Shown here piece after piece: positions 1-64,000 of a stretch of DNA of 64,000 bases. Numbering within the stretch: the stretch's first letter is position 1; each line of letters opens with the position of its first letter. This stretch comes from Trueperaceae bacterium (GTDB taxonomy: Bacteria; Deinococcota; Deinococci; Deinococcales; Trueperaceae). The stretch spans positions 1,472,001 to 1,536,000 of the forward strand of contig OZ243927.1 in NCBI GenBank assembly GCA_965213925.1. Direction: 5' to 3'. The notes beneath the pieces were generated by a model that searched no databases, was not told where the DNA came from, and saw only the letters and a list, made by a program, of their open reading frames with translations. A program made the position numbers and the translations under genes.

Positions 1-1539
1 GCGATTCTGCTCGCCGAGGCGCTAGGTGTGGACACCTTTCGCAAGCAGGTCAAGATTTACGCCACCGACATCGACGACGAAGACCTCGTTAGGGCGCGGC
101 AGGGCGTCTACAGCGCGGACAGGGTCGCAGATATGAACGCAGACCTCTTGGAGCGCTACTTCGAGTACGCCTCGGGCAACTACGTCTTTCGGAACGACTT
201 GCGCCGCGCCGTGATCTTTGGGCGGCACAATCTGGTCTCCGACGCGCCGATTTCGCAGCTCGACCTCTTGCTCTGCCGCAACACCATGATGTACTTTAAC
301 CGCGAGTTGCAAGAGCGCGTCTTGGCGCGTTTTCACTTCGCGCTTAAAGAGGGCGGCGCGCTCTTTTTGGGCAAAGCCGAGACGATGCTCTCGCGCTCGG
401 AGCGCTTCAAGCCGCTGAGCCTCAAGCACCGGCTCTTTACGAAGTCCGAAGGCGGGTCGCTGCGCGAACGCCTCCTCACGCTGACCCAGGCGGCCCGTAT
501 GACCGGGGGTGAGGAGAGCGGGCGCTGGGTGGCGCAAGAGGTGCGGCTGCGCGAAGTCGCCTTTAACGTCTCGCCCGAAGCGCAGGTCGTGGTGGACGCT
601 AGGGGGCGGCTCGCGCTCGCCAACAGCCGCGCCCGCACCCTGTTTGGTCTTTCCGACGAGAACATCGGGCGCAACTTTCAGGACTTGCGGCTCTCCTACC
701 AGCCCGCCGAGCTGCGCACGGCGATGGAGAGCGTAACGCAAAAGCGTGACCTCATCCACCTGGGCGGCGTCGAATACGTCTATAACAATGAGGTGCTGCA
801 CCTAGACGTGCAAATCGTCCCGCTGGTCAACGGGGGTTACAGTAACGGCAACGGTCCGAATGGGGCTACCCCTAAACCTTTGGGCGTCAGCATTCTCTTT
901 CGCGACGTGACCTCTCACAAACGCTTGCAGAACAGCCTGGAACTCTCCAACGCCGAGCTAGAGACCGCCTACGAGGAGCTTCAGTCCACCAACGAGGAGT
1001 TAGAGACCACTAATGAGGAGCTTCAGTCCACGGTGGAAGAGTTAGAGACCACCAACGAAGAGATGCAGAGCACCAACGAAGAACTAGAGACGATGAACGA
1101 GGAGATGCAGTCCACCAACGAAGAGTTAGAAACCATGAACGAGGAGCTGCGCCTGCGCACCGAAGAGGTGGACCGCTTGAACGTCTTTTTGGAGTCGATC
1201 TTGGGCTCTCTGCGCGCGGCGGTGGTGGTATTAGACCATCAGCTTAATATCTATATCTGGAACGCCCGCGCGGAGGACCTGTGGGGCTTACGCGCCGACG
1301 AGGTGGCGGGGCGCTCGCTCTTCACCTTAGATATTGGAATTGACGTGGACGCCCTCAAAACGCCCGTACGCGCCTGCTTGACGGAACAGTCCAAACACGA
1401 AGAGGTGACGCTAGAGGCGCTCAACCGGCGCGGCAGGACGTTTCAGTGCCGCGTGACCTGTACGAGCTTTGAGGCACTGGACAACGATTTACGCGGAGTG
1501 ATTTTACTCATGGAGGAACAAGGGGCGAGTGATGCGTGA
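1..1539 (+). CDS. CheR-type methyltransferase with PAS domains and coiled coil (5' partial)
   Basis: Frame is open from base 1. Motifs IYATDID and LDLLLCRNTMMYF...GGALFLGKAET are typical of CheR, followed by PAS, ELQSTNEELET coiled-coil repeats and a second PAS (WNARAEDLWG). Confidence 0.9.
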   Translation, partial: AILLAEALGVDTFRKQVKIYATDIDDEDLVRARQGVYSADRVADMNADLLERYFEYASGNYVFRNDLRRAVIFGRHNLVSDAPISQLDLLLCRNTMMYFNRELQERVLARFHFALKEGGALFLGKAETMLSRSERFKPLSLKHRLFTKSEGGSLRERLLTLTQAARMTGGEESGRWVAQEVRLREVAFNVSPEAQVVVDARGRLALANSRARTLFGLSDENIGRNFQDLRLSYQPAELRTAMESVTQKRDLIHLGGVEYVYNNEVLHLDVQIVPLVNGGYSNGNGPNGATPKPLGVSILFRDVTSHKRLQNSLELSNAELETAYEELQSTNEELETTNEELQSTVEELETTNEEMQSTNEELETMNEEMQSTNEELETMNEELRLRTEEVDRLNVFLESILGSLRAAVVVLDHQLNIYIWNARAEDLWGLRADEVAGRSLFTLDIGIDVDALKTPVRACLTEQSKHEEVTLEALNRRGRTFQCRVTCTSFEALDNDLRGVILLMEEQGASDA

Positions 1540-1864
1540 GCGAGATAAAAACAAAGTGGGTACGCCGGAGGCTGAAGCGGAGGCGAAAGCGCAAGAGGTC
1601 GAGCGCTTAGCGCGGAAGCTCGAGGCTGAAGTCGCTAGGGCGAAAGAGAGCACGAAGAGGTTAGAAACGACGATCAAACGCGCGGAAGAGGGGATTCACA
1701 CGCTCGAGGACCAAAGCCACAGCTTCGAGGAAACCCTCCACGACGCGCACGGCGAGCATCACGAGACCGAGGATAAGGTTGAGGAGCTAAAGGCCGATTC
1801 TAAAACCGACTCAGATACTGTTTTAGTCATCGAAGAAAGTACAAATGCACCTAATGAAACGTAA
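1532..1864 (+). CDS. small charged coiled-coil hypothetical protein
   Basis: Overlaps the cheR stop; E/K/A-rich heptad pattern. Confidence 0.65.
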   Translation: MRERDKNKVGTPEAEAEAKAQEVERLARKLEAEVARAKESTKRLETTIKRAEEGIHTLEDQSHSFEETLHDAHGEHHETEDKVEELKADSKTDSDTVLVIEESTNAPNET

Positions 1865-1983
1865 GCAAACGTCTAGTTCTAAACCGTAGAAAACGCTACA
1901 CTTTCTGGTGAGAAACTATTATGGAACTCCGGGGTGATTTCGGGAGAGCAACGTGAAGGACGTGGAAAGGACACTTCAACGAC

Positions 1984-3246
1984 GTGGCAACTGGCTTCAC
2001 ACAACGTATTGAAAAACTGCAGAGCTACATCGACACCTTGAAAAAGCGTACCGATGACCCTGTACTCGCTGACCTGGAGGTGTATGAGCAGCTTTCGACG
2101 ACGTTGGAGGAGCTTCAAGTCGCCGAGGAGGAGTTGACGCAGCAAAACGAGATGCTCGTTCAGGCTCAGGAGGGACTGGAGCGCGAGCGGGGGCGCTACC
2201 GCGACCTCTTCGAGTTCGCGCCGGACGGCTACCTGGTGACGGATAGCTCAGGGGTGATTCGCGAGGCGAACCGCGCCGCCGAGCGCCTTTTAGGTAAACC
2301 CGCTGACTATCTGCGCGGCAAACCTCTTTCGGTCTATTTGCATAGCGACGCTCAGCGCGACCTTCGCCAGACACTCGCGCGTCTCACAAGGCGAGAGGAT
2401 GAGGGGAGCGCAGCGCAACCCGAACGCTGGGAGTTAGGGCTCAAAACGGGGTATGAAGGTGAGGAGCCTACCGTAGAGGTCAAGGTGATGCAAGTTCGGG
2501 AGGACGAAGGCGTCACGTTCCGCTGGGGGCTGCGCGAGATCACGGAGCGCAAGGAGATGGAGGAGGCGCTCAGGCGAAGCCAGCTCCGCTTCCGCCAAGC
2601 TTTCCGCATCGGTCCCGTCGCCGCGATCATCACCTCTTTGGAGGACGAAACGCTCCTAGAGGTCAACAGCGCCTTCGAGCGCTTGACCGGCTATTCCCAG
2701 GACGAAGCGCTGGGGCGCACGAGCGAGGAGCTAGGCTTGTGGGCGTCCCCCGAAGACCAGGCTACGATTGAGCGGGCGATGAACGAGGGCGGCGCGTACC
2801 GCGAGGTCGAGCTGCACGTGCGCACGAAACATAACGGCGTGCGCAACATTTTATCCTCCACGGAAATCATCGCGCTGAACGGTCATAACGGCATGTTGCA
2901 CATGTTCTATGACATCACCAAGCGCAAGCAGAGCGAAGAGGAACTTATGCAAGCCATCAACACGGTGATGCAAGACACCGCCTGGTTCAGCCGCTCGGTG
3001 GTCGAAAAGCTCACGCAGCTCCAATCCGGCGAGTTAGACCCCAAGATGGTTTCCGAGCTGACTAAACGCGAGCGTCAAGTTTTAGAGCGCGTGGCGCAGG
3101 GTCACTCCAACGAGGCGATCTCAGAGGATTTGGGCATCGCCAAGCAAACCGTGCGCAACTACGTGACGCGCGTCTACGAGAAGCTGGGCGTACATACCCG
3201 CGCCGAAGCCGTCGTGTGGGCTCGAGAGCGGGGACTGTCGGGTTAA
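1984..3246 (+). CDS. PAS-PAS-LuxR-type HTH transcriptional regulator
   Basis: Coiled coil (LEELQVAEEEL), two PAS/PAC segments, and C-terminal LTKRERQVL...GHSNEAIS...TVRNYVTRVYEKLGV LuxR HTH. No receiver domain. Confidence 0.9.
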   Translation: MATGFTQRIEKLQSYIDTLKKRTDDPVLADLEVYEQLSTTLEELQVAEEELTQQNEMLVQAQEGLERERGRYRDLFEFAPDGYLVTDSSGVIREANRAAERLLGKPADYLRGKPLSVYLHSDAQRDLRQTLARLTRREDEGSAAQPERWELGLKTGYEGEEPTVEVKVMQVREDEGVTFRWGLREITERKEMEEALRRSQLRFRQAFRIGPVAAIITSLEDETLLEVNSAFERLTGYSQDEALGRTSEELGLWASPEDQATIERAMNEGGAYREVELHVRTKHNGVRNILSSTEIIALNGHNGMLHMFYDITKRKQSEEELMQAINTVMQDTAWFSRSVVEKLTQLQSGELDPKMVSELTKRERQVLERVAQGHSNEAISEDLGIAKQTVRNYVTRVYEKLGVHTRAEAVVWARERGLSG

Positions 3247-3303
3247 TCCAGGGTGGAACGGGTGCAAGCCGAGCACTCATCGCGAGTAAGAGAGCATGGA
3301 GCG

Positions 3304-3331
3304 CAGGAGGGATAGAAAATTTATCCTCCTG
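3304..3331 (+). terminator. stem-loop after the LuxR gene, possible terminator
   Basis: CAGGAGG(G)ATA...TATCCTCCTG inverted repeat; weak U tract. Confidence 0.4.
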
Positions 3332-3503
3332 TCTTAGTCTTGCCTTCTCAGTACCCACCCCTGAGTACATCTGCCTCTATTCGTAGCCCCTTTTTTTGTG
3401 TACTCTTAGAAGTAAACAGTAGTCTGTGAGGTCGGTGAAGAGGTTTGTTTGAGACAGCCTCGCGGGTCTTGCGGGCTGTCTTGAATCTACTTTGGGGGTA
3501 GAG

Positions 3504-3734
3504 ATGACACATTTCGGGGAGTACTTCAAACTTTTGGAACGCTTAGACACTTCGCTAGAGTCCACCTCAGCGAAGGAATGCTCAGAAAAAGAGTTGGAGG
3601 CGCGTCTGCGTGAACTTGGTTATATCGTGCGGCACGACGAGAGGCTTGAGCCCTGGCAGCGCACTGTCCTCTTAGAGCAGCTTTTTTTACTGCAACGCCC
3701 TACGCTTGCACCGAAGCGCGTACATGATGCATAA
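3504..3734 (+). CDS. small hypothetical protein
   Basis: 76-aa ORF with a G-rich SD-like sequence upstream and plausible helical composition; no family recognised. Confidence 0.4.
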   Translation: MTHFGEYFKLLERLDTSLESTSAKECSEKELEARLRELGYIVRHDERLEPWQRTVLLEQLFLLQRPTLAPKRVHDA

Positions 3735-4180
3735 GTACCCCTTCCGTTAGGGCATTTGTCACTAGCGGAGGACGACCATACCTGCTTTAATAGAGTACGG
3801 CGTTTGCGTCGTGACATCTGCCGGGGGACGGTAAGCCCACATGAATCCTAAGTTCTGTGGGCTCTTTCTTGGCGGGTCAAAGTGCCGCGGTCCTCAGGCG
3901 ACAGCGGAATTGTACAAAGGTGCGCGCTGGAACATGTTTTTGTAGAGTATGAGTGTTGCTTCACATAGGTGCTCGCACTAATTTAAGTTAAACCAAAAGA
4001 GCGTTGTTAAAGCTGCGCAATACCGTACAGCATTTCCACACTTCGCTGCACCAACTGATTGCGTCTGTTTCTTCTCGCATCCGCTCGCACGTTTCTTTGC
4101 TACAGCAAAGAAACGTGGAAATGCTAGTAGAATCAGCAGTTCGAACGCTCTAGGACAGTCAAAACTAATTAGGTAAGAGT

Positions 4181-4241
4181 ACTTAACTTCGTCCAAACTG
4201 ACCAGATGAAGTCGCGTGGTGCGCTCCCGCTAGACCTGCTA
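4181..4241 (+). repeat. repeat family C, partial copy
   Basis: ACTTAACTTCGT-N7-GACCAGATGA as at 28782-28810; TGACCAGATGAAGTC identical to 49084-49098; ends in ACCTGCTA. Confidence 0.6.
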
Positions 4242-4245
4242 TCTG

Positions 4246-4713
4246 CTAAGCGTGCCACTGCCCTAACATCTTCCGAACGGTCACGATTTGCCCTAAGTGA
4301 TAGGCGTTGTGGTCGGCGATGAGCAGGAGTTGGCGCAGGTAGGTGCGCCCTTCGCCGTGCGGAATGCTCGCGGTCAGGTCAGCCTCTCGCGTCAGTGTCA
4401 CGGCTTCGTCTAAACCCTCCTCGAATCCCCTGCGCGTTTCTTGCCACGTCTCTTCGGGTAGAAAAGATACGTTTTGGGGCCAGTATTCGTCCGGCCACTC
4501 GGGCGACGCCCACTCGGGGTCGGTGGTATAGCGCAAGATATCCTCTTGCGCCACACGCATGTGTTCCAAAAGTTGCCAGATGGAGTGGAGACCGGGCTGA
4601 GCGTGCGCCCGCCACTCGGGGCTGAGGTCCTCTAGGGCGTACTCCAAAGTCGCGTGTGCCTGCGCCCCGCGCAGCAACTTGACGACCTCTTCGCGGAACG
4701 TTTGGTCGTTCAT
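4246..4713 (-). CDS. DinB/YfiT family protein
   Basis: SIWQLLEH and ADHNAYHLGQI metal-binding His pattern. Confidence 0.85.
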   Translation of the reverse strand: MNDQTFREEVVKLLRGAQAHATLEYALEDLSPEWRAHAQPGLHSIWQLLEHMRVAQEDILRYTTDPEWASPEWPDEYWPQNVSFLPEETWQETRRGFEEGLDEAVTLTREADLTASIPHGEGRTYLRQLLLIADHNAYHLGQIVTVRKMLGQWHA

Positions 4714-4928
4714 CAGCTTAGCGTACCAACTGACGCGCCGAAGAGGTGCGCGATGTGAGGCGCGGCGGTGGCGGCGTCTTGCAGCGCGTCGGGGCGGCTC
4801 AAAAGGCGTACCAAGGCGAAGCCTAAGCCGATGAGTAGCGCGATGACGACAACCGCGAGGACAATACGCACGACGATTTGTAAGTTAGAGCGCACCTCGC
4901 CGGGGGCTTCTTTGTTAGGTTCGGCCAC
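4713..4928 (-). CDS. small single-TM hypothetical protein
   Basis: GTG start after GGAAGGA; one hydrophobic segment; stop overlaps the DinB start. Confidence 0.55.
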   Translation of the reverse strand: MAEPNKEAPGEVRSNLQIVVRIVLAVVVIALLIGLGFALVRLLSRPDALQDAATAAPHIAHLFGASVGTLS

Positions 4929-5080
4929 GGTCTTCCTTCCTATAGGGCTCGAGTTGAAAGGGTAATGATGTTTCATGTATAGCCTCGAGCTTTGTGAATG
5001 ACGCTATGTCGGGGTCGGAGCTAGCGAAAGGGACCGTAACGGCGTGACTCCTTTTTCGGCTCCCGGCGCTCGGTGAGCGC

Positions 5081-5113
5081 CCCGCTATCGTAACCTGCCC
5101 GCTATCGTAACCT
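5081..5113. repeat. 16-bp direct repeat, period 17 (CCCGCTATCGTAACCT x2)
   Basis: Read directly at 5081-5096 and 5098-5113. Confidence 0.85.
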
Positions 5114-5118
5114 AAACG

Positions 5119-5712
5119 TCACGCTTGGCTGCGCTCATCCAGCACAGGTTCGTTGCCCGGCTTCCACTTGACCGTACAGCCGAGCGCGTACGTTTCCGGC
5201 TCCTTGACGGCGTCGCCCTTTAGAAGCGCGTTTAAAGCGTCCTTTAACTCGTGCGTGCTCGCCTTCTCGGGCTCCTTGAGGTTGTCGTCGATTCTGCCGT
5301 GATAGGCGAGCGTGCGCTCCTCACCAAAAACCAGGATTTCTGGCGTGCGAAAGGTGCGGTACGCCTGCGCGACCTCTTGCGTCTCGTCGAAGAGGTAAGG
5401 GAAGGGGAGCGCGTGCGTCTCGGCGAACGTTTGCATCCCTTCAAAGCTGTCGTCGGGGTAGCGCGCGGCGTCGTTCGAGTTGACCATGACGAACTGAACG
5501 CCCTTATCTTCGTAAGCTTGCGCCAAGCGTTTGAGCCTGTCCAGCGCGGCGAGGACGTAAGGGCAGTGGTTACAACCCTGAACGTAGACGAAGAGGCTCG
5601 AGTCGATGTCCTCGAGGCGGTAAATCTTCTCATCCACGCCGGGCAGCGCGAAGTCGGGCGCATGTGCGCCGATGGGGAGCGGGTCGGGGTGCGTTTTTAT
5701 GCGGGCTTTCAT
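5119..5712 (-). CDS. thioredoxin-like (AhpC/TSA, redoxin) protein
   Basis: APDFALP, CNHCPYV, YHGRIDD and GCTVKW motifs; GAGGAGG RBS before ATG 5712. Confidence 0.9.
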   Translation of the reverse strand: MKARIKTHPDPLPIGAHAPDFALPGVDEKIYRLEDIDSSLFVYVQGCNHCPYVLAALDRLKRLAQAYEDKGVQFVMVNSNDAARYPDDSFEGMQTFAETHALPFPYLFDETQEVAQAYRTFRTPEILVFGEERTLAYHGRIDDNLKEPEKASTHELKDALNALLKGDAVKEPETYALGCTVKWKPGNEPVLDERSQA

Positions 5713-5761
5713 CAAAGTCCTCCTCAAATCAAAGCTGCTTTCGACGTTCTTTCGGTTATAC

Positions 5762-5839
5762 TAGCAGGTATCATCTGGTTTGAGACGCCCTCACTATAGA
5801 AAACACTGCGTAGCACGCACGCTATGAGATGATAGCTGC
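5762..5839 (-). repeat. repeat family C, compact ~78-bp hairpin copy
   Basis: Ends GCAGGTATCATCT / AGATGATAGCTGC are inverted repeats; its reverse complement aligns ungapped with 49027-49094 (50/68 by hand count). Confidence 0.7.
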
Positions 5840-6008
5840 GGCGTTCTGCCTCAGTATGTTTTGGAAGTGCTATACCGAGCGTGAGGTGAGTTATGTGTAT
5901 CCTTGGGTCACGCCCGAGGAGCTGCCGCGCTAAACTAGAGTGAATGAAAGAGGAGCGAACATCAAGGAAAACAGGGGGAGGGCTCGAGCCTCTAAAAAGA
6001 GTATTGGG

Positions 6009-6200
6009 TACACCGTTAATTAAGTTTTGTTGCACGGACCTCTTACTTGTCACCCCGAGCGCAGTCGAGGGGTCTCGTCCCGCAATCTCCGATAGCAAAG
6101 AAGGCAAATGCAGAGATTCTTTCATCGTTCATCCGACGCTGCGCGGTTCGTTGGACCGAAAGGGGGCTCCGCTGCGCTTCGTTCAGAATGACATAGCTCA
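6009..6200 (-). mobile_element. MITE family A, reverse-oriented copy missing one terminus
   Basis: Begins TACACCGTTAATTAA and carries the reverse complements of the TGTCATTCTGAACG, GAAAGAATCTCTGC and GAGACCC...GGGTGACA core blocks. Confidence 0.75.
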
Positions 6201-6248
6201 CGCTTTACCCGACGCTTTGCCCACCCAATCCACCAAGGACGCACCCCA

Positions 6249-7967
6249 GTGAGCTTTCTCGCGCCGCAATTTTTATGGCTCTTGCTCGCGTTGCCCGTGG
6301 TGGTGGCGCTGCATTTTGTGCGCAGCAGGCGCAAGCGTTTGGACGTGTCCGCGCTCTTTTTGTGGCGGCAAGCCGCGCAACTCGCCGAGCGCCGCCGCCG
6401 CTTTTCGCCGACCTGGTTGCTCGCGCTGCAGCTTCTCTTCGTGAGCTTGGCGGCGCTCGCCCTGGCGCAACCCAGTTTCAACGTGGGGGGCGCACCGGAG
6501 CGCGTGCTGATCGTCGACGCTTCGGCGAGCATGGCGGCGCGGGATGGCGGGTCGACTCGCCTCGAGCGGGCAAAAGCGGAAGCGGCGGACCTCTTAGCAG
6601 GTGCGGGGCGCGTCGCGGTCCTCCGCGCCGGGCTAGACGCGACCGTCGCGCAACCCCTCAGCTCAGACAGAGGAGCCGTCCGCCGCACCTTGCAGGACCT
6701 CACGGCGGCGGACGCGAGCGCCGACTTGCAGCGCGCCCTCGACCTCGCCGCTTCGGTCGCGCCGGGCGCGGAGCTTCACCTCTTTAGCGATGACCTAGCG
6801 GGTGTGGTCGAGCCGCCCGGAAGCGCGCTCACCTTTCACCCGGCGGTACAACTTGACCAAACTGACGTGCCCCTTCAAAGCCCAGCCAATTGGGGTGTCA
6901 GCGCGTTCGATTTGCGCAACCAGCAAATCTTCGTTTCGGTGGTGAGCAACGCGCGCCGTCCGCAAGAGGTCACGCTCAGCGTGACCAGAGACGGTACCGG
7001 GGAGGATAGACCCGTCGCGCAGACCTCGCTCCTCGTGCCGAGCCAGGGGCAGGCGAACACCTCGTTTCCGGTCGAAGACATGACAGGGTTCTACCGCGCC
7101 GTGATCGAGGTGCCAAGCGAAGATGCCCTCGACCTCGACAACGAAGCCTTCGCGGGCAGCCGCACGCTGGGCGTGGTCGTGACGCCGCCGACGCCGCGCA
7201 TAGAGCGCGTGCTGCGCATCTTGCCGGGTGTGGAGGTGCGCAGCGTGCGGTCGCTCCCGGAGGGTGAAGGGGCTCTCGAGTACGACGTTCTCATCTCTTC
7301 GAACCCGCCACCGGAGACCTTAGCGCCCGGTCGTTACCTCTTCTTCAGAGCGCCCAGCGAGGAGCCGCGCTACGCGCAGATCGCCGACTGGGACCGGAGC
7401 GACCCGCTGCTGCGCTTCGTCGACCTGACGGGCGTGACGGTGGGCTTGCCGCCGGAGGACGCCGAAGCCGCCCCGCTGCCCGCAGGGGACTGGCGCACGT
7501 TGGCGCAGACGAGCGACCTCTCGCCCGCCCTCTTGCGCCTGAGCGAGCCGGGCGTCGAAGCCGCCTTGCTCCGCTTTCACCCCTCTCAGACCGACCTGGT
7601 GCGCCGCGTCGCCTTTCCTATCCTCATGACGAACCTAATGGACGCCTTTCGCGGTGAGCCCCGCTTGCCCTTGGGCGCGCCGCTCAGTGTAGACGGGGGG
7701 AACGCCGGCGAACGCGCGACCGAGCCGGGCGTCTATACCGTCGGCGGCGCGCCCTACAGCGTGAGCTTGTTAAGCGCGGCGGAGTCACGCCTAGAGACCT
7801 CGCTCCCTACGGCTCTTAGCACGCAGAGCGGCGCGGCAAACCCGCCTGAAGAGGCGACGGAGCGCCGCAACTTAGGGCTCTGGCTCACGCTCACCGCGCT
7901 CCTCGTGCTGGTGGGCGAGTGGCTGCTCTGGTCGCGCGGAGGCGGAGGCGGGTGGGCGAGGGCCTAA
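6249..7967 (+). CDS. BatA-like N-terminal double-TM + VWA domain protein
   Basis: N-terminal FLAPQFLWLLLALPVVVALHF...LALAQP; VWA motif DASASM; C-terminal TM ending EWLL. Confidence 0.85.
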   Translation: MSFLAPQFLWLLLALPVVVALHFVRSRRKRLDVSALFLWRQAAQLAERRRRFSPTWLLALQLLFVSLAALALAQPSFNVGGAPERVLIVDASASMAARDGGSTRLERAKAEAADLLAGAGRVAVLRAGLDATVAQPLSSDRGAVRRTLQDLTAADASADLQRALDLAASVAPGAELHLFSDDLAGVVEPPGSALTFHPAVQLDQTDVPLQSPANWGVSAFDLRNQQIFVSVVSNARRPQEVTLSVTRDGTGEDRPVAQTSLLVPSQGQANTSFPVEDMTGFYRAVIEVPSEDALDLDNEAFAGSRTLGVVVTPPTPRIERVLRILPGVEVRSVRSLPEGEGALEYDVLISSNPPPETLAPGRYLFFRAPSEEPRYAQIADWDRSDPLLRFVDLTGVTVGLPPEDAEAAPLPAGDWRTLAQTSDLSPALLRLSEPGVEAALLRFHPSQTDLVRRVAFPILMTNLMDAFRGEPRLPLGAPLSVDGGNAGERATEPGVYTVGGAPYSVSLLSAAESRLETSLPTALSTQSGAANPPEEATERRNLGLWLTLTALLVLVGEWLLWSRGGGGGWARA

Positions 7968-8617
7968 TCCGCCCCCGCATCCGTATCTTCTGCGCTCGTA
8001 TCTGAATCTGTTGTACCTGTTTCGCTGAGCGCCCCTACGACGCTAAAACGCACCGTCACCTCGTCAGCCACCGTCGTTCCTAAAAAGCTCGGGCGGTCCA
8101 TGTCGTAGTCGCTCAGGAGCACGCCGAAGTTGCCGCTAGCGCGGAGCACGCGGTTGCCACCCGTGTTTGTCAACGAAACTTCCGCTGGCACTGTAACCTC
8201 GCGTGTAACGCCGTGCATGTCGAGCGTCCCTACCAAATTGACCGTCTCGGTCTCGCCTACCGCCAAGCTCGCCGTTTCTGCCTGCACGCCCTCAGCGGTG
8301 AGCGTAATCACCGGGTACTCGCCCGTCTCGAAGACGCCGCGGCGCGCGTTGGCGTCGCGGATGAGGTTGCCCGAGTCGAACTTTCCGGGGTCGAGCGTCG
8401 CTTCTAAACTCAGCTCATTTAGGGTGTCGCTGTCGAAGGTCAGCTCGAGCGTCTCTAAGGGCGCACGTCCCTGCCAGGTGCTGCGCGAGTCGGAGGCTTC
8501 GTACTCGATGAAGCTCTCCTGCTGCAGCGCGGCGCGGTAGGTCGTCGCCGTGAGCAAGAGGGCCATGAGGAAGAGCGCGCACCCGAGCAGCGCGGTTTTC
8601 AGCGGTTGTTTCGTCAT
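7964..8617 (-). CDS. YceI family protein
   Basis: Signal peptide; SGNLIRD...FETGEYPVI, GTLDMHGVTREV and DYDM motifs. Confidence 0.85.
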   Translation of the reverse strand: MTKQPLKTALLGCALFLMALLLTATTYRAALQQESFIEYEASDSRSTWQGRAPLETLELTFDSDTLNELSLEATLDPGKFDSGNLIRDANARRGVFETGEYPVITLTAEGVQAETASLAVGETETVNLVGTLDMHGVTREVTVPAEVSLTNTGGNRVLRASGNFGVLLSDYDMDRPSFLGTTVADEVTVRFSVVGALSETGTTDSDTSAEDTDAGAD

Positions 8618-8883
8618 AGTTTAGTATGGCGGCTGGGGCGAGCCGAAAAGGTGAGGGGTGTTTCATATCAGCGTGAGCGCGCCGGAAAGGTGCGGAGGGC
8701 TGAAAGGAGCACATTCTAATCTGAATTTTCCTTTTGTACCCAGTCAAGGTCGGGACATGTGCGCTTCACCGCTTTTCTCAGAGAAGACAGGGTATGTTGT
8801 AGAGATGAAGAGGGCATTCCCTCGTGCACGCAAGGCGCTACGATTACTAAAATAAGAGATGTTCAAAATCGGAAGGAGATTAG

Positions 8884-9516
8884 ATGAAGTCTAAAGGAAT
8901 CCTCGTCACCGCGCTTATCGTCATAACCGTTATCTTCACCGCGTTCAACTGGGGGGCGCTGTCCACCTACTTGCCTATTAACTTCCTCTTTTTCCAGGTT
9001 CAGCTTCCTCTGGGGCTCTTCCTCATCGGCGCGTTTCTCCTCGCGTGCCTGCTCTTTTTACTGCTGTCACTCTTTAGGCGCGCGGGTCAGCTTCGCCACG
9101 TGATGCACATCGAGCGTCAACTCGACGAGGTACAAAAAAAGCTGGAGAAGCAGCGCTCCGATGAAATTGTGGGGCTCGAGAACAAGATTCTCGGGCGGCT
9201 CGACGGTTTAGAGACCCGTATGTCCGAAACCGACACCGGCTTTCGCACCGTCGTCAGCGAGCACACCAACCACATCGAGGCGCACGAGCGCGCCCAAGTC
9301 GAGCGCTTAGAAGAGCGCGTCCTCTTGATGCGCAACGAACTCGCCGCCGACATCGCTCAAGTCGAGAGTTCTCTAAGAAAGAGCCTGCCCTCTTCCGGGT
9401 CTGGGTCTGGGTCGTTCAGCGACTCCGCGTCGTCCAGCGGCTCCACATCGTCATCTGGTATGTCCACCAAGCCGGACATCACCGTTGTGGATAAAGAGGT
9501 GAAACGCGCGCCATAA
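8884..9516 (+). CDS. LapA (DUF1049)-domain membrane protein with coiled coil and Ser-rich tail
   Basis: Two TMs with FN...INFLF...LPLG pattern; GGAG RBS. Confidence 0.7.
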   Translation: MKSKGILVTALIVITVIFTAFNWGALSTYLPINFLFFQVQLPLGLFLIGAFLLACLLFLLLSLFRRAGQLRHVMHIERQLDEVQKKLEKQRSDEIVGLENKILGRLDGLETRMSETDTGFRTVVSEHTNHIEAHERAQVERLEERVLLMRNELAADIAQVESSLRKSLPSSGSGSGSFSDSASSSGSTSSSGMSTKPDITVVDKEVKRAP

Positions 9517-9517
9517 A

Positions 9518-9830
9518 GAGCAACGAGTTAAAAGCAATGAGCAATGAGTACACTGTCAACTAAATAATGAGTGATGTCATTCTGAACGCAGCCCTACGGC
9601 GAGCGTAGGATAGACTCCGCGGAGTGAAAGAATCTCTGCCCTTGCTGACTCCTCTGACAGAGAACGAAAGTTACGAAGTTTTGGTATAGCCAAACGAGAC
9701 CCTCACGCCTTCGCCGAAGCTCCGCTCTACTTCGTGAACAGGGTGACAGCAGTAAGAGAGTATCGATACTTAATTAACGGTGTAATGAGTGAAAATCTTT
9801 AGACTCATTGCTCGTTGCTCATTGCTCGTT
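9518..9830. repeat. inverted heptamer-repeat hairpin (GAGCAAY)n...(RTTGCTC)n interrupted by a MITE
   Basis: Left arm GAGCAACGAG...AGCAATGAGCAATGAG; right arm CTCATTGCTCGTTGCTCATTGCTCGTT. Confidence 0.75.
9549..9784 (+). mobile_element. MITE family A (236 bp)
   Basis: TIRs TACACTGTCAACTAA / TTAATTAACGGTGTA; ATGAG duplicated on both flanks (9544-9548, 9785-9789). Confidence 0.85.
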
Positions 9831-9890
9831 ACTTCCCTACTTGTTCTACAAAACAGCGGAACTCACCGCGCTATCTGCTACGCTAAAGCT

Positions 9891-10253
9891 ATGGAACAAG
9901 CTACCCCCACCCCAGCCGAGCAAAACGGAAGTGCGGACCTTCCCACGAAAGAGGCGCTTTTAGAAGCGCTTAAAGTCGTGAAAGACCCTGAAATCCCTGT
10001 GAACGTCGTGGACTTAGGGCTCATCTACAACGTCGACGTGAAAGAGGGCGGTGAAGTCGACGTTGAGATGACGCTAACGAGCATGGGCTGCCCCGTTCAG
10101 GACATGATCCAAGCCGACGCCGAACTCGCCTGCATGAAAGTGGATGGCGTGAAAAAGGTCAACGTCGAGTTCGTGTGGTCGCCGCCCTGGTCGCCCGAGA
10201 AGATGTCGGACGACGGGAAAAAGCAGATGCGGATGTTTGGATTCAACATCTGA
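9891..10253 (+). CDS. metal-sulfur cluster assembly factor (DUF59/SufT-like)
   Basis: DPEIPVNVVDLGLIY, MTLTSMGCP and WSPPWSP motifs; TACGCT-N6-ATG. Confidence 0.9.
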   Translation: MEQATPTPAEQNGSADLPTKEALLEALKVVKDPEIPVNVVDLGLIYNVDVKEGGEVDVEMTLTSMGCPVQDMIQADAELACMKVDGVKKVNVEFVWSPPWSPEKMSDDGKKQMRMFGFNI

Positions 10254-10284
10254 GCTAGATGTCATCTAACAGCTAATGTGCGGC

Positions 10285-10312
10285 GTAGGGGAGGTTCATG
10301 AACCTCCCCTAC
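10285..10312. repeat. GTAG-type REP palindrome (family B)
   Basis: Perfect 28-bp palindrome GTAGGGGAGGTTCATGAACCTCCCCTAC followed by TTTT. Confidence 0.85.
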
Positions 10313-10407
10313 TTTTGTGAAAATTTTGCGGCAGCGGGCTATATAGGTCTTTCATACTTGAGAAGAGGTGCGCCGTTGCGCCTTAGTCTCGAGTTTAGGA
10401 ATCCACC

Positions 10408-10977
10408 ATGATTAGACCTCTTTCATTCGCGTTAGCCGCCCTCCTTTTGCTTGCTTCATGCGCACCGTCGGCAAGTTCGTCGAACTACGCCGAGCAAATT
10501 TCCGAGAACTTCTTTCGCCTGCCCGACACCTTCAGCATGAACGGAATAAGAAAACAGAAGAGAACAGTCGTGCCCGTTAAACCTGGTCAAACGGTTTTGG
10601 TAGAGAGACCTTCGACGACCGAAGACGGCATCATCGCCTTGACCAGTACCAGAAGGAAATCCGCGCCCATCGTTTATGACGAAACTGAGAAGTACGTTAT
10701 CGCCGAACTAATAGCGCCGCAGGGTTGGACAGCGAGTATCAACTCTGTAAAAAAGGTCGTTGAGTTTGATTCATCAGTGCGATTGGATGCGTACCACTGG
10801 GTCGATATGGGCGGAAATTACGAGCTGAAAGGTACGGGTATGATTCGCTCCAGCAATATCATTAGCTTCACCGTTCCGGAGGATACGCAGCCGGGACGCT
10901 ACCGCTTTAGAGCGCAGTATGAAGCCGAGGGGAAGAAATACCCACCTAGTATCGAGTTTATCGCAGAAGTCCTCTGA
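10408..10977 (+). CDS. hypothetical lipoprotein
   Basis: Lipobox LASC; beta-rich, Ig-like C-terminus (FTVPEDTQPGRY); more AT-rich than its neighbours. Confidence 0.7.
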   Translation: MIRPLSFALAALLLLASCAPSASSSNYAEQISENFFRLPDTFSMNGIRKQKRTVVPVKPGQTVLVERPSTTEDGIIALTSTRRKSAPIVYDETEKYVIAELIAPQGWTASINSVKKVVEFDSSVRLDAYHWVDMGGNYELKGTGMIRSSNIISFTVPEDTQPGRYRFRAQYEAEGKKYPPSIEFIAEVL

Positions 10978-10995
10978 ATTTTTAGGGTAGCAGGC

Positions 10996-11024
10996 GTAGG
11001 GACGGGCTTCAAACCCGTCCTTAC
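10996..11024. repeat. GTAG-type REP palindrome (family B)
   Basis: GTAGGGACGGG-CTTCAAA-CCCGTCCTTAC; supplies the addA stop codon. Confidence 0.8.
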
Positions 11025-13754
11025 GCGCTTTCCGAAGCGAGCCCCTCCCTAAACGCCTCCTCGAGTACTTCCAGTTGCAACCTCACAACCCGCTTGTCCC
11101 GCAGATACACGAGTTGCACCTGCGGCGTCACCTTGCGGACCTCGCGGATCGCCTGCAAGTAGACGCCGAGCTGGAAGTGATAGCGCTCCGGCTCGACGAC
11201 TTGATCGGTTTTGTAGTCCTCCAAAATCCAATCGTCACCGACGCGGTAGAGGCGGTCGATGACGCCCTGCCAGACGGTCGCGCCGCGGGGCAGCGCCATC
11301 GGCAGTTCGGGGTGGTCTTCGTCGCGCGCGTTTAGGGCGGGGAGTTCGTTTCTCAAGAGGTCTTCGTAGTTGCTAAGTAACCCTCCGACCTCGAGCAAGA
11401 TATCTTGCTGCTCGTTCTCGCTAAAGGGAAACATCACCTCTTGCGCCCCTCAAATTGTGAAGGTGTACTGGATTGTCCGCGCGCCAATTCTGCGAGATGG
11501 CGTAGTGAACCAAGGTGCCCACCGTGCGCGAGCGACCCGGCAAGCGCTCGCCCTCGTCGGGGTCGGCGATGGGCAGCGGTTCGAAAGGGGCTCCTTTGAG
11601 GCTCGAGGGCGACGACACGGGCGGATGCGGATGCGGCGGGAAGGTGCGCGCGACCCAGGGGGAAGGCTCGAGGCTAGGGCGCACCTTATGATTGGAAGAG
11701 GTCGCGGTGACAGGCGCATACGCCCACGTTTTGAGGACGAAGTCGGGGCGCGCCCAAGACGCCGCGCCCGCGCCTAGACCCATCGCGTCCAACCCTTTCG
11801 CCCAACCGTCGGGCTTAGTCCCCTTCACGCTGCCGCTCATCAGCAGCACGTCTTTAGCGCGAGACGCCGCCACGTAGAGCAGGCGGTAGCTCTCCTCTTC
11901 CTCTCGAGCTTGCGCCGCCTCCTTCATCGCCCCGAACTGCGGCGTGTCTTTCAGGGCGAGGTGCCCGGTTTTGGGCTCTACATACAGCGGTTGCGGGTGG
12001 TGATAGGTCTTGCGCCCTAAGTCGAAGACGGCGACCGCGTCCCACTCGAGCCCCTTCGCCCGGTGGACGGTGAGCAGCGAGATCCCCTCGCCGCTCTGCG
12101 GCACGTCGCCCGCTTCGGCTTGGCGGCTCAGGAGGTCGAGGCGCTCTAGCAACACTTCGATTTCCCCCGGCGGCTGCTCCGCGACGGTAAAAAGGAGCGC
12201 GTCCACGTTTTCTCTCGCCCGCGCCTCCAGAAAGTCCATGTAGCGCTTGCCGCCGACGAAGGGCTCCCGAATCAGAAATTTAAGCGCCGCGAGCGGGGTC
12301 GCGCGGACCTGTTCGCGGATTCGCGCCAAGCGTCCGAACAGCTCGGGGTAGTCAGACCCCAAGCGGGCGACGGGGTCTTCCGCCGAGAGGACCCGGTCGA
12401 GTTCGTCAAGCTCGAGCGCGGCAAAGGGGCTCCGCAGCCACGCGCCTAAGCTCAGACCGGACGGGTCGATGCCGACGCGCAGCGCGTGGTAGAGGTCGCG
12501 CACTTCGATGCGTTCGTAGTAGCCGCGCCCTTGCAGCAAGACGTAGGGGAGACCCGTCGCGTCCAGCGCGGCTTCCATGTAGGCGAGCCCGCTGTAAGAC
12601 CTAGCCAAGACCGCCATCTGACCCGGCGCGTAGTGTTCGCATAGCGCCGCCAGCCGTTCCGCCAAGACCTTCGCTTCATAGCGGCGCAGGTCGCCCACCG
12701 GCTGCTCGCCCGTGACCCAGTGAAGCTCGACGCGCCCGCGTTTCTCGGCTTGCGCGCCGGCGGCGTAGACTTCGGGGGCTTCGTTTTGGCTAAAGCCTAA
12801 GTTGTGCGCCGCAAAGGTGCGCGTCATGCCGTTCAGAAAGCGCGTCAAGACGGCGGCGTGGCGGCGCGTTTTGTCCAGTGGCGCTAAGACGTCGCCCGTG
12901 CGGAGCGCGCGGCGGAAGACCTCCACGTCGGCGTTCCGAAAGCCGTAGATGGACTGCTTGGGGTCGCCCACGACTTCGACGCGGATGTCGGCGGACTCGA
13001 GCCGCCTAAAAAACTCCCCCTGCAGCGGGTTCACGTCCTGAAACTCGTCCACGAGCACCACGCGGTAGCGCGCCGCGAGACGCGCCAGCGCGTCCTCCGT
13101 CTGCGCCATCACGAGCGCGCGCCGCTCGACCTCGGCGGGCGGCAAGAGCCGCGCCCCCAAGCGCACGCGGTAGCGGTCATACACCGCGTCAAAGAGCTTG
13201 AGGAGCGCCGTATTTGTGGTGTTCGGCGCGTCCTCGCGGTTTCTGAAACGTTCCGTCAGGGAGCGCTGTCCGAAGAGGTGCATGACGAGCGGCGCGGCGT
13301 TCTCGCCGAGGGCGCTCACAGCTGGGTAGAGACCGTGCTTGGGGTCGTTCGCCACGTAGAGGAGTGAGGTCAACTCCTCCTCGAACATGACCGACGCCTC
13401 CCACTCACCGAGCGAGCGCACGTCCGGGTCTAAACCCAACTGCGGCGCGACCAAGCGCAGCGCCTCGCGCATGAAGCCGTGGATGGTGGTGAGCGTCGCG
13501 CCGCTCAGCTCGCGTTCGGCCTCCTCGAAGGAGGCCCTCGCGTCCGGCGGCGGGCAGAGGTCGAGGTAGCGCCCGGTCTCCAGGACGACCCCCAACCCCG
13601 ACGCGACGCGCTGGCGCAACTCGTTCGCCGCCGTGCGCGTGAAGGTGACGCCCGCGACGCGGCGGAGCGGCGTTCCTCCAGACAGAAGCTCCAAGTAGCG
13701 CCGCACCAAGCTCGTCGTCTTACCCGTGCCAGCGGAGGCGACGCGGACCCTCAC
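11021..13754 (-). pseudogene. addA: AddA-like UvrD helicase-PD-(D/E)XK nuclease, frameshifted at ~11446-11449 (true lesion or sequencing error)
   Basis: ASAGTGKT, DEFQD, GDPKQSIYGFR, TVHRAKGLE and YVAASRA in the 777-aa ORF; the nuclease motif GVIDRL...EDYKT...QLGVY lies in the next frame. Removing one G joins them as NLRAQEVMFPF. Confidence 0.8.
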
Positions 13755-13768
13755 GCTAGCCCGTCACC

Positions 13769-16090
13769 TTAGCGCTGCCCCACGCGGCACAGGTCGAAGA
13801 CGCGGCACTCGCGGCATACGAAGCCGGGGCGGGGCGTCACGTCGCCCCCCTCAAAGCGGACGAACGCGCGCGACGCCTTCTGCTGCCGCGACGCGATCTG
13901 CCGCCACACGTAGCTGATGGGGGCGCCGAACACGTCGACGGGCTCGCCCAACACGGGCAGGAGGTAGAGCCGCACGCCGGAGATGCGCGGACCATACGTG
14001 TCTATAAGGTGCCCCGCCGCCCACAGCTCGTTCCAGCGGTGCGGTTTGCGGACCCACGCCTCGGCGTCCGCTTGGGTCCAGGGCCCCGGTTGCACGAAGG
14101 TGTAGAGCCGCATCTCCTGCCCGGAGCGACCCGCCGCGTCGAGCAGGGCGAAGGGACCGCTCGAGCCTTCGGGCAGCGCCACGCCGTAGGTCAGCGGCAG
14201 GAGGGTTTCCTCTATAGTTGCCAGCCACGCCGCCGCCTCCGGGTAGCGCGCCTGGAGCGCCCCGAGTCTCGCGACGTTAAGCTTGCGCACCTCGCGCAAA
14301 TCGCGCACGAGCGCGCGCCACCAGGGGAGGTCCTCTTGCGCTACGCGCCGCTCCGCCCAGTAGCGAAAGCCGCACGCGGCGTAGCGCGCTAAGGCTTGGA
14401 CGCGCGGCGAGCCGAGCCTGACAGCCTTGAACGACGGGTCGAAGGGGGAGGCTTGGTGCAGCTCGAGCCGACTCCCCGCCGCTACCGCCGGCAGAGGCGC
14501 GCAAGCCGCCCCGACGAGCGCGGGCTCCGGCACGAGCGGTCCGCCCTGGTCGGCTTCGGGATACGTCACAACGACCTCGTCGCCCCGCGTGAGCAGTTCG
14601 GCGAAGAGGAGCGCATCGCGCCCTAAAAAGCGTTTGGGGAGCCCCGCCCCTCGCTCCGGGCTGAAGATCGCCTCGAGCGACCCCCGTTTCTCCTCCGGCG
14701 TAAAGTAGTCCTCCGCCTCGCCGACCGTGTACGCGCCCTCGACCGCGTGCGCGACGTAGACCCGCCTAAAGCGCCGCCCCGAGGCGAGCTTGGCGGTAAG
14801 CAGCGCGACGCCCCCTTTCGGTCGCGAGAAGAGAAAGGTCTCTTGCAAGAGCGCCCCCCACCAGGCGCGGAACTGGGCACCTTTAGCGAGTTGCGCGGCC
14901 TCTTTGGCGCGCTCTAAGGCGTGGTCCTTGAAACTGCCCCAATCGAAGCGCGCCGCGTTCACCCCGAATTCAGGCAAGCTCTCCACCAAATCTTGCGCCC
15001 ACGCAAGCTCGCCGTCCGGCACGTCTAAGCGCCCCAGCCACGCGCGCCACCGCTCGCTCTCGCCGACCTCTTGCGCTAGGAGCGTCAGCGCCTCGCGCCC
15101 CGCCACGCCCCGCGTGAGGGCGGCTTTGGCTAGGGGCGCAAGTTCGGGGATGGCTAATAGCCTCGAGGCGGTCGGGTAGTCGGGCAGCTCCAAGAGGTCC
15201 AAAAGAAGGCGTCCTTGCGGCGTCTCGGCGAGCGCCTTGGGCGTCTCGTCCATCGTCGGCACGCCGTACTCGTCCGCTAGGGACAAAAACGCCCGCACCT
15301 CTCGCTCGGGCAAGATGACCGCTAAGTCCAGGGCGTCGTAGCCGTTCGCCAGGTCGCGCTTGAGGGCGCGCAGGAGCCAGCGCGACTCGGCGACGGGGTT
15401 CGGCGCGCGGTGGGTCTGGACATTGCATGTGCTCGCACGTTCGACCCTTTCGCTCGCCTCTTCACCGGGCGGCGCGTCGGGCAGGCTCAGCCACACGTCT
15501 GTTGTCTGAGCGAGGGCTTTGTAAAGTTCAAGCTCCAAAGGTCCGAGTTCCCTAAAGCCGTCGACCACGATGAGGTCGGCTTCGGGCTCCGCGTCGCCGG
15601 AGAGGGCTAAATGGAGAGCCTCGAGCCGAAAGTCGTCGTAGTCCCACGTCTCACCTTTTAGCGCCTCGTAAAGACGTAACACGGCGCGAAAACGCGCGGT
15701 CTCCTCGTCGTGCACCTCGACCTCTCGCCAGGTCAATCCGAAACGCTTCGCCTCGGCAACCGCCCGCGTGAAGAGCCGCGCCTCGCCCGGCGAGGGCAGT
15801 TCGTTACGCAACTTTTTAAGCGCTTCGCCGACCAGCGCGATGCGCCCCGTGCCGACGACGAGCGGCTTGAGCTTGAGCGCGTGCGCGAGCAGGCGGTAAT
15901 AAACCTGCTGCGAGGAGAGGAATTCCAGACCCAAGACCGCGCCCTCTTCAGCCAGTCGCCGATAAACGTAAGCGCGCTGACTCGGCAAGCCGACCCACCA
16001 CACGCGCTCGCCCCGGTGCGCCGCCCTTCTCGCGACGCCTAACAGCTTCGTCGTTTTGCCCGCGCCTGGCGGACCGGTGAGGAGGTTCAC
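13769..16090 (-). CDS. addB: AddB-like helicase/nuclease partner with Fe-S cysteines
   Basis: GPPGAGKT Walker A; YAACGFRY and terminal CRECRVFDLC; directly upstream of addA; TATAGT-N7-GTG. Confidence 0.75.
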   Translation of the reverse strand: MNLLTGPPGAGKTTKLLGVARRAAHRGERVWWVGLPSQRAYVYRRLAEEGAVLGLEFLSSQQVYYRLLAHALKLKPLVVGTGRIALVGEALKKLRNELPSPGEARLFTRAVAEAKRFGLTWREVEVHDEETARFRAVLRLYEALKGETWDYDDFRLEALHLALSGDAEPEADLIVVDGFRELGPLELELYKALAQTTDVWLSLPDAPPGEEASERVERASTCNVQTHRAPNPVAESRWLLRALKRDLANGYDALDLAVILPEREVRAFLSLADEYGVPTMDETPKALAETPQGRLLLDLLELPDYPTASRLLAIPELAPLAKAALTRGVAGREALTLLAQEVGESERWRAWLGRLDVPDGELAWAQDLVESLPEFGVNAARFDWGSFKDHALERAKEAAQLAKGAQFRAWWGALLQETFLFSRPKGGVALLTAKLASGRRFRRVYVAHAVEGAYTVGEAEDYFTPEEKRGSLEAIFSPERGAGLPKRFLGRDALLFAELLTRGDEVVVTYPEADQGGPLVPEPALVGAACAPLPAVAAGSRLELHQASPFDPSFKAVRLGSPRVQALARYAACGFRYWAERRVAQEDLPWWRALVRDLREVRKLNVARLGALQARYPEAAAWLATIEETLLPLTYGVALPEGSSGPFALLDAAGRSGQEMRLYTFVQPGPWTQADAEAWVRKPHRWNELWAAGHLIDTYGPRISGVRLYLLPVLGEPVDVFGAPISYVWRQIASRQQKASRAFVRFEGGDVTPRPGFVCRECRVFDLCRVGQR

Positions 16091-16182
16091 GCTCCACACT
16101 ATACCTAGCATGTGGGCGTTCGAGGGAGATTTCGTAGCGTAAAAGGCGTTTTAGCGTCGTTCCTTTTTGAACTTAGCGGTAG

Positions 16183-16384
16183 TACAGCGTTAAGTAAAAA
16201 ATGAGGTGTGTCATTCTGAGCGGAACCCTCACCAGGGCAGGCTCCGTGGAGCGTAAGAATCTCTGCCCTTGCTGACTCCTCTGACAGAGATTGTGAGACG
16301 AGACCCTCACGCCTTCGCCGGACTTCGTCGTACTACGTGAATAGGGTGACATGTAAGAGGTAGCAATATTTTGTTGATAGTGTA
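16183..16384 (+). mobile_element. MITE family A (202 bp)
   Basis: Ends TACAGCGTTAAGTAA / TTTGTTGATAGTGTA; GTAG on both flanks; same core as 9549-9784. Confidence 0.8.
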
Positions 16385-16422
16385 GTAGCCAGCCCAACTG
16401 AACCTCAGCGCATCAAACCATC

Positions 16423-16794
16423 TCAAAGAGTGAGCCAGAGAAGCGCGAAATGGATGAGGGCTAAAGCTGCCGCGCCGTAGATGAATAGGCGAGATTGCGC
16501 CGTGCGAAATTCGTATTGAGGATGTGCCGAAAGCCGCCAATGCAGCCCCGCGTGAACGACCATAAAGAGGTCGAGACCTACCATCGTCCAAAACTGTACC
16601 GCTTCACTTGGAAAAGCAGCCAGCCAGAGGAGCAGGGCGACGACCGGCACGTGAAGAAGGACAAAAGCCCGCCGCGCGCCCTCGTCGGGCAGGGCGCGAA
16701 GCACGAATAAGAGTCGCCATTCGCGCTTGTGGACAGCGTCGAGTTCATGCGCGAGCAGCGTCGAAAAGGCGAGGTAGAAGACGAGGTCGAGCAA
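16423..16794 (-). CDS. small membrane protein (HELDA motif; DUF6713-like)
   Basis: Four hydrophobic segments; LAHELDAV...EWRLL; conserved-looking His residues. Confidence 0.7.
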   Translation of the reverse strand: MLDLVFYLAFSTLLAHELDAVHKREWRLLFVLRALPDEGARRAFVLLHVPVVALLLWLAAFPSEAVQFWTMVGLDLFMVVHAGLHWRLSAHPQYEFRTAQSRLFIYGAAALALIHFALLWLTL

Positions 16795-16932
16795 GGGTCT
16801 AGCGGCTGGGTGAGTCGCCTAAACGAAGTGCGGTGCTATTTTTGGCGCGCTCTAACGCCTCTACTCGGTGACACCTAGCCTGTTCACCGAGTCGCTCTCT
16901 CGTCTGCCGTGTAGGGGTACGCATAGCGTATG

Positions 16933-17877
16933 CTACACCTCTTCATGAAACTCGTTATAGCGAACCAGTACCTTTACGGGGCGAAGTTCACCGCTTGCGA
17001 GCTGCGCAAAGGTCTTGGGCAAAGCCGCCGCGCTCACCTCGAGGTCGAAAAGCGCCGTCAGTTTGGCGAGGTCAGGCAAGCCGAAAAACCACGTTGCGTG
17101 CTCCTGGTAGTCTTCACCGTCGCTCGAGCCCACCACCCGAAGTTCCTTTTGGTGAAACTGCGGGGTCAGCTCGAGCGGTTCGACGTTGCCGTCCGCCAGA
17201 ACGCAGAGTCGCCCGCCCGTTCGAAGGTTGTCTTGCAAGAGGGCGAAGGCGGCGTTGCGACTCGAGCATTCGAACCCAGCCGTATAAGAGGTCTGAATTT
17301 TATGAGCTTCTTCAAGTGTAAGGACGTTCGTCGCGCCCAACTGGAGGGCTAGCTCGAGCCTCGCCCTGACAGGTTCCACGACATCGACCTCTTGCACGCC
17401 GAGCGCTTTCAGGACGAAAAGCGTCAACAGCCCGATGGCACCTGCGCCCGTCACGAGCACCCGCTCACCGGGTCGCGGCACGACTTTAAGGACGCCTTTC
17501 TTGACATCGTTCGAAAGGATGGCGAGCAGTGCTAAGCGTGGGTCTAAGTCTCGAGGGGCGGGAATGAGTCTGTCTGTGGCGAGAACCTCGTGCGTCACGT
17601 GTCCTTCAGAGGTCACGACGCGGTCTCCTACGCGGAAGCCCCGGACCTCTTCGCCTACGCCGTCGACGATACCGTAGGTCTCGTACCCGGTCATCTTAGG
17701 ATAGGTGACGTGGGCGGGATTTCTGGCGTCGCCCGTAAAGAGCGGCAGCTCTGTACCAAGACTGAGGGCGCTATAGAGCGTGCGGACCAGAACCTCATCC
17801 TTTTGAAGTTTCAGAGACCGAGCTTGCCACGCCAACGTGCGCGGCGCGGTGAGCAAAAGCGTATGCGAAAGGGTCAT
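16933..17877 (-). CDS. MDR-family (zinc-binding alcohol dehydrogenase-like) oxidoreductase
   Basis: SLGTE, GYE..G.V..VG...F.VGDRV and the VTGAGAIG Rossmann motif. Confidence 0.85.
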   Translation of the reverse strand: MTLSHTLLLTAPRTLAWQARSLKLQKDEVLVRTLYSALSLGTELPLFTGDARNPAHVTYPKMTGYETYGIVDGVGEEVRGFRVGDRVVTSEGHVTHEVLATDRLIPAPRDLDPRLALLAILSNDVKKGVLKVVPRPGERVLVTGAGAIGLLTLFVLKALGVQEVDVVEPVRARLELALQLGATNVLTLEEAHKIQTSYTAGFECSSRNAAFALLQDNLRTGGRLCVLADGNVEPLELTPQFHQKELRVVGSSDGEDYQEHATWFFGLPDLAKLTALFDLEVSAAALPKTFAQLASGELRPVKVLVRYNEFHEEV

Positions 17878-18115
17878 TTGGCTTTATATTATGACGTTGT
17901 GGCGTGGAGCAGCGTATGTGCTCATCTGCAAGGCAAGTCACGGCGTGAGCGTGTGGCGTGGCACTAAGCCTTTGACCGCCACGCTTTTACTCGACCTTTT
18001 GCGCTCCGTGCTCACCGTTCTAACCTAGCGTCTTCATTCATATGGGCGCGGTGTCAAGATGCAATGAAGAATTTCACAGTTGTGCGTTATGCTTGACTTT
18101 ATGAGGGGCACCCCT

Positions 18116-21100
18116 ATGACGACATTCAGCAGAAGCTTAGCCTTTTTACTGGGCTTCGGCATCACCTTTCTACCCTTTTACGGACCCTTCCTCGGACTGT
18201 TACTCTTCTTCTCGACGCGCTGGTCGTTGCGGCGTTTCGACGTGCTCTGGTGGGGCGCGGCGTTCCTCTTTGCGCTGCCCTCGGCGGTGCGCGGCGACGC
18301 GGCGGGGTTTTTCTTCGGCGCAGTGCAGCTTCTCGCGCCTTGGCTCGTCTACCGCGCCTTCGGGCAGCTCGCGGCGGACCAGCCTCGCATCGGCAAGTCG
18401 CGGCTTTCAGCGCCTATCGGGGTAGGGCTCCTGTCGGGGCTCGCGCTGGTCGTTCTGTTCGGCTGGCTGCAGCTCGGCGCGTTGGGGGCGGGGCTCCTGG
18501 GCACCGTCACCCAGACGTTCGTGGGGGCGGCGGGCTCGAGCGTATACGGTCACACCGTCTTCGCGCTGGGCGCGCTCGTGGCGATTCTCCTGCCCAACAT
18601 GCGCCTCAAGCTGGTCAGCTTGGGGCTCTCGGCGCTCGGCATCCTCGTTTCGGGCAGCCGTGAGGCGGCGCTCGCTTGGCTGCTCGTCGCGCTCACGCTG
18701 CTGCTTATGGGGGGCAAGCGCTCCTGGCGCAGCCGCGCCGCCGAAATCAGTTTGGTCAGCCTCATGCTCCTGGTGGCGGCGGGCATCGGACCGCAGCTCG
18801 GCTGGGGGCGGGTCGGGCTGCTCGTCGACTTAGCGCCCGCGACGAACCCTTCGGTCAACCTCTTGCAGGGCTCGGAAAGCCCCGAGGGTGCCTGGTGGGA
18901 CACGCTCGGCGTTCGCGTACAAGCGGAGCGCGTCACACTCGCCGGGCAGGAGCGCACCAGCTACCACCTCACCAAAGAGACGCCGGAGAGTTGGGGGCGG
19001 CTGCAACAGGTCGTGCCGCTCCTCCCGAACACGCCCTACACGGTGAGCGCCTGGGTGAGAGCGCCAGCGGGCGCGGCGCAGGGCCTACCCGGCATCCAGG
19101 GGCGCGGGCAAGCGGCGGCGGGCGCGACCTTTACGCTGCGCGGCTTCCTGAGCGGCGACACGTGGAAAGCCGACGTCGACGGCGCAGGACGGGTGCTCAG
19201 CGCGGGCATCGCCGCCGAGGAGCGCGGAGAGGAAGGGGCGTGGCGGCGCGTCTGGGTGAGCTTCGTCTATGAAGGAAACGAGCCTCGTCTGCTGTGGTGG
19301 CTGGGGCTCACGCCAGACCAGCGCACGACAGCGGGGAGTCAGGCGAGTTTCGCGGGCTTTCAACTCGAGCGCGGGGATACCCTCACGCCCTATACGCCCG
19401 GCCCCGTCACACAAGGGTTTAGCCTGCGCAACGCCCGCGTCTCCTACTGGCAGTCCGCTTGGCAGGGGTTCGCGGCTCGCCCCGTTTGGGGCTGGGGTCG
19501 GGAGGCGTTCGGCGAGGCGTACCGCTCGAGCTGGCCCGCCCAGCGCCGCCTCCACGAAGTGCCCGAGCACGCGCACAACGTGTTTTTGAATACGCTCTTC
19601 GAGCGTGGTCTCGTCGGGTTCGCCGGGCTCGCCTTTCTGCTATACGCCCTCACAGTGAGGGCGTACCGGGCGAGGGACGCTGCCTTTTTGGTCGTCTTCG
19701 CCGCGCTGCTCGTCGCGAACACCTTCGACACGACGCTTCTTTACGGCGGCGTCCTCTACCCCTTAGCCGCCGTCGCAGGGTGGCGCGCGGCGTCGCGGCA
19801 CGTGCCCGCGCAGCAAGAGGCTACCGCCAAGCAGGTCGGGGTGCGCTTGGCGCTTTCAGTCACCGACTTTTTCACGGCGCTCGCCGCCTTTAACCTCGCG
19901 GCGCTCTGCTTGTGGTGGGCGGGGCGAATGTTCCACTTCGACGCGGGCTCCATCGTCTCGCCGACGGGCGCGATCGGCTACGCGCTGCTGCTATGGCCCC
20001 TCATGGCGTGGCGCGAAGGGCTCTACCCCGGCTACGGTCTGACCGCGCCGCAAGAGCTGCGCAAGCAGGTCTCGAGCGCCGCCTACGCCGGGCTCATCCT
20101 CACGGCGGGCAGCGCCCTCTTCAGCGAAGAGTTGCCCATTCCAGGCACGGTGCTCGTCCTGACGATCCTCTTCAGCGCGGTCTTGTCGCCTTTAGGTCGC
20201 ACCGTCGCCAAGTACGTGCTTCACCACTTTGGCCTCTGGGGGCGCGAGGTGGTGATTCTAGGCGCGGGCAACGCGGGGCGGCGCGTAGCACGGGCACTGC
20301 AGCAGCGTCCTCTGGATGGGCTTCACCCGGTGGCGCTCTTCGACGACGACCCAGCGAAGCGTGACGCGGAGGTCGAAGGCTTGCGCGTCAGGGGTACGCT
20401 CCGCGACGCACAGGCGTTCGCCAAAGCCAGGGGCGTGCGTCATGCAGTCGTCGCCATCTCGCACGCCTCGGACGACACCCTGATGCAGCTTCTCAACACG
20501 CAAGGTCGCGCTTTCAAGCAGGTCCAGTTCGTCCCCCACATCGAAGGCTTGCCCGTTTACGGCGTGCGCGCGGGCTCGCTCGACAACCTCTTGGCGTTGG
20601 AGGTCGACAACGCGCTCAACTCGACCCTCAACCAGAGCGTCAAGCGCGCGCTGGACCTCATCGGCGTCGTGGTGGGCGGCGTCATAATCAGCCCCTTTTT
20701 GCTCCTCCTGATGGTCGCCATCTACCTCGACTCACCCGGACGGGTCTTTTTCGGGCATCGGCGCGTCGGGCAGGGGGGCGAGCACTTCACCACCTGGAAG
20801 TTCCGCACGATGGTCCCGAACGCGCAAGAGGTCCTCGAGGAGCATCTGGCGCGCGACCCCGTCTTAGCGCAGGAGTGGCAGACGAGCTTTAAGCTGCAAG
20901 ACGACCCGAGGATCACGCGAGTCGGTAAGTTTTTGCGCAGGACGAGCCTGGACGAACTGCCGCAGCTCTGGAACGTCCTTATCGGCGAGATGAGCTTAGT
21001 CGGACCGCGTCCCATCATCGACGAGGAGGTGCCGCGCTACGCGACCTCTTTCGAACTCTACAAGCTGGTGCGCCCCGGCATGACGGGCTACTGGCAGGTC

Positions 21101-21238
21101 TCGGGGCGCAGCGACACGGACTACCCGCACCGCGTAGCGCTCGACAGCTTCTACATCCGCAACTGGTCGGTGTGGCTCGACGTGGTGATCTTGCTAGCGA
21201 CGGCGCGCGTCGTGCTCGAGGGCGACGGCGCGTACTAG
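18116..21238 (+). CDS. fusion: O-antigen ligase/O-OTase-like (Wzy_C) domain with inserted carbohydrate-binding-like domain + WbaP-type undecaprenyl-phosphate glycosylphosphotransferase
   Basis: SGSR in the TM region; RVSYWQSAWQGFAARPVWGWG...HAHNVFLNTLFERGLVG (ligase); YTVSAWVRA...WRRVWVSF...FQLERG (CBM-like); VILGAGNAG, KFRTM and DPRITRVGKFLRRTSLDELPQL...MSLVGPRP (WbaP-type PGT); one uninterrupted frame. Confidence 0.85.
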   Translation: MTTFSRSLAFLLGFGITFLPFYGPFLGLLLFFSTRWSLRRFDVLWWGAAFLFALPSAVRGDAAGFFFGAVQLLAPWLVYRAFGQLAADQPRIGKSRLSAPIGVGLLSGLALVVLFGWLQLGALGAGLLGTVTQTFVGAAGSSVYGHTVFALGALVAILLPNMRLKLVSLGLSALGILVSGSREAALAWLLVALTLLLMGGKRSWRSRAAEISLVSLMLLVAAGIGPQLGWGRVGLLVDLAPATNPSVNLLQGSESPEGAWWDTLGVRVQAERVTLAGQERTSYHLTKETPESWGRLQQVVPLLPNTPYTVSAWVRAPAGAAQGLPGIQGRGQAAAGATFTLRGFLSGDTWKADVDGAGRVLSAGIAAEERGEEGAWRRVWVSFVYEGNEPRLLWWLGLTPDQRTTAGSQASFAGFQLERGDTLTPYTPGPVTQGFSLRNARVSYWQSAWQGFAARPVWGWGREAFGEAYRSSWPAQRRLHEVPEHAHNVFLNTLFERGLVGFAGLAFLLYALTVRAYRARDAAFLVVFAALLVANTFDTTLLYGGVLYPLAAVAGWRAASRHVPAQQEATAKQVGVRLALSVTDFFTALAAFNLAALCLWWAGRMFHFDAGSIVSPTGAIGYALLLWPLMAWREGLYPGYGLTAPQELRKQVSSAAYAGLILTAGSALFSEELPIPGTVLVLTILFSAVLSPLGRTVAKYVLHHFGLWGREVVILGAGNAGRRVARALQQRPLDGLHPVALFDDDPAKRDAEVEGLRVRGTLRDAQAFAKARGVRHAVVAISHASDDTLMQLLNTQGRAFKQVQFVPHIEGLPVYGVRAGSLDNLLALEVDNALNSTLNQSVKRALDLIGVVVGGVIISPFLLLLMVAIYLDSPGRVFFGHRRVGQGGEHFTTWKFRTMVPNAQEVLEEHLARDPVLAQEWQTSFKLQDDPRITRVGKFLRRTSLDELPQLWNVLIGEMSLVGPRPIIDEEVPRYATSFELYKLVRPGMTGYWQVSGRSDTDYPHRVALDSFYIRNWSVWLDVVILLATARVVLEGDGAY

Positions 21239-21250
21239 CTAAAGAAGACC

Positions 21251-24200
21251 TCACGGCGACGTGTTCAACACCCTCACCCTGCGGGTCAGCTCGGTGACGG
21301 TGCCGTCCACTGTGGCGGCGCGGAAGACGAGGTCGTAGACGGCGTCCTCGGCGTCGGCGGCGACGGGGAGAACCGCGCTGTAACGCCCCGGCTCCTCTTC
21401 GGTGAGTTGAACATTACCTAGCAGGCTTTGCATGCTCACCTCGGCGGCTTCGAAAAGGGGCTCGGCGAAGAGGTCTAAAGACTCGCCCGCCCTGACCGGA
21501 CCGTCGGCAGTGACTTCGAGCCGGGCAACGTCCGGGTCGACGACGAGCTGACCTCGGCGGCTCGCCGTCTCGTCGCCGCGCCGCGCGACCACTTCGAAGG
21601 TGTAGACGCCGGGCGGCGTGTCCGCGGGCACATTCACGCGCCCGAACCACCCGCCCTCCACCGCGAAGAGGTCGCCCTTACCCGCCGGGGTGCTGACGCT
21701 CACGCTCTCGGCGTCACCTTGAACGCTCACCCTGATGAGCGGCGCTGAACCGGGCGGCGCGCGCTCGGCTGTCGGCGTCACGCGGCGCACGCGCAACTTC
21801 GACCCGCCGAAACTCCGCGCTCGCGTGCGCGCGGGTTGGAGCAGGTACGTGACCTCGACGACCTCGCCCGCGCTTACCGTGAGCTGGCGCGCCGCGTCAC
21901 CTAAAAGGACGCTGCCAGCGGGGTAGTCGACGAGCTGCAAGGTCGCCTCGCCGGGGAGCAGCCCGCGCGCCGAAAAGTTGCCCTGCTCATCCGCGCTGAG
22001 CGAGCGGTAGAGCCCTTCGGTGTCGATGAGCAGCAGCCGCGCCGCGAGACCGCGTGCGGGCGTGTCGGCGACACCGTCGGCGTCCGCGTCCTCTAAGACC
22101 CGCCCCCTGAGCGCCGCTGTACGCGCGAGGCGAAAGTCCCACGTGACCTCCTCTTTGAGCGCGACTTCGGCGAAGACCGTATCCGACCCTAGCAAGCGGT
22201 AGGTGATGGGCAGACTCGTAACCTCGAGACTCACCTTGTAGGTGCCGGGCTCCACGTCGGCGCGGTAACGCCCCGCCTCGTCGGTCAGGATTCTGAAACG
22301 CCCTACCCTGACCTCGACGCCCGCGAGCGGACCCTCGTCGGAACGCACCACGCCCTGCACCGCGCCGAGCCGACGCCCGCCCGCAAACTCGCTCGCCCTG
22401 CGCGGAACGCCCACGTCAAAAGCGTAGTCGCTCGAGAGCGACAGCCCTAAGGTGAAAGGACGTTCGCCTGCGCCGCTGCCGTACCCATAGTTGGCGTTGC
22501 CCGCGACGTTGACGCGCCAGGGTCCGCTGTAGAGCACCGTGCCCGCGTTGAGCCCTAACCGCTTCTCCTCGACGTTCCAGGTGCCGTTGCTAAAAAAGGT
22601 GAGGGGCGCGTCGTTCATCTGCAACTTGAGGTCGAGCTGACCCTCCAGATGCCGCGTGCTCGGATAGTAGGTCAGGTCGCTCTCCAAACTGTAGTAGGGC
22701 GTGCCGCGCCGCGCCAAACGCGCGGACGTGTCCAGCGCCAGCTCAGCGCCGTAGACCACGCCGAACTGCGCGTCGGCGAGCCACGCATCGGCAAAAGGCG
22801 TCTCGTACTGGAGCCGCGCAACGTTCTGTGCGCTGCCCATCTCCAAGCTCAGCGTGACGTCGCCGGGTAGCGAGGGCAGATCGTCGAAGATGAGGCGGTC
22901 TTGCAGGCCGATGCTCCAGCCAGCAGCGGGTTTTGAGTCAGAGGAGTTTTTTGAGCCGGAGGAGGTTCTCGAGGAGGTCGCCCCGAGAGAGCCCTTCGCG
23001 TAGAGGTGCCGTCCGGGTCCGTAATAGTCTAACTGGGTTGACGCGCTCGCCCCGTCGGTGAGCAGACCGGTCAGTTTGAGGCTTCCTCGCAGCCTTCCCG
23101 TCGAGAGCTTTCTTTCTCCCTCCAACGAGGCGTCGAGGGCGTCATCGCTCGCTTTGGCTGCAACGCTAAACGCGCCTAAGTCGGCGCTACCACGTGCGCT
23201 GAACTGCGCGTCGCCTGAACGTATCCCCGCCCCGAGTGCGACGGACGCCACTTGAGCATGGTACGCGCCCGCTACGTAACCGGGCGCATCCTTCTCCGCG
23301 CTGAGCGCACCCGCTACCGACCAGCGCGGCGCTTCGTAGCTCCCCGATACGCCGGTGCCCGACGACAGTCCGAGGTTGTAAGGGTCGCCGCCGCTGCCCC
23401 CGACCTGCGCCGTCCACACCTCATGCTGCATCTCCGCGTAAGAACTCAGCATGTCCTTGGCGTCCAGTCTCGCTGTCAAGCTTACAAAGTCAGAGAGCGG
23501 ACCCTCCGCCGTGAGTTCGCCCCCCCAGCTCTCAGTCGAGAGGCTCGCCGAGGCGACGGCATTGAGGCGAAAAGGGTGCGGCGGCGGCACGCCGAAGCGG
23601 GTGACCGTGAGGGTTTTGCGGACGACCTGCTCGCCGCTCGTTAAGACGAGGGTGTAGCTTCCCTCGCTCGAGACCTCGAGCCGCTCCACGCGCCGCTCCT
23701 GCGGCGCAAGCTCGCGCTCGCGCGCCACCAAAACCTCGCCCCGCTGACGCAGCTCGAGGCGCACCGCGCTCGTCACGTTGCCCCGGTTGATGAGGGTGAC
23801 GTTCACTCCTTTGGCGCTCAACACGACCGTTTCGGGCGCGTCTAGGTCCAGCGACGTACGCTCGTTGACCGTGACGGTTGTCTGAACGCTCAGCTCGTCC
23901 GTAGCGGTGCGCAGCGTCAACGTGAGCGTGTCCTCGGCGAACGCAGGCGCGTCGGCAGGCACAGCCAGCGTGAGCGCGATAGGGCGGCTCTGCCCCGGCG
24001 CTAAGGTCAGCTCGCCCGGCTGCCGTAAGATTTTCCAACCCGACGAGGAGCGCGCCTCGGCGCTTACAACCGTGCCGGCTTCCGTCCCGGACGCCTCCGC
24101 GCGAAACACGAAGGTGACGTAGTCGCCGGGCTCGGCGAAGCGGCTGTTCGGCGGCGTCAGGGTCAAGGTTTGCGCGACGCCTGTGCCGACCAAGGCTAGT

Positions 24201-24289
24201 AGCGCCAAGCAGAGAAGGCGCGCGAGAACCGTTAGACGCACCGCCACGCGCTGAAAGGACATGTCGAGAAGGTGAGCGAACTTCGTCAT
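21251..24289 (-). CDS. large secreted/outer-membrane protein (Ig-like domains, beta-strand-rich core, carboxypeptidase-regulatory/SdrD-B-like repeats)
   Basis: Signal-peptide-like N-terminus (GTGVAQ); N-x-GN Ig-like motif; alternating aromatic beta strands; TDEAGRY and LEDADADG motifs. Confidence 0.75.
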   Translation of the reverse strand: MTKFAHLLDMSFQRVAVRLTVLARLLCLALLALVGTGVAQTLTLTPPNSRFAEPGDYVTFVFRAEASGTEAGTVVSAEARSSSGWKILRQPGELTLAPGQSRPIALTLAVPADAPAFAEDTLTLTLRTATDELSVQTTVTVNERTSLDLDAPETVVLSAKGVNVTLINRGNVTSAVRLELRQRGEVLVARERELAPQERRVERLEVSSEGSYTLVLTSGEQVVRKTLTVTRFGVPPPHPFRLNAVASASLSTESWGGELTAEGPLSDFVSLTARLDAKDMLSSYAEMQHEVWTAQVGGSGGDPYNLGLSSGTGVSGSYEAPRWSVAGALSAEKDAPGYVAGAYHAQVASVALGAGIRSGDAQFSARGSADLGAFSVAAKASDDALDASLEGERKLSTGRLRGSLKLTGLLTDGASASTQLDYYGPGRHLYAKGSLGATSSRTSSGSKNSSDSKPAAGWSIGLQDRLIFDDLPSLPGDVTLSLEMGSAQNVARLQYETPFADAWLADAQFGVVYGAELALDTSARLARRGTPYYSLESDLTYYPSTRHLEGQLDLKLQMNDAPLTFFSNGTWNVEEKRLGLNAGTVLYSGPWRVNVAGNANYGYGSGAGERPFTLGLSLSSDYAFDVGVPRRASEFAGGRRLGAVQGVVRSDEGPLAGVEVRVGRFRILTDEAGRYRADVEPGTYKVSLEVTSLPITYRLLGSDTVFAEVALKEEVTWDFRLARTAALRGRVLEDADADGVADTPARGLAARLLLIDTEGLYRSLSADEQGNFSARGLLPGEATLQLVDYPAGSVLLGDAARQLTVSAGEVVEVTYLLQPARTRARSFGGSKLRVRRVTPTAERAPPGSAPLIRVSVQGDAESVSVSTPAGKGDLFAVEGGWFGRVNVPADTPPGVYTFEVVARRGDETASRRGQLVVDPDVARLEVTADGPVRAGESLDLFAEPLFEAAEVSMQSLLGNVQLTEEEPGRYSAVLPVAADAEDAVYDLVFRAATVDGTVTELTRRVRVLNTSP

Positions 24290-24402
24290 AGAGCAACGCA
24301 GCCTGAAATGAGATACGCTTCTCTAGGTATAGCAAGGGCTAAGCCCAGACCGAGTGAAGATTTGCTGCTACAGACGTGTGCTTTTTACACTTTTGTCCTG
24401 AG

Positions 24403-24589
24403 TACACCGTTAATTGAAAAATGAATGATGTCATTCTGAACGGAACGAAGTGTAGTGAAAGAATCTCTGCCCTTGCTGACTCCACTTGCTGAGATTGAAA
24501 GGCGAGACCCTTACGCATTCGCCGGACTTCGTCTGACTGCGTGAACAGGGTGACATCAGTGAAGGTGTCAATACTTAGTTGACAGTGTA
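24403..24589 (+). mobile_element. MITE family A (187 bp)
   Basis: TIRs TACACCGTTAATTGA / TTAGTTGACAGTGTA; CTGAG duplicated on both flanks (24398-24402, 24590-24594). Confidence 0.85.
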
Positions 24590-24735
24590 CTGAGTACGCG
24601 GTCGGCTAAGAAGTGCGATAGTTTTTCAAGCTACAGGGTTAATGAAGCTTCTATTTGTGGAGTGTGAAGTTTTTCGCCGCTCAAACCTCTACCCGGTTAC
24701 AATCGTCCGAATTGACCTCTTGCTAACGTACCCCT

Positions 24736-24933
24736 ATGAGATATTTACTGATTCTTTTACTCACTCTAACGTTTGGACTCGCAGCCTGTGGAGACGGCGA
24801 AAGCGACGCCGAAGCGGGCGCTGAGCAAGCCGCCGAAGAGGTGCAACAGGGCGCAGAGGAAGCGGGCGAAGCCGCTAGTGAGACCGCAGAAGAGGCGGGC
24901 GACGCCGTAGAGGGCGCGACTGACGGAGAATAG
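24736..24933 (+). CDS. small acidic lipoprotein
   Basis: Lipobox LAAC followed by an E/A/G-rich repetitive tail; TAACGT-N6-ATG. Confidence 0.8.
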   Translation: MRYLLILLLTLTFGLAACGDGESDAEAGAEQAAEEVQQGAEEAGEAASETAEEAGDAVEGATDGE

Positions 24934-24955
24934 GCTTCGAACTCAACGTTTTGCT

Positions 24956-25693
24956 TCATAGCCGGGTTGCTTCGTAAAGGGCAATCCCCACCGCTACCGC
25001 GAGGTTCAAGGATTCGATCCATTCACTCTGAGGAATGGTCACGCTTTCGCCCACCTCGCGGTACGCTTTTGGCAACCCTGGTCCTTCGGGTCCGAAGACG
25101 AGTGTAAAGGGAGCGGTGAACGTGACCTCTTGTAGTTCACGCTTTGCGTCCAACATAAAGGGGTAAAGCTGGCGCTGAGTGGTTTCCCTATACGCCTCTA
25201 AATCGTCGAAATAGTGCGCGTTAAGTGCGAAGATCGCGCCCATCGAGGCGCGAACGACGTGCGGGTTGAAGAGGTCGGCGGCGGGGCGTAAGAGCGCCAG
25301 GTCGCGCACGCCGAAGCCCAGCATCGTCCTGACGATGGTGCCCAAGTTGCCCATATCGCTCGGGTTGACCAATAGGAGGTGGTTCGCTTCCTTTTGCAAC
25401 GCCATTTCATACTTTTCAAACACGGCGAACACGTAAACGTTGCCCTTGTGCGCGAGTCTATTGACGAGTTTGTCATTCATTTCAAACGGAACGCTAAGCG
25501 CGTCGCACCGAGAGCGAATTTCCGCGACGCCCTCGCTCACTTCACCCTTGGAATGCGCGACGACGCGCAGCACCTTATCGGGGCGGTGGGTCAAAAGCTC
25601 CAGCGTCGGAAAGATGCCGAAGCTGTAGGAGTGCGTAAAATCCTTTTTGTAGCGTTTGAGCTGCACCTTAGACCTTTTCTTGGAGCCCTTCAA
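24956..25693 (-). CDS. TrmH/SpoU family RNA methyltransferase
   Basis: DMGNLGTIVRT, VRASMGA, FGPEGPGL and ESLNLAVA SPOUT motifs. Confidence 0.9.
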   Translation of the reverse strand: MKGSKKRSKVQLKRYKKDFTHSYSFGIFPTLELLTHRPDKVLRVVAHSKGEVSEGVAEIRSRCDALSVPFEMNDKLVNRLAHKGNVYVFAVFEKYEMALQKEANHLLLVNPSDMGNLGTIVRTMLGFGVRDLALLRPAADLFNPHVVRASMGAIFALNAHYFDDLEAYRETTQRQLYPFMLDAKRELQEVTFTAPFTLVFGPEGPGLPKAYREVGESVTIPQSEWIESLNLAVAVGIALYEATRL

Positions 25694-26666
25694 AGGGCGC
25701 GGCTAAACCCGCTTCGGCGGCGCGAATCGCCTCATGCGGAGCCCACGCCAACGCCCGCACGCCCTTATAGGCGCGGAGCGCCCCGTCCCGTTCGCCTGCC
25801 AAATCGCGAAGTTGACCCAAGCGCGACAGGAGGTAGCCAGGCAGGTAATACGGCTCGCTGAAGTCGCCTCGGCTCGCCGCTTCTAAGAGGTCCAAGGCTT
25901 CTACGGTGTGACCGTTCGCGAGGAGCAGGTTCGCCTCGTGAAAGCGTGCCTCAGCGAGGTCCGAGGACCTGAGTTGCGCGATCACATTGCCGGGCTCGGG
26001 CACGTCGCCGCGAAAGGCGAAGTCTAGGAGGCTGCGCGTTCTCACCTCTTCTGTGGGTTCGCTCTCGCTCGGAAGGACCAGCTCGGCTTTGTCTCGGAGG
26101 GCGTCCTCTAAAAAGGGTACGTGGTCGATGCTCGCTAGAGCTGCTACGCGCTCGTGCGGCAGCGCTAAAATCCGCGCCGCCATCACCTGGATACGTTCAC
26201 GCAACCAATCCGTGCCCGGACCATCCCCGAACGCCTCCTCTTTGACCTCTGCCTGTTCGCGTATGATCGGCACGACCTCTTGGCGAATGCGTTTTAAGGT
26301 CAATCCTTCTTGCAGAAGTGCGTTAAGAGGCCTTAGCAGTGCGCCCAGTTGCGCTACGGTACCGCGCGTCTTTTCGTACTGCGACAAGTAGCGCTGGAAG
26401 TCGGCTTCGGCGCTCGGGTCGGGGCTGGGCTCGAGCACCCCGTAAACCTCTTTGCCGTTGCGCCTCGCCCACGGCACCACGCTGAGAGGTAACGGAATCT
26501 CGGGCGTGTCTTGCCAGTCCAGCGTGCTAAAAGTGTCGGGCTCTAAAACAGTCGTCGCTACTACGTCCGGCTGAACGTCACGCACGATGTCTTTCACGCT
26601 CACCGCGTTGTAGAGCGGAAAGCGTAGGTGAAAGGGTCCCATGAGCGGGACGAGGGTCAGCTTCAC
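25668..26666 (-). CDS. conserved hypothetical protein with TPR-like C-terminus
   Basis: Long ORF; GTG start overlaps the upstream TGA; LGQLRDLAGERDGA...Y looks TPR-like. Confidence 0.7.
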   Translation of the reverse strand: MKLTLVPLMGPFHLRFPLYNAVSVKDIVRDVQPDVVATTVLEPDTFSTLDWQDTPEIPLPLSVVPWARRNGKEVYGVLEPSPDPSAEADFQRYLSQYEKTRGTVAQLGALLRPLNALLQEGLTLKRIRQEVVPIIREQAEVKEEAFGDGPGTDWLRERIQVMAARILALPHERVAALASIDHVPFLEDALRDKAELVLPSESEPTEEVRTRSLLDFAFRGDVPEPGNVIAQLRSSDLAEARFHEANLLLANGHTVEALDLLEAASRGDFSEPYYLPGYLLSRLGQLRDLAGERDGALRAYKGVRALAWAPHEAIRAAEAGLAAPFEGLQEKV

Positions 26667-26995
26667 GCCTCGTCGTCCCAATCATCTGCATCTAGGTCAT
26701 CTAAACCTAAATCATCTAACAAATCCAAGTCGTCTAATAAATCCAGGTCGTCCAAGTCTAGGTCGTCCAAGTCTAGGTCGTCCAAACCTCTTGCGCGCCG
26801 GAGCTGCTCTAAACGCCACGCTTTTTCGTCCTCGAGCCTTAGTAAATACGCATGTCTGTCGCGCCTCGCCTGCGCCTCGCGCTGAATGCGCCTCAGAAGC
26901 CTCTCGCCCGCAGGGACCTCGGTCTCTCCTTGAGCGGCGCGTTTCTCCGAGCGCCGTTTCGTTTGCTTGCTGCGCCTTTTGCTCTTTTTCGCCAT
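26663..26995 (-). CDS. small protein, basic N-terminus and (LDDLD)n acidic repeat tail
   Basis: TACCAT-N5-ATG; translationally coupled to the next gene; 15-18-bp tandem repeats at ~26682-26784. Confidence 0.65.
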   Translation of the reverse strand: MAKKSKRRSKQTKRRSEKRAAQGETEVPAGERLLRRIQREAQARRDRHAYLLRLEDEKAWRLEQLRRARGLDDLDLDDLDLDDLDLLDDLDLLDDLGLDDLDADDWDDEA

Positions 26996-27234
26996 AGTGT
27001 ATGGTACGGCGTAATATGCAAGGGGAAGGTAGGCTCGAGCGATGAGGCAAGTGTGGAGTAAGAAGTGGTAATGAACGTTCTAGGCTTCTCACTTGCACCT
27101 TCCATGAAGCCCTACTGTAGAGAGCGCTACTGATGAAGGGCGTCAATGCACCTATGGTAGACTGTTAGTAAGTTCACTGTTCGCATGTAGGGGTAAACCT
27201 TACAGCGACGAGCCAGAGACTCTAAGGGGGTTTA

Positions 27235-27777
27235 ATGGATAACTCGAGAGACAATACGAGCACCATACCTAAGGGCAGCGCCCAAACGGAGCACGAGGAC
27301 CCGAGCGCGCAAGAGGCGGCGCAAGACGTTGCCAAAGACGCTCAGGCTAGGGCGCGCGAGGTCGGACGCGCCGTCTCTGAGCAGACCAAAGAGGCGGCTA
27401 AAGAGCTGCGCCAGAGCGCGGAGGCGTCTTTTTCGGACAGCAAGGGGCAACTCGCGCAGCAGATCGCGGGGCTCGCCAAAGCCTTTCGGAGCGGCGGCGA
27501 CACCTTGCGCGACGAGGAGCTAGGTGACTTCGCCCGCTTGAGCGACGGGGCGGCGGAGCGGCTCGAGGACCTCAGCGACCAACTGAACCGCAACACGGAC
27601 GACCTCTTGAGTGACCTGCAGGACGTCGCGCAGGAGCGCCCGGTGCTCTTCGTGGGCGGACTGCTCACCATCGGCGTCCTCTCGGCGCGGTTCTTGAGGA
27701 GTTCGCAGGGCTCATCCGGTTATGACGACTACGACGCCGACTTTAACTACCAGAGTTATGAGCGGGGGGACGAGTGA
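27235..27777 (+). CDS. helical general-stress-type protein with C-terminal TM
   Basis: A/E/Q-rich helix followed by ERPVLFVGGLLTIGVLSARFLRSS. Confidence 0.75.
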   Translation: MDNSRDNTSTIPKGSAQTEHEDPSAQEAAQDVAKDAQARAREVGRAVSEQTKEAAKELRQSAEASFSDSKGQLAQQIAGLAKAFRSGGDTLRDEELGDFARLSDGAAERLEDLSDQLNRNTDDLLSDLQDVAQERPVLFVGGLLTIGVLSARFLRSSQGSSGYDDYDADFNYQSYERGDE

Positions 27778-28607
27778 GCGACACGAGAGACAGAAATTTA
27801 GAGAATAAGAGCCCGGACGAGTTGGAGCACGACATCGAAGAAACGCGGGCGCGCATCAGGGGCGAGATGGGCGCGCTGGGCTACAAGCTCGGCCCCGAAG
27901 GGCTACGCGACAGCGCCGGAGACGCCCTGGACGACACGCAAAAAACCGTCATCAGCGTCACGGAGCAGCTTAAAAAGGGCGTCGTCGAAAGCTCGGACAG
28001 CATCGGCGGCAGATTATCGGCGTTCATCAAACAGAATCCGGTGCCCGCGACGCTTTTCGGCGTCGGGCTGGCTTGGCTGCTCAAACAAGGACAGGAGAGC
28101 AGGGGTCACAGGGGTAGTAATACCCTCCGAAGAGGCGGCAGCAGAGGAGGCACCACGGAGAGGGTTAGTCGTGGGCGTAGCAGAAGCCAATCGCGCGCCG
28201 AAGGAGGAGACAGCAGTCGTAACGTGAACCGCTCGCGCTCCGCAGCAGCTAGCGACGATACGGACGATACCATCGTCGCCAATACGCCTGGCGGGAGCAG
28301 TTCCGGGCGCAGTGTAGGAAGCTACGAGCGCACGAACGCGAAAGCGGGCGCTGCGCCCCGTGACGAGGACGAAGCCTTCCGCTCGCATTACGAATCGAAC
28401 GTCAGCGCAAACGGTGACTTTGAAGATTACGAGCCCGCCTACCGCTACGGCTTCGACTTAGCGTCCGAGAGCGAATTTCAGGGTAAGCCCTGGCACGACG
28501 CCAGAGGCGACATCAAGCGCCGCTGGGACGAAGAGCGCAACGAGCCCTGGTATAAGTTTGACGAGGCCGTCGAGCACGGTTACACCACCGCGCAGTCACG
28601 CCGCTGA
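27774..28607 (+). CDS. DUF3618-like protein
   Basis: SPDELEHDIEETRA; NPVPATLFGVGLAW TM; C-terminal YEPAYRYG...W domain. Confidence 0.75.
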   Translation: MSDTRDRNLENKSPDELEHDIEETRARIRGEMGALGYKLGPEGLRDSAGDALDDTQKTVISVTEQLKKGVVESSDSIGGRLSAFIKQNPVPATLFGVGLAWLLKQGQESRGHRGSNTLRRGGSRGGTTERVSRGRSRSQSRAEGGDSSRNVNRSRSAAASDDTDDTIVANTPGGSSSGRSVGSYERTNAKAGAAPRDEDEAFRSHYESNVSANGDFEDYEPAYRYGFDLASESEFQGKPWHDARGDIKRRWDEERNEPWYKFDEAVEHGYTTAQSRR

Positions 28608-28677
28608 GCTTTAGAATACTTGCAGGCATACGAAGTTACTAAGATTGTATCACGCAGATTTCAGCGCAAAGCGCCGT

Positions 28678-28819
28678 CCCGCTAAGCTTTGCTTGAGAAC
28701 GAAACTTCATCTCTGATGCGTGCTCATCAATGTTTCTCTTAGTGAGAGCGTTGCTGCGCCCAGCGGGAACGGGACCACGCGACTAAACTTCGTTAATTAC
28801 GACCAGATGATACCTGCTA
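28678..28819 (+). repeat. repeat family C, long rearranged copy
   Basis: CCCGCTAAGCTTTGCTTGAGAA resembles 49110-49131; TCATCT...GCGTGCT...TGTTTCTCTTAGTGAG core; ends ACCAGATGATACCTGCTA, identical to the reverse complement of 5762-5779. Confidence 0.7.
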
Positions 28820-28831
28820 TAGGAGGCAGCC

Positions 28832-29245
28832 GTGGCTGACGCAAACCCCAAAAAGGAGCAGAGTTTAGGCGCGCTTTTCGCCGACCTCTCCGACAAGACA
28901 ACCTTACTCATCCGCCAGGAAATTGATCTCGCCAAACAGGAGATGACTGAAAAGATCAAACGCGCGGCGATGGACGTCGTCTCCTTTCTCATCGGCGCGT
29001 TCGTCGCCTACATCGGGCTTTTAGCCCTCATCGCCGCCGCCGCTATCGCCCTCGCGCTGGTCTTACCCGACTGGGTCGCGACACTCATCGTCGGTCTCGT
29101 CGTGATCGCGATAGGCGGTATTATGATAATGGTGGGCGTCAACAGCCTTAAAGACATCAGCCTTAAACCGGAGCGAACGATCAACACCCTGAAAGACACA
29201 CAGACGCTTGCAGATGACGCGAAAGCCGCGAAGGAGCAGTCATGA
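28832..29245 (+). CDS. phage-holin-family (YqjE-like) membrane protein
   Basis: SLGALF...LIRQEIDLAKQE, two TMs, PERTINTLK; AGGAGG RBS. Confidence 0.8.
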   Translation: MADANPKKEQSLGALFADLSDKTTLLIRQEIDLAKQEMTEKIKRAAMDVVSFLIGAFVAYIGLLALIAAAAIALALVLPDWVATLIVGLVVIAIGGIMIMVGVNSLKDISLKPERTINTLKDTQTLADDAKAAKEQS

Positions 29246-30114
29246 GCGATAAGAATAAAAACAAAAAATCCCCGCTAGTCACAGGCAACAACCGAAAGTC
29301 CGCCGATTCCTTAGCGAACGACGACAGCACCTTAGAGACCGGGTCCAACTTGCCTCAAGAAAGCGACCCGACCACTGCGCCCATCATCACGGGTCAAGAC
29401 ATAAACGAACCCGTTGACCCGAACCCCACCTCGCTCGGCGAGACGCGCTCACCGACCGAGCGCTCGCTGCAGACCGAGGACAAGCTGAGAGACTCTTACG
29501 GGCGTCCGATCGGTAGCACGGACGTAGGCAGTAGTGCAGGGAGCCCAGGCTATCCCCGCCCGTCGGACCGCACAGCGGATATAGGCACCCCCAACACGGG
29601 GAGCAGCTTCGGCAGTCAGGGTCAGTCCAGCAGCCAGTCGGGACAAGACACGACCGAGCAAGCCAAGCGCGAAGCCCAGCAGCGCACCGAGCAAGCGAAG
29701 CAGAAAACGCAGGAGGCGCGGCGCGAGGCGGAGCAGGGGGCGCAGCAGGCGAAGCGCGAAGCGCAGCAACGCGCCAAGCAAGCCAAGCGCGGCTTTTCCA
29801 AGATGATGGACGAGCAACCCCTTGTCGTCGGTTTAGTTGCGGCTCTAGTCGGTATCCTTGTCGGGCTCGCCTTCCCCAGCACCCGCCGCGAAAACGAGAT
29901 GATGGGCGAAGTCAGCGACGGCGCCATCCAACGCGCTAAAGAGGTCGCGCAAAGAACCCTCGAGACCGCCAAAGAGACAGTGAAAGAGGAAGCGCGGAGC
30001 CAGGGCCTAACGCCTGAGAGCCTCAAGCAAGAGGCGCAGGATGTGGCGCAGAAGACGGCGGAAGAGGCGCAGGAGACCGCCAAAGAAGAGGCGCAGAAGA
30101 AGTCGAACAACTAA
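29242..30114 (+). CDS. LEA-like/general stress protein with central TM
   Basis: Disordered N-terminus; 11-residue EQAKREAQQR-type repeats; EQPLVVG...FPSTRRENEMMGE. Confidence 0.75.
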   Translation: MSDKNKNKKSPLVTGNNRKSADSLANDDSTLETGSNLPQESDPTTAPIITGQDINEPVDPNPTSLGETRSPTERSLQTEDKLRDSYGRPIGSTDVGSSAGSPGYPRPSDRTADIGTPNTGSSFGSQGQSSSQSGQDTTEQAKREAQQRTEQAKQKTQEARREAEQGAQQAKREAQQRAKQAKRGFSKMMDEQPLVVGLVAALVGILVGLAFPSTRRENEMMGEVSDGAIQRAKEVAQRTLETAKETVKEEARSQGLTPESLKQEAQDVAQKTAEEAQETAKEEAQKKSNN

Positions 30115-30135
30115 AAGTCTCTTGCTGTTTTGTCT

Positions 30136-30162
30136 AGGCTCCTCGAGAGGGGAGCCTTTTTT
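30136..30162 (+). terminator. intrinsic terminator
   Basis: AGGCTCCTC-GAGA-GGGGAGCCT followed by a T run. Confidence 0.8.
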
Positions 30163-30177
30163 GTTGAATGCGAACGT

Positions 30178-30737
30178 TTACGATTGCTCAAATCTGTAAA
30201 GGAACCAATTAGGAGCAAGACGCAGATATTTTCCTTCGGTTGCTTTGAGCCCTTCTGTGACCTTGTTAGGACTAGGTGTCCACAGGTAGCCAAAAAACTC
30301 GGTGTCAATCATATGAGCTTTCGTGCCCACGATAAGGATTACTTCAGATAAATCGTCACCTCTTACTGACACTCTTAGAACTTTAGCGTGGCGCATAGCC
30401 TCAAACAGCGGTTCATACGCTTCACCTTCTGGATGCTGAGACACACTGTATCTACCTTGCAAAGCTTGCCTCGCATAGGTTACATCCGCGGCTAATATCT
30501 CTTTGACGACTGCCTCGAGCGCGGCTCCATTGGACTGGAAACGACTGCCTCGAGCGCGGCTCCATTGGACTGGAAATGGCTTCTCAAGCGAGCTTCATCG
30601 TGGATTCCAGGGGAGGAGCCACCGAATAGAAGTAGCAAGAAGCCTAGAAAGATAGAAGCTACTACCCCTAACGAAAGAGCCACCGAGCCCACCACTACGA
30701 GTAAGTTGCGAAGCACTGGATTCATTGTGCGGAGCAT
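30178..30737 (-). pseudogene. membrane-anchored hypothetical protein frameshifted by a 35-bp tandem duplication
   Basis: Deleting one repeat unit gives a 525-nt open frame (174 aa: ...LEAVVKEILAADVTYARQALQGRY...). Confidence 0.8.
30506..30575. repeat. perfect 35-bp tandem duplication
   Basis: ACGACTGCCTCGAGCGCGGCTCCATTGGACTGGAA at 30506-30540 and 30541-30575. Confidence 0.95.
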
Positions 30738-30800
30738 ATCTAAAGTATAGCTAATGTTCCAGTCAAGCCTTCAGTAATTATCACGCCTTACTAATCCCTC

Positions 30801-31709
30801 TCAAAACACCACCGTCTTATTCCCAAACACCAACACCCTATCCTCCAAATGCGCCGCCACCGCCCGCGCCAACACCGTGCGCTCAATTTCACGCCCAACC
30901 CTCACGAGGTCTTTGGCTGATTCTTTATGCGATACCCGCGCCACATCCTGCTCGATAATCGGACCTTCGTCCAAATCATCGGTGACGTAGTGCGCGGTCG
31001 CGCCGATGAGCTTCACGCCGCGCTGATAGGCGTGTTTGTAGGGATTCGCGCCGACGAAGGCGGGCAAAAAGGAGTGGTGGATGTTGAGGATACGCTGAGG
31101 GTAGTGCGCGACGAACTCGCTTGAAAGAATCTGCATGTAGCGGGCGAGAACGATGAAGTCCACCTTGCCATCCAAAAGCGCCAACACCTGCGCCTCTTGC
31201 TCGGCTTTGGTCTCCTTTGTGACCGGTAAGTGATGAAAGGTCAAGCCGAAGGATTCGACGGTTTCACGTAAGTCGTCGTGGTTGGAAACGACAAAAGGTA
31301 TCTCCACATCAAATTCGCCGCTGCGGACGCGCCAGAGGAGTTCTAAGAGGCAGTGGTCGTATTTGGAGACCATCACTACCATGCGTTTTGTCTGGTCGGC
31401 GTAGGATATGCGCCAGTCCATCGTAAAAGGTTTGGCGACAACCTCGGCGAAGGCGCGCTCAAATTGTGGGCGCGTCACATCTAAGTCTTCTAGGTAAAAG
31501 ACCATGCGCATGAAGAACTCGCCGCCGGTAGGGTCGGTGGAGTGTTGGGCGGCGTCTAAGACGTTCGCGCCGTGCGCGTAGAGAAACTGCGAGACGGCGG
31601 CCACAATGCCGGGGCGGTCCGGGCAGGAGATGAGGAGTTTGGCGGTTTGACCCTTAGAAGTAGGGGGTTGAGGGGAGTGAACGCTAAGCGAGGGGTTGGC
31701 TGAGGACAT
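30801..31709 (-). CDS. purU: formyltetrahydrofolate deformylase
   Basis: ACT domain [37 protein letters not shown] and GNKTVVF motifs. Confidence 0.95.
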
Positions 31710-31788
31710 AGTCAAACTCTATCAGGTGAGCTTGCGGCGGGAGGGTAATATGTGCGTTGACGCCGCCGAAACGCCTTGTTGTGCGGGT

Positions 31789-34107
31789 TTAGGGGCTCGA
31801 GCCCAGCACCGAACGTCCCAAATACGTTTTGAACGCCGCCGCCGAGACCGAACGCGCCAGATAGTACCCTTGCGCATGGGGACAGTTCTGTTGGGTCAAA
31901 AAGTCGAGCTGCGCTTTGGTTTCTACCCCTTCGGCGGTGATGTTAAGCCCTAGCGCGTCCGCCATAAAGAGGATGGTTTCAACGATAGCGACGTCGCCCG
32001 CATCGCCGGGCACGCCCCGGAGGAAGGAGCGGTCGATTTTAAGCGTTTGGATCGGCAGATTTTTGAGGTACGAGAGCGACGAGTAGCCCGTTCCGAAGTC
32101 GTCAACCGAGACCTCTACGCCGCGCTCGTTGAGCTGGCGCAGCAGCGCAACCGTATCCTCGAGGGGTTCTAAAAAGAGGTTTTCTGTGACCTCTAAGCAC
32201 ACGTGTTTGGGTGCTAGCGCGCTCTTTTCTAAAACCTCGTCTAGCGTGTTCGTCAAATTCGCACCTATCTGCGCAGCCGAAATGTTGACGGCGATGGTGA
32301 GCGGATGTCCCTCGTCGTGCCACGTTTTCGCCTGCTTAAAGGCGGTGTGCATGAGCCAGCGGCTCAGGGGCTCGATAAGCCCGGTCTCTTCGGCGAGCGG
32401 GATAAAGGTCGCAGGCGGAATCATGCCGTGTTCGGGATGAGGCCAGCGCAAGAGCGCCTCCGCTTTGACGATTTGACCCGTCTTTAAGGACCAGATGGGC
32501 TGATAATGCACCACAAACTCCCTATATTCCAAAGCGCGGCGCAGGTCGTTTTCCAGTTCTAAGCGCTCGACCGCCTGCGCGTACATGGTCTTTTCGAACA
32601 CCGCGGTGTGCGCCTTGCCGTGTTTTTTTGCCTGGTGCAGCGCAGTGTGGACGCGGCGCAGCATCTCGGTCGGCGCGGGTTTTTCTTCATTACCACTGCG
32701 GATAAGATCACCGACTAACGCAACGCCGATCCCTACGCTTAGCCGCTGCTCGCGCCCCTGTATGTAAAAGGGTTGCGCGAACGCCTCGCGTATCCCTCCG
32801 CTCACCCGCATGGCGTCTCTCTGAGCGTCTACACAGGTAAGCAAGACGAATTCATCGCCGCTCAGGTGCGCTAAGGTGTCCTCTGACGGTAGTCCTCCTT
32901 TGAGGCGCTCCGCTACTGAGCGCAGAAGTTCGTCGCCGAAGTCGTGTCCTAAACTGTCGTTGATGTTTTGAAAGTTGTCGAGGTTGAGCATGAACAAAGC
33001 TTGATCGTCTCTCGCCTCCTCTAACTGCTCCAAGAGGTACTCGCGGTTGGGAAGCCCCGTCAAGGGGTCGTGGCGGGTGCGGTAACGAAGCTTCGTTTCG
33101 GTCTCTTGCCGCGCCGACGTGACTGCGCCTAAGACCAAACTGACGAGCGTTAGCGTCATAAGACCGAACTGCAAAGCTAGACCGCCGCTTTCACCAAATG
33201 AAGGTCCGACGACCGCCGCAATAAAGATATTTGCTAGCAGCACCGCGAACGCGACCACTTCAAAGCCGTACCACACCGCCACAGCGATAAGCGGCACGAA
33301 GGCGAAGTAGTCGCGGTTGAGGTTGAGCCCGCGCTGACCCCGGTACGCGAGCACGACCCCGAGTACTATAAAGGCGAACAGCATACCCCCCAGCCACCAT
33401 TCACGGCGCGTGGGTAGACGCAATTCAACGTTGGATTGAGGCGAGTCGTCCGTCCACAACCACGGGGTTAGCCGCAAGGAGATAAGGAGGGGCGGCGCGA
33501 GTAAACCTATACCTGTGGCGTCACCCGCCCAGAACTGCATCGTCCTGAGCAACCACTCCCGCCACACTTCTACGCCCGCCAGCGCCAGCGTCGTCACGCT
33601 GAAAGCGGCGATAACGAGCGGAAAGAGCGTACTCGAGAAGAGGAACCAGCTTACGTCACGCAGGGTGTAGAGGCGCGGGTTGACCGCCAATTTTCTAAGA
33701 AAGAGGACCAAAGCGCCGTAGCCTAGTGCTTGGGTGAGGGCGTAGAGCACGGTAAGCGCATAGGTGGCTACAAGAGGCAGCTCAGACTGGGAGACGAGCG
33801 AAACTTTGGTGATTAAAACGGTGAGGGCGACAGCGGGCAGGTAGCGCAACCCGAACACCCATAAGAGCACGACGTTCAAGGCCGCTGCCGGGAACCAAAC
33901 CGCCACTTCTGCAGCAGGAATAAAGGCGGCAGAAGCCCAGTCGAGAAGAAGGTAACTAAAGGCGTAGACGAGCACGGTAACGGCGGCGCGCGCCCACGCG
34001 GGTAGCGCGAGCCAGCGGCGCTCTGCCCGGCTTTGCGTTCCTTCATTTTGTGGTCGATGTGTTTGAGTCGTCTGATTCACGTCGCTATCCTCGTATAAAC
34101 TCTGCAT
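31789..34107 (-). CDS. MASE1-GGDEF(degenerate)-EAL protein
   Basis: Multi-TM N-terminus (WFPAAA, WAGDATG); SGDEF; EALLR; DDFGTGYSS. Start uncertain. Confidence 0.88.
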   Translation of the reverse strand: MQSLYEDSDVNQTTQTHRPQNEGTQSRAERRWLALPAWARAAVTVLVYAFSYLLLDWASAAFIPAAEVAVWFPAAALNVVLLWVFGLRYLPAVALTVLITKVSLVSQSELPLVATYALTVLYALTQALGYGALVLFLRKLAVNPRLYTLRDVSWFLFSSTLFPLVIAAFSVTTLALAGVEVWREWLLRTMQFWAGDATGIGLLAPPLLISLRLTPWLWTDDSPQSNVELRLPTRREWWLGGMLFAFIVLGVVLAYRGQRGLNLNRDYFAFVPLIAVAVWYGFEVVAFAVLLANIFIAAVVGPSFGESGGLALQFGLMTLTLVSLVLGAVTSARQETETKLRYRTRHDPLTGLPNREYLLEQLEEARDDQALFMLNLDNFQNINDSLGHDFGDELLRSVAERLKGGLPSEDTLAHLSGDEFVLLTCVDAQRDAMRVSGGIREAFAQPFYIQGREQRLSVGIGVALVGDLIRSGNEEKPAPTEMLRRVHTALHQAKKHGKAHTAVFEKTMYAQAVERLELENDLRRALEYREFVVHYQPIWSLKTGQIVKAEALLRWPHPEHGMIPPATFIPLAEETGLIEPLSRWLMHTAFKQAKTWHDEGHPLTIAVNISAAQIGANLTNTLDEVLEKSALAPKHVCLEVTENLFLEPLEDTVALLRQLNERGVEVSVDDFGTGYSSLSYLKNLPIQTLKIDRSFLRGVPGDAGDVAIVETILFMADALGLNITAEGVETKAQLDFLTQQNCPHAQGYYLARSVSAAAFKTYLGRSVLGSSP

Positions 34108-34208
34108 AAATCTGCCGCACCTCAACCATACCCTAAAGTTGCGCCACACCGAACCGATATTTCAAGTTAAAGCTAGCATTCTTAGCCACAAACGGGTACG
34201 CTCAGACT

Positions 34209-35087
34209 ATGTCTTTCACACTCCGAGGCGTCATTCCACCTGTCCCTACACCTTTTACTGAATCGGGTGAGCTTGACGTGTCCGCGTTGCAGAATCTAAT
34301 AGCGGCGCTCGAGCCGCGTGTAGACGGCTTTCTCATCTTAGGCAGCAACGGCGAAGCGGTCTTTTTAAGCGAAGCGGAGCGCCGCACGGTATTAGAGGCG
34401 GCGAGAGAGGTCATTCCCAAAAATAAACCGATGATCGCGGGCACGGGTGGCGAAACGACGCGGCTCGTACAGAAACGTAACGAAGTCGCGGCAGAGGTTG
34501 GCGCGGACTACGTGCTCGTTTTAGCGCCGCACTACTACAAGGGCAACATGAGCGAACAGGTCTTACAAACGCACTTCGAGCGCGTGGCGAACGAGAGCCC
34601 GCTGCCGCTTATGCTCTACAACATCCCCGCCGCCACGACGCTCAGTTTGCCGCCTAGCCTCATCGCTACGCTCGCCAAACACGAAACCATCATCGGCTTA
34701 AAGGATTCCTCGGGCAACGTCGGCGCGCTCACCGAGATCATGCGGCTCGTCCCTGAAAACTTTGTGGTTTTTACGGGCAACGCGCCCACCCTCTTAGCGG
34801 CGCTGTCGCTCGGGGCAAGGGGCGGCATCTTGGCAGTGGCGAACGTCGCGGCGGAGGAATACGGGCAGATAGTAGCGCACTTTGGAAGAGGTGAAATAGA
34901 GCAGGCTCGAGCCCTACAACTCAACATGAACCCACTCGCTTTAGCCGTGACCTCTCGCTACGGCGTACCGGGGCTTAAAGCGGTCTTGAGGATGCAAGGA
35001 CATGAGGCGGGCTATCCGAGGGCACCCCTTTTGGATGTGAGCGAAGAGGTTGTGAGGGAGCTTGAAGGGTTGGTCTCGAGCCGTTGA
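34209..35087 (+). CDS. dihydrodipicolinate synthase family aldolase
   Basis: TPF, GSNGE, LYNIP and GLKDSSG motifs. Confidence 0.9.
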   Translation: MSFTLRGVIPPVPTPFTESGELDVSALQNLIAALEPRVDGFLILGSNGEAVFLSEAERRTVLEAAREVIPKNKPMIAGTGGETTRLVQKRNEVAAEVGADYVLVLAPHYYKGNMSEQVLQTHFERVANESPLPLMLYNIPAATTLSLPPSLIATLAKHETIIGLKDSSGNVGALTEIMRLVPENFVVFTGNAPTLLAALSLGARGGILAVANVAAEEYGQIVAHFGRGEIEQARALQLNMNPLALAVTSRYGVPGLKAVLRMQGHEAGYPRAPLLDVSEEVVRELEGLVSSR

Positions 35088-35098
35088 GAGCCTACTTC

Positions 35099-35192
35099 GT
35101 AGGGGGATTCATGAATCCCCCCTACGAAGCAGCGCTGTATTCGAATTGATGTGAGACGGCGCTGTAGGGGCAGGGTTCAACCCTGCCCCTAC
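35099..35192. repeat. pair of GTAG-type REP palindromes (family B)
   Basis: GTAGGGGGATTCATGAATCCCCCCTAC (35099-35125) and GTAGGGGCAGGGTTCAACCCTGCCCCTAC (35164-35192). Confidence 0.85.
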
Positions 35193-35342
35193 GCCGTTCG
35201 CACGGGTGGACGAATGCGTAACGGCGCGCGAAAAAATTTCGTATCCTCACGCTCCTTTTTCTCATAAGGTAGACTGCGCCATCAAATTCATGAGAGGAGT
35301 GTCTATCCGCTTCGGACGAACGTCTTTTGAGAGAGGAGCTTC

Positions 35343-37073
35343 ATGAGGTATTTCTACTTCGTTTTACTCGTTATTTTTATGGCAAGCGCCGCCGCGCAGA
35401 GCACCCAGACGGGCACGGGCGGCGCGGTCGCGACTGTAGACGAACTCGCTACGCAAGTCGGCATTCAAGTGTTAGAGGAGGGCGGCAACGCCGTAGACGC
35501 GGCGATTGCGGCAGCCGCGGTCATCAACGTCACGCAACCCTTTAGCGCGGGCATCGGCGGGGGCGGCTTCATGCTGGTGTATCTAGCCGAAGAGGACCGT
35601 GTGGTCACCATCGACTCCCGCGAGATGGCTCCTCTAGCGGCAACACCGGACATGTTCATCGATGAGGAGACGGGCGAGTCGATCCCCTTTCGCCCGGAGC
35701 GCATCTCGAGCGGTCTCTCTGTCGGCGTACCTGGCACGCTAGCGGGCTGGCAAGTCGCTCTGGAGCGCTACGGCACGATCAGTTTGGCGGAAGCCTTAGA
35801 ACCTGCCACCGAAATCGCCGAAGAGGGTTTCGAGGTCAACCAGGTCTTTCACGACCAGGTGGAGGGAAACTTAGAGAGGTTCGAGGCGTTCACCTCGACG
35901 AGCGACCTCTTTTTGGAGGACGGCGCACCGCCCGAGGTCGGCAGCACCTTTACGAACCCCGAACTCGCCGAGACCTTTCGTCTCATCGCTGAAGAGGGCA
36001 CGGACGTTTTTTACCGGGGCGAGCTGGGCGAAGACCTCGTCGCCGCCGTACAAAATCCGCCGACAGTGGATAGCCCCCCCTTCGAGGTGCGCCCGCAAGA
36101 GATGACGATGGCCGATTTGGACCTCTACGACGCCTTGGTGCGCGAACCCGTGAGCGCCGAGTATCGCGGCTACACGGTCTACGGCATGGCTCCGCCGACG
36201 AGCGGCGGTCTCACGATTGGACTTATTCTCAACCTCTTGGAATCGTCCGAGCTGAGTGACTTGCCCGAGGCGGAGGCGCTCCATAGGATGATAGAAGCGA
36301 GCCGTTTAGCCTACTCGGATCGGGGCGCTTACATGGGTGACGCGGACTTCGTGAATGTCCCGGTTGAAGGGCTCCTCTCCCAAGACTATGCGGATATGAG
36401 AAGTGGGGAAATCACGCTCGAGGCGGGCAGCGACCCCGCGCCGGGCAACCCGTTCGATTTCCAAAACGACCCGAGCCCCCCGCTCGGACCACCCGACGAA
36501 GCCGACACCGAAAGCGAGAGCACCACGCACCTCGTCACAGCGGACGAAGCGGGCAACGTGGTCAGTTTCACGACGACGATTGAACAGATCGGCGGCAGCG
36601 CCATCGTCGTGCCGGGGCGCGGCTTTTTACTCAACAACGAACTCACCGACTTCAGCAGCGACCCGGTGGGACCGAACGCGCCCGAACCTCTCAAGCGCCC
36701 GCGTTCGTCGATGTCGCCCACGATTGTGCTCGAGGACGGTAGCTTGCGCATGGCGCTCGGCACGCCAGGCGGCAGCACCATCATCACGACGGTGACGCAA
36801 ATTCTTCTCAACGTCATCGACTTCGAGATGAGCTTGCCCGAAGCCATCAACGCGCCGAGGCTGTCGCAGCGCAACGGCGACGACACGACCGTTGAGGAGA
36901 GCGTGCCCGAGGAGCTTCTGACCGAACTAGGGGTGTTCGGACACACCTTTAGTGAAACGGACGAGCTAGGCGCGGCGGTTGGACTCTACTTCACCGAAGA
37001 GGGCGCAATCGTTGCCGCTGCTGAAGCGGAGCGGCGGGGCGGGGGAACCGCGAGGGTTGTTTCTCCAGAGTAG
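35343..37073 (+). CDS. ggt: gamma-glutamyltransferase (secreted, acidic)
   Basis: Signal peptide; GGNAVDAA, GIGGGGF, STTH autoprocessing site, LNNELTDF, KRPRSSMSP and GTPGG. Confidence 0.95.
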   Translation: MRYFYFVLLVIFMASAAAQSTQTGTGGAVATVDELATQVGIQVLEEGGNAVDAAIAAAAVINVTQPFSAGIGGGGFMLVYLAEEDRVVTIDSREMAPLAATPDMFIDEETGESIPFRPERISSGLSVGVPGTLAGWQVALERYGTISLAEALEPATEIAEEGFEVNQVFHDQVEGNLERFEAFTSTSDLFLEDGAPPEVGSTFTNPELAETFRLIAEEGTDVFYRGELGEDLVAAVQNPPTVDSPPFEVRPQEMTMADLDLYDALVREPVSAEYRGYTVYGMAPPTSGGLTIGLILNLLESSELSDLPEAEALHRMIEASRLAYSDRGAYMGDADFVNVPVEGLLSQDYADMRSGEITLEAGSDPAPGNPFDFQNDPSPPLGPPDEADTESESTTHLVTADEAGNVVSFTTTIEQIGGSAIVVPGRGFLLNNELTDFSSDPVGPNAPEPLKRPRSSMSPTIVLEDGSLRMALGTPGGSTIITTVTQILLNVIDFEMSLPEAINAPRLSQRNGDDTTVEESVPEELLTELGVFGHTFSETDELGAAVGLYFTEEGAIVAAAEAERRGGGTARVVSPE

Positions 37074-37091
37074 AGAATTCGTTGATGTGGC

Positions 37092-37267
37092 GCAGGGGTA
37101 ATTCGTGAATTGCCCCTGCGAAACAGCGCTGCATTCGGTTACAAGTGGTGCGGCGCTGATGCGAGAGCAGGTTCTAAACTCATCCCTACGCCACCGCGAT
37201 TTCTACATTCTTTGATGGTGCTCTTTGATGGCGCTATCCCGTAGAGTGATTCGTGAATCACCTCTAC
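37092..37267. repeat. cluster of three GTAG-type REPs (family B), partly degenerate
   Basis: 37092-37119, 37161-37189 and 37241-37267; linker GAAACAGCGCTGCATTCG matches the 35126-35143 linker. Confidence 0.8.
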
Positions 37268-37409
37268 GCCGCCCACTCCCTCACCCGCATAGAACGCGCC
37301 GCTTTGCGAAAGTGCTCCGTTCACTACGGTGCGTCCGCTCTCCCTGACTTGTGAATTCTCGCACCAAGAGACGTCCGCAACCTCTTGGCGGTGCTAGACT
37401 AAACTCACT

Positions 37410-38558
37410 ATGGAACTGCTCCACAAAGCCGCCTCCGGCGAGAGACTAAGTTTAGAAGAGGGCGTCAAACTCTACGACCTACCTCTTTTCAACCTCGCCG
37501 CCGCCGCCAACGCCGTACGTCAAAGACGCACCGACCCCGAGACCGTCACCTACCTAATTGACCGCAACATCAACTACTCGAACGTGTGCAACGTCGGCTG
37601 CGCCTTCTGCGGTTTTTACCGCACCCAAAAGCAGGCGGACGCCTACACGCTTTCGTTTGAAGAGATTAGCCAAAAGGTTCGTGAATTGGAATCTTTAGGT
37701 GGTACGCGCATCTTGATGCAGGGCGGGGTGAATCCGCACTTAGAGTTCACCTGGTACCTAGACCTCATGAAGCACCTCAAAACGCACCACCCGAGCATCC
37801 GCGTCGAAGCCTTCTCGCCCGAAGAGATTAAAGGGATGAGCAAGCTCACGGGAATGAGCAGCCTAGAGGTTTTGAAGGAGCTGCAAGCCGCCGGTTTGGA
37901 CGGTCTCCCTGGCGGCGGCGGCGAGATGCTCGTAGACGAGGTGCGCCACGCTAGGCACATCTCACCTGCTCGCATCAGTACGGACGACTGGCTCCGCGTG
38001 ATGGAAGAGGCGCAGTCGCTCGGGCTCTACACAACAGCTACGATGGTGATTGGCTTTGGTGAGACACCCGCGCAGCGCATCCAAAGTATGAAGCGCATCC
38101 GTGACCAGCAGGATAAGTCTTTAGCGAAATACGGCAACGGTTTTTCCGCCTTTATCTCCTGGACGCTGCAAACCGAAGGCGTCCGCGTGGAGGGCAAAGC
38201 GCCCGGCGCAGGAGCTCACGAATACTTGCAAAACCTCGCGGTGAGCCGCCTCTTTTTAGACAACATCGACAACTTCCAAGCCTCATGGCCCACGATGGGC
38301 TTCAAGGTGGCGCAAACCGCGCTGCATTTCGGTGCGAACGACTTCGGCTCGACGATGCTAGAAGAGAACGTCGTCTCGCAAGCCGGCGCGAAAAACGACC
38401 ACGCGCCTGAGCGTGAAATCATCCGCCAAGTGACCGAAGCGGGCTACATTCCCCGGCAACGCGACAGCTTGTACGACATTGTCCACACGCCTGATGCGGC
38501 GGCGATTTTGGCGAATAAGCCGGTGGTGGACTTTGAGGCGCTGCCTGCAATTGGTTGA
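37410..38558 (+). CDS. mqnC: cyclic dehypoxanthinyl futalosine synthase (radical SAM)
   Basis: TYLIDRNINYSNVCNVGCAFC, LPGGGGE and GANDFGSTMLEENVV. Confidence 0.9.
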   Translation: MELLHKAASGERLSLEEGVKLYDLPLFNLAAAANAVRQRRTDPETVTYLIDRNINYSNVCNVGCAFCGFYRTQKQADAYTLSFEEISQKVRELESLGGTRILMQGGVNPHLEFTWYLDLMKHLKTHHPSIRVEAFSPEEIKGMSKLTGMSSLEVLKELQAAGLDGLPGGGGEMLVDEVRHARHISPARISTDDWLRVMEEAQSLGLYTTATMVIGFGETPAQRIQSMKRIRDQQDKSLAKYGNGFSAFISWTLQTEGVRVEGKAPGAGAHEYLQNLAVSRLFLDNIDNFQASWPTMGFKVAQTALHFGANDFGSTMLEENVVSQAGAKNDHAPEREIIRQVTEAGYIPRQRDSLYDIVHTPDAAAILANKPVVDFEALPAIG

Positions 38559-38567
38559 GCGCTGGGT

Positions 38568-38789
38568 CTATAGGGCGCTTTCGAATTCTCGAGCCGTCAA
38601 ACCCGCCGAGCGAATGAGACTGCGCAATGTACCTCTTGCAACCTCTTTATGGTTTGGAACGGACAGCGACGCTATTTCGCCTTCCTTGACCATGATGATA
38701 TGACTGCCCTTTTGCCGCGCTACTTGCCACCCCAATTTTTCAAAAGTTTTGACAACCTCTTTGCCGCTCAGCACTGGAAGCGGTGGCAC
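38568..38789 (-). CDS. hicA: HicA family toxin
   Basis: LPVLSGKEVVK...RQKGSH...VPNHKEVARGTL; GTG overlaps the hicB stop (TAGTG). Confidence 0.9.
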   Translation of the reverse strand: MPPLPVLSGKEVVKTFEKLGWQVARQKGSHIIMVKEGEIASLSVPNHKEVARGTLRSLIRSAGLTAREFESAL

Positions 38790-38995
38790 TAAGCGCTCAC
38801 CTCTATCTGCTTGGTTTCTAAAGTGAGCGGAAGTCCACGTTCTGAACGCACCTCCAAGCAGAGCTGAATCGCTTCTCTGACATTTTCTAGCGCCTTTTCC
38901 TTGGTCTCTCCTTGGCTTACGCAGCCAGGAACCGAAGGACATTCAGCAATCCAGACACCATCTTCGTCGCGGTCTAAGGTCACGGTAAATGTCAT
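38789..38995 (-). CDS. hicB: HicB family antitoxin (short form, no DNA-binding domain)
   Basis: DEDGVWIAECPSVPGCVSQGETKEKALENVREAI; TAGACT-N7-ATG. Confidence 0.9.
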   Translation of the reverse strand: MTFTVTLDRDEDGVWIAECPSVPGCVSQGETKEKALENVREAIQLCLEVRSERGLPLTLETKQIEVSA

Positions 38996-39019
38996 AACCT
39001 AAAGTCTATCAGTTCACGC

Positions 39020-39250
39020 TTATTTTTTGTGGACGCTCATCAACTGCCACCATCTACAATTGCGGCAGCGTTTGAGCACCAACTTCGTACCGTAAGCATA
39101 AGAGCGGAGCCCGCCGTAGTCCCACACGTTTGACTCATACCCGCATCCCAGACAGGTGACGAGCCACGTTTTAGACCGCCGCTCAACCTCTTCGAAAAAG
39201 CGTTTTGGCAAGATGGCTTTGAAAGCTTTCTGAGCAAGGCTTAAGCTCAT
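39020..39250 (-). CDS. small zinc-ribbon hypothetical protein
   Basis: CLGC and CRNC pairs; ATG immediately after the upstream stop. Confidence 0.6.
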   Translation of the reverse strand: MSLSLAQKAFKAILPKRFFEEVERRSKTWLVTCLGCGYESNVWDYGGLRSYAYGTKLVLKRCRNCRWWQLMSVHKK

Positions 39251-39251
39251 A

Positions 39252-39644
39252 CTACTCTCGAGCGTCTTCCAACGCTTTCTCAATCACGTAATCACCGTAC
39301 CGCTTCGTGATTTCTTCCACCATGACGTTATTGTAGGCGTCGAGGTAATCCCAGGACCTATCTTTTGCGTCGGCGTGGTCACGCCCTACCTCTATGGAGA
39401 AGCGCGTTTGAAGTATCTGATCGAATTCAGGAGGGGTAGTTATGAGGGGGCCCCAAAGCTCGAGCCTAAGCTTCCCCTGTTCAATATCCTTCAAAGCTGC
39501 GTCGTGTCCCATTTTCTCTATGGTGAAGTCTTCGATTACCGGTGGTTTGACCTCTATCCATTTGTCTTTTGCTGTCGGTGACGTTCCCCACTGACACCCC
39601 GACAAAACACACAACAAAAAGAAGGTCGAAATGAGCTTTTTCAT
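39252..39644 (-). CDS. hypothetical lipoprotein
   Basis: MKK + hydrophobic stretch + LSGC lipobox; TAAACT-N7-ATG. Confidence 0.75.
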   Translation of the reverse strand: MKKLISTFFLLCVLSGCQWGTSPTAKDKWIEVKPPVIEDFTIEKMGHDAALKDIEQGKLRLELWGPLITTPPEFDQILQTRFSIEVGRDHADAKDRSWDYLDAYNNVMVEEITKRYGDYVIEKALEDARE

Positions 39645-39693
39645 TTCGACCAGTTTAGCAGAGAGAGGTTATTCAAGAACGCAGGACTGTCAC

Positions 39694-40245
39694 TCAAGCC
39701 GCCTGCGCACCTTTGAGCTTATCCCCGAACTCTTTCCTCATCTTCCGCACCTTGGGGTCAATCACCACGCGGCAGTAGCCCTGACTCGGGTTCTGCTTGT
39801 AGAAGTTCTGGTGATACGTCTCCGCTTCGTAAAACTCAGACGCGGGCGTGATTTCGGTGACAATGGAGTTGCGGTACAGCTCGGCGGCGTCCGCTTCGGC
39901 TTTGGACTTTTCGGCAATCTCTTTTTGCTCGTCGCTGTGGTAAAAAATCGCCGAGCGGTACTGCGTGCCGGTGTCCGCGCCTTGGCGGTTTAAGGTCGTC
40001 GGGTCGTGCGTGCGCCAGAAGACGTACAAGAGGTCTTCGAAAGAGATAACTTGCGGGTCGAAGGTGATTTGGATGACCTCGGCGTGACCCGTGTCGCCGC
40101 CGCAGATTTCGCGGTAGGTGGGGTTGGGCGTCTCGCCGCCCGTGTAGCCGGAAACGACTCTGTGAACACCTTTTAAGTCTTGAAAGACAGCTTCGACGCA
40201 CCAGAAGCAGCCTGCGCCGAGGGTTGCGGTTTCTGTATTTGCCAT
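39694..40245 (-). CDS. msrA: peptide-methionine (S)-S-oxide reductase
   Basis: GAGCFWC, TGHAEV, HDPTTLNRQG and AETYHQ motifs. Confidence 0.95.
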   Translation of the reverse strand: MANTETATLGAGCFWCVEAVFQDLKGVHRVVSGYTGGETPNPTYREICGGDTGHAEVIQITFDPQVISFEDLLYVFWRTHDPTTLNRQGADTGTQYRSAIFYHSDEQKEIAEKSKAEADAAELYRNSIVTEITPASEFYEAETYHQNFYKQNPSQGYCRVVIDPKVRKMRKEFGDKLKGAQAA

Positions 40246-40285
40246 GAAGTTATTTTACGGCAATATTAGGAGGTCCGTTGCTATC

Positions 40286-40678
40286 CTACAGACAGTTGGG
40301 CCAAAGCGAGGCGAGATAGACCCTAGCCGCCTCTAAAAATGCCCACCCTTCGCGGATGACCTCTTCAACATCCTCTGCCAAAACAGGCGAGTTGATGGAG
40401 TAGTCCCCGATTTGCCGCAGCTCGAACGCTTCAATCATCTTTTGATGAAAATGAGGGGGAAGCACCCCGTCTTTAGCGAAATGCAAACCATACTGAGCGG
40501 TAGTTGCTTTGTGACTCGAGAAGCGTAAGTTCTTGGTGGCAAGCAAAGCCTCGGCGATATAGAAATAACTGTAGTAAGCCCTAGAAGCAGAGAAGTCGTA
40601 GTCGCCTTTTTGAAAGATAGTTTCCGCGACTTCGGGCGAGCGCTTTGCTTTGTCTAAAAGTGCCAACGACGGATTCAT
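40286..40678 (-). CDS. HEPN domain protein (partner of MNT)
   Basis: SRAYY...AEALL...SSH...ELRQIGDY; ATGA overlap with the MNT gene. Confidence 0.85.
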   Translation of the reverse strand: MNPSLALLDKAKRSPEVAETIFQKGDYDFSASRAYYSYFYIAEALLATKNLRFSSHKATTAQYGLHFAKDGVLPPHFHQKMIEAFELRQIGDYSINSPVLAEDVEEVIREGWAFLEAARVYLASLWPNCL

Positions 40679-41007
40679 AAAGGGATACCTTCGGCGTGTA
40701 CATTCCAAAAAAGTGGGTCTTGCGAGAGGTGATACGCCTCGAGGCTCACAGGGACTAAGGTCAAGAGATGCCCGGATTCTAAAGCGAAAGGGTAAACCAC
40801 ATCTGAAGAGCGCATTATCTCTCTGCTCGAGCTAACCTCCCCCTTCAGCAACAAAAGCAAATCCACATCGCTATGCTCCGTCCAATCTCCCCTCGCATAC
40901 GAACCGAAGAGGATAAGCCCAGCGTAACGCTCGCCGTAAAAGTCTTTAAGGCGCTCGTCAAGCTGCGCTAGTAACTGACGTAAATCTTTGGGTAACGCTA
41001 ACGGCAT
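40675..41007 (-). CDS. minimal nucleotidyltransferase (MNT)
   Basis: LFGSYARGD...SDVDLL motif. Confidence 0.9.
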   Translation of the reverse strand: MPLALPKDLRQLLAQLDERLKDFYGERYAGLILFGSYARGDWTEHSDVDLLLLLKGEVSSSREIMRSSDVVYPFALESGHLLTLVPVSLEAYHLSQDPLFWNVHAEGIPL

Positions 41008-41015
41008 ACTCCAGT

Positions 41016-43046
41016 TTAACGCCTAAGTTGCGAGCGCACCTCTTCAACCGTCGTTACGGGTAATCTGCACGCGCCGCCTTCGCAGACGTAGACGGTTGGT
41101 TTGCCCTCTATTTGACCTCTCTCTTGTAAAAAAGGCAAATGAGGAATGAGCGGATCAGCTTGTTCAACCACAGCGAGTGCAGCAAAAGGTGAGGTGTGCT
41201 CGCGGACGGTTTGGAGAAGTTCGTGCACCTCTTCGCCCTCTTTGTTTCCGAAGATGGCGATTTCTCGAGGCTCACTCAACAACCGCTCTAACGCACCGAG
41301 CAGCGTCCCAAAGCCGTTAGGCTGCTGCCTCATTGCCTCTACCATCGGACTTATAGCCCCCGCCGCCAAATCTTCCCACTCACGGTTATCCGTATACCGC
41401 GATAGGGTCAAAAGAAGCTCCGCCGCCGCGCCGTTATCTGAGGGAACCGCCGCATCGAAGAAGTCTTTCGGGCGCACGATGAGCTTTTCTGCGTCATCGG
41501 CGGTGCTGAAAAAGCCGCTGTTTTCGGAATCAACAAAGTGCCGGGTAATCGTATCCGCGAGGTCTAAAGCGAGCAGCAACCACTGGCTGTCAAACGTCGC
41601 TTGGTAAAGTGCTACCAGTCCAAGCCCAAAGTAGGCGTAATCCTCTAAAAGCCCTGCAATCTTCGCTTCGCCGTTTTTATAAGAATGAAGTAAACGTCCC
41701 TCTTGCATCATCTCACGGCGGATGAACTCAGCGTTATTGACAGCAAGCTCGAGATAATCCTCTCGCCCCAAAATGCGCCCTGCATCGGCAAACGCGGCGA
41801 GCATCAAACCGTTCCAAGAGAGGAGGATTTTGTCGTCTAAGCCGGGGCGGATGCGCTTTTCTCTCGCGCTAAAAAGTACCTCATTGATATTCGCCAACCT
41901 CTTGTTAAATGCCTCTAAACTTATATCGAAACGCTTCGCCACCTCTTCTTTTGACTGCGTCACGTTAAGGATATTTTTACCTTCGAAGTTGCCCGCACTC
42001 GAAACGCCGTAATACGCCTTCGCAAGCGGCGCGTCCTCTTTTAAGAGGTCATCGACCTCTCCCTCATCCCAGACGTAAAACTTGCCTTCGACGCCCTCGG
42101 AGTCTGCATCCAACGCGCTGTAGAAACCGCCCGACGAGCCCAACATCTCCCGTTTGACCCACTCGAGCACCCCCACCGCCGTCTCTTTATAAAGAGGTCT
42201 ATCTGTCTGCTGATACGCCTTCAAGTAGCGCCTGACGAGTTGCGCGTTGTCGTAGAGCATCTTTTCAAAATGGGGTACGAGCCACACCGCGTCCACGCTG
42301 TAGCGGGCGAAGCCGCCGCCCAAGTGGTCGTAGATGCCGCCCCTAGCCATTTTTGCGAGGGTGAGGTCTGCCATCTCGAGGGCTTGTGGCTCGGGACGGT
42401 TGAGTAAAAAGTCTAAGGTGCTGTGAGGTGGAAACTTGGGCGCACCGCCGAAGCCGCCAGATGCTCTGTCGAAAGAGGTCTGCAAGTTTTGCAAGGCTGT
42501 TTCTAAAATGCCGGCATTAAGCTCACCGGGTTGGGTGGGAAGGCTCGAGAGCTGCCCCAAATACTGCGTCATCCCCTCCGCCGACTTCATCACCTCGTCG
42601 CGCCGCGTCCTCCAAGCGTTCGCGAGGCTCGTCAGCACGCGCTTAAAGCTCGGGTGTCCGTAGCGGTCTTCAGGTGGATAGTACGTTCCGCCGAAAAAAG
42701 GTTTGCCGTTCGGCGTCATCGCCACTGTCATTGGCCAGCCGCCCGCGCCCGTCATCGCTTGCACGGCGTTCATGTAGATGGCGTCCACGTCGGGGCGCTC
42801 TTCGCGGTCTACCTTGACGCTGACAAAATCTCGGTTCATGAGTTCCGCCGTCGCTTCATCTTCGAACGACTCGTGCGCCATCACGTGACACCAGTGGCAC
42901 GCCGAGTAGCCTACCGAAAGAAGGATGGGCTTGTCTTCCGCATGAGCTTTCGCAAACGCCTCTTCGCCCCACGGAAACCAGTCCACGGGGTTTTCGGCGT
43001 GTTGCAAGAGGTAAGGGCTCGTTTCGAACGCTAAACGGTTAGGCAT
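41016..43046 (-). CDS. thioredoxin-domain/(alpha/alpha)6 protein, YyaL/SPATA20 family
   Basis: [39 protein letters not shown] and [12 protein letters not shown]. Confidence 0.92.
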
Positions 43047-43306
43047 AAAACAACCCTAGCGTGAGGTACATCGGAAGTGAGTAAGCCGAGGCACGCTAGG
43101 GCAAAAACACTGAAAAGGTGATGTCGCATATCGCGATGCGTGAAGTAAGAGAACTTCAGTGTTGGGTGAGTCTACCTGTTAGCCCCCCGCCAGTTGCTGA
43201 CAAATGTGAACTTTTTACTTCACGCACTCTTTACAGACTTCACAAGCTCTTTAGACTTCTCACGCACCGGCGCAAGAGGCGTTAATCTGAGAAGCGCATG
43301 AGCTTA

Positions 43307-43606
43307 TTACAGTGCTTCCTCACCCATCCGCGCTTCGTCGTCGGTGTCCTCGGGTGGGTTATCGAGCCGCTCGTACACGTCAACGAGCGTGTTGTAGATG
43401 TCTCTGGCGTCCTCGCTCTGGCTCATCTCCATCCAGTCGAGCGCGTCCGCGATGAGGTCCTCCAGCTGCCGCGCTAAGCCGTCACGCTTGGCGGCTTCGT
43501 TCGACTCTTCGTCCAGCATGTGCGGCACGTCGCTGGCGTTGCCGTCGCGCTCACGCGCTTCGTCATCGGTGTTGTATCTCATTTCCTCTTTGTTGCTGTC
43601 ATCCAT
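43307..43606 (-). CDS. small acidic hypothetical protein
   Basis: AGGAGG RBS upstream; 99-aa D/E-rich ORF. Confidence 0.65.
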   Translation of the reverse strand: MDDSNKEEMRYNTDDEARERDGNASDVPHMLDEESNEAAKRDGLARQLEDLIADALDWMEMSQSEDARDIYNTLVDVYERLDNPPEDTDDEARMGEEAL

Positions 43607-43781
43607 GATGGTCCTCCTAGTAAGGGGAGTTTACGCAATTGCTCAGGTCACATCTGTATCGTGCTCCGAATTACTCCGGTACGGTGGTCAGCATCGAGAA
43701 TTCAGTAGTCCACAGCTCGTCCTATGCCGAATGCTGATACCTGACTACTTGACCGAAGAGCCTCGAGCTTACAATACCCTT

Positions 43782-44426
43782 ATGCCCGATAAGTCCATCG
43801 CCGATTTGCGCCAGAACTACACGCTGAAACGCTTGGAGCCAAACACCCTCAACCCTGACCCCATCGAACAATTTAGGGTTTGGTTGGATGAAGCTATTGA
43901 GGCGGAGTTGCTCGAGCCCAACGCCATGACCTTAGCCACCGTGAACGGAAGAGGTCAACCGTCGGCGCGAATTGTTTTACTGAAAGGGTTGGACGAAAGA
44001 GGCTTTGTTTTTTACAGCAACTACGAAAGTGACAAAGCGCAAGATATGGCGGAGAATTCGAACGTGGCGCTGGTATTTAACTGGTTAGGATTAGAGCGGC
44101 AAGTGCGGATTCGCGGAGAGGTGAGCAAAGTTTCACGTGAAGCGTCGCTCGCCTACTTCAAAAGCCGCCCGCACGCCTCGCAGCTCGGCGCGTGGGCGTC
44201 GCATCAAAGCCGGGTGATCGAGAAACGAGAGGTGTTGGAGAAGAGGTTGGCGGAGCTTCAAGAGGAGTACGAAGAGGGTGAGGTGCCGCTGCCCGAGTTT
44301 TGGGGCGGCTACGTGGTGACACCCTTTGCAGTTGAGTTTTGGCAGGGGAGACCGAGCCGCTTGCACGATAGGTTTTTGTACACGCGAAAGGGCGAAGCTT
44401 GGCAGATTAAGCGGTTATCGCCTTGA
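43782..44426 (+). CDS. pdxH: pyridoxamine 5'-phosphate oxidase
   Basis: EPNAMTLAT, RIVLLKG and EFWQGRPSRLHDR; TACAAT-N6-ATG at 43782. Confidence 0.95.
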   Translation: MPDKSIADLRQNYTLKRLEPNTLNPDPIEQFRVWLDEAIEAELLEPNAMTLATVNGRGQPSARIVLLKGLDERGFVFYSNYESDKAQDMAENSNVALVFNWLGLERQVRIRGEVSKVSREASLAYFKSRPHASQLGAWASHQSRVIEKREVLEKRLAELQEEYEEGEVPLPEFWGGYVVTPFAVEFWQGRPSRLHDRFLYTRKGEAWQIKRLSP

Positions 44427-44500
44427 TCTTTTGTAGTGGTTCGAGAAAGCTACAGGCGTTCATCACAACAGTCAGCAGTGAAGCGAAAGGTTGAATCTCG

Positions 44501-45025
44501 GTGATTACAGAAAAGGTACGCCTAAGACCCGTTGAACATTCAGACTTGCCCTTATTGGCTAAATGGCGTAATGACCCAACGCACAACTCCGAGTACAACA
44601 TGTTTGGGTTTCAGCCGGTGGGACAGCTCGAGGAACAATTCAACAAAAACGGCCTACTTGATCCTCGCGGTGGCACTTTAGTCGTATTAGAAAGCAGAGC
44701 TGAAGACGTAGCTGGAAGCGTTAGTTACCACAGAGTTGTATACGGTCCGAACGAAGGAAGCCAAGCTTACAATATCGGCATAACCTTGAGTCCCAAATTT
44801 CGCGGAAAGGGTTATGGCACCGAGGCGCAGCGACTCTTCGCAGACTACCTGTTTTCAACCTACACCGTGATGCGTGTAGAGGCGTCAACCGATGTTGCTA
44901 ACGTAGCAGAGCAGCAGGCTTTGATAAAGGCTGGGTTTACGCGCGAAGGCGTAGCACGTAAAGCTCAGTGGCGCGCGGGCGACTGGCATGACCTCATCGT
45001 CTATAGCAAGCTTAGAGGTGAGTAA
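44501..45025 (+). CDS. GNAT (RimJ/RimL-like) N-acetyltransferase
   Basis: RGKGYGT, NVAEQQAL.KAGFTREG and WHD motifs. Confidence 0.88.
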   Translation: MITEKVRLRPVEHSDLPLLAKWRNDPTHNSEYNMFGFQPVGQLEEQFNKNGLLDPRGGTLVVLESRAEDVAGSVSYHRVVYGPNEGSQAYNIGITLSPKFRGKGYGTEAQRLFADYLFSTYTVMRVEASTDVANVAEQQALIKAGFTREGVARKAQWRAGDWHDLIVYSKLRGE

Positions 45026-45069
45026 AAGTGCCAAAGCTAACTCGGGGATAGCGTTCAAGAGAGGAAAAA

Positions 45070-45299
45070 ATCGCGAACAAAAGAGATGAGAACTTAATTG
45101 AGCAATGTGTAACTTACGCCCTCGAGCACGCCGGGCGGTTCCACCTCATGAAGAACGTACCTGCGTGTGTGAATGAGGAGACGGGCGAGCAGTTTTCGCT
45201 CCTGCGATAGTAGAGCGCTTGCAGCGGATGATTTTAGACGAGCAGAAGCCGAGCCGAACAATCGAAACGCCTGTGTATGAATTTGACGAGGTTGCTTAG
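45070..45299 (+). pseudogene. decayed YgiT-type (MqsA-like) antitoxin
   Basis: Translates VTYALEHAGRFHLMKNVPACVNEETGEQF, then after a frameshift at CAGTTTTCG, APAIVERLQRMI...RTIETPVYEF. The start position reads ATC after an AGAGGA RBS. Confidence 0.65.
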
Positions 45300-45445
45300 C
45301 CGCTAAACCAGACCTCGCATCTTCGGTGCTAGACTACTCGACAGGTTGGGTACACAAAATTCCTGATACCCTCTGGTATTTTCTCGTCTAACATATGTTG
45401 AGTGCGCGTCTCGAGCTACTTCAACACAGCTTGTGGAGGGATAAG

Positions 45446-45823
45446 GTGAACGGGTTCCTAATCGCCGCAGGACTGCTAGCGCTCTTAACGAGCGGCGTCC
45501 ATATCTTTTTAGGTGGTAGAGACGTCGCGAGACCCCTTCTCGAGGCGCGTTTGGAGGACGAGATCAAGTACACCCTCTACGCTTGCTGGCACTTCGCCTC
45601 TATCTTCTTTGTCCTATCGTCAGCACTTTTTCTTTTGGGAGGGCTCGGTACGGTGAATCTAGGCGCAACTGTAGTCGCGTCCGCCTCGAGCCTCTATATC
45701 GTCTTTGGGCTTATCTTTCTGAATGTCAAGTATTTTGTTTCCGAACCGGGTGGTCTCTCTCGCCTGCCGCAGTGGATACTCCTCACTCCGGTAGGCATCC
45801 TCGGCTTGTTGGGGCTAGTCTAG
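45446..45823 (+). CDS. small four-TM membrane protein
   Basis: GGAGG RBS before GTG; H..GG, CWH and PQW motifs. Confidence 0.7.
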   Translation: MNGFLIAAGLLALLTSGVHIFLGGRDVARPLLEARLEDEIKYTLYACWHFASIFFVLSSALFLLGGLGTVNLGATVVASASSLYIVFGLIFLNVKYFVSEPGGLSRLPQWILLTPVGILGLLGLV

Positions 45824-45844
45824 CCTCAACCACTCCTAATCTAC

Positions 45845-47068
45845 TCAGCCGCTTACAAGCGCAGGCTCCGCGCGCTCCATGCTCGCAAAAACCTCCCTAA
45901 ACTGCGCAATCGCCCAGTCTAGCTCAGCCTTCTCGATAACTAAGGGCGGCGCAAAGCGAATCACATTTTTGCGGGTCTCTTTGCAGAGCAAGCCGCGCTC
46001 GGCTAGAGCTTCGCAGTACTTTCTGGCGTCTTCTGAGAGTTCAACCGCAATGAAGAGACCTCTTCCGCGCACCTCTTTGATCTTGGGGTAGTCGATGCTT
46101 TGAAGCGCTTCTAAAGCGTAGCGCCCTAGCTCCCTTGACCTCTCGACTAAGCCCTCATCCACCAAAATCGCCAGCGCCTCCCGCGCGACGGCGGCTCCGA
46201 GTGGATTGCCCGCGAAGGTGCTGCCGTGATCACCCGCTTGGAAACGTCCTAAAATCTCGCGATTGGCGAGGACAGCGGAGACAGGATAAAAGCCGCCACT
46301 TAGGGCTTTGCCCAGGATGACCATGTCGGCTTTGACGCCCTCGAGCCCCGACGCCGTCAGCCCTCCGGCACGTCCCAAACCTGCCTGTATCTCATCCGCG
46401 ATAAAGAGCACGTTGTTGTCGCGGCAAAGCTCCTCTAACCCTTTCAAAAAGCCCGCTGGCGGCATCACCACGCCCGCTTCGCCCTGAATCGGCTCGATGA
46501 GGACCGCTACCGTGTTGCCGTTCATCGCCTCTTTGACCGCGTCTAAAACGCCATAGGGGACGCTCCGAAACCCCGGCGTGAAAGGTCCGAAGTCCTGCTT
46601 GTACTGCGCCTCACTGCTGAAGCCGACGACGGTGGTTGTGCGCCCGTGGAAGTTGCCGTCAAAGACGATGATTTCAGCTCTATTGTCGGGGATATCTTTA
46701 GTTTGATAGCCCCACTTACGCGCAGCTTTAATCGCGGTCTCGACAGCTTCCGCGCCCGTGTTCATCGGGAGCGCCATTTCAAAGCCCATCAACTCGCAGA
46801 GGTCCCGGAGGAATAAGCCCATCTGGTCGTTGCGAAAGGCGCGAGAGGTCAGCGTCACCTGCCCCATCTGCTCGATCATCGCCCGCTGCAAACGCGGGTG
46901 TCCGTGCCCCTGGTTGACCGCCGAGTACGCGCTCAGCCCGTCGAGATAGCGTCTGCCCTCCACGTCGTGGAGCCACACGCCCTCCGCCTTCTGCACGACG
47001 ATGTCGAGCGGCTTGTAGATGCGTGCGCCGTAGTGCTCGTCTAGGTTGATGTAGTCTTGCGTGTTCAT
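45845..47068 (-). CDS. rocD: ornithine--oxo-acid transaminase
   Basis: LSAYSAVNQGH, MNTGAEAVETAIK, EPIQGEAG, DEIQ, LGKALSGG and HGSTF. Confidence 0.93.
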   Translation of the reverse strand: MNTQDYINLDEHYGARIYKPLDIVVQKAEGVWLHDVEGRRYLDGLSAYSAVNQGHGHPRLQRAMIEQMGQVTLTSRAFRNDQMGLFLRDLCELMGFEMALPMNTGAEAVETAIKAARKWGYQTKDIPDNRAEIIVFDGNFHGRTTTVVGFSSEAQYKQDFGPFTPGFRSVPYGVLDAVKEAMNGNTVAVLIEPIQGEAGVVMPPAGFLKGLEELCRDNNVLFIADEIQAGLGRAGGLTASGLEGVKADMVILGKALSGGFYPVSAVLANREILGRFQAGDHGSTFAGNPLGAAVAREALAILVDEGLVERSRELGRYALEALQSIDYPKIKEVRGRGLFIAVELSEDARKYCEALAERGLLCKETRKNVIRFAPPLVIEKAELDWAIAQFREVFASMERAEPALVSG

Positions 47069-47166
47069 GCCTCTATTATTGAGCGAAGCCTGCGCAAGTG
47101 GAAGACGAAAATCGTTACAATAGACCGTGCTCGCTTCAGAAACTGTTGTTAAAAGCGTTTCATACT

Positions 47167-47592
47167 ATGGAAAATAAATTGCTAGACGCGACTAACGAGA
47201 AGATACTCTCCATCCTCACGGCGAACGCTAGGGCGAGCTACAGCGCCATCGCGCAAGAGGTCGGGCTGAGTGCGCCTGCGGTCAAGGAGCGGATGCGGAG
47301 GCTCGAGGACGCGGGCGTCATCACGGGCTACCGCGTAGAGGTGAATCAGCAGAGGCTCGGCAAGCCCATCGGCGCGTTTATTCTCGTCGCGGTTCCGTAC
47401 AGCCAAGAAAAAGCCTTCGTGCGCTTCGTGAACCAAACCGAGGCGATTGGGAGTTGTCATCACCTCGTAGGAGATAGCGCGTTTATCTTACAGGTCAGAC
47501 TTGAAAGTATGGAGGCGCTAGAGACGCTGCTGAGCGCCTGCATGCGTTTCGGGCAGACGACGACGCACATGCTCTTGTCAAAGGTGAAGTGA
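47167..47592 (+). CDS. Lrp/AsnC family regulator (divergent from rocD)
   Basis: LD.TNEKIL...VGLSAPAVKERMRRLEDAGVI. Confidence 0.9.
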   Translation: MENKLLDATNEKILSILTANARASYSAIAQEVGLSAPAVKERMRRLEDAGVITGYRVEVNQQRLGKPIGAFILVAVPYSQEKAFVRFVNQTEAIGSCHHLVGDSAFILQVRLESMEALETLLSACMRFGQTTTHMLLSKVK

Positions 47593-47703
47593 CGGTAGAC
47601 CGAGCCCCGCCCCTTAAGTGCGTGTATAAAGAAGTGTGACCGCTCATCTTTGCTTACTGCCGACGCTGACGCTCGCTTCACATGAACAAACTCAGCGGAT
47701 GAC

Positions 47704-48396
47704 ATGAATTACGCAGAGATAAGGAAACTGTCGCTAAAGGTCTTCATCGGCTTTTTAGTGCTCACGGCGCTCATCGCGATTGTCTCTGTTGTCAGCGGCG
47801 ACTTTGGCGACTTTCAACTTAAAGTGATTGCTACGACCTTTGCGGTGGCGACCTCGAGCATCTGTGCAATGTCATGTGCCGCGTTCATCGAAAAGCGCAA
47901 CCGGAAAAAGCTCGGGCTCATCGGCATTGCCTTCTCGGTGGTTGCTGCGCTCATGGTTATTTTGGGTGCGTGGACAGAAGCGGACAGTGAGGTCTACTGG
48001 AAGCTCACTACGAGCGCCATCATCTTCGCTATCGCTTTTGCCCACGCTTTTTTGCTCGCTCTGCCGAAGTTGGAGCGAAGCCAGACCTGGCTTCAGCGCG
48101 TCTCCTCGGTAGCGATTGGCGTTCTCGCTCTGCAAATTGTCGTGGCGGTGTGGGGCGAGGTTGAAGCTGAAGGCTACTTTAGGCTGCTCGCGGTGGTTGC
48201 CATTGTCGTTGGTTTGGTGACGCTCGTCATTCCCATTTTGGTGCGGTGGCAGCGAAGTGAGGGTGAACAAGAGGGCGGCGCAAAACAGGATTCGTTAGCG
48301 TTAGAACGAGTTGAGGGTGACGTGTATAGAGATGCTACTGGCAGGAGGTACACCGTGAAAGAGGTTGATGGGGAGGCTCGAGCAGACAAACGCTAA
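47704..48396 (+). CDS. multi-pass membrane hypothetical protein
   Basis: About six hydrophobic segments. Confidence 0.7.
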   Translation: MNYAEIRKLSLKVFIGFLVLTALIAIVSVVSGDFGDFQLKVIATTFAVATSSICAMSCAAFIEKRNRKKLGLIGIAFSVVAALMVILGAWTEADSEVYWKLTTSAIIFAIAFAHAFLLALPKLERSQTWLQRVSSVAIGVLALQIVVAVWGEVEAEGYFRLLAVVAIVVGLVTLVIPILVRWQRSEGEQEGGAKQDSLALERVEGDVYRDATGRRYTVKEVDGEARADKR

Positions 48397-48989
48397 ACCA
48401 AACCCCACACCTTCAGTACATGCATTAAAGGTGGCAGTGGTTCTTGCCAGAGCCAAGCGGTATCAAGCTCGAGCCCTTTTAATACCTCACTGTGAAAGAC
48501 ATCTTCATCTAACGGTATAGCCTGATAGACGCCCCGCTCGTCTAGGAAATAAAATTCCACTTGCTCACGTTCAGGGTCGATCAGCCAATACTCCTTAACG
48601 CCTGCTTGTTCGTACTCAAGGAACTTGGTTTGTCGGTCTCTCTTGCGGCTTTCGGGGCTGACGATTTCAACGGCGAGGTCAGCAGGACCGACGAGGCGGT
48701 TCTTTTTAACTCTATCAAGGTTTTCTTTAGCGACAAAAAGAATGTCAGGTTCGCGTCCCGACGTAGCTAACTTCATCTGAAACGCAGCCGAACGTACTTT
48801 GCCTAAACCATGTTCCTCCACGAAGATACGCATAAGCGCGGTTAAGAAGTCAGAGAGGTCTTGATGACGGTCTGAGGGGGGGCTCATCAGGATGACCTTA
48901 CCATCCACCCACTCCGCCGCCGTGTCTTCGTCTGCCCACTCGAGAAACGCCTCGTAGCTCATCTCGAGGGGTTGCGCTTTAACCGTCAT
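48393..48989 (-). CDS. Uma2 family endonuclease
   Basis: EWVDG...PPS.RHQ, EPD, VEIVSP and K..EYEQAGVKEYWLIDP; TATAAT-N5-ATG. Confidence 0.9.
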   Translation of the reverse strand: MTVKAQPLEMSYEAFLEWADEDTAAEWVDGKVILMSPPSDRHQDLSDFLTALMRIFVEEHGLGKVRSAAFQMKLATSGREPDILFVAKENLDRVKKNRLVGPADLAVEIVSPESRKRDRQTKFLEYEQAGVKEYWLIDPEREQVEFYFLDERGVYQAIPLDEDVFHSEVLKGLELDTAWLWQEPLPPLMHVLKVWGLV

Positions 48990-49026
48990 GGCTCATTATA
49001 GCGGTTCACTTGGGGACTGTGTCACA

Positions 49027-49164
49027 CAGGTGTCATCTACTAACGTGAGTGCTTAGCAGTGTTCTCTACCGTGAGCGTGTTCGTGACCAGATGAAGTCCA
49101 GCTAGCCAACCCGCTAGGCTTCGCCTGAGAAAGGCTGAGCGAAGCTATACGAAGCAACCTGCTA
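49027..49164 (+). repeat. repeat family C, long copy
   Basis: CAGGTGTCATCT...ACCAGATGAAGTC...CCCGCTAGGCTTCGCCTGAGAA...ACCTGCTA. Confidence 0.7.
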
Positions 49165-49383
49165 TCACTTCCCAAAGAGGTTCGGCAACTCCTCTAACTC
49201 GACAAGCGCATCCCTCGGCTTACTCCCCATGGGCGGACCTACGACCTCTAATGCTTCTAACGAATCCATCAATTTACCTGCGCGGGCGTGACCGACGCTC
49301 AAACGGCGCTGGAGCCGCGATACACTCGCCCGACCTTCGTTGATGACCAACTCGGCGGCTTCGCGGAATCGGTCATCGTTCAC
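49165..49383 (-). pseudogene. stand-alone FtsK gamma (winged-helix) domain / ftsK 3' fragment
   Basis: [50 protein letters not shown]; no motor domain upstream. Confidence 0.75.
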
Positions 49384-49416
49384 TATGAAGGCTCTGTGCT
49401 CTATGACGCTGACTGA

Positions 49417-49538
49417 TACCGTTTCCGGGTAATTCCCAAAGGAATTACCCCGAGTGTAACGAGTTGAAAAAATACGGATTCCGGTTGTGAACGGAAGAAA
49501 CGCGCTAGAGTTTATGCAGTGTTCAACCGGAATCCGTA
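49417..49538. mobile_element. Deinococcus-type small repeat/MITE (family D)
   Basis: Ends TACCGTTTCCGG / CCGGAATCCGTA with TGA on both flanks; internal perfect 16-bp inverted repeat (49472-49487 / 49524-49539) and hairpin GGGTAATTCC-CAAA-GGAATTACCC. Confidence 0.65.
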
Positions 49539-49552
49539 TGAAAGGCTCGAGT

Positions 49553-50617
49553 TCAGCGCAAGAACTCCTGAATGTCTCTATTATGCGCTTCGAAGGTCAC
49601 GTTAGGGCGGAACTCACCGCCGCGCCCGTGTAAAAAGTAAAAGTAAGGCTGACCCTCGGCGTTGAGGCGCTGAGGCGTAAGTACGACCTGGAGCGCCGCC
49701 CGTCCAGGATTGCCGATCGGACCCGGCGGCAGACCTCTTTGCACGTAGGTGTTCCAGGGATGCTCCGCCTCGAAGTCGCCCGCGCTCCTGTCCAACTCGG
49801 GCAGGCGTTTGCCGAGACCATACGCCACTGTAGGGTCGGATTGGAGCGGCATCCCTTCGTCTAAACGGTTGAGAAAAACGCCCGCAATCACGGGCATTTC
49901 GTCGTGGTTGCCCGCTTCGGCTTGGACGATGCTAGCGAGCGTGACCCAGTCGTGAACGCTCAAGTTAAGAGACGCCAATGCCGACTCGATCTCCGGCGTA
50001 AGTTCACGCTCGAAACGCTGCACCATCGTGCTCAACGCCTCTTCGGAGGTGCTGCGAATCGGAAACTCGTAAGAGGCAGGAAAGAGGTAGCCCTCTAAAC
50101 CGACGCCTTCGGGTACATAGTTTGGGCGCAGCTCACCCGGCGAGAGGATGGTCTGCATCAGCCCTTCTTCCTCACCGAGACCCGCCTCCTCGAGCCGCGA
50201 CGCCACCCGCACACTACGAAAGCCTTCGGGGATGGTGACGCCTGTAACCCTCGGACGCCCGCCCGCCTCTAACGCCTCGGCAACTTCGTGGGCGCTCATC
50301 GCAGGGCTCAGATCATAGAGCCCTTCGCCGACCTGCGTGTCGGTTCCTTCATAACGCAGCCAGAGCGAGAAGAAACGCGCGTTACGGACTAAATCCGCCT
50401 CGGCGAGTTCCCGCGCCACCCGTGACGCGCCCCAACCCGGCAAGATTTCGAACTCGGTTGTCTGCGTTGCCGATTCATCTATAGGCGCAAGCTGCTGACG
50501 TACAAAGAGAATGCTCGCTAAAGCCAGCGCGAGAACGAAAAAAACTGCGACGAGCACGCCGCGCACAAGAGGTCGGGAAGAACGCTGACGCGGTGAAGAG
50601 GTCGGAATGTCACTCAC
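49553..50617 (-). CDS. mltG: endolytic transglycosylase MltG
   Basis: N-terminal [34 protein letters not shown] and GLPPGPI. Confidence 0.93.
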
Positions 50618-50622
50618 GTGAG

Positions 50623-51060
50623 CTAGCCTACCTCATTTTCGGACGAAAGCCTAGCGAGATAACTCTCTAAGATAAGGATAGCCGACGCCTCGTCCACGCG
50701 CCCTTTGCTCTGGCGTTTGGTTTTAGGGAGCCCGCTCTGCGTGATGCCTTGCGTGGCGATGCGGGTAGTGAAGCGTTCGTCCTCTAAAACGACCTTGAAG
50801 CCGCGCTTTTCCAGTTCCTTCGCAAAACTCCGCACCCTGACAGTCTGTTTAGAATCCGTCCCATCACTCCGTTTAGGTAAACCGATAACGAGATACGACG
50901 CGCCCTCTCGCTGCATAAGGTCTTGGAGTTCGGCTGCGTCGTTCTTCAACTTCTTGCGCGTGATGAAGCCGCGACCGAAGGCGAAGTGTGAACCCACCTC
51001 ACCCCTCGCTAAGCCGATGCGGGCGTCGCCTACGTCCAGAGCGAGAACGACCTCAGGCAC
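50623..51060 (-). CDS. ruvX: YqgF/RuvX family nuclease
   Basis: LALDVGDARIGLA, IGLP, DERFTT and VDEASAILILE. Confidence 0.92.
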   Translation of the reverse strand: MPEVVLALDVGDARIGLARGEVGSHFAFGRGFITRKKLKNDAAELQDLMQREGASYLVIGLPKRSDGTDSKQTVRVRSFAKELEKRGFKVVLEDERFTTRIATQGITQSGLPKTKRQSKGRVDEASAILILESYLARLSSENEVG

Positions 51061-51811
51061 GAGCGACCTCTTCGTACGCGCTTAGCGCCTTCTCTCTATC
51101 TTCCGGTTTGGGTTCGGGAAAGCGGCGCGGGATAGAGGAGAGCAGCGCTCTAAAGTCGGCGGGAGTTTGGGACGCGAGTCCCCTCGAGCTTAAAAAGGTC
51201 TGCACCTGCTCTAACTTCATCATAGACGTTAACCTCGCCTCATTCTGAAGCTGCGCGGCTGGCGGCAACCAGTGTTCAGGAAGGGTATCCAAACCGCGCA
51301 GAGAACGCACTTGGTCGGTCAGGAGCTTGCGGTAGGTCTCGTTTTTCAGCGTTAAAAGGTCGCGCAGGAGTCTTTCATGACGTTCTGAGCGCTCCTTAAC
51401 AACCTCTTCCGTCGCGATAGAATTTCCCGTCAAGCTGAAGAGGTCGGCGAGGTATTGAATGCGCGGCAGGTGAAAGCCGAAAGCGAGGAAACCTAAGTTG
51501 GTAGAGAGGCTAGAGCGGTCTAAGATATTCGCGACGTAGACGAAATTGGTGACGGTGTCGGTGGCTTGCTGCTCGAGGATAACAACCTCTTTTGGGACAT
51601 CGAAGTTGCGTATCAGATACCGTTTTATGTACTCGGCTTCGGAAGGGAGGTCTGCGCCACCTGTGCGCCCACCCGTGATGACGATGCGCTCGGCTTCGCC
51701 GTGCTGATAAAGCATCCCCGCCGCTAGCGCGTTGAGGCGTGCATGAACGTTGAGGTTGAACGTCTCGTCTGCCTGGACGGGTCCATAACCAAAAACAATA
51801 AGCGTCATCAT
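51053..51811 (-). CDS. YdcF (DUF218) family protein
   Basis: ITGG, SEAE, ILEQQATDTVTN and FHLPR motifs. Confidence 0.85.
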   Translation of the reverse strand: MMTLIVFGYGPVQADETFNLNVHARLNALAAGMLYQHGEAERIVITGGRTGGADLPSEAEYIKRYLIRNFDVPKEVVILEQQATDTVTNFVYVANILDRSSLSTNLGFLAFGFHLPRIQYLADLFSLTGNSIATEEVVKERSERHERLLRDLLTLKNETYRKLLTDQVRSLRGLDTLPEHWLPPAAQLQNEARLTSMMKLEQVQTFLSSRGLASQTPADFRALLSSIPRRFPEPKPEDREKALSAYEEVARA

Positions 51812-51818
51812 TGCGACT

Positions 51819-52598
51819 TTACAACCAAGTCTCTAAAACTACCGCTACCCCGTCCTCGTCGTTCGTAGCCGTCACCCTGTCCGCCACCTCTTTCGCCTCG
51901 TCGCTCGCGTTGCCCATCGCTACGCCGAGACCTGCCCACGCAAGCATCTCGGTATCGTTGTTCTGGTCGCCAAAGACCGCCACATCCGCCGCGTCCAGAC
52001 CTCTCGCCGCCGCCACCTGCTTCAAGGCTTCGCGTTTGTTGACGTTCTTTGCGATGACCTCCAAAAGCTCGGGCGAACTCCAGGTGGTGTGCACATCGAA
52101 ATCTTTTAGGGAGCGGCTGAACGCTTTAGCGTCCATCTCAGGGTGGCGGAAGAGGAGCTTGGTGACGTTTTCGCGGACGAAGTCTTCCGCTTCGCCTACG
52201 CCCGTTGGCGCGGGGTCGGGTTGGCGTAAATCATAGAGGGTTTGGTCGTGAAACCAGCCGTAAGAGGTCTCGAGCCCCACCATCACCCCCTCGTGCCGCT
52301 CGCGCATGGTGCGTATGACCTCTAGCGCAGTTTTCTGAGTCAACTCATTATGAAAGAGCATCTCATCCTGCACGAAATCGTAGACAATCGCCCCGTGATG
52401 CATGATGACGAGGTCGCTGAGCCCTAGCGCGTCCGCCACGTGTTTTGTAAAGCGCGGCGGGCGTCCGGTGCAGAGAACGACCTTGACGTCCTTCGCGCAG
52501 AGCCCGCGAATCGCCCTCTCTGAACGTTGTGTGACCTCTTTAGAAGAGGTCAGCAGCGTGCCGTCTAGGTCAATCGCGACGAGGCGGGGCTGGAACAT
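51819..52598 (-). CDS. Cof-type HAD-IIB hydrolase
   Basis: DLDGTL, CTGR, FGDQNND and AMGNA motifs. Confidence 0.92.
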   Translation of the reverse strand: MFQPRLVAIDLDGTLLTSSKEVTQRSERAIRGLCAKDVKVVLCTGRPPRFTKHVADALGLSDLVIMHHGAIVYDFVQDEMLFHNELTQKTALEVIRTMRERHEGVMVGLETSYGWFHDQTLYDLRQPDPAPTGVGEAEDFVRENVTKLLFRHPEMDAKAFSRSLKDFDVHTTWSSPELLEVIAKNVNKREALKQVAAARGLDAADVAVFGDQNNDTEMLAWAGLGVAMGNASDEAKEVADRVTATNDEDGVAVVLETWL

Positions 52599-52608
52599 GT
52601 TTTTACCG

Positions 52609-55410
52609 CTAATGGTTCATGCCTTCCAGAATCTCTGGCACTGCTGCGAGCGCCCCTTGCACCTGCGACGCATCTTTAATGCCCGCTTGCGCCAAGTCGG
52701 GGCGTCCGCCGCCGCCGCCGCCCGCCCTTTTCGCGACCTCACGAATGAGGTTGCCCGCGTGTGCGCCGCGTCTCTGGGCGTCCTTACCGACCTTCGCCAC
52801 CAAGAGGTTGCCGCTAGCTAAAACGACGACATCGGCATCCGAGGAGGTCAAGAGGTTGTCGGCGGCGTTGCGCAAGGCAGTCGCGTCGAGTTCCTGAAGC
52901 TGCAAAGTGCTGTAGCGGAAGCCCGCCGCCTCTTGCACGTTGCTCTTGGCACCACCGGATGTTTGCGCCGCCGCGAGTTTATCTCGCAAGGACGCGCTCT
53001 CGCGCTGCGCCGCTTTGAGGTCGTTTTGAAGTTTACCGATGCGCTGGGCGAGGTCATCCGATTTGACGCCTAAACTCTGCGCGACGGCGTTAGTTCCTTC
53101 GCGCAAGCTCTGGACGTAGGTTAGAGCTGCCATGCCTGTTAGCGCCTCGAGCCGCCTTACCCCCGCCGACACCGCCTCTTCCGAAGTGATCACCAAACTG
53201 CCGATTTCACCCGTGCGCTTCACATGCGTGCCGCCGCAGAGTTCGACCGAAATCGCGCCTTCACCGTTTGGACTTTCCGCCGTGTTGACCTCTTGTGACG
53301 CTCCGGCAACCTCTCCGCCACTCGCCAAGAGATCAGTTCCGTCATGCGAAATCTGGTCTGCCGTGCCAACTGCTTGCCCCATGCTGACCATCCTGACCTC
53401 TTCGCCGTACTTCTCCCCGAAGAGCATCATCGCGCCCTTCTCCCTCGCCTCTGAGATAGGAACGACGCGCCAATTGACCTCGAAGTCCGCCTGAATCCAG
53501 CGGTTCACGAAGGTCTCGATTCTAGTGACCTCTCCCTTGCTGATGGGTTGCGAATGCGAAAAGTCGAAGCGGAGGCGGTCTGGAGCAACCAGCGAGCCCG
53601 CCTGCGCGACGTGCGTGCCTAAAACGCTGCGCAGAGCCGCGTGTAAGAGGTGCGTCGCGGAGTGGTGCTTTTCGGTTTCGCGGCGGCTGGGGTCGATGGC
53701 GGCGTGAACCTCTTGACCTCTTGCCAGCGTGCCGCGCAAGACCTTCGCTTGATGGAGGAAGAGCCCCTCTTTGCTCTTGGTGGTCGTGCTGATGATGGCT
53801 TTGCCCGGATTGTCACCGGACCACTCGAGCACCCCTGCGTCCCCAATCTGCCCGCCGCCCTCGGCGTAAAAAGGCGTTTGGTTGAGGACGATCTGCGCGT
53901 CTCCACCCTCCCTAACTTCGTTGGCTTCTTCATCGCCAGAGATGAGGGCGACAATTGCAGCGTCACTCTGCGTCTCTTCGTACCCTAAAAATTTCGTCTC
54001 GCCGTGCTCGCTTGCGATTTTACCGAGCGTATCTTTACTTGCTGTAAAAAGCGTGCCCGTCTGTGCGCCGCTTTTGGAGACTTGCCGCGCTCTTTCCCTT
54101 GCGCTCTGATAGCCCGCTCTATCCACCGACACGCCGCGCTCCGCCGCCATCTCTTCGGTTAAATCGAGGGGAAAGCCGTAGGTTTCCCAAAGGTCAAACG
54201 CCACATCACCCGGTAGCATCCCTGTATCTGACTCATCCAAGAGATTGCCGACACGTTGGATGCCGGACTCGAGCGTCTTCAAAAACTGCGCCTCTTCCGT
54301 CCTGATGATTCCTTGTACGCGCTCTTTGGCGTCTTTGAGTTCGGGGTACGCCCCGCCCATCGCCTCCACGACTTGTTCGACTAAGCTATGCAAAACGGGC
54401 TCGCGCAAGCCCAAAAGCCAAGCGTGACGTGACGCGCGGCGCAAGAGCATCTTGATGACGTAGCCCTTCCCGTCATTGGTCGGCAAAATCCCCTCGCTGA
54501 TCGCAAAGGTAATCGCTCTGGTATGGTCGGCAATCACGCGGTGCGAGGTGCTCTCGACGCCCCTATAAGGTTGTCCCGAAAGCTGCGCGACCTTATGAAT
54601 GGTCGGTTGAAAGAGGTCTGTCGCATACGCATCTTCCGCGCCCGACATCACCGCTGCAAGCCGCTCGAAGCCTAACCCGGTATCGATGTTTTGCTGCGGT
54701 AGCGGGACTAACTCGCCGCCGTCGCGCCTATCGAACTGCGTAAACACGAGGTTCCAAATCTCGATGAAGCGGTCGCCGGAGCCCGTATTTGGACCCGTCT
54801 CGTCGGGCGTGCCGTACTGGGGACCGCGGTCATAAAAAATCTCCGAACAAGGACCACACGGACCATTCGGACCCGCTGACACAGCGCTCGCGGGCCAGAA
54901 GTTCTCGTCCTCGTCCCAGCGCGACATGCGCTTCTCAGGCACGCCGACCTCTTGCGTCCACACGTCAAAGGCTTCGTCGTCGTCTAAGTAAACCGTGACG
55001 TATAGGCGCTTAGGGTCTAAGCCCATCCACTCGGGTGAGGTCAAAAACTCCCACGCCCACTGTGCCGCCTCTTTCTTAAAGTAGTCACCGAACGAGAAGT
55101 TCCCCATCATCTCGAAGAACGAGTGGTGGCGCAAGGTGCGCCCGACGTTCTCCACGTCGCCGACGCGCAAGCACTTCTGCGCCGTGGTGACGCGGTGGTG
55201 GACGCCCTCGTAACCCGCGAACTTAGGCGTCGCGCCTAAGAAATACGGCTTGAACTGCACCATGCCTGCTGAGGTGAAAAGGAGTGTGGGGTCTCTAGGG
55301 TCTAAAGACGCGGACGGGTAGATGAGGTGATTTTTGGATTTGAAGAACTCGAGAAACCTACCCCTTAGTTCGTCAACATTGATGGTTTTAGGTTCTTTAG
55401 GGCTTTGCAT
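52609..55410 (-). CDS. alaS: alanine--tRNA ligase
   Basis: DPTLLFT.AGMVQFK, HHSFFEM.GNFSFGDYFK, HHSATHLLH, ELCGGTH and GGGGGRPDLAQAG. Confidence 0.97.
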   Translation of the reverse strand: MQSPKEPKTINVDELRGRFLEFFKSKNHLIYPSASLDPRDPTLLFTSAGMVQFKPYFLGATPKFAGYEGVHHRVTTAQKCLRVGDVENVGRTLRHHSFFEMMGNFSFGDYFKKEAAQWAWEFLTSPEWMGLDPKRLYVTVYLDDDEAFDVWTQEVGVPEKRMSRWDEDENFWPASAVSAGPNGPCGPCSEIFYDRGPQYGTPDETGPNTGSGDRFIEIWNLVFTQFDRRDGGELVPLPQQNIDTGLGFERLAAVMSGAEDAYATDLFQPTIHKVAQLSGQPYRGVESTSHRVIADHTRAITFAISEGILPTNDGKGYVIKMLLRRASRHAWLLGLREPVLHSLVEQVVEAMGGAYPELKDAKERVQGIIRTEEAQFLKTLESGIQRVGNLLDESDTGMLPGDVAFDLWETYGFPLDLTEEMAAERGVSVDRAGYQSARERARQVSKSGAQTGTLFTASKDTLGKIASEHGETKFLGYEETQSDAAIVALISGDEEANEVREGGDAQIVLNQTPFYAEGGGQIGDAGVLEWSGDNPGKAIISTTTKSKEGLFLHQAKVLRGTLARGQEVHAAIDPSRRETEKHHSATHLLHAALRSVLGTHVAQAGSLVAPDRLRFDFSHSQPISKGEVTRIETFVNRWIQADFEVNWRVVPISEAREKGAMMLFGEKYGEEVRMVSMGQAVGTADQISHDGTDLLASGGEVAGASQEVNTAESPNGEGAISVELCGGTHVKRTGEIGSLVITSEEAVSAGVRRLEALTGMAALTYVQSLREGTNAVAQSLGVKSDDLAQRIGKLQNDLKAAQRESASLRDKLAAAQTSGGAKSNVQEAAGFRYSTLQLQELDATALRNAADNLLTSSDADVVVLASGNLLVAKVGKDAQRRGAHAGNLIREVAKRAGGGGGGRPDLAQAGIKDASQVQGALAAVPEILEGMNH

Positions 55411-55522
55411 GATGCCTCCTGCTCACTAAAGGTGATTATACAGAAAGCGTGAGAGGTTTTTGTGCTCACAGAAGTGAATCTCACAACCTCTTCGTGAATT
55501 TCGCGTCGCTACACTCGGGGGT

Positions 55523-55930
55523 ATGCTGCGCTATTTTCCTGTTACTGCGCCCCTCATGGTGGTATTCGGTCTGCTCCCCTGGATGACTGACCTCTTTTGG
55601 CTGCGATACTCGTTATTTTTCGCCTATCTTTTTCTGCAATACAAGCTCGTTGAAATCTCGCGTGAAGAGGCGAAGTCAGACGCCGATACGCACGTGTATC
55701 CTCCGAACTGGCGTCTGGTTGAGGGGGTACTCATCTTTATTTTCGTTATGGCTTGCTTCGTAGGGATATTCGCGCTTTTCGCTTCAATTTTGCTTTCTGC
55801 TTTCGTACCTCAAGCTGACATAGGACAAACTGAGGCGATAGCTAAGGGAATACTTCTTACCTCGAGCGGTGTTCTCCTTGTCTACGAGCTTTCTCTACCT
55901 GCGACCAAGCTAGACGACGCCTCGAGATAG
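55523..55930 (+). CDS. hypothetical membrane protein
   Basis: Four hydrophobic segments; TACACT-N7-ATG. Confidence 0.6.
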   Translation: MLRYFPVTAPLMVVFGLLPWMTDLFWLRYSLFFAYLFLQYKLVEISREEAKSDADTHVYPPNWRLVEGVLIFIFVMACFVGIFALFASILLSAFVPQADIGQTEAIAKGILLTSSGVLLVYELSLPATKLDDASR

Positions 55931-55990
55931 AACGGTGCTCACTGACTTCAACGTGTAGGACGCTAAGCTAAAATGCCATGTCGGGGAGGA

Positions 55991-56476
55991 CTACACGCTA
56001 GGTAGCTCGACTGTGCTCGGAAAGTCCGGGAAGAGTTTAGAGGCGTCCATTTCGCCGCGGTGGTTGAAGAAGGTGACACGCCCTTCCAAGTTGCATGTCC
56101 AAACCTCTTTCGCACCCTTCGCAAGGTAGAGGTCGCGCTTTTGCGCCATCTCTGCGGCTGAGTTGGAGGGCGAAACAACTTCAACACAGAGTTCCGGGGC
56201 GACGCCGTAGGGTGTTTCCGCGCCGTTCGTAGAGAGAAAATCGGCTGAGACCCAGGCTACGTCAGCAACTTTCACACCTTTGGACGTTTGGACTGAGCAT
56301 TCAGGAAAGACCAAGCCTCTCGTCTTGAACTCGTTGAGAAGCGCGGAGATGATGCCTTGGATGATGCTATGTCTATTAGAAGCAGGACTCATAACGACGT
56401 TACCCCATTCGTTAAGCTCAATCTTAAAGGGTAGGTTTTGCAGCGTTTCGTTTTCGATAACCTCTGACCATTCCAT
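55991..56476 (-). CDS. Uma2 family endonuclease
   Basis: MSPA.NRH, ADVAW, APELCVEVVSPSN and K..LYLAKGAKEVW; TAGAAT-N6-ATG. Confidence 0.88.
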   Translation of the reverse strand: MEWSEVIENETLQNLPFKIELNEWGNVVMSPASNRHSIIQGIISALLNEFKTRGLVFPECSVQTSKGVKVADVAWVSADFLSTNGAETPYGVAPELCVEVVSPSNSAAEMAQKRDLYLAKGAKEVWTCNLEGRVTFFNHRGEMDASKLFPDFPSTVELPSV

Positions 56477-56582
56477 AGGTTTATTCTACTCGGTTTAGGC
56501 TGCTCGAGCCTCTCGGTAACGCCTCTACGCTTGACCCTATCTCTTTAGAGGCTTAGGCTAGACCTGCAACGCAGGTTTTCTC

Positions 56583-57962
56583 ATGACTCAAGCCTTTCTC
56601 ACCGAACTTAGGCGCACGAGCGCCCTCGCCGCGCCCCTCATCCTGGCGCAGCTCGCGCAGGTCTCCTTGACCTTCATCGACACCCTGATGGTTGGGCGGC
56701 TCGGCAACGAAGCGTTAGCGGCGATTGCTCTGGGTAGCAGCGTCTTCGTAATGGCGCTGATTGTGGGGATGGGCGTGATGTTTGCCGTCGGTCCAACTGT
56801 CTCGCAGGCGCACGGGGCAGGCGATGAGGTAATGACGGCTCGGGCGACGCGGCAAGGTCTCTGGTTAGCGCTCGGCTTAACCGTTCCTGCGATGCTCCTC
56901 TTCTGGAACGCCGCGCCGCTCCTTTTATGGATGGGGCAAGACGCGGAGACGGTGCGCTTAGCGGCGGGCTATCTGCAAGCGATTTCGTGGGGATATCTGC
57001 CGGGTTTATGGTTCATCGGGCTGCGGGGGCTTTTGGAGGGCATCTCGAGACCACGCCCCATTATGCTCATTGCGTTGGCTGGAATTGGGCTCAATATCTT
57101 CGCGAACAATGCGCTGATGTTTGGGCGCTTCGGCTTTCCTGCGTTAGGGCTCGTCGGCACAGGCTGGGCGAGCACTTTTGTGTTCTGGATGTCGTTTCTC
57201 TTGGCGGCGGTGTACGTGCAGCGCACGCTGCCGCAGCTCCAAGTCTTCACCAAGCTTCGCACGCCGGATGGAAGCGTCCTTCGCGACCTCTTCATCATCG
57301 GTTGGCCCATCGGTCTCACGCTCGGTTTTGAAGGCGGGCTTTTTACCGTTACGGCGCTCCTCATGGGCTTGGTCGGCACAGTCGAACTCGCGGCGCACCA
57401 AATTGCGATTCAGAGCGCAAGTTTTACCTTTATGGTTCCGGTAGGTTTGTCGGCGGCGACGGCGGTGCGCGTCGGGCAAGCGGCGGGGCGCAAGGATGCA
57501 GACGGCGTGCAGCGAGCGGCGGGCGTCGGCATAACGCTCAGCCTCGGCTTCATGGTGCTGACCGCGCTGACCTTTTGGCTCATTCCTGAGCGCATCGTCT
57601 CGCTCTATCTCGACGCAAACGACCCCGCGAACCGCGCCGTAGTAGAGACGGCGGTGCTCTTTTTGGGCTTCGCGGCAGCATTCCAGGTCTTCGACGGGGT
57701 GCAAGTAAGCGCAGCGGGGGCGCTACGCGGGCTCAAAGACACGCGCGTGCCGATGCTGATTTCGCTTCTTTCTTACTGGGGTATCGGCATGGCAACGGGG
57801 GTGACATTAACGTTTGGGCTAGGCGTCGGCGGGCGCGGGTTGTGGACGGGGCTCGTGGTGGGGCTTATGGCGGCGGCGGGGCTTTTGTCGTGGCGGTTGT
57901 GGCGGAAGACGAGGATTGAGACCCCCACTAAACAGATGAGGCTTGGCGGTGTGGGGAAGTAG
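56583..57962 (+). CDS. MATE family efflux transporter (NorM-like)
   Basis: About 12 TMs; IDTLMVGRLG, AAHQIA and FQVFDGVQ...GALRG.KDT. Confidence 0.92.
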   Translation: MTQAFLTELRRTSALAAPLILAQLAQVSLTFIDTLMVGRLGNEALAAIALGSSVFVMALIVGMGVMFAVGPTVSQAHGAGDEVMTARATRQGLWLALGLTVPAMLLFWNAAPLLLWMGQDAETVRLAAGYLQAISWGYLPGLWFIGLRGLLEGISRPRPIMLIALAGIGLNIFANNALMFGRFGFPALGLVGTGWASTFVFWMSFLLAAVYVQRTLPQLQVFTKLRTPDGSVLRDLFIIGWPIGLTLGFEGGLFTVTALLMGLVGTVELAAHQIAIQSASFTFMVPVGLSAATAVRVGQAAGRKDADGVQRAAGVGITLSLGFMVLTALTFWLIPERIVSLYLDANDPANRAVVETAVLFLGFAAAFQVFDGVQVSAAGALRGLKDTRVPMLISLLSYWGIGMATGVTLTFGLGVGGRGLWTGLVVGLMAAAGLLSWRLWRKTRIETPTKQMRLGGVGK

Positions 57963-57966
57963 GCTC

Positions 57967-58620
57967 CTATTTACTTGATTCGTTGTTGCTAGGATTGCGT
58001 TTCCTTGTTGGCCTTTCACCGTTAGCTATCTGCTTAGTCCAATCATCATGTAACAATTCTGAGGACCACTCGGGTTTCTTATCTTCAACTATATATTCTC
58101 GAGAAGCACGAGCGACGAGATTTAATTGTCCAGTTGCCGTTCCCTGTCTACCTCTTTCATACGAATAGCGCCACTCTATAAAAGCATCATTGTTATCGTT
58201 CAGTAGAGCTTTGATGTCAGTGTCATCCTTCAGAGGATTAAAATTTCTACCTTCGCTTGACTTCGTTCTGAAAAGTGGAGGAAAATATAGAGGTCTATGG
58301 GCAAGCAACCCCTTATCCCTTAAATCGATGAAGCGCTGTTCTATTGCGGTCTGATCACTTCTGTTAAGTTTTAGAAATAGGTCGAGTAGCTTGTGTCCTC
58401 CCAAAGACTTACCAGATAGTTTTCCTAAACACTTGAAGTATATTTCTATTGAAAGTGCAAGAAGGGTGGTCTGACCGCTCGTACCTACCATCGCCTCATT
58501 AATATCACCTTTCAACCGCATCCATTCGACACCAATCCATCCAATTGATAAGGCGGCTTGTCTCAAGCGTTCGGCATGTCTAAAAGCTTCCAATGGACTA
58601 AAATCATATCCTTTTGCCAC
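57967..58620 (-). CDS. AT-rich hypothetical protein, HEPN-like
   Basis: LALSIEIYFKCL...GHKLLDLF...FIEWRYSYE pattern; TAAACT-N5-GTG. Confidence 0.6.
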   Translation of the reverse strand: MAKGYDFSPLEAFRHAERLRQAALSIGWIGVEWMRLKGDINEAMVGTSGQTTLLALSIEIYFKCLGKLSGKSLGGHKLLDLFLKLNRSDQTAIEQRFIDLRDKGLLAHRPLYFPPLFRTKSSEGRNFNPLKDDTDIKALLNDNNDAFIEWRYSYERGRQGTATGQLNLVARASREYIVEDKKPEWSSELLHDDWTKQIANGERPTRKRNPSNNESSK

Positions 58621-58858
58621 AAATCAGTTTACTTTCAAAAGGTGAGTTTCGAGGTCGTACGGTCACTGACTATAATGAGAGTCTAATGTTCTCCTTGGGA
58701 TTGTTACTAAATCAGGTTCTTGGACCCTATCATTAAATCGAAGAAGCACCTCACCTTACGCAGCAAGGTAGAGTACCTTTTAGAAATTCAATGTGTTGAA
58801 TAATTCTGGCGCTGTTCCTACAATTAATCTACATATACATCGTAGTTATGCTCGAGCC

Positions 58859-59671
58859 CTATTCCTCCGGCAGATGCGCTATCACCCGCGCCGGTCCGCC
58901 GCTGCCCCCCTCCATCTTCATCGGCAGCGCGAGGACCGTCGCGCCGATTGGGGGCAACTGGTCCAAGTTGGCGACGTTCTCGATCCCGAAGATGTCCTCC
59001 TGGTAGAGAATCACGTGCGACTGGAAGTCGGTGGACTGCCCGTAGTCGATGCTCGGCGTGTCGAGCCCGACCGCTTTGATGTTGCGCTCAGACGCTAAAA
59101 ATTCGGCGAGGTCGGGATGGATGCCGGGGAAGTGTAAGTCCGCCACCGCCTCTTCGCCGCGCTCCGCTGTGCCCATGTAGCGCTCACGGTCTGGATAGTA
59201 TTGCGCGAAGCCTGTGTTGAAAAGGACGATTGCACCCTCGGGAAGCTGCCCGTTTTCTGCTTCCCAGTTCGTCACGTCTTCGACCGTAAACTGATAGTCG
59301 GGGTTTTCGGCAGACTGCTCGCTTACGTCGATGACGGCGGCAGGACCGATAAGCTGCTCCAACGGAATCTCATGAGCGGCGTTGCGCCCCTGCGCGAAGT
59401 GAATCGGCGCGTCGATATGCGTGCCGCCATGCTCAGCCGCCGAGAAGTTGAAGGCGCTGTAGTAGTAGCCGCCGTCCGTCTCGCCCTCGAAGACGGTCTC
59501 CTGCTCGTACATATTGGCGGTGGGCCAGAAGATGGCCTCCTCGTTCAAGGTGTGGGTGAGGTCTATCCAGGTGCCTTTCGTAAGGTCTTGGGCGTAGGTG
59601 GTGGTGAGGAGCGCGGTGAGGAAGATAAACGCTAGTTTGTTGAGCATCGGTTTCGTCCTTTCTCGAGCCAT
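58859..59671 (-). CDS. cyclase family (kynurenine formamidase-like) protein with signal peptide
   Basis: IDLTH, EHGGTHIDAPIHF, GLDTPSID, IENVANL and GGSGGPAR. Confidence 0.9.
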   Translation of the reverse strand: MARERTKPMLNKLAFIFLTALLTTTYAQDLTKGTWIDLTHTLNEEAIFWPTANMYEQETVFEGETDGGYYYSAFNFSAAEHGGTHIDAPIHFAQGRNAAHEIPLEQLIGPAAVIDVSEQSAENPDYQFTVEDVTNWEAENGQLPEGAIVLFNTGFAQYYPDRERYMGTAERGEEAVADLHFPGIHPDLAEFLASERNIKAVGLDTPSIDYGQSTDFQSHVILYQEDIFGIENVANLDQLPPIGATVLALPMKMEGGSGGPARVIAHLPEE

Positions 59672-59797
59672 ACCTCTTCATCCATTTGCATATTTTTGTA
59701 AGCGTAGGCGTTTATATGCAGTTTGTCAAGAGCTGGACAGTGCTTGAGCCAGCCCACAATTTTTTTGAGCTTTCCTCGAAGATTGCTGAAAATATTT

Positions 59798-60493
59798 CTA
59801 CCCTCTACCCAAAAATCGAGCTAAGCGCTCGCTGCCGAAAAATAAGGGTACAGTATCTTCCAATTTCTCTGGAAACTTTTCATTTCCTATTGGTGTGAAG
59901 AACAACTGAGTTTCAACAGATGCAAAGTAGTTGATATTAGTGTCCTCGATATTTTGACCAGCCATCTGGTCGTTTGTGAAGGATTTCAACAAGTTGTGTC
60001 TCCATAAAGTTCGTGTAAATGTCGGAAGTTTAGAGATAACCTGCTGCAGAGCACACAAAATTTTTATTGTTGTATCGAGCGTTGCCAAGTTGTACTGCTC
60101 AATACGGTTGTGTTTGATTTTGTTGTATTTTGTCCACCATTTTAGTTCTGCGAAGTTGCCCGTTTTTCCACTCGTCCACCCTTCGAAGGGCATTAGAAAG
60201 CTAGGAGGATATTGAAACACCAACGACTTAACTTGCGAAAGCTGCAAAGTATTTTCGTAATGAGGCGCATAATCTCCAATACGAAGTTCGCGCCTATCTT
60301 TTATAGGATTGGCGTATTCTTCCCGAAAAATAGTATCAATTAGACTTCCTGCCTCTACAACTAAGGGGGCGAGTAGAGGCAGGTACATGTTGCGATTTTC
60401 CTCTGAGAGAGGAACCGTACTCAAAATACCAAGAAGCCGATTCTCTAGCTCTTGATACCAGATAAGTACCTGTTCAGTTCCTTCCTCAGTCAA
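59798..60493 (-). CDS. AT-rich hypothetical protein (WW..YNKIKHNR motif, HEPN-like)
   Basis: 231-aa ORF overlapping the reductase stop; AT-rich codons. Confidence 0.65.
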   Translation of the reverse strand: MTEEGTEQVLIWYQELENRLLGILSTVPLSEENRNMYLPLLAPLVVEAGSLIDTIFREEYANPIKDRRELRIGDYAPHYENTLQLSQVKSLVFQYPPSFLMPFEGWTSGKTGNFAELKWWTKYNKIKHNRIEQYNLATLDTTIKILCALQQVISKLPTFTRTLWRHNLLKSFTNDQMAGQNIEDTNINYFASVETQLFFTPIGNEKFPEKLEDTVPLFFGSERLARFLGRG

Positions 60494-61886
60494 AAATCGC
60501 CGTTTTCGCCCGCTCCACCATCCGCTCGACCTGCGTAATCTTCACCCTCGGTCTTCCTTGTTCTGCGCCTGCTTGGGTCTCGAGCCTATCAATCTCTAAC
60601 CAGTCCTCAAAGGTGACGAAGGACACTTGTTTGGAGGCTAAAATTTCTTCGACCGCGCGGGGGCTGGCGGCGTGCTCTGAAACGGGCTCGAGCGAGGGAA
60701 CATCCTCGAGCAAGCACCTCACGCTCTCCATCGCGTCGGCTTTGTTCGTACCGATGACGCCCGAGGGTCCGCGTTTGATCCAGCCCGCGACGTATTCACC
60801 TCTTACGACGTTGCCGTCATTGTCCGTAACACGTCCGTCTTGATTTGGGATGATGTTTTTGCGCGAATCGAAGGGAACGTCTTTGAGTGGCGTGCCTTTG
60901 TAACCGACCGAGCGCAGAATCATGCCGATAGGAAGCGTCTCGAATTCGCCTGTGCCGGCGGCGTTCAAGTAGCCGTTTTGGTCCTCGAGGCGGTTTTTCT
61001 CGAGCCTGAGTTCCTCAACTTGCGTCTCGCCCAGAAGCTCCACGGGCGATTCGAAGAAGCGCAGATGCACGCAGCGCGGTTTGCCGGTGCGCTCTTGCTC
61101 TGCAAAACCGCGTAAGACTTCGATGTTTTTGGCTAAGGCGGGGTTGCCCTTTAATGAGGCTTCGCTGATAGGGTCGAGGTCTAAGTCTTCTGCTGAGACG
61201 TTGATATCAGCGTTCTCGAGTTCGCCCAACTCGCGCAGCTCTTTGGTCGTGAATTTCGCCTGGGCAGGACCGCGCCGACCTATCATGTAGATGTTTTTGA
61301 CCTTGCTTTCGGCTAAGAGGTCTAGGGCGTGGTCCGCGATGTCCGTTTTGCGCAGCTCGTCCACCGACTTCGCTAGGATGCGCGTCACGTCCACCGCGAC
61401 GTTGCCCATACCGATGACGGCGACGTTTTCGGTGCTCAAATCGGGGTCTAGGGTCGCGTAGTCCGGGTGTCCGTTATACCAGGCGACGAACTCGGTGGCG
61501 GAGAGGCTGCCCGCTAGGTCTTCGCCCGGAATATTGAGCGAGCGGTCTGCGGACGCGCCGACCGCGTAAACGACCGCGTCGTAGAAGCGGCGTACCTCTT
61601 CGTGAGAGAGGTCAGTGCCGAAATGGACGTTGCCGATAAAGCGCACGCGCGGATCGTTGCAGGTCTTTTCGTAGAGCTTCGTGACCGACTTGATCTTTTG
61701 GTGGTCCGGCGCGACGCCGTAGCGCACCAAACCGTAAGGGGTGGGCAAGCGGTCGATGATATCGATGGAGACGTGGATGTCCTTTTGCTTGAGAAGCGAA
61801 TCTGCTGCGAAGAAGCCGGACGGACCGGAGCCGACGATCGCGACGCGGACGGGGCGTTCAAATGTGCCAAGCGTAGAGTGTGTCAA
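60486..61886 (-). CDS. FAD-dependent ferredoxin--NADP+ reductase (FprA/adrenodoxin reductase type)
   Basis: VGSGPSG, GLVRYGVAPDH, FVAWYNGHP, GMGNVAVD and GWIKRGPSGVIGTN. Confidence 0.92.
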   Translation of the reverse strand: MTHSTLGTFERPVRVAIVGSGPSGFFAADSLLKQKDIHVSIDIIDRLPTPYGLVRYGVAPDHQKIKSVTKLYEKTCNDPRVRFIGNVHFGTDLSHEEVRRFYDAVVYAVGASADRSLNIPGEDLAGSLSATEFVAWYNGHPDYATLDPDLSTENVAVIGMGNVAVDVTRILAKSVDELRKTDIADHALDLLAESKVKNIYMIGRRGPAQAKFTTKELRELGELENADINVSAEDLDLDPISEASLKGNPALAKNIEVLRGFAEQERTGKPRCVHLRFFESPVELLGETQVEELRLEKNRLEDQNGYLNAAGTGEFETLPIGMILRSVGYKGTPLKDVPFDSRKNIIPNQDGRVTDNDGNVVRGEYVAGWIKRGPSGVIGTNKADAMESVRCLLEDVPSLEPVSEHAASPRAVEEILASKQVSFVTFEDWLEIDRLETQAGAEQGRPRVKITQVERMVERAKTAIFD

Positions 61887-62139
61887 TGTATGTACCTCTT
61901 TATATTAAGCGTTGGGTAGGTGCGACAAAAGGGTGCCCGTGAGCAGGCTACGCCTCTATCCTATCGCGCTACGGAGCGACTCGCAAATGCTGAAGGAGAG
62001 AGGGAAATGAAACCACTTTTTCTCCTCGTCTTATTGATCCTTTCATCTTGTTGAAACGAACCTCCATATGCCAGTACCAGCGCAGCGAGTACGGACGCGC
62101 GTAAGGATTTCGTAAGAGCGCGTGTTCTAGGGTGCAAGG

Positions 62140-63870
62140 GTGATGCGACGACCTCTTTCTTTGCTTTTTCTGTGGGCGATCCACGGCGTTGCGGTGTACT
62201 ACCTCGTGCGCGAGATCGGACCCGGCGGCTTCGCCCTGGTGCTCCTTCCTACGACGCTCATCGCTTGGTACGGCGGATTGCGTTGGGGGCTCGTAGGCGG
62301 GCTCACGGGTATTACCATCAATTCGCTGGTGAGTAACCTTATCGACGGAGGCGTGTTCGACCCGCTCATCGCGCTGCACCAGGGCGGCTGGGTAGGAATC
62401 ATCGTCACGCTTTTCGTCGTGGCGGTGGTCGGGTACTTGCGCGACCTCAGGATGCGTTTGGGACGTTCCGAAAGGGAACTGCAAACTTTGAATGGGCAGC
62501 TCGAGCAGCGCGTGGAGGAGCGCACCGAGGCGCTTAGCGAGGTGAACGCGGAGCTTCAACATACCGCCTTTCACGACACGCTGACGGGCCTCGCGAACCG
62601 GGCGCTCTTTCTCGACAGGTTGGCGCACGTCTTGGAGCGGAGCAAGCGTGCTCAAGCGGGACCTTTCGCGGTGCTCTACCTGGACTTCGACCGCTTCAAA
62701 GCGGTCAACGACTCGCTCGGTCACCACGTGGGGGACGAACTGCTCGTCGCGGTTTCTAAGCGGCTCCGAAGCGTAGTGAGACCGACCGACACCGTCGCGC
62801 GGCTCGGCGGCGACGAGTTCATCTTGCTCCTGGAAGATTTGAGCAGTGAGGACGAAGCAGTCGCGGCGGCGCAGCGCGTTCAGAGCGTGCTCGCGAGCGC
62901 CCATAAGCTCCACGAGCACGACGTGCATCTCACGGCGAGCATCGGCGTCGTGACGAACAGCCCGGACTATACGCGCGCCGCCGAAATCATGCGCGACGCG
63001 GACATCGCTATGTACCGCGCGAAGGAGAAAGGTCGCGCGTGCTTCTCGGTTTTCGACCGCGCTATGCGCGAGCATTTAGAGCGCCGCATGAGCTTAGAAG
63101 CTGACCTGCGCGTCGCCGTCCAATCGGGCGACTTCGAGGTGCACTATCAGCCGATCCTCTCGCTGCAGACGGGCGAGGTCGAGAGCGTCGAGGCGCTCGT
63201 GCGCTGGACGCATCCGGTTCACGGCACGGTTTCGCCGGCTGTATTCGTGCCGATCGCTGAGGAGATGGGTTTGGTCACCAAGTTGGACCGCTGGGTACTG
63301 CGCCGCGCCCTTCAGCAGTTTGCAGCGTGGGGGGCGGAGCGAGATACGCAGATAGGGCTGAATGTGAACGTCTCGAGCCAGGGGTTCTTGCGCCCCGGTC
63401 TCGTCGCGTACGTTAGAGAGGTTCTGGCGGAAACAGGCGTCGCGGCGCAGCGGCTCAGGCTCGAGCTGACCGAAACGATGATCGTCGACGCCTCTGACGA
63501 GGTCAAAGCGACCTTGCAGGGACTTTCTGAGCTAGGCGTCCAGCTTCACATCGACGACTTCGGCACAGGTTACTCGTCCTTATCGTACCTGCAAGACTTC
63601 CCGCTCGACGTGCTCAAGATCGACCGCGCCTTTATCAACAAACTCTTCGAAGCTAAAGGGGAAGCTCTGGTGCGCACGATCATCCTCATGGCGCACACCC
63701 TGGGGCTGAGCGTCGTCGCCGAAGGCATCGAAACGTCCGAGCAGCGCGCGCGTTTACGCGACCTCGGCTGTGAGTGCGCCCAAGGATACCTCTTCGCCAA
63801 GCCGCTTCACGCACAAGAGGTCACCGCGTTTATCGCCAGGCAGGGCGAGAAGGCGGATTCGGTGGCGTGA
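62140..63870 (+). CDS. membrane-anchored GGDEF-EAL protein
   Basis: N-terminal TMs; LDFDRFK, GGDEF, EALVR and DDFGTGYSS are all intact. Confidence 0.92.
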   Translation: MMRRPLSLLFLWAIHGVAVYYLVREIGPGGFALVLLPTTLIAWYGGLRWGLVGGLTGITINSLVSNLIDGGVFDPLIALHQGGWVGIIVTLFVVAVVGYLRDLRMRLGRSERELQTLNGQLEQRVEERTEALSEVNAELQHTAFHDTLTGLANRALFLDRLAHVLERSKRAQAGPFAVLYLDFDRFKAVNDSLGHHVGDELLVAVSKRLRSVVRPTDTVARLGGDEFILLLEDLSSEDEAVAAAQRVQSVLASAHKLHEHDVHLTASIGVVTNSPDYTRAAEIMRDADIAMYRAKEKGRACFSVFDRAMREHLERRMSLEADLRVAVQSGDFEVHYQPILSLQTGEVESVEALVRWTHPVHGTVSPAVFVPIAEEMGLVTKLDRWVLRRALQQFAAWGAERDTQIGLNVNVSSQGFLRPGLVAYVREVLAETGVAAQRLRLELTETMIVDASDEVKATLQGLSELGVQLHIDDFGTGYSSLSYLQDFPLDVLKIDRAFINKLFEAKGEALVRTIILMAHTLGLSVVAEGIETSEQRARLRDLGCECAQGYLFAKPLHAQEVTAFIARQGEKADSVA

Positions 63871-63872
63871 GT

Positions 63873-64000
63873 TTAGCCCTTGTGGGCCGTTCCCAAAATC
63901 ACCCCTCCCAAAATCGCCCCTAGGAGCGTTTCGCGCACCGCCTCCACCGAAAAGTGCTGCGCTTGCCGCTGCCGCGCCGCTTTCGACATCTGCGCGTACG
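63873..64000 (-). CDS. 3' end of a probable glycosyltransferase (partial)
   Basis: YAQMSKAARQR...HFSVEAV resembles a GT-B C-terminal helix; truncated by the window edge. Confidence 0.4.
   Translation of the reverse strand, partial: YAQMSKAARQRQAQHFSVEAVRETLLGAILGGVILGTAHKG

Follow-up and report, generated by a model that had tools for sequence, protein, structure and literature searches.

A ligase-like domain and a WbaP-type transferase joined in one protein across Trueperaceae bacteria

Does one gene of a Trueperaceae bacterium encode both the enzyme that starts a glycan chain and the enzyme that attaches it, and what might such a protein do? Initiating transferases and ligases are normally separate proteins on opposite faces of the membrane. 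In the window analyzed here (a 64,000-nucleotide stretch of contig OZ243927.1), a single gene (18116..21238; this and all features below are on the plus strand) encodes 1,040 amino acids that combine a WaaL-fold ligase-like domain, carrying a jelly-roll insert, with a full-length WbaP-type large monotopic phosphoglycosyl transferase (PGT).

Layout, integrity and descent of the fusion

The frame runs uninterrupted from ATG 18116 to TAG 21238. A likely ribosome-binding site, judged from the sequence (GAGGGG, 18103..18108), lies 8 to 13 nt upstream of the start codon; a promoter scan found no sigma-70 site, and terminator-like matches were at chance level. The ligase-like domain opens with the region of predicted membrane helices 1 to 9 (aa 1 to 228; 18116..18799), which holds the invariant H146, an SGSRE motif and Arg182 (18659..18661), aligned with the diphosphate-binding Arg191 of Cupriavidus metallidurans WaaL. 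A jelly-roll beta-sandwich (aa 243 to 428; 18842..19399) is inserted in the large outer loop and is followed by the outer catalytic loop and predicted helices 10 to 12 (aa 433 to 560; 19412..19795), with R441, H485-x-H487 and D538. A short linker, predicted to be cytoplasmic (aa 561 to 578; 19796..19849), leads to the WbaP four-helix membrane bundle (aa 579 to 705; 19850..20230), a Rossmann-like PF13727 domain with a beta-hairpin region (aa 706 to 830; 20231..20605) and the monotopic PGT catalytic core (aa 831 to 1040; 20606..21235). Pfam matches were Wzy_C at 437 to 505 (E = 6.8e-14, in two stretches), CoA_binding_3 at 682 to 796 and Bac_transf at 843 to 1034. Together with NCBIfam and a structure model of the full chain (pTM = 0.76), they bear out an earlier note on this DNA, which had read the frame as a Wzy_C-type domain with a loop insert and a complete WbaP-type transferase. 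The motifs HAHN (485 to 488) and DELPQ (946) given there were also correct; the Arg-Trp spacing was not, the actual arrangement being R441-x3-W445...P456-x2-GWG.

The same note had named two observations that would speak against a single chain: a stop or frameshift near 19790-19840 and homologues that are always split. A frame scan across 19790-19850 found neither stop nor frameshift. A strain contig spanning the junction (19528-20962) differed by 52 substitutions and 0 gaps; it probably comes from the source sample and is therefore not an independent confirmation. Within the window's genus, dN/dS was 0.07 to 0.18 in all six regions of the gene, indicating purifying selection. In a homologue search covering protein lengths of 572 to 1,820 only, the best 120 homologues listed were all fusions (907 to 1,108 aa, with PF04932 and PF02397), and the linker W556-D584 was 22 to 31 residues long in 121/121 aligned rows. 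Fused homologues and a constant linker rule out an assembly artefact or chance read-through as the origin of the fusion. Among the 69 top-scoring genome matches to the N-terminal half, 57 lay in open frames of at least 980 aa (a count that includes G251). The breaks seen in G171 and P0278 spared the junction, lying either within the WbaP half or close to the start, and no split at the linker was found in the loci examined. The fusion is thus conserved family-wide in Trueperaceae bacteria.

Stand-alone ligase-plus-insert proteins of 520 to 610 aa also exist, some of them sharing clusters with the fusion. In a FastTree phylogeny, the sampled fusions formed one clade nested within these proteins (support values of 1.0 and 0.99). 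Its rows were picked by hand (27 fusions, 30 stand-alone proteins and 28 from k0, a stand-alone ligase related to the N-terminal half, and c2, a second conserved ligase), with variable Wzy-like rows excluded and no formal one-clade test. A previous tree built on motif anchors had placed the fusions in two groups and was discarded as probably misanchored. The nesting suggests that the split form is ancestral, which does not refute the fusion. A related-locus search with the N-terminal half as the query gave no match.

The architecture seems uncharacterized, as the earlier note had supposed: a literature search, whose coverage ended short of supplements and of the main survey of PGT fusions (O'Toole et al. 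2021; it may list the fusion), gave no paper on an initiator-ligase fusion. Precedents for joining a PGT or a ligase to another pathway enzyme are the bifunctional monotopic PGTs and the bimodular ligase WadA (GT121 plus GT25). Their partners, in the accessible parts of those sources, are acetyltransferases or soluble glycosyltransferases, and none pairs an initiator with a ligase (PMC11626204, PMC10920833). The fusion thus seems to be a new combination of known parts.

The two halves and the insert

The C-terminal half has the order of the WbaP subfamily, a four-helix bundle followed by PF13727 and the PF02397 core. It matched NCBIfam TIGR03022 (WbaP) over 581 to 1040 (460 bits; cut-off, 403) and, in profile comparison, Salmonella enterica WbaP (8T53; E = 1.5e-120), with which it shares the full architecture over aa 581 to 1040; relative to that enzyme, the fusion has about 560 extra N-terminal residues. 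Enzymes of the WbaP subfamily act as homodimers that transfer Gal-1-P to Und-P. K895, R897, D946-E947, R965 and R998 were invariant in 121/121 rows. The PF13727/beta-hairpin domain has a role in the WbaP dimer, according to the accessible part of PMC10942596. By homology, the C-terminal half is the likely initiator, charging the lipid carrier with its first sugar on the inner side of the membrane.

The N-terminal half is likely a WaaL-like ligase, judging from its modeled fold and aligned residues. Against 48,161 chains, the top match of its model was C. metallidurans WaaL (7TPJ; Z = 23.0, 336 residues aligned, rmsd 5.1); Foldseek placed WaaL at rank 18 (E = 5.7e-3), and a PDB search with the single sequence gave no match. 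The profile comparison with 7TPG (E = 2e-6) aligned R265 with R441, H313 with H487 and R191 with R182, the last in a stretch that falls below the threshold when scored alone. The model has a GT-C fold with 12 membrane helices (9 + 3) and a long outer loop near the C terminus, and basic loops alternate as expected for this topology. The triad R182/R441/H487 was complete in 107/121 rows, including the window's own protein. Arg occupied the 182 column in 111 of 121 fusions, and R441, D538 and H146 were invariant in this 121-row alignment (A1). WaaL is CAZy family GT121, and in its clan a His at the catalytic site marks ligases, with Asp or Glu in polymerases (PMC10920833, accessible part). Unlike C. 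metallidurans WaaL, to which it is 18% identical, the fusion adds a 185-aa outer-loop jelly roll and a PGT, and its host has no detected lipid A pathway.

The insert (245 to 428) matched NCBIfam NF048003, a head-spike-fibre domain (43.4 bits; cut-off, 36). It shares its fold with CBM16, CBM22, CBM4 and phage tail-fibre jelly rolls (2ZEW, 1H6X and 9B45; Z = 12 to 17) at sequence identities of 14 to 19% or less. A Pfam search of the insert gave no match, CBM families included, PF02018 occurred in 1 of the 120 homologues listed (P0085), and Atlas matches were all below 0.9. Conserved aromatics are W260, W261, Y308, W376 and Y426; some relatives lack the insert. Comparison of k0 and c2 with the same jelly roll gave weak scores only (best E = 6e-4). 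The insert had been proposed to select the acceptor; its resemblance to phage fibre and glycan-binding CBM folds would accord at least as well with a role in holding the donor polysaccharide.

Genome context and lipid A genes

The fusion gene adjoins a glycosyltransferase/Wzx/Wzy cluster at most of the 20 loci compared from relatives. GT1/GT4-type genes occurred in 14 of these loci, c2 in 13, manC in 12 and uppS in 11; the clusters contain Wzx flippases and usually a separate, variable Wzy-like gene. The fusion was the only WbaP-family (Bac_transf) match in two closed genomes, G189 and G237, and therefore likely primes a multigene pathway. The related ligase k0 likewise adjoins Wzx/Wzy clusters in families f3 to f5, beside a PGT or Wzz gene. 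In keeping with an O-antigen-like setting, no Wza was found in 5/5 genomes, and Wzz matches were present in 4/5 (3 above the cut-off). In the window's genus, by contrast with the family, the gene stands alone as a single-gene unit, away from other glycan genes (3/3 genomes), an orphan setting typical of that genus only; in the window's genome, glycan genes lie in distant clusters, and there are three further Bac_transf genes. The earlier statement that no flippase or glycosyltransferase is adjacent therefore holds in the window (no match among 36 proteins scanned) but describes an unusual situation for the family, and the compact self-contained system built on it does not fit the cluster context or the sole Bac_transf matches. 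A convergent 1,012-aa neighbour was dropped as an acceptor candidate, because none of the relatives' loci retrieved contained a homologue.

Most relatives could make a lipid A-type acceptor, a possibility the earlier note had left aside: 91 of the family's 102 genomes carried lpxC, and the gene order in G237 is lpxD-lpxC-gnnA-like-fabZ-lpxA-(lpxB-like)-(msbA-like). In the window's genome (96.9% complete), family profiles for LpxC, LpxB and Kdo-transferase found nothing, nor did tblastn with LpxA/C/D/B of relatives; fabZ is still at the syntenic place. Neither lpx genes nor c2 were found in the window's genus. The Kdo-transferase family (PF04413) had no match in 5/5 genomes, so any lipid A core would be noncanonical. 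Outside f1, the ligase lineage occurred in lpxC-positive genomes only: in 24/29 lpxC-positive versus 0/33 lpxC-negative genomes of f3, in 2/2 versus 0/12 of f4 and in 6/10 of f5, and f2 had neither (0/112 each); this co-occurrence rests on a few related clades and is thus not an independent test. Within the family, the fusion did not track lpxC (67/91 lpxC-positive versus 8/12 lpxC-negative genomes, by hand tally), and its ligase motif was intact in two further lpxC-negative genera, g24 and g25. The idea that c2 tracks lpxC held only in part, c2 being intact in lpxC-negative g25; it is broken in G201.

Proposed function and alternatives

Our preferred reading, at a probability of roughly 45%, is that the WbaP half starts a chain inside and the WaaL-fold half anchors the finished chain to a glycolipid outside, with separate enzymes acting in between. 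Given its full-length homology and intact catalytic residues, the C-terminal half would form Und-PP-hexose. Glycosyltransferases, Wzx, a variable Wzy and a Wzz-like protein, seen as neighbours in relatives, would build, flip and extend the chain. The N-terminal half, with its WaaL fold and residues, would grip the diphosphate through R182 and R441 while H487 activates the acceptor, and the jelly roll may keep the polysaccharide beside the ligase site. The anchor in most of the family would probably be a glycolipid of the lipid A type, made by the lpx operon products. In the window's genus, where no lpx genes were found, a different envelope glycolipid would take its place, unless the activity is weakening; since no lipid A-core pathway was found in its host, we call the window's fusion WaaL-like and do not class it as an LPS ligase. 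Fusion would set a 1:1 ratio and a common membrane place for the first and last steps. Released Und-PP must be dephosphorylated by a phosphatase and flipped by a flippase before reuse. The structure model and topology predict that the two active sites lie on opposite sides of the membrane, so Und-PP cannot go directly to the transferase. Several observations weigh against anchoring by the fusion: it does not follow lpxC within the family, c2 could already do the anchoring in 13/20 loci, no Kdo-transferase was matched, and the O-linking oligosaccharyltransferase (O-OTase) 9RMK scored nearly the same as WaaL in profile comparison.

That last match (E = 4.7e-6), together with the shared catalytic loop motif and a match to TfpM (NF058641; E = 6.2e-7), raises the possibility, doubtful but deserving attention, that the N-terminal half is a TfpM/PglL-like O-OTase that places the glycan on Ser/Thr of pilins or exported proteins while c2 anchors the same glycan to a glycolipid. 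It would account for two adjacent conserved ligase-type genes and for the genera that kept the fusion although they lack lpxC. Thermus pilins bear O-linked tetrasaccharides with a pseudaminic acid derivative (PMC7203116, accessible part), the G189 and G141 clusters contain NeuB-family genes, and a motif search found four pilin-like N termini in the window's genome. On the other hand, the TfpM match (28.8 bits) is far below the 600-bit cut-off, Pfam found no PglL-specific domains, and no pilin was recognized among the annotated neighbours, part of which were scanned. Neither f2 nor the lpxC-negative genomes of f3 yielded a match to the ligase lineage, and further His-type Wzy_C proteins (677 and 500 aa) in the window's genome adjoin small exported Thr-Gly-Gly or similar proteins.

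A Wzy-type polymerase whose jelly roll grips the growing chain is an improbable alternative. Pfam Wzy_C proteins can be polymerases, as in Myxococcus xanthus (10.1101/2020.06.08.139634, accessible part), c2 and the fusion are the only Wzy_C matches in G237, and the insert has a polysaccharide-binding fold. Wzy polymerases of clan GT-C1 (GT125 to GT129), however, have Asp or Glu where the fusion has the ligase His in 117/121 rows. Contrary to polymerase behaviour, the domain stays constant while adjacent glycosyltransferases vary, and the clusters usually have their own variable Wzy-like gene.

We give equally little credence to an N-terminal half that serves mainly as a scaffold or sensor, binding Und-PP-glycan or finished polysaccharide outside and tuning the WbaP half, its own catalysis being dispensable. 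The pTM of the model suggests defined packing of the halves, and the domain is kept where catalytic residues are lost: all seven insert-less fusions examined (P0143, P0145, P0167, P0180, P0202, L047 and L048) have no Arg in the 182 column (P0143 has one a column earlier), several also lacking R441, and HxH is altered in 4/5 closest relatives of the window's protein (HAYN in P0002, P0004 and L003; NAHN in P0005) versus 3/116 remaining A1 rows. The whole triad in the window's protein and most other rows and the invariance of R441, D538 and H146 in A1 argue against dispensable catalysis.

The earlier proposal of a stand-alone system, in which one sugar would pass from Und-PP-hexose to an acceptor picked by the insert, suits the one-gene unit of the window's genus and the three other Bac_transf genes of the window's genome, which could prime its clusters, but it is very unlikely given the cluster context in most relatives, the sole PGT in G189 and G237 and a flippase needed regardless.

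A further reading, which we consider unlikely, combines an LPS-like surface molecule in Trueperaceae with control of start and finish across the membrane. The outer jelly roll and ligase, in a WbaP dimer with two ligase modules, would detect polysaccharide that is complete or waiting and turn inner priming on or off, rationing scarce undecaprenyl phosphate; the module would be kept for control after loss of lipid A, the insert or catalytic residues.

A natural family-wide fusion bears on the open questions of initiator-ligase complexes and the rationing of a shared lipid carrier. Its natural variants (with or without the insert, catalytic residues or lipid A genes) are a ready set for coupling tests in one polypeptide, and the N-terminal half could become a new ligase or O-OTase tool in glycoengineering. 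To our knowledge, model members of the phylum have no LPS; the fusion hints that some of the Deinococcota have an LPS-like envelope pathway that has so far gone unstudied.

A ligase-like domain and a WbaP-type transferase in one chain

The fusion gene (18116-21238, + strand) is a single open frame of 1,040 residues. Pfam matched Wzy_C at residues 437-505, CoA_binding_3 at 682-796, and Bac_transf at 843-1034, and the NCBIfam WbaP model TIGR03022 spanned residues 581-1040 above its cutoff; the chain of ligase, insert, and WbaP that the earlier note had read in one frame was thus borne out. The C-terminal half matched Salmonella WbaP (profile E value of 1.5e-120), and its dyad D946-E947 and basic residues were invariant in 121 aligned rows. 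The profile of the N-terminal half matched the ligase WaaL (7TPG; E value of 2e-6) and an O-oligosaccharyltransferase (O-OTase) (9RMK; E value of 4.7e-6). WaaL residues R191, R265, and H313 align with R182, R441, and H487 of the fusion, all three of which were retained in 107 of the 121 rows. By their residues, both halves look active.

The full-length model had a pLDDT of 86 and a pTM of 0.76. Among 48,161 chains compared, the best fold match of the N-half model was WaaL (Z of 23.0; 336 residues aligned; rmsd of 5.1). The jelly-roll insert resembled a phage tail-fiber domain (Z of 16.9) and CBM16/22 modules (Z of about 12), and NCBIfam matched it to a phage head-spike-fiber domain. Nine predicted helices precede the large loop and three follow it, and basic residues sit on alternate loops; on this topology, the ligase site and its insert would face outward, with the linker and the transferase on the inner side. 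Salmonella WbaP is described as a homodimer in the consulted text of PMC10942596, so by analogy the fusion could form a dimer with two ligase modules.

Distribution and origin of the fusion

The fusion is real and family-wide. Among the homologues listed, 120 of 120 were fusions (43 to 91% identity), some of them from sources named as Trueperaceae or Deinococcota; homologues are therefore not always split, although stand-alone N-half proteins also exist. Our search of 301 Deinococcota genomes matched the N-half in 78 of 102 Trueperaceae genomes, 74 of them strongly; outside the family, it gave weak matches only, to the Wzy_C end. These tallies include one unpublished genome (G251), which was excluded from all alignments and is the sole basis of no claim. 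Of the best 69 genome rows, 57 lay in open frames of at least 980 aa; the 12 shorter ones included several near contig ends, judged by coordinates, and two with an internal stop. The linker between the halves measured 22 to 31 residues in all 121 aligned rows. A strain contig, probably from the source sample, spans the ligase-WbaP junction gap-free, and 34 of its 36 listed, classified substitutions were synonymous. Across three genomes of the window's genus, dN/dS was 0.07 to 0.18 in all six fusion regions. One relative (G217) also carries a broken partial duplicate (L037:11404-13401, - strand; aa 20 to 676, with an internal stop) directly upstream of its intact copy.

When 1.84 billion representatives were searched with a profile, dozens of stand-alone proteins of 520 to 610 aa matched the whole N-half, insert included; those that could be placed were Trueperaceae or Deinococcota. 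The 27 sampled fusions form a single clade inside these proteins, which makes one fusion event likely. A related stand-alone ligase (k0) and a further conserved ligase gene that relatives carry close to the fusion (c2) constitute a sister lineage (profile E value of 7.6e-28 over the catalytic end). This lineage adjoins polysaccharide clusters in three other families (f3 to f5); among 16 loci there, it directly follows a large phosphoglycosyl transferase (PGT) gene in 5 and directly precedes a Wzz-like gene in 7. Two proteins, P0280 (957 aa) and P0282 (966 aa), carry two Wzy_C stretches per chain, a tandem ligase/polymerase arrangement.

Our full-text literature search found no initiator-ligase fusion; the main survey of PGT fusions lies outside it, and its supplements may list the architecture. 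The partners of bifunctional PGTs named in the consulted portions of PMC11626204 and PMC10942596 are acetyltransferases or glycosyltransferases, whereas the partner here is ligase-like. We rate the fusion as a new arrangement of known parts.

Gene neighborhoods and partners in trans

The fusion is a one-gene unit between a divergent zinc dehydrogenase gene and a convergent gene (21251-24289, - strand). The latter encodes an exported protein of 1,012 aa, whose Ig domains are NEW3/CarboxypepD/SdrD-like and which was not seen beside the fusion in relatives. A UvrD-like helicase and its partner (11421-16111, - strand), a helicase/nuclease-like pair and presumably AddAB-like, are conserved next to the fusion throughout the genus (three genomes), and both congeners share this orphan setting. 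As the earlier note had said of the adjacent genes, none of the 36 window proteins scanned matched a glycosyltransferase or flippase. A separate full-length WbaP-type gene (G000:C1 1,537,598-1,539,064, - strand) lies 1.6 kb past the window's end; its neighbor is a GT1 gene, and a Wzz-like match follows about 10 kb beyond.

Relatives' loci (n = 20) held GT1/GT4-type genes (14 loci), c2 (13), manC (12), and uppS (11), and their clusters also carry Wzx flippases, sugar dehydratases, sulfotransferases, and NeuB-family and Wzz-like genes. G189 and G237, two closed genomes, have no Bac_transf match other than the fusion; they also carry two to three PF00953 genes. In the window's genome, four genes matched Bac_transf and eight matched Wzy_C, and several Wzx/glycosyltransferase clusters (labeled by BLAST to annotated neighbors) lie far from the fusion, so partners in trans are available; no priming gene was found within the stretches of those clusters that we read.

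Proposed role and acceptor

From the observed architecture, fold, residue conservation, neighborhoods, and gene distributions, we infer the following activities for the fusion and its partners, with a probability of roughly 45%. The C-half would prime the lipid carrier, cluster enzymes would then assemble, flip, and lengthen the chain, and the N-half would join the finished chain to a glycolipid anchor while the jelly roll keeps hold of it. The earlier note had coupled carrier release to reinitiation. Because Und-PP is set free on the outer side and needs dephosphorylation and flipping before reuse, direct hand-over between the halves is unlikely.

That the N-half instead glycosylates proteins, as the 9RMK match would allow, is a weaker possibility. 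Two other His-type Wzy_C proteins, of 677 aa (L054:1267-3297, - strand) and 500 aa (L053:1267-2766, - strand), each beside a small exported protein starting with a Thr-Gly-Gly motif, may act as a general enzyme for protein O-glycosylation. A polymerase is improbable: the fusion has H487, and the available text of Meitil et al. (PMC10920833) gives His at this site in the clan's ligases and Asp/Glu in its polymerases. We hold a scaffold or sensor role to be just as improbable; the wide retention of the triad speaks against it, and the altered HxH motif in four of the five closest relatives of the window's protein speaks for it. Insert-less fusions of about 830 to 880 aa, without the jelly roll (L047:8486-10972, L048:8690-11176, P0143, P0145, P0167, P0180, and P0202), lacked Arg at the 182 column in 7 of 7 cases examined. 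The glycosyltransferase/Wzx context of most of the 20 relatives' loci overturns the stand-alone glycosylation system of the earlier note and leaves a single-sugar version, for all the fusion's orphan setting here, very improbable.

For ligation to a glycolipid anchor, we turn to lpx genes. lpxC was present in 132 of the 301 genomes (Trueperaceae, 91/102; f3, 29/62; f4, 2/14; f5, 10/10; f2, 0/112), and Thermus and Deinococcus controls were negative. No lpx genes were found in the window's genus (lpxC searched in 3/3 genomes), nor was c2; fabZ persists at the syntenic place, and in the window's genome so do the genes on either side of the lpx operon (L126:2994-7624; G000:C1 about 4,249,000-4,253,600). 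The fusion occurs in 8 of 12 lpxC-negative and 67 of 91 lpxC-positive Trueperaceae genomes, and its HxH motif is intact in two other lpxC-negative genera. Retention without lpx or c2, the altered HxH motif, and the insert-less variants speak against a simple story.

Outside Trueperaceae, all genomes matching this ligase lineage, which represent few related clades, were lpxC positive (f3, 24; f4, 2; f5, 6). Of five genomes tested for chain-length and export genes, four had Wzz matches, three of them over the cutoff, and none had a Wza match. With these patterns, the pathway reads as O-antigen-like. An early lipid A operon (lpxD-lpxC-gnnA-like dehydrogenase-fabZ-lpxA, then lpxB-like and msbA-like genes) lies at about 5,300-12,200 of G237:C1 (L123:4331-11158) and is also listed for G086 (L122) and G162 (L124). 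LptF/G genes are present regardless of lpx status, and a Kdo transferase gave no match in the five genomes tested. The gene complement suggests that part of the phylum may have an unstudied lipid A variant.
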